Shown here: piece after piece, positions 1 through 41,436 of the stretch | Position numbering within the stretch: position 1 is the stretch's first letter | Layout: each line of letters starts with the position of its first letter | Assembly (NCBI GenBank): GCA_023136715.1 | Contig: JAGLQT010000073.1 | Coordinates: forward strand, 1 to 41,436 | Length of the DNA: 41,436 nt | Direction of reading: 5' to 3' | DNA from: Gammaproteobacteria bacterium | GTDB taxonomy: Bacteria; Pseudomonadota; Gammaproteobacteria; SZUA-229 | Made by a program: the position numbers and the translations under genes | The notes under the pieces: generated by a model | Database searches by the model: none | Seen by the model: the letters and a program-made list of their open reading frames with translations, nothing else | What the model was told of the DNA's origin: nothing

Positions 1-456
1 CATATTACTTACCTGTCCGATGATTCGATGCGCGAGAAATTTGGCCGTGAATTACGCGAAGGTAATCTCAGCTTTGGTTTCGATGTGGATTTCCAGGTCG
101 AGAGTTATTTGCGCTATCAGGGCAAGTCCTTTGTAGACCGTTTTGACGCCAACACTTACCTGTTAATGACCAAAGCACTGGATTATTTTGACCCTGCCAG
201 TGAATACAATCACGACCTGGCCGCTACTTTTGCCAAAGCATCAGCAAAATTTATGGTGATCTCATTCACCTCAGACTGGCGTTTCGCACCCGAGCGTTCG
301 CGAGAAATAGTCAAAGCCTTATTAGATGCGGATAAACAGGTCAGTTATGTCGAAATCGAAGCTCACCATGGGCATGATGCCTTTTTGATCCCCATTCCTC
401 ATTACATGAACATTTTTCATAGCTATATGAAGAGCATCCACGAGGCAATTCAATAA
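1..456 (+). CDS. metX: homoserine O-acetyl/O-succinyltransferase MetX, C-terminal part (5' end lies outside the window)
   Basis: Frame 1 is open from base 1 ([19 protein letters not shown]...). MetX-type C-terminal motifs are present ([29 protein letters not shown]). The TAA stop overlaps the metW ATG (TAATG), the classic metXW arrangement. Confidence 0.85.
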
Positions 457-1058
457 TGCGTGCCGATCTTGCCATTATCGCCGAATGGATCAAACCCGAA
501 TCCTCCATACTCGACTTGGGGTGTGGTGACGGTACCCTGCTCAAATACCTGCGTAACGAGCAGCGGGTGCGTGGTATCGGTCTTGAAATTGATGAACACA
601 ATATAGAAAGCTGTCTCGGGAACAATTTAAATATTATTCAGTCTGATTTGAATAATGGTTTACAGGACTATTTTTCCGACAACAGTTTTGACTACGTCAT
701 CATGAGCCAGACACTACAGGCCACCATACATCCTGAAAAATTAATCGAAGAAATGCTACGCGTGGGTAAAGAAGGCATTGTCACCTTTCCCAATATGGCG
801 CACTGGAAAGGTCGGATGCAACTGGCATTGGGTGGCCATATGCCCGTCACTAAAAGCCTGCCTAATCGCTGGTATGACACACCAAACATTCACCTTTGCA
901 CAGTCAACGACTTTGAGATTTTCTGTCACGAGCACGGCATCAGAATCCTGGAACGCACTTTTGTTGACCATACCCATAGCCGCAGCTCGCTAATGATGAA
1001 ACTCTTCCCCAATCTGTTCAGCGAAATAGCTCTCTATCGTTTCTGCCGCAGCGATTAA
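456..1058 (+). CDS. metW: methionine biosynthesis protein MetW
   Basis: 200 aa with a methyltransferase-like glycine loop (ILDLGCGDGTLL). Typical MetW length and N-terminus ([12 protein letters not shown]). Translationally coupled to metX. Confidence 0.9.
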   Translation: MRADLAIIAEWIKPESSILDLGCGDGTLLKYLRNEQRVRGIGLEIDEHNIESCLGNNLNIIQSDLNNGLQDYFSDNSFDYVIMSQTLQATIHPEKLIEEMLRVGKEGIVTFPNMAHWKGRMQLALGGHMPVTKSLPNRWYDTPNIHLCTVNDFEIFCHEHGIRILERTFVDHTHSRSSLMMKLFPNLFSEIALYRFCRSD

Positions 1059-1160
1059 CACTCATGTTTATTAATGACTGAAAGCCCTAGATATACTGCG
1101 TTAATAGCATCACCCTGCTAAGATTAGCGCCATTATGCAAAACAGCTTAAAACGCACCCT

Positions 1161-2066
1161 ATGAGCCAAACATTCAGCCGGCTACTAAGCCAGACAGAAC
1201 AACTACAACCTTTGCTAAAACACTTACCGGTTGTTATCAATTTTGTGCTGATTATTGCCTGCGCCCAGCTCATGTCTGAACTCATATGGATGCTGCTGGA
1301 TGATTCCAGCACTGAAACCATGGCTGTTACTGCACCGGTAAACTCTGTTACAAACAACAACCGTAGCGACGCAAAACAATCACAACAACAGGCTTTTCGT
1401 AATCTGAGCAGCGCCCACCTATTTGGCATTGCTGAAACAAAAGGAACAGTGGTGAGCGCCGACAACGTGCCTGAAACAAAACTTAACCTGGTTTTGAAGG
1501 GTGTGCTGGCTGCGGGCACATCATCAATAGCCAGCGCCATTATTGCCCGGGGCAGCAACGGCAAAGAAGAAATCTACGGCATCAATGACAAAATTCCGGG
1601 CGGTATAACGCTGAAGGAAATCCATCCAGAACATGTTATTTTAGAACGTCAGGGGCGACTCGAAACTCTACGCATGCTGAAAAGCAAAGGCTCTGATCAA
1701 ACCTCTTCAAGCAACAGGACCCAGTCAACGACATCTGCAATATCAACCGCCTCTTCAAAAAAGTTGAAGAATATTCGCAACGACATAATTAAAGACCCTA
1801 CCTCATTCCGCAAATACGCCTTACCCGTTGTGGTTAGGGAAAATGGCAAACAGATCGGTTATCGCCTACAAGCTCAACAAAATAGCGACTTGCTCACTCA
1901 GGCGGGCATTAAGCCTTCCGACGTGATTACCTCGATCAATGGCATCAAGCTCGATGATATGAAAAACAGTATTGGCGCACTGAACGCACTTCGCTCAGCA
2001 AATAATGTCAACATTACTGTAAAAAGAAACGGCGCCGAAGTGCCGCTTAATATTCAGTTACAATAA
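1161..2066 (+). CDS. gspC: type II secretion system protein GspC
   Basis: 301 aa with one N-terminal TM helix (LPVVINFVLIIACAQLM), a Ser/Thr/Gln-rich linker and a PDZ-like C-terminus (GYRLQ...GIKPSDVITSINGIKLDD). It sits directly upstream of gspD. Confidence 0.8.
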   Translation: MSQTFSRLLSQTEQLQPLLKHLPVVINFVLIIACAQLMSELIWMLLDDSSTETMAVTAPVNSVTNNNRSDAKQSQQQAFRNLSSAHLFGIAETKGTVVSADNVPETKLNLVLKGVLAAGTSSIASAIIARGSNGKEEIYGINDKIPGGITLKEIHPEHVILERQGRLETLRMLKSKGSDQTSSSNRTQSTTSAISTASSKKLKNIRNDIIKDPTSFRKYALPVVVRENGKQIGYRLQAQQNSDLLTQAGIKPSDVITSINGIKLDDMKNSIGALNALRSANNVNITVKRNGAEVPLNIQLQ

Positions 2067-2105
2067 ACACCGCCGGATACACAAAAACGCAACAGGATTT
2101 AATGC

Positions 2106-4160
2106 ATGATCAGTTTGAAAACAAAACCAGCCAGACAACAAAAAACAAGGATCGCCTGTAGTTTTATTTTCCTGCTATTTTTTAGCTTTTCCTCTTTAGC
2201 TAATGAAATCACCTTAAACCTTAAAGATGCCGATATTCGCGCCCTTATCAGCACGGTATCAAAATTCACCGGTAAGAACTTCATTATTGACCCAAGAATC
2301 AAGGCCAAAGTCACCGTAGTCTCAGCCAACACCATGTCGCAGGATGAAGTTTATGAAGTCTTCCTCTCGGTGTTGCAGGTTCATGGCTTTGCCGCTGTCA
2401 CCACCGGTTCGGTGATCAAAATCATTCCCGTGGTCAATGCCAAGCAGGGCACAGTACCGCTTACTATTGGCAACAATAACCCTCTCGGTGATGCCCTGAT
2501 TACAAAAGTAGTACGCATGGATCACGTACCGGCAGCACAACTGGTACCAATCTTAAGACCTCTGGTTCCACAACAGGGGCATCTGGCCGCTTATGCGCCT
2601 ACTAACAGTCTGATCATTACCGATCACTCCGGTAACATTCAGCGTCTGATGAAAATTATTGCTGGCGTTGATCGCCCGGAAAGCGATGAACTGGAAGTCA
2701 TCCAGCTCAAACACGCATCAGCCAAGGAACTTGTGAGAATTGTTAACTCTCTATACCAAAAGACCGGTGGTGCTAAAAACGAAGCCAAGAAAATTAATAT
2801 GGCCGCTGATGAACGAACCAACAGCATTCTAATGACCGGTGAACCCAGCGCCCGACTAAAGGCACGCACCACCATTTTGCAACTGGATACCCCCCTGGAA
2901 GATGGCGGCAACACCCACGTCATCTATCTCAAATATGCCAATGCAGAAAACCTGGTCAAGATTCTCACCGGCATCCAGAGCTCGGTAGCCAAGCCATCGA
3001 GCGTGAGAGGGCCTGCAGCCAAAACCGCAGCGGCCAGATCCACATCCAGTGCCTTTTCCCAGAAAGCCGATATTCAGGCTGATGATGACACTAATGCACT
3101 GATTATCACTGCTGACCCGAATACCCTGAAAAGCCTGAAATCGGTCATCCGACAGCTGGATATTCGTCGTGCGCAGGTACTGATCGAAGCCATTATTGCT
3201 GAAATTACCGCTGGTAAGAGCCGTGAAGTAGGTGTAGGCATGGCTGTTGATGGTTCGGAATCCTCCAGTGATAATGTGCCCTTTACTCTGAGCAATTTTG
3301 GTGGTCTGGGCGGTATTCTCGCGGCGGCAGGCGGCAATACCACTGATCTTAGCACCATACTGACACCGGCACTCACACTAGGTGTTGCAGGCACTAATAG
3401 CTCAGGCGTGCGTTATGCACTGTTATTACGAGCACTGGCCACCAATGATGCCAGTAATATCCTGTCTACGCCCAGTATTGTCACGCTGGACAATGAGGAA
3501 GCTGAAATTATTGTCGGTCAAAATGTACCCTTCGTTACCGGTTCGTTCACCAATGCGGGCAGCAGTGATCCCAGCAATCCTTTCCAGACAATCGAACGAC
3601 AGGACGTAGGCCTCACCCTGAAAGTAACACCTCAGGTTAATGAAGGCGATACCATCAAACTTGACCTGGAACAGAAAACGGATAGCGTCATCCCGGGCAC
3701 CGAAGTCACCGGTATTACTACGCGCAAACGCTCGATCAAAACCAGCGTGCTGGTGGATGATGGCGGTATTCTGGTACTCGGTGGTCTGATGGAGGAAACC
3801 ATGAGCGAAGGCGAGAGCAAAGTTCCTTTACTGGGAGACATTCCATTACTGGGCGCCCTGTTCAGATCTACCACATCTAACAAGAGCAAACAAAACCTGA
3901 TGGTCTTCCTGCGACCCAGCATTCTGCGTGACGATACCGACGCTGCCTACATTACCAACGAAAAATACAATTTCCTACGTAGCCAGCAACTACAATTTGA
4001 AGATGAACCCCTGGAGCAACTGGACGATTCAACACCGACACTCGATCCCTTGACTCCAAAAACACTGGATAAAGCACAGGTCAAAAACAAAAAGAAGGAA
4101 GTAATTGAAAACGGAAACGACCTGGATGACGATTGGGATGACAATGACGAATACATCTGA
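2106..4160 (+). CDS. gspD: type II secretion system secretin GspD
   Basis: 684 aa with a signal peptide (...SSLA/NE) and an N0 domain (ITLNLKDADIRALISTVSKFTGKNFIIDP). The secretin core is present (VPLLGDIPLLGALFRS, NLMVFLRPSILRD). AGGA lies 8 nt upstream of the ATG. The C-terminal tail is acidic and low-complexity. Confidence 0.95.
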   Translation: MISLKTKPARQQKTRIACSFIFLLFFSFSSLANEITLNLKDADIRALISTVSKFTGKNFIIDPRIKAKVTVVSANTMSQDEVYEVFLSVLQVHGFAAVTTGSVIKIIPVVNAKQGTVPLTIGNNNPLGDALITKVVRMDHVPAAQLVPILRPLVPQQGHLAAYAPTNSLIITDHSGNIQRLMKIIAGVDRPESDELEVIQLKHASAKELVRIVNSLYQKTGGAKNEAKKINMAADERTNSILMTGEPSARLKARTTILQLDTPLEDGGNTHVIYLKYANAENLVKILTGIQSSVAKPSSVRGPAAKTAAARSTSSAFSQKADIQADDDTNALIITADPNTLKSLKSVIRQLDIRRAQVLIEAIIAEITAGKSREVGVGMAVDGSESSSDNVPFTLSNFGGLGGILAAAGGNTTDLSTILTPALTLGVAGTNSSGVRYALLLRALATNDASNILSTPSIVTLDNEEAEIIVGQNVPFVTGSFTNAGSSDPSNPFQTIERQDVGLTLKVTPQVNEGDTIKLDLEQKTDSVIPGTEVTGITTRKRSIKTSVLVDDGGILVLGGLMEETMSEGESKVPLLGDIPLLGALFRSTTSNKSKQNLMVFLRPSILRDDTDAAYITNEKYNFLRSQQLQFEDEPLEQLDDSTPTLDPLTPKTLDKAQVKNKKKEVIENGNDLDDDWDDNDEYI

Positions 4161-5655
4161 GGCCATTGAATCTTCCAATGAGATTCTGACATCACAAAGG
4201 CTACCTTATGCCTTTGCCAAGCGTCATGGCGTACTGATCGGTCAGATAGCAAGTGACCACATTCAGATTTTACACCGCGAAGATTTCAGCCCGCTGATTC
4301 TGGCTGAAGTAAAACGCGCGACGGGGCGTAAACTCGACCTCGCCCCTGCTTCCGACGAACAATTTGCAGCTCTACTTGCACAGACTTATGAACAGGGCAG
4401 CGACCAGGCCATGGCCATGATGGAAGGCGTCGGTGACGAACTCAATCTCGATGAACTCGCCGGCTCACTAGAACCCGAAGACTTGATGGAAGCGGATGAT
4501 GATGCCCCCATTATTCGTCTGATCAACGCCTTACTCACCGAAGCCATCAAGGTCGATGCCTCGGATATTCATATCGAACCTTTTGAGACCCGGATGCGCG
4601 TGCGTTTTCGTGTCGACGGCATGCTACGCGAAATCTTAGAACCACCGAGCAATATCGCTCCACTGGTGATTTCGCGTATTAAAGTTATGGCCAAAATGGA
4701 TATTGCTGAAAAACGTCTGCCACAGGATGGTCGTATTTCATTGCGAGTCGCAGGCCGATCCGTCGATGTGCGCGTCTCCACTCTACCGTCAGGACACGGT
4801 GAACGCGTAGTGATGCGCCTGCTCGATAAACAGGCTGGACGACTGGATTTGGAACAACTCGGCATGTCCGATACGGCGAGCGACGAACTCAGCAAACTGC
4901 TGCATAAACCACACGGCATTATTCTGGTCACCGGCCCCACCGGTTCGGGCAAAACCACCACGCTTTATGCCGGACTGTCACGGCTCAATGTTACATCCCG
5001 AAATATCCTGACGGTGGAAGACCCAATTGAGTATTACCTCGATGGCATTGGGCAAACTCAGGTCAACACCAAAGTAGATATGAGCTTTGCACGCGGCCTG
5101 CGCTCTATACTCCGTCAAGATCCAGATGTAGTGATGATCGGTGAGATTCGTGACCTCGAAACCGCCTCGATAGCAGTACAGGCCAGTTTGACCGGCCATC
5201 TGGTGCTATCCACGCTACATACCAACACCGCCATCGGTGCCATTACCCGATTACGCGATATGGGTGTTGAGCCCTTTTTGCTCGCTTCCAGCCTGGTTGG
5301 TGTTCTGGCTCAACGCCTGGTACGCAACCTGTGCCCCGACTGTAAAAAACCACATACTGCAACTAACAGTGAACGCGAATGGCTGGGCATGGAATCAGAG
5401 GATGACACCAATATTTATACCGCCGATGGTTGTGAAACTTGCAACTATCAGGGTTATGTTGGCCGCAGCGGTTTATACGAACTAGTACCAATCGATGAAA
5501 CCCTGCTAGATATGATTCACGATGGCTCCAGTGAACACGAGATGGAGCAATATGCCCGAACAAAGTCACCCAGCTTGCGACAAGATGGCAGACGCATGAT
5601 TCTAAAAGGCATCACATCTCTTGAAGAAGTCATTCGCGTTAGTCGCGAAGACTAA
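4105..5655 (+). CDS. gspE: type II secretion ATPase GspE
   Basis: Walker A (GPTGSGKTTTLYA), His box (LTGHLVLSTLHTN) and a tetracysteine motif (CPDC...CETC), with N-terminal LPYAFAKRHGVL. The start is ambiguous: TTG 4105 follows AAGGAAG, or ATG 4138 or 4144. All three overlap the gspD 3' end. Confidence 0.93.
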   Translation: MKTETTWMTIGMTMTNTSEAIESSNEILTSQRLPYAFAKRHGVLIGQIASDHIQILHREDFSPLILAEVKRATGRKLDLAPASDEQFAALLAQTYEQGSDQAMAMMEGVGDELNLDELAGSLEPEDLMEADDDAPIIRLINALLTEAIKVDASDIHIEPFETRMRVRFRVDGMLREILEPPSNIAPLVISRIKVMAKMDIAEKRLPQDGRISLRVAGRSVDVRVSTLPSGHGERVVMRLLDKQAGRLDLEQLGMSDTASDELSKLLHKPHGIILVTGPTGSGKTTTLYAGLSRLNVTSRNILTVEDPIEYYLDGIGQTQVNTKVDMSFARGLRSILRQDPDVVMIGEIRDLETASIAVQASLTGHLVLSTLHTNTAIGAITRLRDMGVEPFLLASSLVGVLAQRLVRNLCPDCKKPHTATNSEREWLGMESEDDTNIYTADGCETCNYQGYVGRSGLYELVPIDETLLDMIHDGSSEHEMEQYARTKSPSLRQDGRRMILKGITSLEEVIRVSRED

Positions 5656-5662
5656 GTAGATT

Positions 5663-6898
5663 ATGGCTGCTTTCGAATACATTGCCCTGAACGAAAAAGG
5701 CAAGGAAACAAAAGGTGTCATCGAAGCCGATACCGCCAAACAGGTACGCCAGATTCTACGCGACAAAGGTCTGACTCCCTTACAAATAGATAGCACCAAA
5801 GCAGCTAAGAAAAAACCGGGAAAACCCTCATCTTCTTTTGAGCGCTCAAAATTTTTTCAGCGTGGCATCAACTCAACCGAATTATGTTTAATTACACGAC
5901 AACTGGCTACCCTGGTGCAAGCGGCTTTACCTCTAGAAGAATCTTTGGCCGCAGTGGCTAATCAATCTGAAAAGCCGCGCATCCAAAGTATGCTGTACGC
6001 CATTCGTTCAAAGGTGATGGAAGGCCATACGCTGGCAGCGGGCCTGGCAGAATACCCAAAAGTGTTCAATCAGCTTTTTTGCGCCACCATTGATGCAGGT
6101 GAAAAATCCGGCCATCTTGATACCGTACTTGAACGACTGGCCGACTATACTGAAAATCGACAAGAACTACAGAGCAAAGTCAGTCAGGCTATGATCTACC
6201 CTTCCTTTCTAACTGGCTTTGCAATTCTAATCGTCGGATTCCTTATGGCCTATGTAGTGCCACAGGTGGTGGCGGTTTTTGATGATATTGGAGAGGATCT
6301 ACCCGGCCTGACTCTGTCCCTGATCAGCATCAGTGATTTTGTCGTCAACTATGGCATCTACGTATTTTTTATCTTTATCGCCACTGTCATTGGTCTGAAA
6401 ATTTTACTTCGACAACCCGTGCATCAGGAACGCTATCACCGTTTATTATTAAAACTACCGCTGATACAAAAACTGGTGCGCGGTTTAAACACCGCACTGT
6501 TTACACGCACCTTCAGTATTCTGTCGGGCAGTGGTGTAACCGCACTGGAATCCATGAAAATTTCGGCGCAAGTGGTCGTTAACCTGCCATTACGCAATGC
6601 TATTCTGGAAGCCACCGACCGGGTACGAGAAGGCAGCGGTATCAGCAAAGCACTGGAAAACAGTAAATTATTCCCGCCCATTACCCTGCAACTTATCGCC
6701 AGCGGTGAAAACAGCGGCAAGCTCGAAGAAATGCTGAGCCGCGCCTCCAATCAACTGGAACGTGAACAGGTGACACTGATTGCATTCATCGTCGGCATAA
6801 TGGAACCCATTATTATCAGCATCATGGGATTGATGGTTTTATTAATCGTGCTCGGTATCCTGCTGCCCATTTTTGACCTTAACCAGCTGGTCAAATAA
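5663..6898 (+). CDS. gspF: type II secretion inner-membrane platform protein GspF
   Basis: 411 aa with a duplicated T2SS-F domain and three hydrophobic segments. It begins with the typical MAAFEYIALNEKGKETKGVIEADTAKQVRQILRDKGLTP. Confidence 0.95.
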   Translation: MAAFEYIALNEKGKETKGVIEADTAKQVRQILRDKGLTPLQIDSTKAAKKKPGKPSSSFERSKFFQRGINSTELCLITRQLATLVQAALPLEESLAAVANQSEKPRIQSMLYAIRSKVMEGHTLAAGLAEYPKVFNQLFCATIDAGEKSGHLDTVLERLADYTENRQELQSKVSQAMIYPSFLTGFAILIVGFLMAYVVPQVVAVFDDIGEDLPGLTLSLISISDFVVNYGIYVFFIFIATVIGLKILLRQPVHQERYHRLLLKLPLIQKLVRGLNTALFTRTFSILSGSGVTALESMKISAQVVVNLPLRNAILEATDRVREGSGISKALENSKLFPPITLQLIASGENSGKLEEMLSRASNQLEREQVTLIAFIVGIMEPIIISIMGLMVLLIVLGILLPIFDLNQLVK

Positions 6899-7474
6899 GC
6901 TCAACAATACCGCTGCCAGACCGCCGCCTATGGCACCATACAAATGCGCATCGGTGACGACTCGACCCGCAGTCAGTTCTTCTGACCCCGGCACTGCACC
7001 GTACACCACTTCCCAAATCAGCTTGCCGATCAGGATAAACAACAGCGCATAACCACTGGCAGGATAAACGCGTATTTCACGCAAACCTCCATAAATAAAC
7101 AGACCATGCAGCACACCAGACAAACCCACATAAGTACTCACATCAGGATTAAACCAGTACAGACCAACACCGACAAAAACAGCAGAAACCAAAATCACAA
7201 ACAACCAGTGAAACACACTGCCATAGCTACTGAAAAAAAAGGCCACGATTGTTAGACCTGCTATATTCAACCCCCAATGCGCCCAGTTTAAATGCACAAT
7301 ATTGCCGCTCAATAATAACCAGTAATGCCCGTTATCGATCAGCGCCTGGTCATAACGCCAGTTAGGCACCTGACCACTGGCCTGCAAATAAGCACTCAAC
7401 AATAAAATAAACAACCACAAAGCATGATTCCACTGCATAGAAATACGGTTTTTGATAGGCAGCTCAAGGTGCAT
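6842..7474 (-). CDS. rrtA: rhomboid-family intramembrane serine protease, rhombosortase-like
   Basis: About 200-210 aa and six hydrophobic helices with no extra domain. It carries the rhomboid HxNxxHxxxN motif (HLNWAHWGLNIAGL), the catalytic GxSG (YVGLSGVLHGL) and a distal His (DAHLYGAIGGG). Size and N-terminal WRYDQALIDNGHYWLLLSGNIVH resemble rhombosortase. An alternative start is M13 at 7438. The 3' end overlaps gspF by 57 nt. The family call is confident (about 0.85); the rhombosortase subtype is less so. Confidence 0.6.
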   Translation of the reverse strand: MHLELPIKNRISMQWNHALWLFILLLSAYLQASGQVPNWRYDQALIDNGHYWLLLSGNIVHLNWAHWGLNIAGLTIVAFFFSSYGSVFHWLFVILVSAVFVGVGLYWFNPDVSTYVGLSGVLHGLFIYGGLREIRVYPASGYALLFILIGKLIWEVVYGAVPGSEELTAGRVVTDAHLYGAIGGGLAAVLLSLFDQLVKVKNGQQDTEHD

Positions 7475-7580
7475 TTGGTACTATTCCCAAAACAATATAT
7501 TAATTAGTGAATTTTACTAATTTGGCGCACTCTAACTCGTTGCGTCATAAGTGGCAAAATAATATTAAGGAGCAGAAAAC

Positions 7581-8021
7581 TTGAAATCACAAATCAATAC
7601 CATGAAAACACATCAAAGGGGCTTCACCCTGATTGAACTCATGGTTGTTATCGTTATCCTCGGCATTCTCGCCGGTGTCGTCGTCCCCAGAATTATGGAT
7701 AATCCGGACAAAGCACGTGTCGCCAAAGCCAAACACGATATCACGGCACTGGAAAGTGCACTGGATGTTTATCGACTGGACAATTTTGTTTACCCAAGCA
7801 CCGATCAGGGACTGGAAGCATTAGTCACTCAGCCTGGCGAAGCACCAAACTGGAAGTCTGGTGGTTACATCAAAAAACTGAAGAAAGACCCCTGGGGTAA
7901 TGACTACCTCTACCTCAGTCCCGGTCAGCACGGTGAGTTAGATATTTACTCACTGGGTGCCGATGGCGCTCCCGGCGGCGAAGGCGTATTTGCCGATATC
8001 GGTTCATGGGACATTGAATAA
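7581..8021 (+). CDS. gspG: type II secretion major pseudopilin GspG
   Basis: Prepilin motif [20 protein letters not shown] with a GspG-type body ([17 protein letters not shown]). AAGGAG (7567-7572) lies 8 nt before TTG 7581. The alternative ATG 7602 has no SD but gives the usual short leader. Confidence 0.93.
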
Positions 8022-8598
8022 AACAAAGTTTAATACCCGTTTTAAGCTTCCAGGTTTTAGCAGAGTAGATGGATTTACTCTGCTCGAACTGATGATTGTT
8101 ATCGTCATTGTCGCAATTCTTTTTTCTTTTGCCACACTCACCATCCGCGGTAGCTCCCCCGAAGACCTGATCAAGGAAGAAGCCCATCGACTGCACCGTT
8201 TAATCCAGCTGGCGCTTGAAGAAGCCGTGCTAAAAAATACTGAATACGGGCTTGAGTTCAAATCAAACAGCTACCGCTTTCTAACTTACACCGGCGACCA
8301 ATGGCAGGCCATCAGTAGCGACAAACTGTTGCGTGAACGAGAGCTCCCCGAAGATATGGAAATCGAACTCGCCATTGAACAGACTGACATCATCATCGGC
8401 GATACTGCTGAAACCATTGATCAAGACAGCGACGAAGAAGATGAAGAAAAAAAAGCCAAGCCCCAGGTTTTCCTGCTTTCCAGTGAAGAAATTACCCCCG
8501 AATTCTCAGCCCGTTTTTCACTCCACGGCATAGAAACCAGCTACATTGTCACGGGCACTATCGATGGCAAAAACGAGGTCAAAGCCAGTGACTTTTAG
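7963..8598 (+). CDS. gspH: type II secretion minor pseudopilin GspH
   Basis: Prepilin motif [19 protein letters not shown] at the gspH position. The start is uncertain: GTG 7957, ATG 7963, TTG 7990 (GAAGG 5 nt upstream) or TTG 8014. All overlap the gspG 3' end and give leaders of at least 20 aa. An acidic insert is present ([12 protein letters not shown]). Confidence 0.85.
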
Positions 8599-8971
8599 AC
8601 ACGGGCACAAATCTTTTAATCGGGGCTTCACACTGATCGAAGTGCTAATCGCGCTCACCATTATCGCCATCTCTCTGGGCGCCATCATGAGTGCATCGGG
8701 TAATCAGGCACATCAAACCACTTATCTAAAACAAAAAACACTGGCACACTGGGTGGCTATGAATGAGATGACACAACTGCAACTGAATGAAGAATGGCCT
8801 TCCATCGGTGAAAAAAAAGGTAGCTCGGAGATGGTTAATACCGAATGGTTCTGGCTGCGAACTACCAAAGAAACACAGGATGAAGATGCTCGTCAGGTCG
8901 AGTTCCAGATATTTTTAGATAAAGACAGAAGCAATGGCCTGACCCGACTCATCGGTTATGTGAACAGATAA
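8564..8971 (+). CDS. gspI: type II secretion minor pseudopilin GspI
   Basis: Prepilin motif NRG/FTLIEVLIALTIIAISL with gspI size and position. Candidate starts are ATG 8564 or GTG 8588 (GAGG 9 nt upstream). Both overlap the gspH 3' end. Confidence 0.88.
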   Translation: MAKTRSKPVTFRHGHKSFNRGFTLIEVLIALTIIAISLGAIMSASGNQAHQTTYLKQKTLAHWVAMNEMTQLQLNEEWPSIGEKKGSSEMVNTEWFWLRTTKETQDEDARQVEFQIFLDKDRSNGLTRLIGYVNR

Positions 8972-9595
8972 ATGCAGTCTTTAAAGCATCATAAAAGCAA
9001 TGGCTTTACTCTCATTGAGCTGCTGATCGCCATCGCCGTATTCGCAGTAATGTCAGTGATGGCTTATGGTGGCCTCAGCCAGATTATCGAAAACAACCAG
9101 CATTCAAAAAAAGAACTGGAGCGACTGCAATCGGTACAGCGTGCCGTTTTAACCATCAGCCGTGATTTCACACAAATCATCGAACGCGATATCCGCGATG
9201 AATACGGCAACCCCCAACCTTTTTTAGACGTCAGCAACGAACTCGATTATTTAGTGGAGTTCACCCGCAATGGACGCCGTAACCCGGCAAAATTAAAACG
9301 CAGCAATCTTTTGCGGGTAGCCTACCAGTTTGAAGATGAAAAACTGACTCGCCTGTTCTGGCCACAGCTGGATAGAGCACCGGCCATGGAAGCTTATGAA
9401 ACCACCCTGCTCGATCAGCTGGAACGGGTTGAATTACGCTACCTGGATAATGCAAATAAATGGCACGATGAATGGCCACCACTCAACCCTCAACAGCAAG
9501 CAGGTGGGAATCCTCCACAACTCTCCGCTATCGAGTTCATACTGGAACTAAAAGGCTGGGGTGAAATCACCCGGCTTTATCAGGTAGGCGGCTGA
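8972..9595 (+). CDS. gspJ: type II secretion minor pseudopilin GspJ
   Basis: Prepilin motif SNG/FTLIELLIAIAVFAVM. 207 aa. The ATG immediately follows the gspI stop. Confidence 0.9.
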   Translation: MQSLKHHKSNGFTLIELLIAIAVFAVMSVMAYGGLSQIIENNQHSKKELERLQSVQRAVLTISRDFTQIIERDIRDEYGNPQPFLDVSNELDYLVEFTRNGRRNPAKLKRSNLLRVAYQFEDEKLTRLFWPQLDRAPAMEAYETTLLDQLERVELRYLDNANKWHDEWPPLNPQQQAGGNPPQLSAIEFILELKGWGEITRLYQVGG

Positions 9596-10542
9596 TGCGA
9601 TTGCCCTGTTCACAAAAAGGTGTGGCTTTAATCACCGCTCTGTTGATCGTTGCACTGGCCACGGTGATCAGCGTCGAACTCAGTACCCGATTACAACTGG
9701 ACATTCGCCGTACAAGTAATATTATTGCCAGTGATCAGGCTCTGCTATACATGATGGAAGCGGAACACTGGTCTCGCCGTATTTTAAGAGATGATCGCCT
9801 TGATAATACTCATGATTCTCTTGATGAAGACTGGGCCATGGAAATACCACCCCTGCCCGTGGAAGGTGGCAGCATACAGGGCAAGTTGAGTGATTTACAG
9901 GCCTGCTTCAATCTCAATTCACTTTATCAAAACAACCCGTCAAACGATACTCTCGCTCAGGATCGCTTCAGGCGTTTGATGCAACAATTGGATTCACCAC
10001 CAAACACGGATCTGTCACAGGCTATTATCGACTGGATTGATAATGAACCTAACACTATCACCGGAATTCCTGATGGCGCTGAAGACAGCTACTATCTCAA
10101 TCTGGAATGGCCTTATCGCAGTGCCAATCAGGCGATTAAAAGTATCAGTGAGCTCCGCTTGATCAGAGGATTTGAGGACGATGAAGTCTTCCAGCAAATA
10201 CAAAACTGGACTTGCGCTTTCGGAGCAGCTGCGCCCATCAACGTCAACACAGCACCCATAGAAGTGCTAGAATCTTTGGCGAACGGAATTAGCACTACAC
10301 AGGCCGCTAGCATTGTTACAAACAGGCAAGACACCCCTTATCAAACAACGAACGATTTCGTGACTACAAACAATCTTTCTACTATCATAACGAACACAAA
10401 CGGCCTCTCTATCAGTAGCGAATACTTCCTACTGGAAACCGAAGCCAACATTGGACAGGCAAGAACTCTGATGTACAGCATTATTCATAGAGAAAATAAT
10501 GGCGACACGCAGGTAATTGCTCGCTCACAGGGAGCCTATTAG
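9595..10542 (+). CDS. gspK: type II secretion minor pseudopilin GspK
   Basis: 315 aa with an N-terminal GVALITALLIVALATVISVEL helix and no Glu5-type prepilin motif, as is typical for GspK. DEDWA and YYLNLEWPYRSAN motifs are present. ATGA-type overlap with gspJ. Confidence 0.9.
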   Translation: MRLPCSQKGVALITALLIVALATVISVELSTRLQLDIRRTSNIIASDQALLYMMEAEHWSRRILRDDRLDNTHDSLDEDWAMEIPPLPVEGGSIQGKLSDLQACFNLNSLYQNNPSNDTLAQDRFRRLMQQLDSPPNTDLSQAIIDWIDNEPNTITGIPDGAEDSYYLNLEWPYRSANQAIKSISELRLIRGFEDDEVFQQIQNWTCAFGAAAPINVNTAPIEVLESLANGISTTQAASIVTNRQDTPYQTTNDFVTTNNLSTIITNTNGLSISSEYFLLETEANIGQARTLMYSIIHRENNGDTQVIARSQGAY

Positions 10543-11786
10543 TGGCTGACACATTACTCATACACTTTAATCCAAAAGACGCAGACAATGCTGCATGGTC
10601 TTTGGTTAATAGTGCAGGTGAACTGGCTACCATGCTTTCCCATGGCTCACTAAATGATGCCAGCCCACTCGCAGAAAAACATAGAACTGTTGTTTTACTC
10701 GATAGCACAGCGATACATGTTGACTCGATTAAACTACCTATCAAGAACCATCAAAAGCTATTGCGCGCCGCACCATTTGCTCTTGAAGAAAAAATCGCTG
10801 ACGACATTGATGACCTTCATTTTGTTGCAGGCAAAACTGCCAGTGACGGTCGCACACCGGTTGCTGCGATTAGTCGCAACACCCTGGACGGCATTCTTGA
10901 AACTTTAAAACAATACAAAATAGAACCTGCTGCCATAATTCCAGACGCTCTTTGCCTGACTGCAAATTCGCAACAATGGTCTGTGCTACTACACGATGAT
11001 CAGGCCAATATACAGTTTGATACTTTTGATGGAGGTGAATTTGATCGCAATATACTCGCTCTGTTGCTTGAGTCAGAGTTACTGAAAGAAGACCGCAAAA
11101 CACCTGAAAAAATTATCCTGTTTACCACCGATGGTGATGACACAGATACTCAGGAAATCAATGACATCATTCCTGATGGCACCGAGCTAATCCGAGTTAG
11201 CTACAACACCCATCCTTTAGTTGTCTATTGCGGTGAATATAATCATGCTCTGCCACTGAACCTTTTACAGGGTGAATACAAACCAGAATCAAAAACCAGT
11301 GTTAACTGGCATCGCTGGCGCTTTGCTGCCTCACTAGCTGTAATATGGTTGTGCTTACATCTTGGCATTACCAGCGTACAGAAACATGCGTTTCAGGACA
11401 GCAATAAAAAACTGCAAGTTGAAATTGATAACATCTACAAAAAAGCTTTCCCACAGAGCAAGCGTATTGTAAATGCCCGAGTTCAGATGGAACAGAAACT
11501 CGATGAGCTAAAAGGTTTGGGCAAGGCCGGATCAAACACCAGCTTGATCACTTTACTTGCAGATTCAAGTGCCGCATTATCCAGTGAAAAATCGGTAGCC
11601 ATTCAGTCCATCAACTATCGAAACAAGACTATTGATATTGAAGTGACTGGTGCAAACCTGCAAAACATCGAACAACTAAATAAAAAACTGAACAATACTT
11701 CTTTGAAAGCAGAAATTATTTCTTCATCCTCAGAGAAAAACCAGGTGAAAGGTAATATTCGAATAAAACGTGCAAACCAATCATGA
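10542..11786 (+). CDS. gspL: type II secretion protein GspL
   Basis: 414 aa with a cytoplasmic domain, a single TM (FAASLAVIWLCLHLGI) and a periplasmic domain. The GTG start overlaps the gspK TAG (TAGTG). Position is between gspK and gspM. Confidence 0.88.
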   Translation: MADTLLIHFNPKDADNAAWSLVNSAGELATMLSHGSLNDASPLAEKHRTVVLLDSTAIHVDSIKLPIKNHQKLLRAAPFALEEKIADDIDDLHFVAGKTASDGRTPVAAISRNTLDGILETLKQYKIEPAAIIPDALCLTANSQQWSVLLHDDQANIQFDTFDGGEFDRNILALLLESELLKEDRKTPEKIILFTTDGDDTDTQEINDIIPDGTELIRVSYNTHPLVVYCGEYNHALPLNLLQGEYKPESKTSVNWHRWRFAASLAVIWLCLHLGITSVQKHAFQDSNKKLQVEIDNIYKKAFPQSKRIVNARVQMEQKLDELKGLGKAGSNTSLITLLADSSAALSSEKSVAIQSINYRNKTIDIEVTGANLQNIEQLNKKLNNTSLKAEIISSSSEKNQVKGNIRIKRANQS

Positions 11787-12286
11787 AGCAACAACTCGAC
11801 ACTTTTAACATCTGGTATAGCAGCCTGCCAACTCGTGATAGAAACCTGCTCATCGCCACTGTCACACTGATTGTTATCACGCTATTTTATCTCCTGGTGT
11901 GGGAACCAATACATCAGGGGCGTGACCAGCAACAACAGAAATTTAAATCACAACAGGACATATACAGCTGGATGCAATCGGCATCCAGGGAATTGCAGAC
12001 ACTTAAACGCTCGGGCACTAGAAAAGTATCCAGCAAACAACCTATTTCACTAATTATTGAGAACAGCGCGAAGATTTCAGGATTAAAACAATATATCAAC
12101 AAGATTGAGTCCTCCGGTAAAAATGGCGCGCGCGTTAAGATCGACTCCGCTTCTTTTGATCAACTACTCGTCTGGCTAAACACCCTGGAACAACAACACG
12201 GTGTCACTGTCACCACAGCCAGCATTGAACGCAATGACAAAACCGGAACCATCAGTGCACGTCTCTCTTTTGAAAAAATAGAATGA
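11783..12286 (+). CDS. gspM: type II secretion protein GspM
   Basis: 167 aa with one N-terminal TM (LLIATVTLIVITLFYLLVW). ATGA overlaps at both ends. Canonical position. Confidence 0.88.
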   Translation: MKQQLDTFNIWYSSLPTRDRNLLIATVTLIVITLFYLLVWEPIHQGRDQQQQKFKSQQDIYSWMQSASRELQTLKRSGTRKVSSKQPISLIIENSAKISGLKQYINKIESSGKNGARVKIDSASFDQLLVWLNTLEQQHGVTVTTASIERNDKTGTISARLSFEKIE

Positions 12287-13053
12287 AAATAAAATATTAC
12301 ATAATCACTGGCACATTGGCTCTAGCCACGTTTTTAATCATTAATATACCTGCGGCGCCAGTGATCAAAGCGCTTAAAGATCAACTGCCACAAATTAAAA
12401 TTCAGAATGTCAGCGGAACGCTATGGCAGGGTTCTGCCCAACAGGTCACCATACAATCCAAACACGTTTTGAAAAATATAAACTGGTCTGTTTGCATTAG
12501 TCATTTATTAATGGCTGAAGCCTGTATTGAATTTGACGCCATGTACAACAAGAGCCCATTAAGCGGTCAAGTAAGTGCTGACATGAATAAAAACATTCAG
12601 GCAAACAATATTAAAACAACCATGAGTGCGCAGGCGCTCAGTCAAATGATCACCATGCCAATGGGTGAAATTGCTGGTGATATTTCTGTTGACCTGGAAA
12701 CATTAAACTGGCGACAGGGAGAAATACCTTCTGCTAACGGCGTTATAAAGTGGAATAAGGCCAGCATCACTATTGCTGAAACAGCTCAACTCGGTGACAT
12801 AAGCATTACCCTGACAGAATCCGAAGAAAACCCGATTAATGCCAAAATATCTAATCAGGGCGGTCAGCTTTCAATAGACGGCCTGGCCTCTGTTAATGCA
12901 ACGACCGATTACAGTCTCGATCTAAGCTTCACGCCGAATAAAAAAGCCAGTAAAAACCTGAAAGACAGCTTAAGTTTATTCGCCAAACCCCAGGCCAATG
13001 GTAGCTTTTCTGTAAAAAACAGCGGCAACCTGAAACAACTAGGCTTTATGTAA
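12283..13053 (+). CDS. gspN: type II secretion protein GspN
   Basis: 256 aa with an N-terminal TM and a GspN-like motif (IQNVSGTLWQGSAQQV...NINWSV). It is the last gene of the cluster and is coupled to gspM. Confidence 0.8.
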   Translation: MKIKYYIITGTLALATFLIINIPAAPVIKALKDQLPQIKIQNVSGTLWQGSAQQVTIQSKHVLKNINWSVCISHLLMAEACIEFDAMYNKSPLSGQVSADMNKNIQANNIKTTMSAQALSQMITMPMGEIAGDISVDLETLNWRQGEIPSANGVIKWNKASITIAETAQLGDISITLTESEENPINAKISNQGGQLSIDGLASVNATTDYSLDLSFTPNKKASKNLKDSLSLFAKPQANGSFSVKNSGNLKQLGFM

Positions 13054-13078
13054 CATACCCTGACAAATGTAATTCTCA

Positions 13079-13495
13079 ATGAGCACGAAAACTAATTCAA
13101 AAAAAATAGAAATCACACCTGAAAATAAATGCAATTTTTGCACAGGTTCAATTTGCTGCACCTATGTTACGCACGCAATTGATTCACCCAGATCAAAAGA
13201 TGATTTTCAGCAACTACTATGGCAGGTCTCACACGATAATATCAGCATCTACAAGGATGAAGATGGCTGGACCCTACTTGTCAGTGGGAAATGCCAACAC
13301 CTACAGATTAATGGTGATTGCGGCATCTATCACACGCGTCCTGAAATATGTCGCGAGCACACCAATGATTACTGCGAATACGACGCGCCTTCAGAAGATG
13401 GTTTTGAATTATATTTTAAAAATTACGAAGACTTATTGGCTTACTGCAAAAAACGCTATAAAAAATGGGACGATCAATTTAAAAATAAAACCTGA
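13079..13495 (+). CDS. YkgJ-family cysteine-cluster (CxxCxxCC-type) protein
   Basis: 138 aa. N-terminal cluster CNFCTGSICC and second cluster CQHLQINGDCGIYHTRPEICREH, as in the putative Zn/Fe-chelating YkgJ family. It lies 25 nt after gspN on the same strand. Confidence 0.7.
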   Translation: MSTKTNSKKIEITPENKCNFCTGSICCTYVTHAIDSPRSKDDFQQLLWQVSHDNISIYKDEDGWTLLVSGKCQHLQINGDCGIYHTRPEICREHTNDYCEYDAPSEDGFELYFKNYEDLLAYCKKRYKKWDDQFKNKT

Positions 13496-13496
13496 A

Positions 13497-14159
13497 TCAA
13501 TCTGGCATGACATCGGCAAATCGATGTACTGCATGAAAATGCAACGTTTCAACTTCAGCGGCCTGACTATCTGGCTGTAATATCGCTAGTAAATATTTAA
13601 TGCCGTAGTGCTCTGCACTTTCCAGCACTTCCAGATTATCATCGATCAGAAGAGTGCTTGAGGAATCAAAAGGTTCAGTCTCATGTAATGATGCCCAAAA
13701 ACCATCATGCTCTTTTGCCAGACCAATATCATGCGAATTGATCATTCGATCAAAATACATATCCAGGCCTGTTTTTTTCATTTTTAGTGACAGACTGGCA
13801 GGATGAGCATTGGTGACCAACACGATACGTTTGCCTGCATCTTTCATTGCCTGCAAGAATTCACGAACCTCTGGTCGTACCGCAATCTTATGTGACACCT
13901 CGTGTTTTAGCTGCTCAATATCCAGACCAAGTTTATCCGTCCAGAAATCAACACAGTACCAATCCAGTTTACCTTTAGCATCTTTGTAATGACTCATCAG
14001 AACATCGTTCGCCTGTTCGTGATTCATCTCATGCTTGTCAGCAAAACAAACCGGCACATACTCAAGCCAAAAGTGATTATCAAAATGTAAATCGAGCAGA
14101 GTACCATCAAGATCCAGAAAGACCGTTTTAATTTCTTGCCAATCCAGATAGTTATTCAT
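13497..14159 (-). CDS. yrfG: HAD-family GMP/IMP nucleotidase (YrfG-like)
   Basis: HAD motif I (FLDLDGTLLDLHFDN). Blocks such as LDWYCVDFWTDKLGLDI, VLVTNAHP and LLIDDNLEVLESA closely resemble E. coli YrfG as recalled. Confidence 0.8.
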   Translation of the reverse strand: MNNYLDWQEIKTVFLDLDGTLLDLHFDNHFWLEYVPVCFADKHEMNHEQANDVLMSHYKDAKGKLDWYCVDFWTDKLGLDIEQLKHEVSHKIAVRPEVREFLQAMKDAGKRIVLVTNAHPASLSLKMKKTGLDMYFDRMINSHDIGLAKEHDGFWASLHETEPFDSSSTLLIDDNLEVLESAEHYGIKYLLAILQPDSQAAEVETLHFHAVHRFADVMPD

Positions 14160-14252
14160 AAAAACCCCTTAATTACAGACAGAAAACTGGGGATATAGTA
14201 ACATCCCGTTTCCATAATTTATAAAGCCAAAAAACAAAGTCAGGCCACCATC

Positions 14253-15071
14253 ATGTCAGAATCTCTCAATCTCGAACACCTGTGCAAACAATGTGTAGAT
14301 ATCGCACGCGAAGCCGGTGAAAGAATACTGGAAATTTACAATAGCGACTACAATATTGAAGAAAAAGATGACAAATCTCCTTTAACTGATGCTGATATGG
14401 CTGCGCACAATACAATTATTAAAGCCTTAACCACTCTAACCCCTGATATTCCCATTTTATCTGAAGAGTCAGCCAAGCTGCCGTTTGAAGAACGTAAAAA
14501 GTGGCAGACTTACTGGCTGGTTGACCCGCTGGATGGCACTAAAGAATTTATAAAACGTAATGGCGAATTCACCGTCAATATCGCACTCATCAATAATCAC
14601 AGGAGCATTATTGGCGTGATCCACGTTCCGGTCCTTAATATCGATTATTTTGGCTGGAAGAATGGCGGCTCTTTCAAAATAGAACAGGGCGGTGAGGCTA
14701 AAACCATACAAGTTCGTAAACAAACTACTGACAAACTTGTTGTCGTAGGCAGCCGCTCACACGGCTCCGAGCAATTACAGGCTTACATGAAGAATCTTGG
14801 TGATTCTGAATTGCTTAGCATGGGCAGCTCACTCAAATTCTGCCTGGTGGCAGAGGGAAAAGCTGATCTATACCCAAGAATTGGTCTCACCTCTGAATGG
14901 GATACTGGTGCCGCGCACTGCATTGTCGAACAGGCCGGTGGCCGTGTCACTAAACTAGATATGACAGAGCTAGAATACAATACCAAAGACAGCCTGCTCA
15001 ATCCCTTTTTCTTTGTTTTTGGTGATAACAGCAGAGACTGGTCAGCCTATCTTGAGCCGACAGCTGATTGA
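14253..15071 (+). CDS. cysQ: 3'(2'),5'-bisphosphate nucleotidase CysQ
   Basis: Inositol-monophosphatase-fold motifs (SPLTDADMAAH, WLVDPLDGTKEF, WDTGAAHCIVEQAGG). 272 aa. Confidence 0.88.
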   Translation: MSESLNLEHLCKQCVDIAREAGERILEIYNSDYNIEEKDDKSPLTDADMAAHNTIIKALTTLTPDIPILSEESAKLPFEERKKWQTYWLVDPLDGTKEFIKRNGEFTVNIALINNHRSIIGVIHVPVLNIDYFGWKNGGSFKIEQGGEAKTIQVRKQTTDKLVVVGSRSHGSEQLQAYMKNLGDSELLSMGSSLKFCLVAEGKADLYPRIGLTSEWDTGAAHCIVEQAGGRVTKLDMTELEYNTKDSLLNPFFFVFGDNSRDWSAYLEPTAD

Positions 15072-15130
15072 AGATACAAATAAAGATTGGGCAGCCTCTG
15101 ACTAAACATTAAAAAACTGGATTAATCTGT

Positions 15131-15472
15131 TTAGTCGGATCCACCCTTTCTGCGCTCAAATGGAATCAGGACGCCGTTATCATCTACCAACGGAAATTCC
15201 CTGTCATCACCGAAACGCCTTTCGTGATCAGGTAAATCGCTGCTTTTATCTATCAACAACTCAGACTCTCCATCCTTTACCTGCATTCCTGCGTTAATAT
15301 ACTCAACAGGATCAACTGAGTTCTTGTAGCGCATCCAGAGCACCAGAGCACCCGCCACCATTAATAAAGTCGATGAAAAAAATATCAGGCGCGATTCCAC
15401 CAATATCATGCAGAGCAAGCCCAAACTGATATAAAAATACGGCAATAAGTGATATATCGATCTCGGCAGCAT
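15131..15472 (-). CDS. hypothetical small membrane protein (two predicted TM helices plus a charged C-terminal tail)
   Basis: 113-aa ORF with two hydrophobic segments (LLPYFYISLGLLCMILV, LLMVAGALVLWM). No motif was recognised. Confidence 0.45.
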   Translation of the reverse strand: MLPRSIYHLLPYFYISLGLLCMILVESRLIFFSSTLLMVAGALVLWMRYKNSVDPVEYINAGMQVKDGESELLIDKSSDLPDHERRFGDDREFPLVDDNGVLIPFERRKGGSD

Positions 15473-15642
15473 AGTTAATACCTCTTTGGATGCTTCAATT
15501 CTTTCATGAATGACGCACCAAACATATAAACAGCTTTTATATTCATTAGGCTAGCAATAACCCCCATGAAAATCTAGACTTTACAGTACCATTGGTTCTG
15601 GTTAAATTGGACTTCGTCTGAAAGAAAATATAAAGGAATACG

Positions 15643-16524
15643 ATGATAATCACCTTTTATGGTGTCCGAGGTTCAGCGCCCACACCTGGGCCAACAACGC
15701 TCAAATACGGCGGCAACACTTCCTGTGTGCATCTGGCGCTGGATAACGGGCAGGATGTGATTCTTGATGCCGGCACGGGCATGAAAAAACTGGGCCTCAA
15801 TCTTTTAAACAAAACCACACCCATCAACATTATTCTGTCACACGTACACTGGGATCATATTCAAGGCTATCCTTTCTTTAGTCCTATCTTTCAAACTGAG
15901 CGCCAAATTGATGTGTTTTCAAGTACGGAATCTAATGATCGCGCTCCCGGTGCATTATTTAAACAAATGGATGGTGTCAATTTCCCGGTGACACTCGATC
16001 AACTACCCTCAAAGAATAACTGTATTTTTGATAATGTTGAAACCATCTTGCAACAACGGAATATTCACATCACAAAAAAACCACTTAATCACCCGGGTGG
16101 CGGCACTGCATATCGGTTTGAAGAAGATGGCATGAGCTGCGCTTATGTCACCGATAACGAACTGGATCCACCTGATAAGGTTCACACCAGTTATGATGAA
16201 TGGGTTAATTTTCTACACGGTGTCGATGTACTGATTCACGACGCTCAATATACTGAAGAAGATATGCCACACAAACATGGCTGGGGACACTCATTAATAT
16301 CCCAGGTCAGACAACTCGCCATCGATGCCGAAGTTGGTACATTGGTCATGTTTCATCATGATCCAGATCGCAGCGATGCGGAACTCGATGAAGTTCAAAT
16401 AGAAAATGAAGCCCACTTCAAAAATAAACGAAACCCAACTCAAAGCATTTGCGCCGCAGAAGGTATGCAGATAAAACTTTCCAGACCGATAATCGGTGGC
16501 GATACACTAGTCGAAATTCTTTAG
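15643..16524 (+). CDS. MBL-fold metallo-hydrolase
   Basis: N-terminal YGVRGS and the metallo-beta-lactamase motif SHVHWDHIQG, with later His/Asp ligands (HDAQY, MFHHDPD). 293 aa. Confidence 0.8.
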   Translation: MIITFYGVRGSAPTPGPTTLKYGGNTSCVHLALDNGQDVILDAGTGMKKLGLNLLNKTTPINIILSHVHWDHIQGYPFFSPIFQTERQIDVFSSTESNDRAPGALFKQMDGVNFPVTLDQLPSKNNCIFDNVETILQQRNIHITKKPLNHPGGGTAYRFEEDGMSCAYVTDNELDPPDKVHTSYDEWVNFLHGVDVLIHDAQYTEEDMPHKHGWGHSLISQVRQLAIDAEVGTLVMFHHDPDRSDAELDEVQIENEAHFKNKRNPTQSICAAEGMQIKLSRPIIGGDTLVEIL

Positions 16525-16537
16525 CGGTACTAAAATA

Positions 16538-17515
16538 ATGAAAATTCTTGTTGTCGGTGGCGCCGGTTATATCGGCTCTCACATGGTTAAACAACTTGCC
16601 TTATCAAATCATGAAGTTGTCACTCTGGATAACTTAAGTTGCGGTTACAAAGATGCGGTTAAATATGGCGAACTTGTCATCGGTGATCTTGGTGATGTTA
16701 ATGTTCTCAAACAATTGTTTAGCAACCATAAATTTGATGCCGTGATGCACTTTGCCGCTTTTATCGAAGTTGGCGAGTCAGTGATTAATCCTGCCAAGTA
16801 TTATCACAACAATGTCTCCAATACCCATGTGCTACTCGATGCCATGGTCAAACATGATATCGAAAATTTTATCTTTTCATCCACTGCCGCTATCTTTGGT
16901 GAACCTCAATACACTCCCGTTGACGAAGGACATCCCCAACATCCTATTAACCCGTATGGTCGCAGCAAGTTAATGGTCGAACACATGCTGGAAGACTATG
17001 ATGAAGCATACGGCTTGAAATCAACCTGTATGCGCTATTTCAACGCCGCTGGCGCTGATCCAGATGGCGAACTGGGCGAACGCCATAATCCTGAATCACA
17101 CCTGGTTCCACTTATCCTGCAGGCGGCTTCTGGACGACGAGCTGATATCAAAATATTTGGTCAGGATTACCCCACCGACGATGGTACCTGTGTACGCGAC
17201 TATGTACATATCAACGATTTATGCGATGCTCACTCACTGGCACTGAGCAGAATGCAAAAAACCGGCAGCAGTGCTCGCTACAATCTGGGTAATGGCAAAG
17301 GATTTTCGGTACAACAGGTGATTGATACCGCCAAACAGGTTTCATGTAGAGATTTCAAGGTGGTCATAACAGATAGACGTGCCGGTGACCCAGCCGTCCT
17401 GGTCGCCGATGCCAGACTCGCCAAACAGGAACTCAACTGGCAACCTAAATTCGATCAATTGGAAACAATTATTGAAACAGCCTGGCAATGGGAAACAAAT
17501 TTCTTTACTCAATGA
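16538..17515 (+). CDS. galE: UDP-glucose 4-epimerase GalE
   Basis: Rossmann motif VVGGAGYIGSH, catalytic YGRSK and the DGTCVRDYVHINDL block. 325 aa. Confidence 0.92.
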   Translation: MKILVVGGAGYIGSHMVKQLALSNHEVVTLDNLSCGYKDAVKYGELVIGDLGDVNVLKQLFSNHKFDAVMHFAAFIEVGESVINPAKYYHNNVSNTHVLLDAMVKHDIENFIFSSTAAIFGEPQYTPVDEGHPQHPINPYGRSKLMVEHMLEDYDEAYGLKSTCMRYFNAAGADPDGELGERHNPESHLVPLILQAASGRRADIKIFGQDYPTDDGTCVRDYVHINDLCDAHSLALSRMQKTGSSARYNLGNGKGFSVQQVIDTAKQVSCRDFKVVITDRRAGDPAVLVADARLAKQELNWQPKFDQLETIIETAWQWETNFFTQ

Positions 17516-17545
17516 TTCTTTCGCCACTAACACCTTAAAAAAATG

Positions 17546-17570
17546 AAGGGGCTTTATAGCCCCCTTTTTT
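17546..17570. terminator. bidirectional rho-independent terminator between convergent galE and fccB
   Basis: GC stem GGGGC(T)/(A)GCCCC with a 4-nt loop. It is flanked by an A-run upstream and T6 downstream (AAAAAAATGAAGGGGCTTTATAGCCCCCTTTTTT). Confidence 0.7.
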
Positions 17571-17579
17571 GAAATCAAC

Positions 17580-18866
17580 CTATTCCTCTTTGGCGAATGC
17601 ATCAGCCGTAATGGACTTATACCAACCCAAGGCATATTTTGATTCCTGAAGCCGAGTTTTCTTTGAAGCTTTATTCGGACTATCCTTAACCGATACCGCT
17701 TTAATTTTATTATCTTTCAATCGATAAACCGATGCTCGTGAAATAGCATATTTTTTTGACAACAGACTATAGATGCTAGTGCTATAGACCATCTCCGGTA
17801 TAGCCACGCCTCTTATATCAGAGACAATGTTTGCTGCACAAATCTTTGCCTGAGTATTGGCTGCATGCCCCGTTTTTGGCATATCACCCACTATGCTCGC
17901 GTCACCAATTACATGTATATCTTTCTGCTTTAAAGATTCGAATGTTTTCTGATTGACTGGGCACCAGCCATCCTGATCAGTCAAGGCGGTGTTAACAGCG
18001 ATAGTGTTCGCCTGTTGCGGTGGAATAAGATTAACCACTGCCCCCTTAAATTCCTGTCCCGAGCTGGAAAATAATTGCATACTGCCTGCATCCACTCTTT
18101 CGATGCGACCAACATCACTACCACTGACCCATTCGATCATTCCCGGATATAATTTTTTCCACCCCGCCTCAAACAGTGACTGCTTGGCAAAAGTTTTATT
18201 GGAATCCACAATCAGAACTTTGGATTTCGGCTTGGCTTTTTTCAGATAATAAGCGATGAGGCTGGCACGTTCATAAGGAGCCGGTGGCGCACGAAATGGT
18301 TCCGGTGGTGGCGCAATAATAACAACACCGCCATCGTCCATTGCCTGTAGCTGCTTGCGTAATAAAATTGTTTGTTCACCCGCTCGCCATGCATGCGGCA
18401 TGATGTGGCTTGCCTCATCATCATAACCCTTGATCAGGCCCCATCTAAAGCCGATGCCTGGAGAAATAACCAGACGATCATAACTCAGCTTGTTTCCATT
18501 GTTCAGGATAACGATTTTTTTTGTAGCATCAATATCGATAACCGTGTCATTTACCACATGGATTTTATTATGGTCACGCAAGCGATCATAATTATGTGTA
18601 ATAAATTCCATGTCATGCAGCCCTGCCAGCACGGTATTGCTGAACGGACAGGTAACAAATTCTTTTTTTGGTTCGACCAGTGTGACGTCGATAGCCGGAT
18701 CAAAGTGCTTGAGGTAATTCGCACAGGTCGCACCACCAAAACCACCGCCGATAATAACAACTCGGTAAGCGGCTGTTGCACTCGCTCTGATCGGCAAAGC
18801 CAGCATACTTGATGCACTACTGACACCAACAAGCTTGATAAAATCTCTACGGTTTAAATTTCTCAT
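17580..18866 (-). CDS. fccB: flavocytochrome c sulfide dehydrogenase, flavoprotein subunit (FccB/SoxF-type)
   Basis: Tat signal (RRDFIKLVGVSSAS), FAD-binding VVIIGGGFGGATCA, 428 aa. The start overlaps the stop of a monoheme cytochrome gene (ATGA). Confidence 0.88.
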   Translation of the reverse strand: MRNLNRRDFIKLVGVSSASSMLALPIRASATAAYRVVIIGGGFGGATCANYLKHFDPAIDVTLVEPKKEFVTCPFSNTVLAGLHDMEFITHNYDRLRDHNKIHVVNDTVIDIDATKKIVILNNGNKLSYDRLVISPGIGFRWGLIKGYDDEASHIMPHAWRAGEQTILLRKQLQAMDDGGVVIIAPPPEPFRAPPAPYERASLIAYYLKKAKPKSKVLIVDSNKTFAKQSLFEAGWKKLYPGMIEWVSGSDVGRIERVDAGSMQLFSSSGQEFKGAVVNLIPPQQANTIAVNTALTDQDGWCPVNQKTFESLKQKDIHVIGDASIVGDMPKTGHAANTQAKICAANIVSDIRGVAIPEMVYSTSIYSLLSKKYAISRASVYRLKDNKIKAVSVKDSPNKASKKTRLQESKYALGWYKSITADAFAKEE

Positions 18867-19177
18867 TGTTTAGCCTCATAGAAATATTTGGCAAGTAAGT
18901 TAATTTCTTCATCGCTATAGGAGCTGGCGTGTCGATCCATAATCGTTGCTCTTTCCGTACCCTCTTTAAATCCGTGCATGTACTCAGCAAGTTCATGATC
19001 ACTATGATTATCTATGGAAGGAATTCGCTTTGAACCCTGTCCACCAGGGCCGTGACAGGTGACACACATAGTGGCTAACAATGCACCACGATCAATGCCC
19101 TGTGCTGTAGCAGAACTGGAAAACAACAACGCAACAAAACCGACTATTGTAAATAGTTCCTTCATCATTTTTATCAT
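18863..19177 (-). CDS. fccA: flavocytochrome c sulfide dehydrogenase, monoheme cytochrome c subunit
   Basis: 104 aa with a signal peptide and a single CVTCHGPGG heme motif. Translationally coupled to fccB. Confidence 0.8.
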   Translation of the reverse strand: MIKMMKELFTIVGFVALLFSSSATAQGIDRGALLATMCVTCHGPGGQGSKRIPSIDNHSDHELAEYMHGFKEGTERATIMDRHASSYSDEEINLLAKYFYEAKQ

Positions 19178-19231
19178 GATCAGTTACCTCCTTCTGATTT
19201 TTTTGTAAACGATTATTATGCTAGTCCAGAA

Positions 19232-19268
19232 CAAAAAACAGCCGGATGAAAAGTTCCACCCGGCTGTT
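19232..19268 (-). terminator. rho-independent terminator downstream of the cytochrome-porin gene
   Basis: On the minus strand, an ACAGCCGG/CCGGCTGT stem (8-9 bp, 14-nt loop) is followed by TTTTTTGTT. It begins about 30 nt after the stop at 19299. Confidence 0.6.
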
Positions 19269-19298
19269 AATTACCTGCATATTTCGATGCAACCTTTT

Positions 19299-20579
19299 CT
19301 AGAAGCCAACCGCCAGTTGAACCGTCAGGCGATCATCATCATCCGCTGAATCCTGTGCACTCCTGTCCCAAAACTCAACAAAACCTTTTATATTTTGTTC
19401 GAAGTAGTAGGCAACATTTAGCACCAGTTCATCATAGCTATCTGCACCATTATTTTTCTCATAGCTATCGAAACGTATCAGCGGTACCCAGGTTGGTGCG
19501 CCACTGGCCGCTTTAAAGACATGATAAGCCTGAACACTCATCGCATCATTGTCATTTTCGGTACCTGTTTGAGCTGCTGAACCATCATCGCTGGCTGAGA
19601 CAAACATCAACTGTACACGTGTGTTGCCGATATCAGCCTGGGCATCCAGACCAATCCTTGTGTACTCCAGTTCAGCATCAGATGCTGTCTGGTTAGGTCG
19701 TGAAGATACTACTTCACCTACTGCGCCACCGTTACAGTCGGAATCAATATCAACAATATCAGCAGCAGAACAGGTATGAGCAGCAACTTGGCCATTGACC
19801 ATGAAGCCACCAATCATGATGTCCTTGGTAACATCAAAGGCAACACGTGCATGAATCGTACTGGCATCTTTACCTTCTGAAACATCAGTAGAATCAGAAC
19901 CTGCGGGGCTATCAGCCTGAGCAGAAATACCTACACTGTAGAACAACTGATCTATAGGTCTGCCTGTCAATACCAGATTTTGTCTGCGACTGTTTAAGCT
20001 GCCATCGTAGCCATCAAATGCCTGGTTCATCGCACCGGTACCCGCACGGGTCATACGGAAATGAAGACCAAACAGCCCATAGGGATCTGCACGCATCATC
20101 TCCCCCCAGGTAAACTGAAGATTCAAAGCTTTGCTATGGTTATACGCAAGTACAGCCGATGGTATACCAATCTCAAAACCGTATGCATTTTGAGCTTCGT
20201 CCTCTGCTTCCAGTTCAAAGAAACCTGACCAGTTCTCACCGACGGCACCAGCAACAACAATTTCTGCCTCATGCAGAGCACGCGTGTTCGCAGCTTCAGC
20301 GCTGTCTTTCTTGTCATAAGGTCGCGCAAAGATTAAGGCAGAAACACCAACACTATTTTCTTCCGCTAAATCCTTAAACGACATACGATCGCCATCCGGC
20401 ATTCGATAACCCAGCTCTTTGTACACTCGGCCTTTCTTACTCAGCTGAGGCCATGCATTGTGGCAATACGAGCAATTTTTACCCGTATCTCTCGCGAATG
20501 ATGGAACCGCCTCTGCCGTGAGCGTCGCAAATGCGAACCCAACCGCAGTTAATATTGTTACTATGTTTCTTATTTTCAT
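19299..20579 (-). CDS. fused monoheme cytochrome c / outer-membrane beta-barrel protein (Cyc2-like architecture)
   Basis: Signal peptide MKIRNIVTILTAVGFAFATLTAEA. One CxxCH (C36SYCH40) sits in SFARDTGKNCSYCHNAWPQLSKKGRVYKELGY. About 370 aa of amphipathic strand-like sequence follow with no TM helix, ending ...RLTVQLAVGF (C-terminal Phe). GAGGAG lies 6 nt before the ATG. The ORF is near certain; the Cyc2 assignment is moderate. Confidence 0.55.
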   Translation of the reverse strand: MKIRNIVTILTAVGFAFATLTAEAVPSFARDTGKNCSYCHNAWPQLSKKGRVYKELGYRMPDGDRMSFKDLAEENSVGVSALIFARPYDKKDSAEAANTRALHEAEIVVAGAVGENWSGFFELEAEDEAQNAYGFEIGIPSAVLAYNHSKALNLQFTWGEMMRADPYGLFGLHFRMTRAGTGAMNQAFDGYDGSLNSRRQNLVLTGRPIDQLFYSVGISAQADSPAGSDSTDVSEGKDASTIHARVAFDVTKDIMIGGFMVNGQVAAHTCSAADIVDIDSDCNGGAVGEVVSSRPNQTASDAELEYTRIGLDAQADIGNTRVQLMFVSASDDGSAAQTGTENDNDAMSVQAYHVFKAASGAPTWVPLIRFDSYEKNNGADSYDELVLNVAYYFEQNIKGFVEFWDRSAQDSADDDDRLTVQLAVGF

Positions 20580-20936
20580 TAATTACTCCTCGATTTTTTA
20601 TTTTTGATCGAATAACTCCCCCATTGAACAACAAACATCGTTGCTCTAGTACCAATAGTACTCCCAGTAAACCTTATAATCTAATATAGATCAATTAATT
20701 ACCAATTAAACATTAAATAACTTCAGATAGTTAACGCATTTTTTATATGGTATCTAAATAGAGATTGAGCGCTGTTTAGAATAGATTTTTGATCTTTTTT
20801 AACGAGAGAGAATCAACATTCGTTGATCCACCCACAAAGCGAGGTGATTTTTCAGCTCAGCAAACGTGAGCTTTTGAGGAAAGCGCTTTTGTCCTTTTTA
20901 TTATTGCTCACTATCTTACAAGCAATGAACTAACAT

Positions 20937-21782
20937 TTATTTCACGGGCAATAAAGCATTACGTAAATCATAAACAATGCGATGCGTGTTGTGACAACGC
21001 GCGCACACAGTCACAGCAATTTCACCCATTAGTTTCTGACTGTCTTTCACCAATCCTTTACTGATGTTTGACTGTAATATTTCAAGGCGTTGCTGGGTTG
21101 CCTTGCCCAGTATTCGCTCCCGTGGATAGGCATCATTTTTATGACAGGCAATACAACTATCGCCTAGGTTTTGTAACTGACTGGCAAGCGTTTTGCTGGA
21201 TTTCAATGCTACAGGGTTATGACCATCATCCAGCGCAATCAAAATTCGATTAACAGATTCAGATAGCTCTTCCATATTATCTTCAAAACTCTGCTGAGAT
21301 CCGTTGATGCCTTTAAGCTTTAGCTCATCGTAATGAGGTGAACGGTGCATCGCCGTCACCAGTGGCTGATAATCCTGATGACAATCATCACAGGTACGCT
21401 GGATCATTTTCAGTGTTTTAGCAACGCGGGGCGCATCGCCCTTTTCTGCAAACATCTCAAGCTCAGGCAATAATCGGGGCTTAATCTCTTTTTCCCACTC
21501 GGGCACCATATCAGCAATTTTGTTGTAATCTTTCTCTAAACGAGCGATCCACTTTGCCATGCCGGGCTGGTCATTCAATTTGGCATATTCACTAATAGCC
21601 TGCATTTCCCGTCGTAGTTTAAACATAGTATGCAACCATACCTGTCGCTTATTAGCCGGCTTGTACCATTTCTCCAGTGACGCGGGAGGCACATCGATGC
21701 TGACTGCTTTACCTGCATAAGCTGGCACAACACCGGCAGCCAGTACAAAAATTAAAAATAACAAAGCAGAGATAAATTTCAT
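20937..21782 (-). CDS. secreted triheme c-type cytochrome (helical, class II / cytochrome c'-like first domain)
   Basis: The start is taken at M59 of the track ORF, which gives a clean signal peptide (MKFISALLFLIFVLAAGVVPAYA/G). Three CxxCH motifs are present (CDDCHQDY, CIACHKNDAY, CARCHNTHR), each at the end of a predicted helical segment. Confidence 0.7.
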   Translation of the reverse strand: MKFISALLFLIFVLAAGVVPAYAGKAVSIDVPPASLEKWYKPANKRQVWLHTMFKLRREMQAISEYAKLNDQPGMAKWIARLEKDYNKIADMVPEWEKEIKPRLLPELEMFAEKGDAPRVAKTLKMIQRTCDDCHQDYQPLVTAMHRSPHYDELKLKGINGSQQSFEDNMEELSESVNRILIALDDGHNPVALKSSKTLASQLQNLGDSCIACHKNDAYPRERILGKATQQRLEILQSNISKGLVKDSQKLMGEIAVTVCARCHNTHRIVYDLRNALLPVK

Positions 21783-21903
21783 AGTATTACTGGGCCAAAG
21801 AAACAGGACATTGATGATACTATAAGTCATTCTATTGTCATCAAAAAAATTAAGGCCGCCTTCTACTATCCAGCAGTATTCCCGTATTTGCCTGCCTTTC
21901 TTC

Positions 21904-21944
21904 TGACGTAGATCATTAGTAATATACTGATATGCCGTTATGAT
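21904..21944 (+). promoter_or_regulatory. candidate FNR/CRP-family box (TGA-N6-TCA) with a TATGAT -10 upstream of the hemerythrin operon
   Basis: cTGACgtagATCAt spans 21903-21916 and matches TTGAT-N4-ATCAA at 7/10. TATGAT at 21939-21944 places the box centre near -41.5 relative to the inferred start site. This is pattern matching only. Confidence 0.25.
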
Positions 21945-21971
21945 TTCGCCGTTCAATAATGAGGTGTTCTA

Positions 21972-22412
21972 ATGAATATTAAAGAATTTATGGCACATGA
22001 CCACAAAGAATGTGACCGGCTTTTTGCCATTGCAGAGAGTGCAGCCGCTAGCGAAGATTGGGATACAGCGACTCAGACATTCAATGACTTTATCCAGGCC
22101 ATGGAACGACATCTTGGTGTTGAGGAAAATGAACTTTTCCCTGCCTTCGAAGAGGCTACCGGTATGACCATGGGACCAACTGAGATGATGCGTTCGGAAC
22201 ATGACCAGATGCGGGTGCTTTTTGCTGAGATGCGTGACGCCATGGAACGCCAGCACAGTGATGACTATCTGGGCATATCAGAAACGCTGTTGATATTGAT
22301 GCAACAACACAATATGAAGGAAGAGCAAATCCTCTATAACATGATGGATCAGCATCTGACAGATGACATCAGCCATTGGCAGCAAAAGTTTCAGGACTGG
22401 GACAAGAGCTAA
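21972..22412 (+). CDS. hemerythrin-domain protein
   Basis: 146 aa with repeated His/Glu cation-binding motifs (HDHKECDRLF, HLGVEENELFPAFE, RSEHDQM, QHNMKEEQILY). GAGG lies upstream. Confidence 0.85.
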   Translation: MNIKEFMAHDHKECDRLFAIAESAAASEDWDTATQTFNDFIQAMERHLGVEENELFPAFEEATGMTMGPTEMMRSEHDQMRVLFAEMRDAMERQHSDDYLGISETLLILMQQHNMKEEQILYNMMDQHLTDDISHWQQKFQDWDKS

Positions 22413-22684
22413 TGCCCAATGAGGTTTTACTGGATGTCAGCGAGCTAGCCCCGCCAGAACCTCTCACCCTGACACTCGAAGCCGCTGAACAACTGCAAGC
22501 CGGTCAATACCTGCGAATGTTGCACCGCCGTGAACCCTGCATGCTTTTCGGCAATCTCGACGACAATCATTTCAAATATTTTCAGCGCAAGGGCGCCATC
22601 TCTGCTGTCGAAGTCTTCATCTGGGCTGAAGATGATAAAGAAGCAGCCGAAGCTGTACAGGCAATAATAGACGCGCAAGACTAG
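22412..22684 (+). CDS. DUF2249-domain protein
   Basis: The start is taken at the ATG overlapping the hemerythrin stop (TAATG). The sequence LDVSELAPPEPLTLTLEAAEQLQAGQYLRMLHRREPCMLF is typical of DUF2249. Confidence 0.75.
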   Translation: MPNEVLLDVSELAPPEPLTLTLEAAEQLQAGQYLRMLHRREPCMLFGNLDDNHFKYFQRKGAISAVEVFIWAEDDKEAAEAVQAIIDAQD

Positions 22685-22689
22685 ATTTA

Positions 22690-23994
22690 ATGCACGCTAA
22701 TCTTTCACTACAGCAAGCTCCTCCCTTTTCCGTACCTGCACGATTTCTGGTCAGCGCCCCGCTGTTTGGCATGGTTGCGGCACTGGTCATGCTCTGGCAC
22801 GGGCCTGAGATGATTAGTCATCGCTGGACGCCTGAACTACTCGCCGTCACCCATTTCCTGACCCTGGGTTTTCTCGCCATGAGTATGCTGGGTGCCTTGA
22901 TGCAACTTATGCCCGTACTCATGGGCATGGTTATTCCACGAGCCATACTTTTTAGCAGCATGGTTCATACTCCACTATTTTTAGGTAGTGCCTGCTTAGG
23001 CCTGGCATGGCTGATTAATATTAACGAACTCTTCATCATTGCAATGGCGTTACTGGGGTTCTCTTTCACGATTTTTATCGTGGTAGTAACCGAGCGTTTA
23101 TTGCGTTCAAAAAATAGACACGTCACACGAAGCATGATGATGCTGGCATTGTTCGCCTTATTCATCACCGCCATTCTTGGTATCTACCTGGCCATGGGCT
23201 ATGCATCAGCAGACTTTTCACTGGCACGGCAATTAACTGATTTGCATTTGAGCTGGGGGCTGCTCGGCTGGGTAGCGCTGCTAATTATGGCCGTTGCCTA
23301 TCAGGTCATCCCCATGTTCCAGATCACCGATGAATACCCGGCCAGACATCAACGTTGGATGGGGTGGTCACTGTTCATCGCCCTGCTCGCCCTGAGTCTG
23401 GCTTATAACTGGCCATCGGAAATACTAAAATCCATCTCACAGATATTCCTCGCCGCCTGTTTGCTGATATTTGCACTCACCACCCTGTGGGTACTTCAGA
23501 CACGCCGTCGCCAGATACCTGACCTGACCATGATGTTCTGGCAACTTGCCATGGTCAGCCTTATTTTGCTGATACTGGCCTGGGCGATAGCCACATTGAT
23601 GAATTTTGATTTACCGGTACTACTGGGCGTACTGATCATTCACGGCTTCGCCATGACCACCATCACAGGCATGATGTATAAAATCATCCCCTTTCTTATC
23701 TGGTTACACCTGAGCACGCGTAATAAAAATTTACGTGACAAAGGCGAGAGAACTTCACAGGTAAAAGTGCCGCACATGCGAAAAATTATTCCGGAGGCCG
23801 CTGGCCTATGGCAATTTCGCCTTCATTCGATCAGCCTGGTATTGCTGATCCTGGCTGCCATCTGGCCAGACTGGTTTTTTTATCCAGCCACCTTAGTATT
23901 TTTCATAGCTCAGACGGCATTATTCTTTAATTTATCAAAGGCCGTTTATTTTTATAATGCAAAGATTGCTGAACTTGAAACTCAGCAGTCTTAG
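22690..23994 (+). CDS. 12-TM integral membrane protein with a threefold internal repeat (possibly NnrS-like); function unknown
   Basis: 434 aa with about 12 hydrophobic helices. The motif G-[FW]-x6-[GA]-x3-[QK]-x-[MI]-P occurs with identical spacing at residues 60-75, 193-208 and 319-334, each preceded by a His (H55, H186, H318). It starts 5 nt after the DUF2249 gene. Confidence 0.6.
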   Translation: MHANLSLQQAPPFSVPARFLVSAPLFGMVAALVMLWHGPEMISHRWTPELLAVTHFLTLGFLAMSMLGALMQLMPVLMGMVIPRAILFSSMVHTPLFLGSACLGLAWLININELFIIAMALLGFSFTIFIVVVTERLLRSKNRHVTRSMMMLALFALFITAILGIYLAMGYASADFSLARQLTDLHLSWGLLGWVALLIMAVAYQVIPMFQITDEYPARHQRWMGWSLFIALLALSLAYNWPSEILKSISQIFLAACLLIFALTTLWVLQTRRRQIPDLTMMFWQLAMVSLILLILAWAIATLMNFDLPVLLGVLIIHGFAMTTITGMMYKIIPFLIWLHLSTRNKNLRDKGERTSQVKVPHMRKIIPEAAGLWQFRLHSISLVLLILAAIWPDWFFYPATLVFFIAQTALFFNLSKAVYFYNAKIAELETQQS

Positions 23995-24062
23995 TTACTG
24001 TGACATATTGACCATTAAGGTTAAAATACAAAAAAAATATAACTAACCATCTACAACTTCCT

Positions 24063-24446
24063 ATGAACCAACTAGACGAATTAATACAACAAATAAAATC
24101 CAGACCTGAAAGCATCGAATTTCAGGACGTCATTAAGCACATCGATAAATCCTATGATTACACCCCTACCCAGTTTAGCAATGGCAATGCTGACGATTGC
24201 GTCACCAGCAAAGCAGGAGAGAATGAAGGCTCCTGTAAAATCTTTGCTTTCGGCTTGCTGAACAAGCTTGACGAAATACAAACCCTGAACTGCTTCGGCC
24301 AATATTATCGTGATGACGTATTGAAACACCCGGAAAACACAGATCATGCGAACATTCGCACTTTTATAAAACATGGCTGGAAAGATATAGTCTTTGACAA
24401 CATTGCACTAAAAAAACTGCATGATAAAAACATAGGCACCGCATAG
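24063..24446 (+). CDS. HopJ-family protein
   Basis: 127 aa. IEFQDVIKHIDKSYDYTPTQFSNG...GENEGSCKIFAFGLLNKL...YYRDDVLKHPENTDHANIR matches the HopJ type III effector family as recalled. Confidence 0.7.
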   Translation: MNQLDELIQQIKSRPESIEFQDVIKHIDKSYDYTPTQFSNGNADDCVTSKAGENEGSCKIFAFGLLNKLDEIQTLNCFGQYYRDDVLKHPENTDHANIRTFIKHGWKDIVFDNIALKKLHDKNIGTA

Positions 24447-24484
24447 CACAACAGGCCTTATATCTTCACAAGGAATCAGAAAAC

Positions 24485-25786
24485 CTATAAACCGCCTTTA
24501 CCTGTTGTTTTAACAATCAGCCAGGTAGCACCTATAGCAACAAGCAATAAAGCCGCCGCTGCCGCAACATTATTTAATAATTGTGGCGACACAAGCAGCA
24601 TTGACCCCAGCAGCAACATCATCACACCAGACAATAACTTTAATACCATTCCCTCGTGCTCAGAAAGTTTTCTTGAGCCCAGCTTCACAGTGAACAAAAC
24701 AACAATACTCAATAAAGGCAAAATATAAATCAGGTTATAAAGAACTAAATACAAATAATAACTTTCAGCGGGCAACGACCTTAAAGTCAAAATTCGTGTA
24801 TACACCATGGGAAACCCAGCCGTACACAATAGTTCATAACTATTTGCAACCACAGCTAAAACAATCGTAGCCGCCATAACTGTTGCCATTGAATCCAGAC
24901 GTAACAAGTTACGCATACGATCAAACAGCTTTGGCTTTGCATCATCAGAAATACTCAATGAAAAACCTTTTTTAAACCAGAAAAAGTCTTTGATATTTAC
25001 TAGCGCAATAAGAATAGCAATACTACCTGCAATTAATGTAATTAAACGCAGCTCACCTAAATAGATAAACAAATTTAACCAGGCCGCCATAAATAAAAAA
25101 TAGATAGCGCCTGAAAAAAATACAAAAACCCCGCCAATTAGTGCCATCCTGCTCCGACTTCGAGCGTGTACCATCATGCTAAGCAGAAACAGCAATACGA
25201 AAAAAGCACAGGGATTAAAGGCGTCCATGCCAGCAATAAGCACGGTTAACACAGGCAGGGAATAATTATCTGAGGATATATTACCCAATACGGGTATATC
25301 CACCGACGTTAATTCATTCTGATCAAATGTAAAGAGAATCCCATTATCAGGCTCATATTCTTTAGCAAACTGATAACACGCCTGCAAATGTGCTCTCAAC
25401 AACTGCCCAGTTGTTTTTTGGCTGTCATAACCCGTAATTGAGTTCCCGCAAAACATAAATGCCGGCACCGTATTTGCTTCACCGCCAAGTCGTGCCGCCA
25501 TATCAACAAAAGTTTTAACATTTTCCTGATGATGCACTAACTCTAAGGAATGCAGTTTCAACCATGGATACTCTTTATCCATCTCAATAATATCGGGTTG
25601 AGCCTGCAAACAATGAGGGCATTTTTCCGACCAGAAAAAATATAGGTGAATAATCGGCTGTTCATTGATATCTTTTTCATACCAGACAGGTTCACTTGAA
25701 GCTAAAGCATTAGTAACTGGCGAAACAAAGAGAACTAATACAATTAGTAAAAGCACACCAATTTTTTTGATTTCACCTGCGATCAT
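24485..25786 (-). CDS. thioredoxin-fold domain fused to a CcdA/DsbD-like multi-pass membrane thiol-disulfide transporter
   Basis: Signal/anchor sequence, then a periplasmic Trx-like domain with CPHC (FFWSEKCPHCLQAQPD). About 8 TM helices follow with membrane-embedded Cys motifs (DAFNPCAFF and ELLCTAGFP), as in CcdA/DsbD cores. Confidence 0.7.
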   Translation of the reverse strand: MIAGEIKKIGVLLLIVLVLFVSPVTNALASSEPVWYEKDINEQPIIHLYFFWSEKCPHCLQAQPDIIEMDKEYPWLKLHSLELVHHQENVKTFVDMAARLGGEANTVPAFMFCGNSITGYDSQKTTGQLLRAHLQACYQFAKEYEPDNGILFTFDQNELTSVDIPVLGNISSDNYSLPVLTVLIAGMDAFNPCAFFVLLFLLSMMVHARSRSRMALIGGVFVFFSGAIYFLFMAAWLNLFIYLGELRLITLIAGSIAILIALVNIKDFFWFKKGFSLSISDDAKPKLFDRMRNLLRLDSMATVMAATIVLAVVANSYELLCTAGFPMVYTRILTLRSLPAESYYLYLVLYNLIYILPLLSIVVLFTVKLGSRKLSEHEGMVLKLLSGVMMLLLGSMLLVSPQLLNNVAAAAALLLVAIGATWLIVKTTGKGGL

Positions 25787-25861
25787 TATTTTTTTATTAA
25801 GCCAGCATTGTATGCTTACTATACAAGAATTAAGTTATACCGTGAACGTTGAATGCCAGGT

Positions 25862-25883
25862 GGTGGGATAGTGGCCGAACCTA
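25862..25883 (-). repeat. partial copy of the tRNA-Phe 3' end (same orientation as the gene)
   Basis: GTGGCCGAACCT at 25872-25883 is identical to 26036-26047. With the upstream TGGTGG (25862-25867) it reconstitutes TGGTGG/CCGAACCT, interrupted by an 8-nt insert. Confidence 0.6.
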
Positions 25884-25950
25884 GAAAAAATCATCAGGAA
25901 TGATTTTTCATGAGCGATAGCGAACCCGAAGGGTGAGGCTTATGGATGAG

Positions 25951-25981
25951 CCGAATAATTTAACCAGCCTGGTTCAATTCG
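25951..25981 (+). repeat. inverted, truncated tRNA-Phe-like fragment (5' acceptor half plus T-arm)
   Basis: GCCGAATA (25951-25958) and CCTGGTTCAATTC (25969-25981) match the sense-strand 5' end and T-arm of the adjacent tRNA-Phe. D-arm, anticodon arm and 3' acceptor are missing. Confidence 0.5.
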
Positions 25982-26033
25982 ATTCAAGTCTAGTAATGAG
26001 TAAACTGGGATATTGTAGAACGAAAGTAAAAAG

Positions 26034-26109
26034 TGGTGGCCGAACCTGGAATTGAACCAGGGACACGCGGATTTTCAATCCGCTGCTCTACCAACTGAGC
26101 TATTCGGCC
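26034..26109 (-). tRNA. tRNA-Phe (anticodon GAA)
   Basis: The reverse complement folds into a full cloverleaf: acceptor GGCCGAA/UUCGGCC, D stem GCUC/GAGC, anticodon stem GCGGA/UCCGC with loop UUGAAAA, T stem CCUGG/CCAGG with loop UUCAAUU, and an encoded CCA. 76 nt. Confidence 0.97.
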
Positions 26110-26182
26110 ATATTCTTTCAAATGTTCTGAACAGAACTGCTCAGAGGCGCGTATTTAAGCCGCTAGCCCGCTGTGAGTCAAG

Positions 26183-27253
26183 TTATTTCAGGTATTGCTG
26201 CAGGATATTTGTCACTGGTGTCGCCAGCGCGTAGTCATTCACCTGAACAGCATCGCACCAGTGCTGCTCGCTATCCTGCACTTTCCCTGAGACGGATACC
26301 ACCTGCACCCTGCACGGCGTAATATCGAGATGATAGTGGCTGAATGTGTGCCTGAATCCTGCCTGATCTTCAAGGCTTTCAATACGATGGCCCCAGTACT
26401 GCTCGCATTGTTGCGTTATATCCTGCTCCATTGCCAGTTCTGGCAGACTCCAGAGCCCGCCCCAGATACCGGTGGGTGGACGCTTTTCCAGCAGGACCTG
26501 ACCTTCCGCATTGGTCAGAAGCAGCATACGCACGGTTTTGACTGGCAGCTGTTTTCTGGGCTTACGTGTTGGTAACTCATCAACGCGTTGATTTTTAAGC
26601 GCCAGACACCCCTTTTGCAATGGGCATTGCTCACAATCGGGTGATGAGCGCGTACAAACGGTGGCGCCCAGATCCATCATCGCCTGCGTATAATCAGCTA
26701 ATCGATCATCAGGGGTACAGGCTTCAGCTTTCAGCCACAAAAGGTTCTCCACCGCCTTTTTTCCATACCAGCCCTCCACCTCAAAATAGCGGCTCAATAC
26801 CCGTTTCACGTTGCCGTCGAGGATGGCGTGTCTCTGGCCCAGCGACTGCGCCAGGATCGCACCAGCAGTAGAGCGACCGATACCTGGTAAGGCAAGAACC
26901 TCGTCATATTGCTCTGGAAATTTACCTTTATGTTGTTGATCAATCACTACAGCAGCTTTATGCAGGTTTCGGGCGCGCGTGTAGTAACCCAGGCCAGCCC
27001 ACAGCTTCAAAACTTCATGCTGCGATGCTTTGGCGAGGTCAGATAGTTCGGGGAATTTCGTTAGAAAACTCTGGTAATAAGGGATAACGGTGGTGACCTG
27101 CGTTTGCTGAAGCATAACTTCGGCCAGCCAGACCCGATACAAACTACGATCTTTTTGCCATGGCAGGTCGTGGCGACCATTTTGACTGAACCAGTCCAGC
27201 ACCTGTTTAGCAAAGGCGTTACCTATTTTTGTTATATCTGAAGCCTCAACCAC
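26183..27253 (-). CDS. mutY: A/G-specific adenine DNA glycosylase MutY
   Basis: HhH-GPD motifs (LPWQ..., YRVWLAEVMLQQTQV, LPGIGRSTAGAI), a 4Fe-4S cluster loop (CTRSSPDCEQCPLQKGC) and a C-terminal NUDIX-like domain. The GTG start lies 3 nt after the moaC stop. Confidence 0.92.
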   Translation of the reverse strand: MVEASDITKIGNAFAKQVLDWFSQNGRHDLPWQKDRSLYRVWLAEVMLQQTQVTTVIPYYQSFLTKFPELSDLAKASQHEVLKLWAGLGYYTRARNLHKAAVVIDQQHKGKFPEQYDEVLALPGIGRSTAGAILAQSLGQRHAILDGNVKRVLSRYFEVEGWYGKKAVENLLWLKAEACTPDDRLADYTQAMMDLGATVCTRSSPDCEQCPLQKGCLALKNQRVDELPTRKPRKQLPVKTVRMLLLTNAEGQVLLEKRPPTGIWGGLWSLPELAMEQDITQQCEQYWGHRIESLEDQAGFRHTFSHYHLDITPCRVQVVSVSGKVQDSEQHWCDAVQVNDYALATPVTNILQQYLK

Positions 27254-27256
27254 CGT

Positions 27257-27733
27257 CTAGCGCTGCCAGTCACCTGATTTGCCGCCGGATTTACTCAATA
27301 GCTGAATATCACTCATGCGCATCCCCCTATCCATGGCCTTGCACATGTCATAGATGGTTAGCAGGGTAATCTGCACTGTGGTCAGCGCTTCCATTTCAAC
27401 TCCGGTATTGCCGGTAGTTTCTACCGCGGCACGGCATAACACGCTGCAGTTTTCCTCATCGGGTATTAACTCAATATCGACGTGAGATAGCGCCAACGGG
27501 TGGCACAGGGGAATCAGTTCGGCGGTTTTTTTCGAGGCCATAATGCCAGCAACGCGCGCCACTGCCAGCACATCGCCTTTTTTGTTGTCGCCCTGCAGAA
27601 TACGCTGCAAAGTTTCAGCCTGCATGGTGATACTGCCATCGGCCACAGCTCGGCGATGCGTGAGCGCTTTATCGCCAACATCGACCATATGCGCTTCACC
27701 GCGTGCATTAAAATGATTCAATTTGTCACTCAT
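27257..27733 (-). CDS. moaC: cyclic pyranopterin monophosphate synthase MoaC
   Basis: The start is taken at M13 (MSDKLNHFN...). MoaC motifs are present ([45 protein letters not shown]). Confidence 0.92.
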
Positions 27734-27843
27734 AACGATTCTCTGGACATTTGTATTGGTGGCTAGCATAGCAAGAGCGCACCACCATAAACAATAGCTC
27801 TATCTGGGTGACACACTATGAGCAAAACCGTTAACATGCATCT

Positions 27844-28074
27844 ATGAACATTCAAGTTAAATTTTTTGCCAGCCTACGCGAAAAGCTGGGTATTGAGTCC
27901 ACCAGTATTGATACCAGAACCGGGATTACGATCCGTGAGATATGGGATCAGGTCACCTCTGAAGATTACCCCGTTAATACGCTGTGTGCCATCAATATGG
28001 ATTACGCCAAACCGGATGATGTGGTCAGCGATGGTGACGAGGTGGCTTTTTTTCCGCCCGTGACAGGAGGCTAA
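27844..28074 (+). CDS. moaD: molybdopterin synthase sulfur-carrier subunit MoaD
   Basis: 76 aa with a ubiquitin-like fold signature (KFFASLRE) and a C-terminal ...FFPPVTGG. It lies immediately upstream of moaE. Confidence 0.9.
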   Translation: MNIQVKFFASLREKLGIESTSIDTRTGITIREIWDQVTSEDYPVNTLCAINMDYAKPDDVVSDGDEVAFFPPVTGG

Positions 28075-28075
28075 A

Positions 28076-28510
28076 GTGCCAGCCTTTTTATACGAGAAAG
28101 CTCTCGACCCGCTACGCGAAATCGAACAATACCAAAACCAGCATCTCCGCCCCGGCAGTTATGGTGCCACTGCTAATTTTATCGGCACCATGCGTGACTT
28201 CAACGCCGGTGATGATGTGCAGCTGATGACACTGGAACACTACCCTGAAATGACCCGGAAATTTCTCGACCATCTGTGCGATGAAGCATTTAGCAAATGG
28301 GACCTGGTCGATTGCCTGGTCATCCATCGTTTTGGTGAGATCAAACCCGGCGACCCGATTGTGCTTACCGTGGCCTGGTCAGCACATCGAAAAGAAGCTT
28401 TTGCTGCCTGTAGTTATTTGATCGAAGAGCTCAAAGCACGCGCACCATTCTGGAAGAAAGAAACTACCGGCAATAATGAGCGCTGGGTGCATGACGCACC
28501 CAGCAGCTAA
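28076..28510 (+). CDS. moaE: molybdopterin synthase catalytic subunit MoaE
   Basis: 144 aa with a GTG start 1 nt after the moaD stop. MoaE motifs are present (GATANFIGTMRD, LEHYPEMT, HRFGEIKPGD, APFWKKE). Confidence 0.9.
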   Translation: MPAFLYEKALDPLREIEQYQNQHLRPGSYGATANFIGTMRDFNAGDDVQLMTLEHYPEMTRKFLDHLCDEAFSKWDLVDCLVIHRFGEIKPGDPIVLTVAWSAHRKEAFAACSYLIEELKARAPFWKKETTGNNERWVHDAPSS

Positions 28511-28518
28511 CTACAAGG

Positions 28519-29880
28519 CTACTGAATTAGAATAAACAGGGCTGAGCGGCCACGCTGAATATTCAGCAGAATTTGCCTGTCCTTGTTACCGACAACCTTT
28601 TTAAAGTCTTCCAGCGTTTTTACCGCTCTGCGGTTCACCGAAAGAATAATGTCGCCTTTACGCAAACTTGAATTCCACGCCGGGCTACCCTGCTCGACCT
28701 CGGTCACCACCAGATAAACATCACCACCTTCATTCGATTGCTCAATGGTCGCCCCTGCTAAACGCGCATGAACTTTTTTACCTTCGACTACTTCTTCAGC
28801 CTGGTCTTTAATCACCGCAGTAAGGCTCTTGCGCTTGTTATCACGGATGACTTCCATTTTCATTTTTTCACCGACGCGTAACATTCCCACTGCATTACGC
28901 ATTGCCGAGGCACTCTTAATGGGCTCACCATTAATGGCGACCACCACATCCCCAGCTTCAAGTCCGGCCTCTTCTGCCGCTGAGTCTTCAATCACTTTTG
29001 AAATGACCACGCCTTGATGCAAATCGAGACCAAAAGCGTTGGCTAGCTCAGGCGTTAAATTCTGCATAATAACGCCCAGCATGCCGCGACGCACTTCGCC
29101 AAACTCAATCAACTGATCAACAATCTGGCGTACCATATTAATGGGGATAGCAAAACCGATGCCTACATTGCCCTGGCCACCCGCGGCAATAATGGCGGTA
29201 TTAATGCCAATCAATTCACCTTTCAAATTCACCAGCGCACCACCCGAGTTACCGGGGTTAATTGAGGCATCGGTCTGGATAAAATCTTCATAACCTTCTA
29301 TGCCCAGGCCTGTTCGACCCAGAGCACTAATGATGCCCGAAGTTACGGTCTGCCCCAGACCAAAGGGATTGCCAATCGCCACCACAAAATCACCAACGCG
29401 CAATTTATCGGAATTGGCCATGGCTATATCAGTGAGATTATCGGCTTTAACTTTGAGCAGAGCCACATCTGCTTCCGGATCAGAACCAACCAGAGTGGCT
29501 TCATACTGCTTGCCATCGTGCAGGGTGATCTGGATCTCATCAGCACCCTCAACCACATGATGATTAGTCACAATAAAGCCCCTGTCGGCATCAATCACCA
29601 CGCCAGAGCCCAGACTTTTGGTTTCATGGCGTTGCGGCATATTACCGAGCCCCTCAAAAAAACGCCTGAAAAATGGATCATTGAGCAAGGGATTGTTCTG
29701 CACATCAACATGCCCCTTAGTTGCAATATTCACTACAGCAGGGCGGGTACGCTCAACAATGGGAGCCAGTGTCGGTAAAGCTTCACCATTCACACTAACG
29801 GGCAAACTGGCAATCACCGAGCCTGAACTCAACGTTACAGCCGTCAACAAAAAGATCAATATAGGTCTCAAACTAAACAT
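28519..29880 (-). CDS. degQ: periplasmic HtrA-family serine endoprotease (DegP/DegQ/MucD type) with two PDZ domains
   Basis: Signal peptide and catalytic triad contexts (TNHHVV, DVALLKV, GNSGGALVN), followed by two PDZ-like segments. 453 aa. Confidence 0.9.
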   Translation of the reverse strand: MFSLRPILIFLLTAVTLSSGSVIASLPVSVNGEALPTLAPIVERTRPAVVNIATKGHVDVQNNPLLNDPFFRRFFEGLGNMPQRHETKSLGSGVVIDADRGFIVTNHHVVEGADEIQITLHDGKQYEATLVGSDPEADVALLKVKADNLTDIAMANSDKLRVGDFVVAIGNPFGLGQTVTSGIISALGRTGLGIEGYEDFIQTDASINPGNSGGALVNLKGELIGINTAIIAAGGQGNVGIGFAIPINMVRQIVDQLIEFGEVRRGMLGVIMQNLTPELANAFGLDLHQGVVISKVIEDSAAEEAGLEAGDVVVAINGEPIKSASAMRNAVGMLRVGEKMKMEVIRDNKRKSLTAVIKDQAEEVVEGKKVHARLAGATIEQSNEGGDVYLVVTEVEQGSPAWNSSLRKGDIILSVNRRAVKTLEDFKKVVGNKDRQILLNIQRGRSALFILIQ

Positions 29881-29906
29881 AATATCTCCTTAATTTATTT
29901 CATCAC

Positions 29907-29933
29907 ATCGACAGTATCGATACACAAAAGTTC
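29907..29933 (-). promoter_or_regulatory. candidate sigma-E (RpoE/AlgU)-type promoter for the HtrA protease gene
   Basis: The minus strand reads cGAACTT-N16-TCGAT. It lies about 27 nt upstream of the ATG, which has an AAGGAG SD. It resembles GAACTT-N16/17-TCnnA. Pattern matching only. Confidence 0.3.
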
Positions 29934-30053
29934 GAAAGCCTGAGCATGCGGATTATCAGCGAATTTACCATAACTTTAAAGCCACTTGATGTTAGATTCA
30001 TGAACTGATATCTTCACGATCTTTATTATTAATACCAACAAGGATCAATACTC

Positions 30054-30746
30054 ATGCGTTCTTCTTATCTTCTAGCACTTGCTTTTGTGCTACCCATAAT
30101 CTCCTGCGCAGCAGATCATAGCCTCGACACTCTTGAGAAAAAAGCCAGTTACAGCATTGGCGTTGATTTTATCAATCGTATGCAGGCACAAAACGCTGAA
30201 ATAGACGTTGATGCTTTCATTCGAGGCATCAGTGATGCTTCATCTGGAAAAGAAACAGCCATGACCCAGCCAGAAATGACTCAGACAATAAAAGATTTTC
30301 AACAACATGTTACTGAATTACGCCAGGCAAAACAAAAAGAGCTGGCTTCTAAAAATATTGAAGCAGGCAAGGCTTTCTTAGCTACTAATGCTAGCAATGA
30401 GGGCGTTATTACCACCGAAAGTGGCCTGCAATATAAAATTATAAAAGAAGGTACAGGCGATTCGCCCAAGCTGGAAGATACTGTTGTAACAAACTATGAA
30501 GGACGTCTTATTGATGGACAGGTTTTCGATAGTTCTTACAAACGCAAGCAACCCGCCACTTTCCCGGTTAAGGGTGTAATCAAAGGCTGGACAGAGGCTC
30601 TGCAACTAATGAAAACTGGTGCTAAATGGCAGTTGTTTGTACCTGCTGACATTGCTTATGGCGCATCTCAGCGCGGAAAACTCATACAAGCCAATTCAAC
30701 TTTGATTTTTGATATTGAGTTATTAGAAATAAAAGCGGCTAAATAA
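30054..30746 (+). CDS. FKBP-type peptidyl-prolyl cis-trans isomerase (FkpA/Mip-like), possibly a lipoprotein
   Basis: Signal sequence with a possible lipobox (PIISC), a helical dimerisation region and a C-terminal FKBP domain (YEGRLIDGQVFDSS, VIKGWTEALQLM, LIFDIELLEI). Confidence 0.88.
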   Translation: MRSSYLLALAFVLPIISCAADHSLDTLEKKASYSIGVDFINRMQAQNAEIDVDAFIRGISDASSGKETAMTQPEMTQTIKDFQQHVTELRQAKQKELASKNIEAGKAFLATNASNEGVITTESGLQYKIIKEGTGDSPKLEDTVVTNYEGRLIDGQVFDSSYKRKQPATFPVKGVIKGWTEALQLMKTGAKWQLFVPADIAYGASQRGKLIQANSTLIFDIELLEIKAAK

Positions 30747-30753
30747 TGAAAAC

Positions 30754-30797
30754 AGTACTTCTGTTTGAATGATGCGATTTATTCAGACAGAAGTACT
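30754..30797. terminator. long perfect-stem hairpin between convergent FKBP and AI-2E transporter genes (putative bidirectional terminator or structured element)
   Basis: AGTACTTCTGTTTGAAT (30754-30770) pairs with ATTCAGACAGAAGTACT (30781-30797). This gives 17 bp, one of them a G-U pair on the plus strand, with a 10-nt loop. There is no clean U-tract on the plus strand and only GTTTTCATT on the minus strand. Confidence 0.45.
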
Positions 30798-30883
30798 CAA
30801 CATTAAATGGTCACCGTGCATTGCACCCTATGCACCTTTGAAATAAATATTTTTACTGCCCATCGTTTGTTACAACTCAACAT

Positions 30884-31906
30884 CTAATCGGCAGACCCTA
30901 GAAGCGCACCCAACCACTGGCTTTCTTTTTTGCTATCCAGTGCTAATTTTACGGCAACCGTTAAAGGTACGGATAACAACATACCTGCCGTTCCCAGCAC
31001 CCAGCCCCAGAATACGAGAGACAGAAAAACTACCAGCGCAGATAAACCCAAACCTTTTCCCATATATTTCGGCTCGACAACATTACCCATAATAACGTTG
31101 ATCACCAGATAACCGGACATAACTAGTATGGCTGTACCCGTATCCATCTGCACCAATGCCAGTAACACAGCGGGTACTGCCGCTATGATAGAGCCAATAT
31201 TCGGCACATAATTTAACATGAAGGCCAGCACACCCCAGAGCGCAGGGTAATCTACACCTAATAGCCATAACCATAACGCCACCAGAACGCCTGTTACTGC
31301 GCTCATCCATGTTTTAATACTCATATACCTTCTGAGCTTTTCCGTAAACACCGTCGAAAAATTACGACCTTCCTGGTTACCACCTATGGCTTCTATTTTT
31401 TTAGAAAAAGTCGCCGCTTCCAGCAAAATAAAAATCACCGTTAATAATATTAAAAATGAGTTTGTCAACACATTACCAAAACCTGACAATATTGAAGCCA
31501 CCATTCTCATTGCTGATTTTGGATCGATATTGGAATTTAAATAATCTGATGGCAGTGCAATACCCTGTGTTGCCAGCCATTGAATTAAAGCTTGCCACTG
31601 CTGCGTAATGCGTAACTGATAAGCAGGCAGGTTTCTTGAAAAATCATCAGCCGAACTCCCAATCAATACAGCTATGCCCAGGCCAGCAATCATGACCAAA
31701 GCCACCACTACAAACAAGGAAGCAATTTCACCTACTCCTTTCTTCTGCAAACCCAGCATTACCGGCAAACATAAAATCGCAATAAATACTGAAAGAAAAA
31801 ATGGCACAAGTAATGATGCAGCCTGTTTCATACCAGCAACAACAATCACAAGAGCAGCGGCAACTAATATTGCTCTTGATGTTTTAGAAAACCCTGTATC
31901 TTGCAT
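30884..31906 (-). CDS. AI-2E family transporter (PerM-like permease)
   Basis: 340 aa with 7-8 TM helices and a family-typical C-terminal half (NYVPNIGSIIAAVPAVLLAL, GNVVEPKYMGKGLGLSALVVFLSLVFWGWVLG). Confidence 0.85.
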   Translation of the reverse strand: MQDTGFSKTSRAILVAAALVIVVAGMKQAASLLVPFFLSVFIAILCLPVMLGLQKKGVGEIASLFVVVALVMIAGLGIAVLIGSSADDFSRNLPAYQLRITQQWQALIQWLATQGIALPSDYLNSNIDPKSAMRMVASILSGFGNVLTNSFLILLTVIFILLEAATFSKKIEAIGGNQEGRNFSTVFTEKLRRYMSIKTWMSAVTGVLVALWLWLLGVDYPALWGVLAFMLNYVPNIGSIIAAVPAVLLALVQMDTGTAILVMSGYLVINVIMGNVVEPKYMGKGLGLSALVVFLSLVFWGWVLGTAGMLLSVPLTVAVKLALDSKKESQWLGALLGSAD

Positions 31907-31918
31907 ACTCTTCCCCTG

Positions 31919-33121
31919 TTAAACTTTGCTATCTAAATCATGATCCAGTAATTCATCATCCTGATCATCCAGCTCAACTTTTTCTATTTTTTCAAAACGA
32001 CTGCTGATTTTCTGCGCCGAAGTATTTACTTTACCGACATCATCATGCGCCATTCGAATATGCTTCGATAAATCATCCATACGATTTTTAAAACGACCAA
32101 AGTCTTTTGATAAACCCACCAGATGCTCCTGTATCAAATGCACCTGCTTACGAGTAGCCGCATCTTTGAGTACCGCGCGCACCGTTGTTAATACCGCCAT
32201 TAAGGTGGAGGGCGACACCATCCATACACGCTTCCGATGCGACTCTTCAACCAGTTCAGGCTGATGCGCGTGTATCTCCGCAAACACCGCTTCAGCAGGA
32301 ATAAACATCATCGCGCTATCGGAAGTTTCGTTAGCAATAATATATTTTTCTGAAATATCTTTAATGTGTTTTTTTACGTCCTGACGAAATTGTCGTTCTG
32401 CTGCCTGGCGATCTGATTCTGCCAGTTCGTTATCCATCATGCGCTTATAAGAGTCCAGCGGAAATTTGGAATCCACCGCCAGATCACCAGTCGGCTCCGG
32501 CAAAAATAACATGCAATCTACGCGTGTGCCGTTAGACAAACTGTGCTGCAAGGCAAAACTATTTTCCGGCATCATATTACGCACCAACGCTGCCATCTGC
32601 ACTTCACCAAAAGCACCACGTGAACGCTTGTCGGATAACACTTCCTGTAAGCTCACCACATTAGTAGAAAGCTCGGTAATTTTTTTCTGCGCCTCATCTA
32701 TCTTGGCCAAACGCGATACCACATCGGTAAAAGTTTCCGTGGTTTTCTCAAAGCCTTTGCTCAATCGTTTCTCAACCTGACCGCTGATCTCATTTAATCG
32801 CTGGTGCAATAATTCCTGCATCTGTTTGTTGGACTCGGCCATTTTTTCAATACTGGCCTGGCCCATCTCACCCAGTCGTTTTTCAATGCCATGCTGCATC
32901 TCACCAAAGCGTTGCTCAAACTTACTCTGCATATCAGCCAGACTAGAGAGTTGTGAATCACGCGCTTCACCTAGCTTTTTATCCATATTCTGGAACTGCC
33001 GGTTCTGTTCGTCATTTCGCATATCTGTACGTTCCTGCTGTCCGCGCATACGCCACAGAAAGCCAGCAACCGCCAACAACAAAACCAGCATTAAGAAATC
33101 AATTACGTTTATTTCACTCAT
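31919..33121 (-). CDS. rmuC: DNA recombination protein RmuC
   Basis: The start is taken at M16 (MSEINVIDFL...), preceded by AGGA. It has an N-terminal TM, a long coiled coil and a conserved RmuC C-terminal domain (RGAFGEVQM, VDCMLFLPE, AMMFIPAEAVFAE, VSPSTLMAVL). Confidence 0.9.
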   Translation of the reverse strand: MSEINVIDFLMLVLLLAVAGFLWRMRGQQERTDMRNDEQNRQFQNMDKKLGEARDSQLSSLADMQSKFEQRFGEMQHGIEKRLGEMGQASIEKMAESNKQMQELLHQRLNEISGQVEKRLSKGFEKTTETFTDVVSRLAKIDEAQKKITELSTNVVSLQEVLSDKRSRGAFGEVQMAALVRNMMPENSFALQHSLSNGTRVDCMLFLPEPTGDLAVDSKFPLDSYKRMMDNELAESDRQAAERQFRQDVKKHIKDISEKYIIANETSDSAMMFIPAEAVFAEIHAHQPELVEESHRKRVWMVSPSTLMAVLTTVRAVLKDAATRKQVHLIQEHLVGLSKDFGRFKNRMDDLSKHIRMAHDDVGKVNTSAQKISSRFEKIEKVELDDQDDELLDHDLDSKV

Positions 33122-33202
33122 ATTCCTGTCTTTAAATGTATTTCCGGTTCGTGTTATCTTACACACAATTCATTATTAAACGCACTAATCCAGTATTCCT
33201 GT

Positions 33203-33535
33203 ATGAACACCGTTCTCTGTTCCACTTCAGATATTCCAGATCCTGGCAGTAAAGCATTCCAGCTTGAGCATAACAACGAAATACTAGATATTTTTGTGAT
33301 TCATAAGGATGGTGAATTTCACGTTTTCATCAACAGCTGTCCACACACCGGTGTCAATCTTGAATGGCAGGAAGATCAATTTCTCGATGCTGAGCAAAGC
33401 TTTATCCAGTGCGCCAGCCACGGTGCACTTTTTGAAATAGCGACAGGTCATTGCATCCACGGTCCCTGTGCAGGTGATCGACTCACACCAATAAATATCG
33501 AGATTATTGATAACACGATTATTTTACTAATCTAA
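33203..33535 (+). CDS. small Rieske [2Fe-2S] domain protein
   Basis: 110 aa with Rieske ligand motifs CPHTG...CASHGALF. Confidence 0.85.
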   Translation: MNTVLCSTSDIPDPGSKAFQLEHNNEILDIFVIHKDGEFHVFINSCPHTGVNLEWQEDQFLDAEQSFIQCASHGALFEIATGHCIHGPCAGDRLTPINIEIIDNTIILLI

Positions 33536-33558
33536 ATCCACTCTTTTCTAGTCAACAC

Positions 33559-33601
33559 TTGACATCATCACCAACAAGCACTAAGTTAGTGATCGTTCAC
33601 T
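33559..33601 (+). promoter_or_regulatory. candidate sigma-70 promoter of tusA with an adjacent inverted repeat
   Basis: TTGACA (33559-33564), a 17-nt spacer and TAAGTT (33582-33587). The inverted repeat AGTGA-N4-TCACT (33588-33601) overlaps the inferred start site. AAGAGG SD precedes ATG 33643. Confidence 0.4.
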
Positions 33602-33642
33602 TTCTTTGTGACTAACACTATATAAAAATTAAGAGGTTTATT

Positions 33643-33873
33643 ATGAGCGATTTTGATTCAGAACTGGATGCCAGCGGCCTGAACTGCCCACTTCCAATTT
33701 TGCGCGCCAAGAAGGCTATTGCCGGTCTTGAAGACGGTCAAACACTTAAAATCATCGCAACCGATCCAGGTTCTGTGAAAGATTTTGAAGCTTTCTGCAA
33801 GCAAACAGGCAATACACTGCTTTCAAGTGGTGAAGAAGGCGGTAAATTTGTCTTCATGATTAAGAAGTCTTAA
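33643..33873 (+). CDS. tusA: TusA-family sulfurtransferase (sulfur carrier)
   Basis: 76 aa. LDASGLNCPLPILRAKKAI contains the conserved CP(L/x)P active-site Cys. Typical TusA/SirA length. Confidence 0.85.
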   Translation: MSDFDSELDASGLNCPLPILRAKKAIAGLEDGQTLKIIATDPGSVKDFEAFCKQTGNTLLSSGEEGGKFVFMIKKS

Positions 33874-33913
33874 TCATCTCTGCCTCTCAGGGCTTGTTAG
33901 TCGTTACGCCATT

Positions 33914-34576
33914 ATGAGCACACGCTTACCAGGCCCTGAGCGCAGGCAGTCCATTCTTAAAGAATCCCAGCGACTATTCGCCGAAAAAGGATTCCATGGC
34001 GTTTCCATCGATGAAATCGCCCGCGCGGTAAGCGTCAGCCCCGCCATTCTGTATCGACACTTTGATTCCAAACAGGCGCTCTACGACGCTGTTTTACAGG
34101 AACTCTCCTCACAACGTGAAAGTTATGTCGACGCTGTCGTCAACAGCGATGCCAATTTTGAGGAAGTTCTAATCGGCATGACCGAAGTGTTTATCCGTAG
34201 TATCGGCGAAAACCCCAATTTGTTGCGCATTGAGATGCAAAGCTTATTAGATGGCAACCCTGCTACCAGTGAATTTTTTGAAAATCGCTGGAAAAGTTTC
34301 GCTGACTACATCAATTTCAGTCTAAATGAACGCCTGGCTTACGATCTTGCCGACCGAGAAATCACTATTTTATCTGCTAGCCTTATGTTTCAGGGCATGG
34401 TTCGTGAAGCACTGCTACAGAAATATTTACAGCCCCAGGATCGCCTGGTTGACATCAGCCTGACCGAGCTCAGCCGTGAGCTGGTCACACTCTTTCTTAG
34501 AGCCATCGGCATTTACGAATCAAGACTCGCGCAAAAAGAGTCAAATCAAATTAAATCAAAATACCCGGTAAGCTGA
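33914..34576 (+). CDS. TetR/AcrR-family transcriptional regulator
   Basis: N-terminal HTH (LFAEKGFHGVSIDEIARAVSVSPAILYRHFDSKQALY). 220 aa. Confidence 0.88.
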   Translation: MSTRLPGPERRQSILKESQRLFAEKGFHGVSIDEIARAVSVSPAILYRHFDSKQALYDAVLQELSSQRESYVDAVVNSDANFEEVLIGMTEVFIRSIGENPNLLRIEMQSLLDGNPATSEFFENRWKSFADYINFSLNERLAYDLADREITILSASLMFQGMVREALLQKYLQPQDRLVDISLTELSRELVTLFLRAIGIYESRLAQKESNQIKSKYPVS

Positions 34577-34635
34577 CAGACTGATATTTTTCAGCTAAAT
34601 TACTGCCACCTCGAATTCTCAATTAAATATTTATT

Positions 34636-35340
34636 ATGAAAAAATATATCTTCGCTGGCTTAGCACTTTTCCTGGGCCTAGGTTCTGCTCTCCTTTTTGT
34701 TGAATTATCACAAACCTATTCAACTTTAACCGACGATGAAGCTACGGAAATCCAATCACCAGCCATACTGACAGACCCAGCAGACATGGGCACCATTATC
34801 AATGTAAAAATGGAAACTTCGATGGGTGAAGTCATGCTGGAACTTTATCCTGATAGAGCACCAGAGACAGTTAAGAATTTTCTCTACTACACCAATGCAG
34901 GTGAATATGATGGAACCATTTTTCATCGCGTTATTAAAAATTTCATGAATCAGGGTGGTGGCTTTACCACCGATTACAAACAAACTGAGATGCAACGGCC
35001 GATTTCCAACGAGGCATTCAATGGCTTGAGCAACCTACGTGGCACAATTGCCATGGCGCGTACCAGTGCGCCTCACTCTGCCACCAAGCAATTTTTTATC
35101 AATACCGCCGACAACACCTTTCTTGATCACACCGGAAAAAACATGAGTGGTTGGGGTTATGCCGTATTTGGAAAAATCGTCAGTGGCATGGATGTAATGA
35201 ACAATATATCTAACGTACAGACAGGTGATGCCGGCCCATTTGATCAGGATGTGCCTGAACAGCAAATCATCATTTTAAAAATGTTAGAAGATAAATCTTC
35301 AACTGAAGCAGCTAGCACGGAACCTCTAGCTACGGAATAA
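34636..35340 (+). CDS. cyclophilin-type peptidyl-prolyl isomerase with an N-terminal signal/anchor
   Basis: Cyclophilin motifs (YDGTIFHRVIKNFMNQGGGF, GTIAMARTSAPHSATKQFFIN, YAVFGKIVSGMDV) with an N-terminal hydrophobic segment. Confidence 0.88.
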   Translation: MKKYIFAGLALFLGLGSALLFVELSQTYSTLTDDEATEIQSPAILTDPADMGTIINVKMETSMGEVMLELYPDRAPETVKNFLYYTNAGEYDGTIFHRVIKNFMNQGGGFTTDYKQTEMQRPISNEAFNGLSNLRGTIAMARTSAPHSATKQFFINTADNTFLDHTGKNMSGWGYAVFGKIVSGMDVMNNISNVQTGDAGPFDQDVPEQQIIILKMLEDKSSTEAASTEPLATE

Positions 35341-35868
35341 TTCTGGCAAATAATATTCACTCACCAGCAACGGTTTATCACCGACATGAAAGACCGAGCG
35401 CCGCCCCCAGATAATTTCATCCTGTGCGCCGGTTCTTTTATAGAGTGGATTTTCAGGTAATAACTGAGTCACCATCACTTCATCACGGCGCATACTATGG
35501 TCGGCAAATAACATTGCACCTAAAGGGCGATTACCTAAATTAGCGTAACTGCGTTCTGCGCCTTTAAGCGTACTCAAAGGTATCACCGTACGCGCATAAA
35601 CGACGGATTTTTTGCCACAGCAAAGTCTAACCTGTCTGATTAAAGCAAACTGGTTGCTAGCAATTTCCAGAACTTTTGCTTCATCCCATGTTGGTCGCCT
35701 AATTTCCTGCGACAATAGCTCAACATGAAAATTACCAGAACTATAACGAATCAGTCTAGCTGTTAATGATGAGGCATCAAATAACCATGAGCGCACCACA
35801 GGCGGCAGACGTTTTGTAAATAACTGCCTGCGCTTATACCAACGTTGGGTGATACTGCTAGAACTCAT
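35326..35868 (-). CDS. ubiC: chorismate-pyruvate lyase UbiC
   Basis: Blocks such as ARTVIPLSTLKG...LGNRPLGAMLF and WGRRSVF...KPLLVSEYYLPELF parallel E. coli UbiC as recalled. The 3' end overlaps the cyclophilin gene by 15 nt (convergent). Confidence 0.82.
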   Translation of the reverse strand: MSSSSITQRWYKRRQLFTKRLPPVVRSWLFDASSLTARLIRYSSGNFHVELLSQEIRRPTWDEAKVLEIASNQFALIRQVRLCCGKKSVVYARTVIPLSTLKGAERSYANLGNRPLGAMLFADHSMRRDEVMVTQLLPENPLYKRTGAQDEIIWGRRSVFHVGDKPLLVSEYYLPELFRS

Positions 35869-35908
35869 AACTGCCTTGCCAAAGAATGAAGTCGGATTTT
35901 ACAACGAC

Positions 35909-37831
35909 TTAGTCCGATTGTTCTGCCGATTTTATCCATCGCTGCAAAACGGCACCTAGTTCCGCCATACGGACAGGCTTACCCAGATAGTCATCCATGC
36001 CGGAAACCAGGCATCGCTCTTTATCACCTTCCATGACATTGGCCGTCATTGCAATAATCGGCAAATGCCCGCTTTCTGAAAGTGTTTCCTGTTCACGCCA
36101 TAAACGTGTCGCCTCAAAACCATCCATTTCAGGCATCTGGCAGTCCATTAAAACCGCATCAAAACTATCCCGCTTTAAAAATTCCAGTGCTTCTCTACCA
36201 TTTTCTGCCAGCTCTGATTGCAGCCCAACTTTCTCTAACATTTTTTTCGCCACCATCTGATTAACCGGGTTATCTTCTACCAGGAGCACCCGTCCCTCAA
36301 TCTTCACCGCCTCATCCACCCTAGCAACCACCAGTGTTGATGATTCTTCTTCAGGCGCAATACCCAGTGGTATAACAAACCAGAATTTAGAGCCTTTCCC
36401 CACTTCGCTCTCTATCCCTAAATTACCATGCATCATTCCAATTAATTGCTTTACAATCGTTAAACCCAAACCGGTGCCACCATGTTTACGCGTGGTAGAA
36501 CCATCTGCTTGCGAAAATGCCAGAAACAATTTTTGATGTTTATTCGTAGGAATACCCACTCCTGTATCTTCAACTTCAATACGAATTAGTACTTCTTTTT
36601 CATCTTTAAGCTTGAGTTTGATACGAACAACGACACCACCTTCACTAGTAAATTTAATCGCATTAGAAATTAAATTTACCAACACTTGCCGCATACGCGT
36701 AGGATCACCTACGACTTTTTCAGGTACGGCTTCATCAATCTCACTATTTAAATAAATACCCATCTGCTCTGCTTTTAACGCATGCAATACCACCACATCA
36801 TTAACAACATCCCTCAAATCAAAGGGGATTGCTTCGAACTCAAGCTTACCTGCCTCAATTTTTGAAAGATCAAGAATATCATTCAAAATAGACAGCAAGG
36901 CATCAGCTGATTTATACGCGACATTGACATATTCATGCTGCGACTCGGTTAATGTTGTATCCTCCAGCAACTGAAGTGTGCCAATAATTCCGTTCATAGG
37001 CGTGCGAATTTCGTGACTCATGTTTGCCAGAAACTCACCTTTACTGCGACTCATCCTCTGAGCTTCATCTCTGGCCTTCTTTAGCTCACCCTCAATATTT
37101 TTTACGTACTCTATTTCACTGGTGAGTGACTGATTAAGATTTTCCAGGTCGCTGGATGCCCGAGTTAGATTTTTGATCAGATCTTCATTCTTCAATGACA
37201 GTCTTAATGCATCTGATGAAGACTTATTTATTCGATAAGCCGCTAATATAATTACGACCAGTAAAAAACTGGTCATGCCGGATAGAGTATAATAAATTTC
37301 ACCGCCTATATAAAAAAGACGCGCTACTAAGGGAACCAGTATAAACCCCACATAAGCCGAATAGACCCAGAGCATATTTGAGTAACTGATACCACTGGCC
37401 GACACCCCTACCAGCATAAACGCCAAAATAATCTGCCCCATCTGTTCACTGGGAAACATCAGCGTTGAGGCAATACCCCATCCCATGGCAACAAATATTA
37501 CCGCCAGAAAATACCATCGCTTGGCTACATCTGCGGAAAAATAAGCATAATCTTTTTTATACAATTTAAAATGCTGAACAATGGTGCAACAGAAATATAA
37601 TAAAACCATCATTGCCAGCCAGACACTTAAAACAAGTGGCGGCAAATCATCCCACACCAGAGCAACCCAGGTTATGGCCATCACCAAACTTACTAAATTA
37701 TTAAAACCCGAGCTTTCTATTAATCGAGTTTCATTAAATTCACGCACAATATCGCCATAGACATCAATTTCATCTATCGATTCAGGTTTAGATTTTTTTC
37801 TTAAAAATGAGAACATCAACCAATGCTGCAC
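35909..37831 (-). CDS. hybrid sensor histidine kinase/response regulator
   Basis: N-terminal multi-TM sensor region, coiled coil, H-box (SHEIRTPMNGIIG), N and G boxes (GGTGLGLTIVKQL) and a C-terminal receiver domain (LLVEDNPVNQ...LMDCQMPEMDG...YLGKP). Confidence 0.9.
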   Translation of the reverse strand: MQHWLMFSFLRKKSKPESIDEIDVYGDIVREFNETRLIESSGFNNLVSLVMAITWVALVWDDLPPLVLSVWLAMMVLLYFCCTIVQHFKLYKKDYAYFSADVAKRWYFLAVIFVAMGWGIASTLMFPSEQMGQIILAFMLVGVSASGISYSNMLWVYSAYVGFILVPLVARLFYIGGEIYYTLSGMTSFLLVVIILAAYRINKSSSDALRLSLKNEDLIKNLTRASSDLENLNQSLTSEIEYVKNIEGELKKARDEAQRMSRSKGEFLANMSHEIRTPMNGIIGTLQLLEDTTLTESQHEYVNVAYKSADALLSILNDILDLSKIEAGKLEFEAIPFDLRDVVNDVVVLHALKAEQMGIYLNSEIDEAVPEKVVGDPTRMRQVLVNLISNAIKFTSEGGVVVRIKLKLKDEKEVLIRIEVEDTGVGIPTNKHQKLFLAFSQADGSTTRKHGGTGLGLTIVKQLIGMMHGNLGIESEVGKGSKFWFVIPLGIAPEEESSTLVVARVDEAVKIEGRVLLVEDNPVNQMVAKKMLEKVGLQSELAENGREALEFLKRDSFDAVLMDCQMPEMDGFEATRLWREQETLSESGHLPIIAMTANVMEGDKERCLVSGMDDYLGKPVRMAELGAVLQRWIKSAEQSD

Positions 37832-37906
37832 TTTATTTACCTTTCATTTGCATTACATAGTCAGCCTAGAGTAACTCTGAATAATTATCCAGTTATCCAG
37901 CCTTAA

Positions 37907-40036
37907 TCACACTGAACCATATTGCTCAGACCACCCCATCCAACGCCTTATCAAGGGTTTTACACTATCAGGCCACTGCGCCTGAATCTGCTCAGCTGCC
38001 TGCTTCACATCATCCAGCATAAACTCGTCGCGCAACACATCGGCAATTCTCATACCGACTACACCCGTCTGCCTCGTCCCCAAAACTTCACCCGCACCTC
38101 GCATTTCGAGATCTTTCTGCGCGATGACAAAACCACTCGAATTTTCACGTATGATCGCCAGCCGCTGCTTTGCTCTTTCAGATAATGGTGACTGGTACAT
38201 CAGCACACAGCTACTTTGTTTTTCACCACGGCCAACACGGCCTCTTAGCTGGTGCAATTGCGACAAGCCCAAACGCTCGGCATTTTCTATGACCATCAGA
38301 GAGGCATTGGGCACATCTACACCTACTTCTATTACCGTGGTAGCTACCAGCAAATTTATTTCACCTGTTTTAAATCTTGCCACCACAGCATCTTTTTCTT
38401 CCTGCTTCATTCTTCCATGCACCAGACCTATAGTTAAGTCCTTAAAATCCTGATTTAACTGAGCCGCTGTTTCCTCCGCCGCCTGACACTGCAACACTTC
38501 GGACTCTTCAACCAAAGTACACACCCAGTAGGCCTGCTCACCTTTTCTACATGCTTCAGTTACACGCTCAATCACTTCATTCCTACGCTGATCAGAAAGC
38601 ACTACCGTTGTCACTTTTTTACGGCCTACTGGTAATTCATCAATCACAGAATAATCAAGGTCTGCATAGGCCGTCATGGCCAGACTTCGTGGAATTGGTG
38701 TTGCCGTCATAATTAGCTGATGCGGGACAATGCCGCCCTTCGCACCTTTTTCGCGTAGCGATAAACGTTGATGTACGCCAAAACGATGCTGCTCATCAAC
38801 AATGACCAGCGATAAACTATCAAACTCAACATCCTCTTGAAAAAGTGCGTGCGTACCTACAACAATACTGACCTTGCCCTGTCTTATGGCATCCAGCTTA
38901 TTATCTCTTTTTTTCCCCTTATCTTTACCGGTAAGCAATAGACAGGCATCATTATTTTTCGATGTTTTAAACCAGCGACTAAAATTTTCATATAACTGAC
39001 TGGCGAGAATTTCTGTGGGTGCCATAATCGCCACCTGGTTCGAATCACTCAACACAGCCAGTGCTGCACATGCTGATACTGCTGTCTTACCTGAGCCCAC
39101 ATCACCCTGCAATAATCGCATCATCGGCACATTGTTTTTCAAATCAGAAGCAATCTCCTGTATCACCTTTTTCTGTGCAGCCGTTAGTTCAAAGCCAAAC
39201 TGTCTAACAAAGTTGGTCAGCATATTACTTTTTATATTATGCGGCCTTGCCTGATATTTCTCAGCTTTTTGCCTGAACTGCAACATACTCAAACGGTGTG
39301 CGAGCAGCTCTTCAAAAATCAGTCGCTGCTGCGCCGGATGCTTGACTGCCTCGATGCTATCTAAAGAAATGCCTGCTTCAGGATTATGTACCCGCTTTAA
39401 CGCCTGCGATAAATGGGGGAAGCTTTTTTCCTTACGCAATGACTCTGGCAACCATTCTGGTACAGCATTGTCATTAAGCCTGGTTAATACCTGCTCAGCC
39501 AGGTTTCGTAAAAGCGTTTGATGCACACCCTCAGTTTTAGGATAAACAGGTGTCAACGCATCCTTCACTGGCAGACATTCATTCTCAGCGAGTGACTTAT
39601 ACTCTGGATGCGTCATTTCAAGACTATTCGCGCCATGGCGAACTTCACCAAAACACCGAACACGCTGACCTGCAGCTAGCATTGCCTGCTGGCTGGCATT
39701 GAAATAAAAGAAACGTAAAACGATACCACCGGTACCATCAGATAAATAACACAGCAATGAACGTCCGCTACCCGCCTTAGACTTTCCCCAGCGTCCACCT
39801 TTTCGACTGAATCGAACTTCACTATGTTCGATTACACCTTCAACAACCACTTGTTGGCCGGACTTAAGGGCACCTATCGGCACAACTCTGGTGCGATCCT
39901 CATACCTTAAAGGCAAATGAAAAAGTACATCCTGTATGGTAGTGATACCTAGCTTTTCCAGTTTGACAGCAACAGCCGGCCCCACTCCTTTCAAAGTTTG
40001 CACTGACTGATATTCAAAGCTTTCACTCTGAGTCAT
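37907..40036 (-). CDS. recG: ATP-dependent DNA helicase RecG
   Basis: 709 aa with an N-terminal wedge domain, Walker A (GDVGSGKT), DEQH box, QLHQLRGRVGRG motif and the TRG-like C-terminal region. Confidence 0.95.
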   Translation of the reverse strand: MTQSESFEYQSVQTLKGVGPAVAVKLEKLGITTIQDVLFHLPLRYEDRTRVVPIGALKSGQQVVVEGVIEHSEVRFSRKGGRWGKSKAGSGRSLLCYLSDGTGGIVLRFFYFNASQQAMLAAGQRVRCFGEVRHGANSLEMTHPEYKSLAENECLPVKDALTPVYPKTEGVHQTLLRNLAEQVLTRLNDNAVPEWLPESLRKEKSFPHLSQALKRVHNPEAGISLDSIEAVKHPAQQRLIFEELLAHRLSMLQFRQKAEKYQARPHNIKSNMLTNFVRQFGFELTAAQKKVIQEIASDLKNNVPMMRLLQGDVGSGKTAVSACAALAVLSDSNQVAIMAPTEILASQLYENFSRWFKTSKNNDACLLLTGKDKGKKRDNKLDAIRQGKVSIVVGTHALFQEDVEFDSLSLVIVDEQHRFGVHQRLSLREKGAKGGIVPHQLIMTATPIPRSLAMTAYADLDYSVIDELPVGRKKVTTVVLSDQRRNEVIERVTEACRKGEQAYWVCTLVEESEVLQCQAAEETAAQLNQDFKDLTIGLVHGRMKQEEKDAVVARFKTGEINLLVATTVIEVGVDVPNASLMVIENAERLGLSQLHQLRGRVGRGEKQSSCVLMYQSPLSERAKQRLAIIRENSSGFVIAQKDLEMRGAGEVLGTRQTGVVGMRIADVLRDEFMLDDVKQAAEQIQAQWPDSVKPLIRRWMGWSEQYGSV

Positions 40037-40095
40037 AAATTACGTAATATTCTGAATTTTTATGATTACTTAGAAAAGTGTTTTTAAACGATAAA

Positions 40096-40482
40096 CTAAT
40101 CGCCCAGTTCCATCACTGCATCCATTTCCACCTCAGCATCTCTTGGCAAAGATGCCACACCAATTGCAGCCCTTGCTGGATAGGGTTCGACAAAATATTC
40201 CGCCATCACCTCATTGACGATTGAAAAGTTACCCAGATCACATAGGAATATATTGAGCTTGGCTATATCTGATAAATCACCGCCTGCCGCCTTTGCTACC
40301 GCCTGCAAATTATCGAATACACGTCGGATTTGCGCTTCAATATTACCACTCACCATTTCCATAGTTTCTGGCACCAACGGAATCTGCCCTGACATATAAA
40401 CAGTCGTTCCCACCTTTACTGCCTGTGAATAGGTACCTATTGCTTTTGGTGCATCGTTGGTTGATATGATTTCTTTAGTCAT
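40096..40482 (-). CDS. ridA: RidA-family reactive-intermediate deaminase
   Basis: The start is taken at M14 ([22 protein letters not shown]...). YjgF/RidA motifs are present ([25 protein letters not shown]). Confidence 0.9.
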
Positions 40483-40695
40483 TGCATGCTCTCTTCTAGA
40501 AATGTAATTAGTTATACTCACTGATTTTAGCCTTTATTATACTAATAAACGTTTTTCTTCCACAATTTCAAGAGATTATCTGCAAGTATGGGCTTGCTTT
40601 ATTGACAGACTAAGCTTCATATATTGGCACTATTTATTATAGTAACGGTACGACAGTAGCAGTATCAACATAGATACGTATGTGACATATCTCAT

Positions 40696-41211
40696 TCACT
40701 GTGACAATAACCAGCTCTGTATAAAATGAGAAATCTCGTCAGGATTATTTAGATCGAGCATAGGCAGACCGTTTGTATCAAAAGCTACATCTGAAGCAAT
40801 AGCTATAACATCGTTATCATCAGGATAGATCAAACTCTTGCCTGTTGATGGTCGGTGCAACTCTATTTTTGAAAAAGCCAAGTGACGATAGCCTTCAACC
40901 AGAACCAGATCAACATCATCAAGATTTAAGCCGTCAATTAATTCTTCCAGCCGAGGCTCATTAGCTTCGGGCGTTTCAGTTATCAGTGCACGACGGTAAT
41001 TTGAAGCAATTAATACCTGATCAGCACCCGCCTTACGTAATTCATAGCTGTCTTTACCCGGTGTATCTATATCAAAATCATGATGCGCATGTTTAATCAT
41101 AGCAACACGTAATCCCTTATCCTTTAACAGTGGGAGCAATTTAATCAATAGTGTTGTTTTACCTGTGCCGCTATATGCCGCAAAACCCAACACTGGTTTT
41201 TTAAATTCCAC
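40696..41211 (-). CDS. mobB: molybdopterin-guanine dinucleotide biosynthesis adaptor MobB
   Basis: P-loop GFAAYSGTGKTTLL, KHAHHDFDIDTPGKDSYELRKAGA. The start is taken at GTG 41211, with AGGGGG 6 nt upstream. The track ORF extends to TTG 41259. Confidence 0.85.
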   Translation of the reverse strand: MEFKKPVLGFAAYSGTGKTTLLIKLLPLLKDKGLRVAMIKHAHHDFDIDTPGKDSYELRKAGADQVLIASNYRRALITETPEANEPRLEELIDGLNLDDVDLVLVEGYRHLAFSKIELHRPSTGKSLIYPDDNDVIAIASDVAFDTNGLPMLDLNNPDEISHFIQSWLLSQ

Positions 41212-41265
41212 CTTAATCCCCCTAAGTTTATTGGATGAGACCTTTTTACAAGAACTCAAATAACA

Positions 41266-41436
41266 CTAAGAGTCATATGAAAATGAATCTACCAGCAGCT
41301 TTTCTGCATCAAGCACTGTTACCGGCTTAGAGTAATAATAGCCCTGAATATTACGGCACCCTAACTCTCTCAATATTAATAACTGCTCCCTGGTCTCAAC
41401 ACCTTCTGCTATCACGTCCATATTAAAGTTTTTCGC
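41266..41436 (-). CDS. C-terminal end of an EAL-domain (c-di-GMP phosphodiesterase-type) protein; 5' part lies outside the window
   Basis: The reverse-strand frame is open to the window edge and translates to AKNFNMDVIAEGVETREQLLILRELGCRNIQGYYYSKPV...*. This matches the conserved EAL-domain C-terminal blocks (EGVET..Q, G....QGY..S.P). Confidence 0.8.
   Translation of the reverse strand, partial: AKNFNMDVIAEGVETREQLLILRELGCRNIQGYYYSKPVTVLDAEKLLVDSFSYDS

Follow-up and report, generated by a model that had tools for sequence, protein, structure and literature searches.

Characterised proteins of the Cyc2 family are Fe(II) oxidases and not electron outlets, and the potential of the Cyc2 haem is near +200 mV (Keffer 2021). 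Fe(II) oxidation has been demonstrated for three Cyc2 proteins. In the available descriptions, known Cyc2 genes stand alone or have Cyc1- or c4-type partners; none is accompanied by a flavocytochrome and a NapC-type gene. It has already been proposed in print that sulfur-oxidising Gammaproteobacteria may use their Cyc2 homologues to draw electrons from Fe(II) or metal sulfides (PMC6850669). What each of the three cysteines does in flavocytochrome c sulfide dehydrogenase (FCSD) has been described, and replacement of the corresponding cysteines by serine in SQR abolishes activity (PMC3504083). Proteins of the NapC/NirT family connect the quinol pool with periplasmic proteins and can work in either direction (PMC13390463).

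The locus considered here lies in a window of 41,436 nucleotides (the whole stretch of DNA that was analysed). As predicted originally, four genes for exported redox proteins are located on its minus strand, at the positions given: an fccB-like gene for a Tat-exported flavoprotein (17580–18866, 428 aa), fccA for a monohaem class-I cytochrome c subunit with a Sec signal (18863–19177, 104 aa), a gene for a Cyc2-family fused monohaem cytochrome-porin (19299–20579, 426 aa), and a gene for a triheme cytochrome (20937–21782, 281 aa, with the ATG at 21782). The coding sequences of fccA and fccB overlap by 4 nt. Compared with a relative that is 84% identical (locus L001), dN/dS equals 0.07–0.16 across the four genes, with 0.07 for fccB; hence all four are genuine genes maintained by purifying selection. 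The family-scanned open reading frames of the window include no sox, dsr or sqr gene, and the scanned and syntenic genes have housekeeping or type II secretion functions. The label of a sulfur oxidiser, applied earlier to this organism, is therefore not established.

The barrel protein is a Cyc2-family cytochrome-porin, in agreement with the initial guess. It has one CSYCH motif (residues 36–40), and its N-terminus, set beside the Cyc2 motif of Keffer 2021, reads AVPSFARDT-GKN-CSYCH-NAW-PQL. With Cyc2 of Mariprofundus ferrooxydans PV-1 and Acidithiobacillus ferrooxidans and with Leptospirillum Cyt572 it shares the signal peptide, the single N-terminal CXXCH, a haem site preceded by a PxFAR-type motif and followed by PxL, the length of about 400 aa, and the 16-strand porin barrel. 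The predicted outer-membrane barrel is backed by an AlphaFold2 model with 16 long strands (pLDDT 84, pTM 0.83), whose best fold matches in PDB are 16-strand porins (OmpT, OmpF, PorB and OprP, by Foldseek). Pfam and NCBIfam models give no match to this protein. In total, 201 homologues were found, including ones from Woeseiaceae, Acidiferrobacterales, Thiotrichales and Nitrospirota, lineages with reported Cyc2 homologues. In contrast to the published motif, the window protein has Asp in place of Gln/Lys, and several relatives linked to fcc genes also lack the Arg (FAA, FAT), so that a filter based on this motif would drop them. On the tree, the fcc-linked Cyc2-like proteins split into two neighbouring groups and do not form a single robust clade.

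The two downstream genes encode homologues of the FCSD subunits. The FccB-like protein has a twin-arginine leader (NRRDFIK), matches the Pfam domains FCSD_central (2e-45) and FCSD-flav_bind (2e-15), and in phmmer searches of PDB aligns full-length to 5n1t_A (1e-150), as well as to 1fcd_A and 3vrd_B. FccA has one CVTCH and matches Cytochrom_C / Cytochrome_CBB3; its closest solved relative is 5n1t_B (9e-16), the monohaem subunit of a flavocytochrome c sulfide dehydrogenase, and a further match is to the N-terminal domain of 1fcd_C. The two-gene fccA–fccB order, the Tat leader on the flavoprotein, the FAD-binding GGGxGG motif and the covalent-FAD cysteine are common to this pair and to FccAB of Allochromatium vinosum (1FCD), Thermochromatium tepidum (3VRD) and Thioalkalivibrio paradoxus (5N1T). 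The difference lies in the disulfide beside the flavin. While the FAD-attachment cysteine (C73) is present, the window protein has Ala193 and Ile365 at the positions of the redox-active pair Cys161/Cys337. The same holds for every Cyc2-linked FccB: Cys161 is replaced by Ala or Gly and Cys337 by Ile, Phe, Val or Thr, and Cys42 is kept. Among 121 aligned FccB sequences, the window one included, 81 from diverse clusters are in this cysteine-less state; they form one clade, with weak support, on the neighbour-joining tree built with the diagnostic columns left out (14 of 30 bootstraps). With the thresholds applied, positions 193 and 196 alone are specific to the clade; at position 365 the cysteine is lost clade-wide and the residue in its place varies (I/F/V/T). 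The remaining enzyme scaffold is kept, neither the FAD-binding motifs nor the covalent-FAD cysteine vary, and no new conserved cysteine was observed in the clade. Thus, the homology to FccAB in the original prediction stands, whereas the name of sulfide dehydrogenase is doubtful. Since the cysteine pair for sulfide oxidation is lost, the three genes together look, from their sequences, like an undescribed electron conduit rather than a sulfide dehydrogenase.

The order cyc2-like, fccA, fccB recurs in Gammaproteobacteria and Alphaproteobacteria (the latter including two Emcibacter genomes) among unrelated flanking genes, and is retained at 84%, 72%, 57%, 50% and about 36–44% identity of the Cyc2-like protein. 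In a related contig (L153) the trio is missing as a clean indel of 3,430 bp (17518–20947), comprising the three genes, the upstream region and the terminators: window positions 25700 to 20948 correspond to L153 positions 2075–6835 (72% identity, blastn) and positions 17517 to 13000, to 6874–11362 (78%), the two flanks being 38 bp apart in L153. Insertion sites differ between lineages. Every carrier found is an uncultured MAG or a metagenome contig. The carriers come from sulfidic and hydrothermal environments and from lineages with many sulfur oxidisers. A Cyc2-like gene followed by fccA is located upstream of fccB in 7/7 loci found through cysteine-less FccB and in 0/51 loci with canonical FccB retaining all three cysteines, the latter being those with enough upstream DNA (Fisher p = 3e-9). 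As far as gene order and sequence go, the three genes are a conserved movable cassette. The families themselves are known, but the pairing of Cyc2 with a cysteine-less flavocytochrome looks like an undescribed module; no description of it was found in the literature searched.

In most cassette relatives, the gene following fccB encodes a tetrahaem protein of the NapC/NirT type (PF03264; loci L005, L013, L035, L057, L063, L147–L150 and L156). In L152 it is replaced by a set of c3-like tetrahaem, Fer4 and NrfD proteins, and the window copy has no such gene. In sister clades of the Cyc2-like family, the position directly after the cyc2-like gene is occupied by a dihaem cytochrome gene, which in L012 and L020 precedes a NapC-like gene, or by a gene for a three-repeat trihaem cytochrome; the sister-clade loci L043 and L047 likewise carry a NapC-like gene.

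The terminator proposed at 19232–19268 is present as a terminator-like hairpin at 19237–19268 within the element 19228–19268 (minus strand). It has a 14-bp stem with seven G-C pairs followed by a T-run, TTTTTGTT, and an MFE z-score of −4.0. A strong hairpin of differing sequence is present at this junction in 7/7 loci folded, Emcibacter included. It is probably a partial terminator or an mRNA-stabilising stem; cyc2-like and fccA could be transcribed independently given the hairpin between them. A second, bidirectional terminator-like hairpin (17546–17565, detected on both strands) separates fccB from a convergent galE-like gene. The 357-bp gap at 20580–20936, likewise confirmed, is A+T-rich and belongs to the indel except for its distal ~11 bp. 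It is presumably the promoter region of the cassette; a consensus scan found no promoter-like site in it.

The triheme cytochrome gene adjoins the cassette. Its product has the haem motifs CDDCH, CIACH and CARCH, and the start giving 281 aa is consistent with homologues. Pfam Cytochrom_C_2 was found in 49 of 52 members of the family. The AlphaFold2 model is all-alpha with tandem bundles (pLDDT 95); the first domain superposes on cytochrome c' (1cpr) with an rmsd of 2.7 Å over 117 columns, there is also a domain-level match to b562, and the whole chain has no match in PDB. The protein is a tandem class-II (c'/c556-like) cytochrome: its first domain shares Cytochrom_C_2 with cytochromes c' and c556 and has the haem motif at the C-terminal end of the helix bundle, but three haems are carried by one 281-aa chain.

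We consider it somewhat probable that electrons travel through the cassette from Cyc2 in the outer membrane towards the quinone pool, the flavocytochrome being a periplasmic relay. Judged from sequence and model, the Cyc2-family protein is an outer-membrane barrel of 16 strands that carries a single c-type haem at its N-terminus. Sec-exported FccA and the Tat-exported FccB-like protein make up, by homology, a periplasmic flavocytochrome c in whose sequence the FAD fold and the covalent-FAD cysteine are kept and both redox-active disulfide cysteines lost. Because of this loss it is probably not a classical sulfide dehydrogenase. It may instead be the periplasmic redox partner of Cyc2, its haem and flavin relaying or buffering electrons, as suggested by its occupying the gene slot of the dihaem and trihaem cytochromes in the sister clades; the flavin's role would be of this kind. 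The hairpin probably keeps expression of Cyc2 high relative to that of the flavocytochrome. Cyc2 would oxidise Fe(II) or some other soluble electron donor, and the electrons would pass to the periplasm and then to the quinone pool. Most relatives have a membrane-anchored NapC/NirT (CymA)-type quinol dehydrogenase, and one has the tetrahaem, FeS and NrfD set instead; with such a component, the complete module would connect the cell surface with the quinone pool. This last part is not directly applicable to the shortened window copy, as it has no NapC-like gene; its relay must pass electrons to carriers encoded elsewhere. Inward flow seems mildly favoured over outward; against it, delivery to quinone from a haem near +200 mV would be roughly isopotential or uphill.

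The flavocytochrome might alternatively oxidise sulfide, or a different sulfur nucleophile (polysulfide, thiosulfate or sulfite, for example), through a flavin mechanism that needs no cysteines, the Cyc2-like protein being an outlet to an extracellular acceptor or a substrate entry pore. In this case sulfur oxidation would be coupled to the outer membrane by the cassette, as in the second suggestion of the original prediction. The close homology of both subunits to a solved sulfide dehydrogenase, the invariant FAD-binding features, the origin of the carriers and the usual outward delivery of quinol electrons by NapC-type proteins agree with this, and sulfur chemistry may persist without the cysteine pair if a nucleophile can react directly with the flavin. 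We regard it as unlikely, since the whole clade has lost both cysteines and gained no conserved one, serine replacements inactivate the related SQR (PMC3504083), and the characterised Cyc2 proteins are not outlets (Keffer 2021). Chance adjacency of an iron-oxidising Cyc2 and an fccAB paralogue in decay, independent genes co-travelling on a mobile segment, is very unlikely. The indel at different genomic sites, the hairpin parting cyc2-like from fccA, and the loss of the NapC-like gene from the window copy are compatible with it; but the order is kept over two proteobacterial classes down to ~36% identity, the Cyc2-like neighbour occurs at 7/7 cysteine-less and 0/51 canonical loci, loss of the cysteines is fixed across diverse clusters, and decay of fccB is ruled out by its dN/dS.

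The original prediction had united all four genes in one electron-uptake module beside a working sulfide dehydrogenase. Their adjacency on one strand, the export of all four redox products and the retention of the four-gene arrangement in the close relatives L001 and L002 speak for this, and the conservation of the three-gene unit bears out part of it. The triheme gene, in contrast, does not stay with the cassette. It occupies the same backbone position in the cassette-less L153 and L154 and an unrelated context in L155; it is not nearby in any cassette copy below 84% Cyc2-like identity; its family is far more conserved and widespread than the cassette; and it shares no homology with the trihaem partner beside cyc2-like genes of Woeseiaceae. 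It was therefore rejected as a module member and is considered a backbone gene. As the flavoprotein also has no catalytic disulfide, the four-gene module is extremely improbable and largely refuted by synteny.

The three-gene path with the flavocytochrome as a relay may be compared with the Sideroxydans MtoAB–MtoD–CymA/ImoA and Shewanella CymA–FccA/STC–MtrCAB systems. Full-length relatives of the cassette share with them an outer-membrane haem-porin, a periplasmic carrier and an inner-membrane NapC/NirT tetrahaem protein encoded side by side, whereas the window copy is without the last. The periplasmic carrier of Shewanella is likewise a flavocytochrome. The cassette differs in that its carrier is of the FCSD type, unlike MtoD, STC and the fumarate-reductase-type FccA, and in that a 16-strand barrel fused to a single haem takes the place of 26 strands around a decahaem cytochrome.

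The four genes of the original prediction, all on the minus strand, the hairpin and the intergenic gap were found where it had placed them. The FccB-like flavoprotein (428 aa ORF with FCSD Pfam domains) is encoded at 17580-18866 and FccA (104 aa ORF, Pfam class-I cytochrome c) at 18863-19177, the two genes overlapping by 4 nt. The cytochrome-porin, further referred to as Cyc2-like or Cyc2L (426 aa ORF, no Pfam model), occupies 19299-20579, and the triheme cytochrome (Pfam cytochrome c' match) occupies 20937-21782; its length from the ATG at 21782 is 281 aa, as in its homologues. On the same strand, a terminator-like hairpin with a 14-bp stem followed by a T-run is located at 19237-19268, and a gap of 357 bp (20580-20936) lies upstream of the cyc2-like gene. 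In each of the seven loci that were folded, cyc2L has a strong hairpin after it, with differing sequences, which points to a conserved partial terminator or stabiliser rather than an accident of the window contig. Downstream of the window fccB there is a bidirectional terminator and then a convergent galE-like gene. The dN/dS ratios of the four genes relative to the 84%-identical locus L001 are 0.07-0.16 (0.07 for fccB), and hence the genes are under purifying selection. No sulfur-oxidation genes were found among the window ORFs scanned for families or syntenic with annotated L001 genes, a set located within approximately 7.5-40 kb.

Proteins of the Cyc2 family are defined by a signal peptide, one CXXCH, the motif AXPXFAR[Q/K][T/Y] before the haem site and PXL after it, a length of at least 365 residues and a 16-strand porin (Keffer 2021, PMC8406198). 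The N-terminus of the Cyc2-like protein, MKIRNIVTILTAVGFAFATLTAEA followed by VPS, was recognised as a signal peptide by eye and from the N-terminal helix of the AlphaFold2 model. The only haem site is CSYCH at residues 36-40, with no second CXXCH. In the region AVPSFARDT-GKN-CSYCH-NAW-PQL, eight of the nine positions fit the upstream motif, the exception being Asp in place of [Q/K]. Alignment of 73 Cyc2-like relatives gives the consensus AVPSFARK, and several fcc-linked relatives have FAA or FAT in place of FAR. The PXL motif is present four residues past CXXCH, and P44 and L46 are invariant in the 73 sequences. The AlphaFold2 model built from the alignment of these relatives (pLDDT 84, pTM 0.83) has 16 long strands, and the best Foldseek matches in PDB are the 16-strand porins OmpT, OmpF and PorB, with OprP (2o4v) at rank 22. 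The outer-membrane barrel originally predicted for this cytochrome is thus backed by both the model and the porin fold matches. The Pfam and NCBIfam libraries, neither of which has a Cyc2 model, yielded nothing for this protein but one chance sub-threshold match. By its haem site, PXL motif, length and predicted fold, the window barrel protein is assigned to the Cyc2 family of cytochrome-porins.

Homologues of the Cyc2-like protein were found in Woeseiaceae, Acidiferrobacterales, Thiotrichales (including Thiomargarita and Parabeggiatoa), Ectothiorhodospiraceae, Hydrogenovibrio, Nitrospirota and Emcibacter. The Fe(II) oxidase activity is known for three Cyc2 members, distant from the window protein (Keffer 2021, PMC8406198). 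Cyc2 homologues from Woeseiaceae and other Gammaproteobacteria of inactive sulfide chimneys were reported and detected in proteomes (PMC6850669). A single clade of all fcc-linked Cyc2-like proteins was seen in a neighbour-joining tree of 56 sequences and was lost on the addition of five more; in the enlarged tree these proteins form two neighbouring groups with a long Hydrogenovibrio branch intruding (bootstrap 0/50). Two acidic Ser/Asp-rich insertions (residues ~215-235 and ~270-300), one of which bears a cysteine pair (HTCSAADIVDIDSDCNGG), make the window protein and its nearest relatives some 40 residues longer than the bulk of the family. The model confidence is lower in the insertions, which are probably surface loops.

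The FccB-like protein carries the Tat leader RRDFIK and an invariant FAD-binding GGGFGG motif, and matches PF21706 (FCSD_central, 2e-45), PF09242 (2e-15) and PF07992 (6e-15). It was aligned to three solved FCSD flavoproteins: 5n1t_A (1e-150), 1fcd_A and 3vrd_B. Cys42 of Allochromatium vinosum, to which FAD is bound covalently, corresponds to C73 of the window protein (FVTCPFSN, compared with YYTCYLSN of 1fcd_A) and is kept in all relatives. The two other FCSD cysteines are absent: at the Cys161 site PFRCPPGPYERAS is replaced by PFRAPPAPYERAS, with Ala193 at this position, and at the Cys337 site NTCYSIL is replaced by STSIYSLL, with Ile365. Both substitutions occur in every Cyc2-linked FccB that covers these positions, those from Emcibacter included. 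Cys161 and Cys337 form the disulfide adjoining the flavin, and replacement of the corresponding Cys by Ser in SQR abolished its activity (PMC3504083). With this catalytic disulfide absent, the label "sulfide dehydrogenase" originally given to the flavoprotein has to be withdrawn.

This substitution is common among the closest homologues. In the alignment of the window FccB and the 120 closest clusters, 81 of 121 sequences lack both cysteines, and the remaining 40 are canonical, that is, have all three. The cysteine-less proteins have Ala or Gly at position 161 and Ile, Phe, Val or Thr at position 337. When the two diagnostic columns are removed, a neighbour-joining tree places them together in a single group (bootstrap recovery 14/30). 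A search of this clade for a replacement catalytic residue revealed no new cysteine, and only positions 193 and 196 separate the two groups consistently, which argues that the FAD and haem scaffold is retained. Given that the FCSD scaffold is kept and that the best PDB match of FccA is 5n1t_B, the monohaem cytochrome subunit, the FccA-FccB pair is a true homologue of flavocytochrome c.

The gene order cyc2L, fccA, fccB is retained in loci where the identity of Cyc2L to the window protein is 84% (L001/L002), 72% (L004) and 50% (L005/L006). Five more such trios, at ~40-44% identity, were found among 60 GTDB genome loci collected by the Cyc2L alignment search (L013, L028, L057, and the Emcibacter loci L035 and L063 from Alphaproteobacteria). 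Contigs L007 and L008 stop inside fccA. The genes upstream of the trio are unrelated between the loci, being the triheme gene, cob genes or APH/NTP-transferase. The co-occurrence and synteny suggested as a check on the original prediction therefore hold for cyc2-like, fccA and fccB and fail for the triheme gene, which adjoins the trio only in the window and L001/L002.

We also considered the association starting from FccB. Seven loci with cysteine-less FccB (L147-L152 and L156) were picked solely for long contigs and sequence diversity. In all seven, a Cyc2-like gene and then fccA precede fccB; the Cyc2-like proteins are 384-394 aa long and contain CSYCH in six cases and CSSCH in one, one copy being cut by the contig end. 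Metagenomes were also scanned with a mixed FccB alignment intended to gather cysteine-less loci. The scan produced at least 80 loci; the disulfide cysteines were present in 80 of the 80 listed, and in 78 of these Cys42 was present as well. These canonical loci served as the control set. No Cyc2-like gene was found upstream of canonical fccB in the 51 listed loci whose upstream DNA extends for 900 bp or more. The difference between 7/7 and 0/51 is significant (Fisher's exact test, p = 3e-9). Ten further pairs of Cyc2L and FccB matches, where both members share a longest contig of the same size, are suggestive of the same linkage. The Cyc2-like and flavocytochrome genes are tightly coupled genetically.

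The boundaries of the cassette can be seen from a comparison with L153, a 166-kb contig with the same backbone as the window: one flank carries HopJ, a 437-aa membrane protein, DUF2249 and hemerythrin, and the other carries triheme, galE-like, metallo-beta-lactamase-fold and type II secretion genes. No cyc2-like or fcc gene was found there. In the blastn alignment, window positions 25700 to 20948 correspond to 2075-6835 of L153, and 17517 to 13000 correspond to 6874-11362. Since the flanks are only 38 bp apart in L153, window positions 17518-20947 (3,430 bp, the three genes and their upstream region) constitute an indel.

The triheme gene was considered as a member of the module and rejected. 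It accompanies the trio in L001/L002 only, is not found beside other cassette copies, and its other copies have no cassette beside them; in L155 it resides in an unrelated context. Its family yielded 702 matches, the top 120 clusters having identities of at least 72%, and 214 clusters at 50% identity; judged by these sequence identities, it is a large family whose conservation far exceeds that of Cyc2L. The triheme model is all-alpha (pLDDT 95), with domains that can be superposed on cytochrome c' and b562. No significant whole-chain fold match was found in PDB, and matches to alpha-catenin were discarded as generic helical bundles. The DmsE and MtrC matches in Pfam/NCBIfam are weak, far below the cut-off and centred on CXXCH.

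Divergently from the triheme gene, window positions 21972-24446 (plus strand) encode hemerythrin (146 aa), DUF2249 (102 aa), a multi-pass membrane protein (434 aa) that matches nothing in Pfam, and a HopJ-family protein. The same string is present at L001 4679-7157 and L153 3307-5802, and in part at L154 65-789, and its pairing with the tandem c'-like triheme gene is kept in at least three related lineages, which hints at a unit for sensing or detoxification of gas or oxygen/NO. A gene at 24485-25786 (minus strand) encodes a 433-aa protein whose N-terminus bears a thioredoxin-like CPHC and which has, beyond this motif, many predicted membrane helices; Pfam yields nothing for it, and the match to thioredoxin in NCBIfam is weak. 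One possibility is a fused thiol-disulfide oxidoreductase/transporter, with relevance to the maturation of periplasmic cytochromes.

In ten loci (L005, L013, L035, L057, L063, L147-L150 and L156) a NapC/NirT-family tetrahaem cytochrome of 181-198 aa with an N-terminal membrane anchor is encoded directly 3' of fccB. In L152 (2569-5060) it is replaced by a c3-like tetrahaem cytochrome, a 4Fe-4S protein and an NrfD-type membrane subunit following the cysteine-less fccAB. This locus also contains a NapC-like gene, which is encoded on the other strand and located at the locus end. Both the NapC/NirT protein and the NrfD-type set are usual means of connecting the quinone pool with periplasmic carriers (PMC13390463). 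The 41-kb window has no NapC-like match, and both the window and L001 are devoid of NapC and of the tetrahaem/FeS/NrfD set.

Sister clades of the Cyc2-like family have other cytochromes in the same place. In Thiotrichales, the gene after cyc2L encodes a c-type dihaem cytochrome of 203-209 aa, and a NapC/NirT-like gene comes next in L012 (Thiomargarita, 9185-10518) and L020 (Thiotrichaceae, 1815-3031). In L043 (3457-3981) and L047 (Thiohalobacter, 1048-1963), a NapC-like gene is located downstream of cyc2-like. The loci with dihaem and NapC-like genes have the same three-tier layout as the cassette, minus the flavoprotein. The N-terminal half of the dihaem proteins of L012 and L047 is weakly FccA-like. 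In Woeseiaceae and Acidiferrobacterales (L010, L011, L015-L018, L023, L025, L029 and L038), cyc2-like is followed, after 9-108 bp, by a trihaem cytochrome of 235-273 aa composed of three ~70-aa repeats (F.KRCS.CH ... W.H.V.RM..KAP.W.S..EA), which appears to be a clade-specific periplasmic partner. A relationship between it and the window triheme was rejected (blastp E of at least 0.005; profile scores of at most 12.6 bits, around CXXCH only), and the two are unrelated. Given that a periplasmic cytochrome comes immediately after cyc2L in the sister clades, FccA-FccB fills the slot of the periplasmic partner.

Taken together, these data suggest a pathway in which a predicted Cyc2-type haem-porin of the outer membrane would be linked to a putative periplasmic haem/FAD heterodimer lacking the sulfide-oxidising disulfide, and through it to an inner-membrane quinol dehydrogenase, encoded next door in most relatives. 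The flavocytochrome would then be the periplasmic redox partner of Cyc2 and no sulfide dehydrogenase, and the full module would join the cell surface to the quinone pool. The window copy, having the three-gene form, would have to use carriers encoded elsewhere. The electron flow is more likely to be directed inward, since every Cyc2 protein characterised so far oxidises Fe(II), electrons flow inward through ImoA/CymA in Sideroxydans, and the organisms with the cassette come from sulfide minerals and sediments; the outward flow through the same components is possible. It is also possible that the flavin carries out a sulfur reaction independent of the cysteines. A partnership with Cyc2 is the reading that we prefer. 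As a more specific and rather doubtful proposal, cysteine-less FccAB may represent an unrecognised class of periplasmic flavocytochromes, where the flavin would have a role absent from the known Cyc2 pathways and either gate or split electrons between surface-located Cyc2 and a NapC/CymA-type quinone reductase or perform a new cysteine-independent redox reaction coupling iron and sulfur turnover.

Cyc2 is the main marker for inferring neutrophilic iron oxidation, but few details are known of its periplasmic partners and of its connection to the quinone pool. The conserved string of cyc2, flavocytochrome and NapC/CymA genes offers a concrete, testable route for the Cyc2-quinone link. In metagenomic surveys fccB is counted as a marker of sulfide oxidation. 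As 81 of the 121 nearest FccB lack the catalytic disulfide, such counts may overstate the sulfide-oxidation potential. Should the new flavocytochrome class prove real, a sizeable share of environmental "fccB" marker matches would not report sulfide oxidation, and the four-gene module would be a new, horizontally mobile means for marine bacteria of sulfide minerals and sediments to exchange electrons extracellularly. The cassette is carried by members of both Gamma- and Alphaproteobacteria, several of them sampled at hydrothermal sites or cold seeps. The complete four-gene cassette is present at 8001-11461 in the Emcibacter sp. MAGs L035 and L063. Emcibacter is co-abundant with Cyc2-bearing Gammaproteobacteria in inactive sulfide chimneys (PMC6850669), and its cassette is consistent with horizontal transfer within this habitat. 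The occurrence in two classes, the hydrothermal and cold-seep origin of carriers and the shared chimneys together suggest that a trait relevant to mineral weathering has spread horizontally.

Taken one by one, the parts (Cyc2, FCSD fold, NapC/CymA) are of known kinds. In the literature covered, with most subscription journals outside its scope, we found no description of the cyc2-fcc adjacency, of the combination of Cyc2, FCSD fold and NapC/CymA, of FccB in a cysteine-less form, or of a clade of such FccB tied to Cyc2. The window pair resembles FCSD (FccAB) in having a Tat-exported flavoprotein with FCSD domains, the covalent-FAD cysteine and an adjacent cytochrome c gene, but differs from it in that FccB is devoid of the redox-active disulfide Cys161-Cys337. 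No decahaem gene is present beside the window porin. Its barrel is predicted to have 16 strands and carries one fused haem, whereas the MtrAB, MtoAB and PioAB conduits combine a 26-strand porin of the MtrB/PioB type with a decahaem cytochrome of the DmsE/MtrA family.

Follow-up and report, generated by a model that had tools for sequence, protein, structure and literature searches.

The window analysed here, a stretch of 41,436 nucleotides of contig JAGLQT010000073.1 from a gammaproteobacterial genome (GCA_023136715.1), contains a gene for a Cyc2-like fused cytochrome-porin, followed immediately 3' by the genes fccA and fccB for the two subunits of flavocytochrome c sulfide dehydrogenase (Table 1). 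These three genes are referred to below as the cassette. FccB matches the Pfam families FCSD_central (PF21706; 2e-45), FCSD-flav_bind (PF09242) and PF07992, and its gene overlaps fccA by 4 nt, giving the arrangement characteristic of FccAB: an FAD subunit with FCSD domains and a small c-type cytochrome encoded immediately upstream. The physiological role of flavocytochrome c sulfide dehydrogenase is still debated. The hairpin separating the cyc2-like gene from fccA is stable (dG -27.5 kcal/mol, z -5.8), and at least 12 of 19 related loci have a comparable structure 3' of the cyc2-like gene, with compensatory changes in the stem. The conservation of this terminator-like element makes strict co-transcription of the cyc2-like gene with fccAB doubtful.

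Table 1. Features of the cyc2-like locus, with positions in the window.
Feature	Coordinates	Strand	Description and basis
cyc2-like gene	19299..20579	-	ATG-started ORF; 426-aa precursor of fused monoheme cytochrome c and predicted 16-strand porin
Shine-Dalgarno-like AGGAG	20586..20590	-	7 nt 5' of the cyc2-like ATG; direct sequence reading
Sec signal peptide, aa 1-24	20508..20579	-	Predicted cleavage AEA|VP; inspection by eye; A24 and P26 invariant
Cytochrome domain, aa 25-77	20349..20507	-	VPSFARDT-GKN-CSYCH-NAW-PQL...GR.YKELGY; 28-sequence alignment
Heme c attachment motif CSYCH, aa 36-40	20460..20474	-	C36, C39, H40; sole CxxCH of the protein
Porin domain, aa 78-426	19302..20348	-	Predicted 16-strand beta-barrel; OMP-type C-terminal ...VGF; AlphaFold2 and Foldseek
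Loop L3, aa 160-198	19986..20102	-	Between strands 5 and 6; longest conserved loop; strand map and conservation
Loop L5, aa 266-303	19671..19784	-	Acidic, predicted extracellular insertion with Cys pair C271/C285; topology from AlphaFold2
Intercistronic terminator-like hairpin	19237..19268	-	Between the cyc2-like stop codon and fccA; 14-bp stem, then U-run
fccA	18863..19177	-	Monoheme cytochrome c subunit, flavocytochrome c sulfide dehydrogenase; Pfam Cytochrom_C / Cytochrome_CBB3; PDB 5N1T_B, E 9e-16
fccB	17580..18866	-	FAD subunit, flavocytochrome c sulfide dehydrogenase; Tat-type signal; PDB 5N1T_A, E 1.4e-150; 1FCD_A, E 3e-115
Bidirectional terminator-like hairpin	17546..17565	.	Closes the fccAB unit, faces a convergent epimerase gene
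Upstream secreted cytochrome, 281 aa	20937..21782	-	Three CxxCH; cytochrome c'-like fold plus two further hemes; membership in the system uncertain

The sulfur-oxidation neighbourhood proposed in the earlier note is thus borne out by fccA and fccB and does not extend further, the rest of the window having a housekeeping character (a type II secretion operon, recG, degP, mutY, moaC and others). No iron-related genes, cyc1 or terminal oxidase are found near the gene in the window. The triheme cytochrome encoded upstream has a 281-aa counterpart in one related locus (L104) and is absent upstream in other cassette loci. Together with the hemerythrin genes it was set aside as a member of the system, because both are conserved only in one syntenic close relative.

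Domain architecture and conservation

The N-terminus of the Cyc2-like protein, MKIRNIVTILTAVGFAFATLTAEA|VPSF, comprises a basic n-region, a hydrophobic core and an AXA cleavage site at a conserved position, as judged by eye. CSYCH begins at the 12th residue past the predicted cleavage site, and the cytochrome domain that carries it is basic, with a computed pI of 8.7. The C-terminus reads ...LTVQLAVGF, and the internal Cys pair, C271/C285, lies in HTCSAADIVDIDSDCNGG. The earlier note had described the Sec signal peptide, the single CxxCH shortly after its cleavage site, the ...LAVGF ending and the Cys pair, and in all these points its reading of the sequence was correct.

AlphaFold2 predicts a barrel of 16 strands (pTM 0.74, barrel pLDDT mostly above 80), with long loops after the odd strands and short turns after the even ones, as in the porin topology. 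The closest solved folds found by Foldseek are the 16-strand porins BpsOmp38, OmpT and OmpF (E ~1e-11), in agreement with the barrel of about 16 strands that had been expected. These general porins, together with OprP/OprO, share with the Cyc2-like protein the barrel fold, the strand number, the long L3 and the C-terminal aromatic residue, but lack a heme domain. By analogy with them L3, in which D165, Y167, R175, T177, R178 and D192 are conserved, is likely the constriction loop. A parity-based topology assigns 23 acidic and 6 basic residues to the extracellular loops. A conserved acidic ladder (E104, E106, E122, E124, E126, D127 and E128) runs along strands 2-3 and loop L2, and on the same topology both features would favour cations.

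The L5 insertion is present in 10 of 28 aligned sequences, including every one at least 50% identical to the window protein, and absent in the other 18. Both cysteines are kept in all sequences of this close group and are missing in the more distant P0051 and P0058, which carry the insertion. The Cys pair was therefore rejected as a general family feature; it is clade-specific in the 28-sequence alignment.

Conservation of the CxxCH among orthologues, on which the earlier note had made its reading depend, is complete in the same alignment, where C36, C39, H40, P44 and L46 are invariant at identities down to 43%. An N-terminal CxxCH is found in 117 of the 120 homologues listed, and this extent of conservation argues against a chance occurrence of the heme motif. 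More than 200 homologues of the protein were found, none of them carrying a name. An exhaustive HMM search with the Cyc2-like family recovered 3979 representatives, and all N-terminally complete sequences among the top ones bear the Cyc2-type cytochrome signature. Scans of Pfam and NCBIfam, libraries without a curated Cyc2 model, gave no usable match; a sub-threshold match to M2AP was dismissed. In the PDB sequence search, the protein produced matches local to the CxxCH alone and no significant similarity to general porins. Some relatives match the anion-porin family Porin_O_P according to precomputed Pfam assignments.

The general-porin character of the predicted barrel and the failure of any curated family model to name the protein would fit an ordinary diffusion porin, with the N-terminal heme motif vestigial or structural and playing no role in electron transfer. 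This is very improbable, since in thousands of relatives no other part of the protein is as strongly conserved as the heme motif with the 40 or so residues around it, the neighbour gene encodes a c-type cytochrome in three separate clades, and the homologues include proven heme proteins.

Relationship to Cyc2

Comparisons were made with two sets of Cyc2 proteins. For Acidithiobacillus, rusticyanin served to locate the rus operons that supplied the Cyc2 sequences. The PV-1-type set consists of 64 sequences obtained by a metagenome scan with the PV-1 heme peptide (Keffer et al., 2021, Table S1) and has as its anchor L366, in which the PV-1 MS peptides are matched at 58-100%. BLASTP against Acidithiobacillus (A. 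ferrivorans) Cyc2 scored 63 bits (pairwise E 5e-15), with 39% of residues identical across aa 1-79. An HMM of Acidithiobacillus Cyc2 recognizes the window protein with 41.9 bits (E 6e-6 scaled to 1.8 billion sequences), and hhalign against the rus-operon Cyc2 gave 98.4% over 170 columns. The Acidithiobacillus barrel was not aligned to the barrel of the window protein by either BLAST or HMM. Alignment of the family with the 64 PV-1-type Cyc2 sequences by hhalign covers both the cytochrome and the barrel (99.5%, E 1.6e-22, 364 columns), with an identity of about 18%; this is the sole full-length comparison among the two Cyc2 sets. Together with the predicted barrel and the invariant CxxCH, these alignments uphold the reading of the protein as a Cyc2-like fused cytochrome-porin, none of the outcomes that the earlier note named as refuting it having occurred, and the sequence evidence supports its being a full-length homologue of the Cyc2 family.

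The operational definition of Cyc2 (McAllister et al., 2020; Keffer et al., 2021) provides a finer comparison. The N-terminal signal peptide, as judged by eye, and the single CXXCH close behind it agree with this definition. With 426 aa, the protein exceeds the minimum length of 365 aa, it is similar to a cluster representative within the blastp threshold of 1e-5, and a 16-strand barrel is predicted C-terminal to the cytochrome in the same chain. The PXL motif starts at the fourth residue past the CXXCH (CSYCH-NAW-PQL; both P44 and L46 are invariant). The sequence context FAR..C..CH...P.L...G.....GY, given in the earlier note, matches the published Cyc2 signature. The part of that signature just before CXXCH, AXPXFAR[Q/K][T/Y], is used as a pipeline filter (Keffer et al., 2021; PMC8406198), and here the protein fails: AVPSFARDT fits 8 of 9 positions, with D33 in place of Q/K. 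None of the 33 sequences of the clade with at least 50% identity passes the literal motif, the residue being D, E or N. Among the wider homologues 29 of 117 pass the literal expression and 109 of 117 a relaxed form, and the consensus of the 28-sequence alignment reads AVPSFARKT. Because the clade has D, E or N where the signature requires Q or K, the protein is classified on its sequence as Cyc2-like, and not as Cyc2 sensu stricto or a validated Fe(II) oxidase.

In a degenerate scan of genome contigs at the DNA level for PAFARKY...C..CH.A.PKLN, the matches listed belong mostly to MAGs of Acidobacteriota and Gemmatimonadota and include no cultured iron oxidiser. The scan documents no more than the wide distribution of the motif.

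The Cluster 1 proteins, those of Mariprofundus ferrooxydans PV-1 and other neutrophilic iron oxidisers (PMC8406198), resemble the window protein in their signal peptide, one N-terminal CxxCH within a ..P.FAR..x3-C..CH..P.L..GR.FK..G motif, 16-strand barrel and similar size. PV-1-type proteins differ in having one extra residue between His and Pro (CHFQxFPxLNAFGR versus CHNAWPQL), and the L5 insertion with its Cys pair is specific to the clade of the window protein. The genomic partners differ as well, being fccAB in the window and none or cyc1 for PV-1-type Cyc2. Acidithiobacillus Cyc2 is likewise a fused monoheme cytochrome-porin with a gene for a periplasmic c-type cytochrome partner directly 3'. 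However, it is about 70 aa longer, belongs to an acidophile and carries a high-potential heme, and its rus operon (cyc2-cyc1-orf-coxBACD-rus) encodes diheme Cyc1, a terminal oxidase and rusticyanin.

Oxidation of Fe(II) in vitro has been demonstrated for one Cyc2 protein from each of the three clusters, namely A. ferrooxidans Cyc2, Leptospirillum Cyt572 and Cyc2 PV-1, and for no others; the potential of Cyc2 PV-1 is +208 mV (Keffer et al., 2021; PMC8406198). The same authors caution that the function of distant Cyc2 homologues, including those in organisms other than iron oxidisers, is uncertain, and liken the Cyc2 barrel to the phosphate/polyphosphate porins OprP/OprO.

Gene order in related loci

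Loci related to that of the window occur in Woeseiaceae, other sulfur-oxidising Gammaproteobacteria and Emcibacter MAGs, the window itself stemming from an uncultured gammaproteobacterial lineage near Thiotrichaceae. The one isolate with a relative that was found, Hydrogenovibrio sp. 3SP14C1 (L055), has a protein of about 30% identity and no cassette. In the clade of the window protein, the cyc2-like gene is followed by fccA and then fccB in 20 of 21 informative loci. This linkage holds across 37-84% identity of the Cyc2-like protein, while the genes flanking the cassette vary (a cob operon, an rnf operon, APH/NTP-transferase genes). So tight and ancient a linkage to fccAB amid unrelated flanking genes could indicate an accessory of sulfide dehydrogenase, in which the barrel is an outer-membrane channel for its substrate or product (HS-, polysulfide), the heme senses, gates or oxidises sulfur species, and iron is not involved. 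Reactivity with sulfide is common among heme proteins, and the Porin_O_P matches of some relatives, like the comparison of the Cyc2 barrel with OprP/OprO by Keffer et al., point in the same direction. Yet anions would be poorly suited to the strongly acidic extracellular mouth, and a terminator-like hairpin stands between the cyc2-like gene and fccAB. Moreover, H2S crosses membranes without any channel. Sister clades keep the Cyc2-like protein without fccB, next to plain electron-carrier cytochromes, which suggests that the common denominator is electron transfer rather than sulfide. A sulfide-specific role is therefore considered quite improbable.

The type of cytochrome encoded downstream tracks the clade of the Cyc2-like protein and is FccA, a PdsA-like diheme cytochrome or a triheme cytochrome. 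This parallels the cyc2-cyc1 pair of the Acidithiobacillus rus operon. Clades of the Beggiatoaceae type have the order Cyc2-like protein, PdsA-like diheme shuttle, NapC-like protein, and in clades of the Woeseiaceae type a triheme cytochrome gene lies beside the cyc2-like gene. A gene of the NapC/NirT family, coding for a NapC/CymA-like quinol dehydrogenase, is found 3' of fccB in 11 of the 14 loci with enough sequence. The PdsA and NapC matches in these relatives are below the NCBIfam cut-offs. The window itself contains no NapC-like gene; its sole weak match (E 7e-4), inside the upstream triheme ORF, was rejected as an orthologue.

Systems encoding an outer-membrane conduit, a periplasmic shuttle and an inner-membrane protein of the NapC/CymA type together are known, namely MtrCAB-PdsA-CymA and MtoAB/PioAB. 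The Beggiatoaceae-type relatives share the logic of MtrCAB-PdsA-CymA, with the PdsA-like diheme and NapC-like genes right after the cyc2-like gene. The window protein differs from MtrAB, MtoAB and PioAB in construction: these consist of a separate decaheme cytochrome within a 26-strand porin and reach solids, whereas here a single heme is fused to a predicted 16-strand barrel. A periplasmic decaheme in a 26-strand porin, the hallmark of these systems, was not found, and no decaheme cytochrome gene is present within the window.

The NapC/CymA family is best known for feeding electrons outward from quinol. Its presence in most cassette loci, and the gene order of the Beggiatoaceae type, would suit an electron outlet, through which electrons from sulfide (via FccB and FccA) or from quinol (via the NapC/CymA-like protein) pass to the porin heme and on to a soluble extracellular acceptor entering the pore, such as chelated Fe(III). 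An outer-membrane conduit with PdsA and CymA forms a known outward cluster in Vibrio and Aeromonas (PMC8805035), and if the fairly high potential of Cyc2 PV-1 is shared here, electrons from a low-potential donor would run downhill to the porin heme. If this were true, sulfur oxidisers could respire an external acceptor. Outward flow is nevertheless distinctly unlikely, as all characterised Cyc2 proteins take electrons inward, solid acceptors lie out of reach of a lone heme at the periplasmic end of a narrow pore, and a NapC-like gene is missing from the window itself. In addition, NapC/CymA proteins work reversibly, and their presence thus does not fix the direction of flow.

Cyc2 homologues in sulfur oxidisers have already been reported. 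Those of gammaproteobacterial sulfur oxidisers were placed next to the protein of 'Ca. Tenderia electrophaga' and are expressed on metal-sulfide chimneys (Meier et al., 2019; PMC6850669). For the homologues from sulfide chimneys and from 'Ca. Tenderia electrophaga', electron uptake from Fe2+, metal sulfides or cathodes was proposed (Meier et al., 2019, PMC6850669; Eddie et al., 2017, PMC5371394). Compared by taxa only, they belong to the same kinds of organisms as the related loci. The linkage to fccAB, NapC-like or PdsA-like genes, found in the loci described here, is unreported in these two studies. In the literature surveyed, the coverage of which is incomplete, no description of a cyc2-fccAB or cyc2-NapC linkage and no report of the fccAB cassette were found.

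Proposed function

The Cyc2-like protein is probably exported by the Sec pathway and cleaved at AEA|VP, after which the first ~50 residues of the mature protein would bind one heme c at CSYCH and the remaining 350 residues would form the 16-strand barrel. These maturation steps are proposed from the sequence and the established biology of Sec, Ccm and BAM. As in the model published for Cyc2, the heme domain, small and basic, would be positioned at or in the periplasmic mouth of the barrel, with the latter residing in the outer membrane. A small redox-active solute, by homology most likely dissolved Fe2+, could enter the acidic extracellular mouth and exchange an electron with the heme. Next, the porin heme would exchange an electron with a c-type cytochrome in the periplasm, for which the monoheme FccA, encoded immediately 3', is the likeliest candidate. 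FccA would also accept electrons from the sulfide-oxidising flavoprotein FccB. With FccA common to both routes, Fe(II) outside the cell and sulfide in the periplasm would feed electrons to the respiratory chain through one small cytochrome.

An outer-membrane electron gate linking periplasmic FccA to a small redox solute outside the cell, most likely Fe2+, is marginally favoured as the function of the protein, electron flow being presumably inward. Several observations count against this assignment: the identity of about 18% to PV-1-type Cyc2, the deviation from the [Q/K] motif, the hairpin before fccA, the lack of iron genes nearby, and the NapC/CymA-type gene 3' of fccB in most cassette loci, whose best-known role fits the opposite flow.

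The cassette of cyc2-like gene, fccA and fccB, with a napC-like gene in most relatives, might further represent a module of its own, dedicated and spread horizontally, that connects periplasmic sulfide oxidation with the outside of the cell via a one-heme porin, which at present seems rather unlikely. Such a module could operate in two ways. Fe2+ and HS- released from dissolving metal sulfides could be co-oxidised through one shared cytochrome, or sulfur oxidisers could hand sulfide-derived electrons to an extracellular soluble acceptor.

The cyc2 gene is a widely used marker of microbial iron oxidation in metagenomes. The clade of the window protein is common in marine sulfur oxidisers, is unnamed in all sources listed, and would be dropped by the literal form of the published motif filter. 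Its conserved fccAB partner hints, at the level of gene content, at a link between iron and sulfur metabolism, with the porin heme and FccB possibly sharing FccA as electron partner. If the cassette is a mobile module, the clade would mark coupled iron-sulfur metabolism and not plain iron oxidation, and FeGenie-style assignments of cyc2 carriers as iron oxidisers in sulfidic habitats would need re-reading. This bears on the use of iron sulfide minerals by sulfur bacteria, and on how much of the "iron oxidation potential" estimated from cyc2 counts is real.

Heme domain and barrel of the Cyc2-like protein

The N-terminus of the 426-aa window protein is built like a Sec signal peptide (MKIRNIVTILTAVGFAFATLTAEA, then VPSF after the predicted cleavage), and its heme motif begins at the 12th residue past this site. 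The C-terminus reads ...LAVGF. These traits, like the ORF, the lone CSYCH and an internal Cys pair, are as the earlier note had described them. In an alignment of 28 sequences, with identity down to 43%, residues C36, C39, H40, P44 and L46 are invariant (consensus AVPSFARKTxKNCSYCHNAWPQLNxKGRxFKExGY), indicating that the heme motif is no chance match; the conservation of CxxCH among relatives, on which the first reading depended, thus holds. Since the heme site is conserved, a plain porin, barrel without electron transfer, is excluded in practice.

Features of the cyc2-like locus and its surroundings
Feature	Position	Strand	Details
cyc2-like ORF	19299..20579	-	ATG start, 426 aa
AGGAG	7 nt 5' of cyc2-like ATG	-	sequence reading
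CSYCH heme motif	aa 36-40, nt 20460-20474	-	sole CxxCH of the protein
loop L3	aa 160-198	-	longest conserved loop: D165, Y167, R175, T177, R178, D192
loop L5	aa 266-303	-	acidic insertion bearing Cys pair C271/C285
terminator-like hairpin	between cyc2-like stop codon and fccA	-	14-bp stem + U-run, dG -27.5 kcal/mol, z -5.8
fccA	directly downstream of cyc2-like	-	104-aa monoheme cytochrome; PDB 5N1T_B, E 9e-16
fccB	after fccA	-	428-aa flavoprotein; PDB 5N1T_A, E 1.4e-150
terminator-like hairpin	17546-17565		perfect, bidirectional
mechanical ORF upstream of cyc2-like	20937-21956	-	339 aa, TTG start
hemerythrin group	21972-24446	+	divergent
ORF without Pfam family	24485-25786	-	433 aa
type II secretion operon	1161-13053	+	complete-looking

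According to Keffer et al. (2021; PMC8406198), Cyc2 proteins have a signal peptide, one CXXCH, at least 365 aa and a 16-strand porin, with AXPXFAR[Q/K][T/Y] just N-terminal to CXXCH and PXL four residues after it; accepted Cyc2 proteins of different clusters share only 17-23% identity (their Fig. S7). The comparison covered Acidithiobacillus and PV-1-type Cyc2. Acidithiobacillus rus operons, found with a rusticyanin query identical to PDB 1CUR, begin with cyc2 (N-terminus of the product ALPSFARQTGWSCAACHTSYPQLTPMGRMFKLLGF). By BLASTP, aa 1-79 of the window protein are 39% identical to this Cyc2 (pairwise E 5e-15), and the two barrels do not align by this method; hhalign aligned the two families at 98.4% over 170 columns, and reciprocal HMM scores were 50 and 42 bits. 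The PV-1 heme peptide QTGAACLSCHFQTFPALNAFGR (Keffer Table S1), used as bait, retrieved 90 metagenome loci. Eight PV-1 peptides have counterparts of 58-100% identity in locus L366, which is PV-1-like, not PV-1 itself. Against 64 full-length PV-1-type Cyc2 the window family aligned at 99.5% (hhalign, E 1.6e-22) over 364 columns with 18% identity, which takes in the whole window protein from cytochrome to barrel. The homology to Cyc2 claimed earlier is thereby upheld, and, as judged from these alignments, the window protein is a genuine full-length Cyc2 homologue.

The N-terminal context given in the earlier note matches the published Cyc2 signature, including CXXCH and PXL. The window has AVPSFARDT, where the published motif fails at one position (D for Q/K). 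None of the 33 sequences of the clade with at least 50% identity has Q/K there, D, E or N being found instead, and the strict regex is passed by only 29 of 117 wider homologues. Because of this replacement the published filter would discard the clade, which by sequence is a separate one, hence the name Cyc2-like. No description of the departure was found in a literature search of incomplete coverage.

AlphaFold2 with the family alignment yielded the 16-strand barrel that the earlier reading expected (residues 78-425, pTM 0.74), with long loops after odd strands and short turns after even ones, a porin topology in which N- and C-terminus are both periplasmic. Confidence was low for the heme domain, as expected of a model without heme. 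The best PDB matches (Foldseek, E ~1e-11, TM 0.6-0.7 on target) are the 16-strand porins BpsOmp38, OmpT, OmpF and Omp36. L3 forms the constriction in general porins. The L5 insertion is shared by 10 of the 28 sequences in the alignment; every sequence with 50% identity or more to the window protein has it and retains both of its Cys.

Gene neighbourhood and the conserved cassette

The PDB matches of the fccA and fccB products are the two subunits of one enzyme, flavocytochrome c sulfide dehydrogenase from Thioalkalivibrio paradoxus (5N1T). The "sulfur-oxidation neighbourhood" proposed earlier holds for these two genes directly downstream of cyc2-like, but not for the rest of the window, which beyond these, the triheme and the hemerythrin genes is housekeeping. 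The convergent fccB and NAD-dependent epimerase genes are separated by the bidirectional hairpin. By Pfam, the type II secretion operon runs from gspC, D, E and F through pseudopilin genes, J and K among them, to L, M and N. Its GspE shares 93% identity with uncultured Gammaproteobacteria MAGs and 74-78% with Thiotrichaceae MAGs.

The mechanical ORF upstream of cyc2-like is probably over-extended, with a likely start at M59 (MKFISALLF..., nt 21782). The resulting 281-aa secreted protein has a cytochrome c'-like region and three CxxCH (triheme) and is conserved only in L104, the syntenic close relative. The divergent group comprises genes for hemerythrin (146 aa), a small ORF whose counterpart in L104 is a DUF2249 gene, a 434-aa protein without Pfam match and a HopJ-family protein; it could be an O2/NO-sensing or iron-related unit beside the cytochromes. 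The 433-aa ORF is also kept in L104 (called 428 aa).

Neighbour genes were clustered across 70 genome loci, most loci compared being from MAGs, and mapped on a neighbour-joining tree of the Cyc2-like protein without support values. In three clades the gene after cyc2-like encodes a c-type cytochrome, whose type follows the tree. In the window's clade it is fccA in 20 of the 21 loci whose sequence continues downstream, then fccB, followed in 11 of 14 sufficiently long loci by a NapC/NirT-family tetraheme protein (PF03264); this NapC-like gene is absent from the window and from L104 (84% identical). The Beggiatoaceae/Thiotrichaceae clade has a ~208-aa diheme protein, whose best NCBIfam match is "periplasmic diheme shuttle PdsA" (129 bits, below cut-off), and then a NapC-like protein, whereas a ~251-aa triheme cytochrome follows in the Woeseiaceae/Acidiferrobacterales clade. 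Among the 70 loci, the deeper clades have no constant neighbour. Where a clade has no constant cytochrome, a CopA/CcoI-like heavy-metal P-type ATPase with HMA domains repeatedly occurs a few kb or less from cyc2-like, upstream in L020, L036 and L039, which also have a ~100-aa monoheme cytochrome just upstream of cyc2-like, and downstream in L032, L048, L050 and L056.

The cassette order is kept amid wholly different flanks (cob operon, rnf operon, APH/NTP-transferase genes, the window's own set). Of 19 cassette loci, at least 12 have a terminator-like hairpin after cyc2-like, its stem bearing compensatory changes; this suggests attenuation setting a high Cyc2-like:FccAB ratio, or separate transcription. 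The literature search, incomplete in coverage, found no description of linkage of cyc2 to fccAB, NapC-like or PdsA-like genes.

Two alphaproteobacterial Emcibacter sp. MAGs (L037 and L060, the latter on a 1.18-Mb contig) carry the whole cassette including napC-like, and their Cyc2-like proteins nest among gammaproteobacterial ones, which suggests that the module moved by horizontal transfer. Emcibacter was abundant on the sulfide chimneys of one study (Meier et al., 2019; PMC6850669). Complete rus operons, with cyc2 and rusticyanin, lie on plasmids of A. ferruginosus (pCF3-2, L081) and A. ferrianus (p1MG, L084), so this iron-oxidation operon would be mobile in Acidithiobacillus.

Distribution of the family

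Pfam and NCBIfam scans gave no model for the window protein, and a PDB sequence search no relative. A search of 5.8 billion proteins found 201 relatives; among the 120 matches listed, the source names given are all "hypothetical protein" and the organisms named are Woeseiaceae, Thiothrix and Acidiferrobacteraceae. Nearly all of the 70 full-length relatives in GTDB species genomes are from MAGs of sulfur-oxidising Gammaproteobacteria (Thiomargarita, Thioploca, Parabeggiatoa, Thiothrix, Woeseiaceae, Acidiferrobacterales, Chromatiales, Ectothiorhodospiraceae), with a few from Emcibacter, Nitrospirota and Methylomirabilota MAGs. Cyc2 homologues have already been reported in sulfur oxidisers and many non-iron-oxidising organisms (PMC8406198, PMC6850669).

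The lone isolate of the GTDB scan is Hydrogenovibrio sp. 3SP14C1 (L055, 6001-7119); in this genome and in L059, also Hydrogenovibrio, a Cyc2-like protein of ~30% identity is encoded. In iron-oxidising Hydrogenovibrio isolates cyc2 was not found by annotation (2024 paper, PMC11439405); standard annotation may miss divergent Cyc2-like genes. The family profile, searched exhaustively as an HMM, gave 3979 representatives at E <= 1e-3, 905 at 1e-10 and 132 at 1e-30, and every N-terminally complete protein in the best 150 of the 3979 matches has the cytochrome signature. MAGs of Acidobacteriota, Gemmatimonadota, Krumholzibacteriota and Aminicenantes very commonly encode the motif PAFARKY...C..CH.A.PKLN (L108-L227, at least 120 loci). 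Going by sequence, soil phyla carry Cyc2-like proteins far more widely than known iron oxidisers.

Proposed electron transfer

A mechanism can be proposed from what was observed, namely the architecture, the homology to Cyc2, the conservation of the heme site and a gene order kept among relatives. By analogy with the Cyc2 model of Keffer et al. (PMC8406198), the ~50-residue basic heme domain would plug the barrel at its periplasmic mouth. A small solute would gain access to the heme only by entering the pore, and an electron would then be exchanged between the heme and a periplasmic cytochrome. The neighbouring cytochrome, being clade-specific, is the obvious candidate for this partner, a role that cyc1 has for cyc2 in the Acidithiobacillus rus operon; in the window this would be FccA, also the acceptor of FccB. 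Electrons could instead flow outward through the porin heme, since the NapC/CymA-like and PdsA-like genes beside cyc2-like in relatives resemble the MtrCAB-PdsA-CymA clusters through which Vibrio and Aeromonas send electrons outward (PMC8805035), but such reversal is improbable. The very tight fccAB linkage argues for a sulfide-specific role of the porin, which we also consider unlikely: sister clades keep the Cyc2-like protein without fccB, and the pore mouth is acidic by strand parity.

On metal-sulfide chimneys, sulfur-oxidising Gammaproteobacteria express their Cyc2 homologues (PMC6850669), and a Tenderia homologue responds to cathode potential (Eddie et al., 2017; PMC5371394). In Sideroxydans, cyc2 expression is high on both thiosulfate and Fe(II). 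Strand parity, without coordinates, assigns 23 acidic versus 6 basic residues to the predicted extracellular loops of the window protein and a conserved acidic ladder to strands 2-3 and loop L2. Because all three characterised Cyc2 relatives oxidise Fe(II) (PMC8406198) and the predicted extracellular face is strongly acidic, the most likely substrate of the window protein would be Fe2+.
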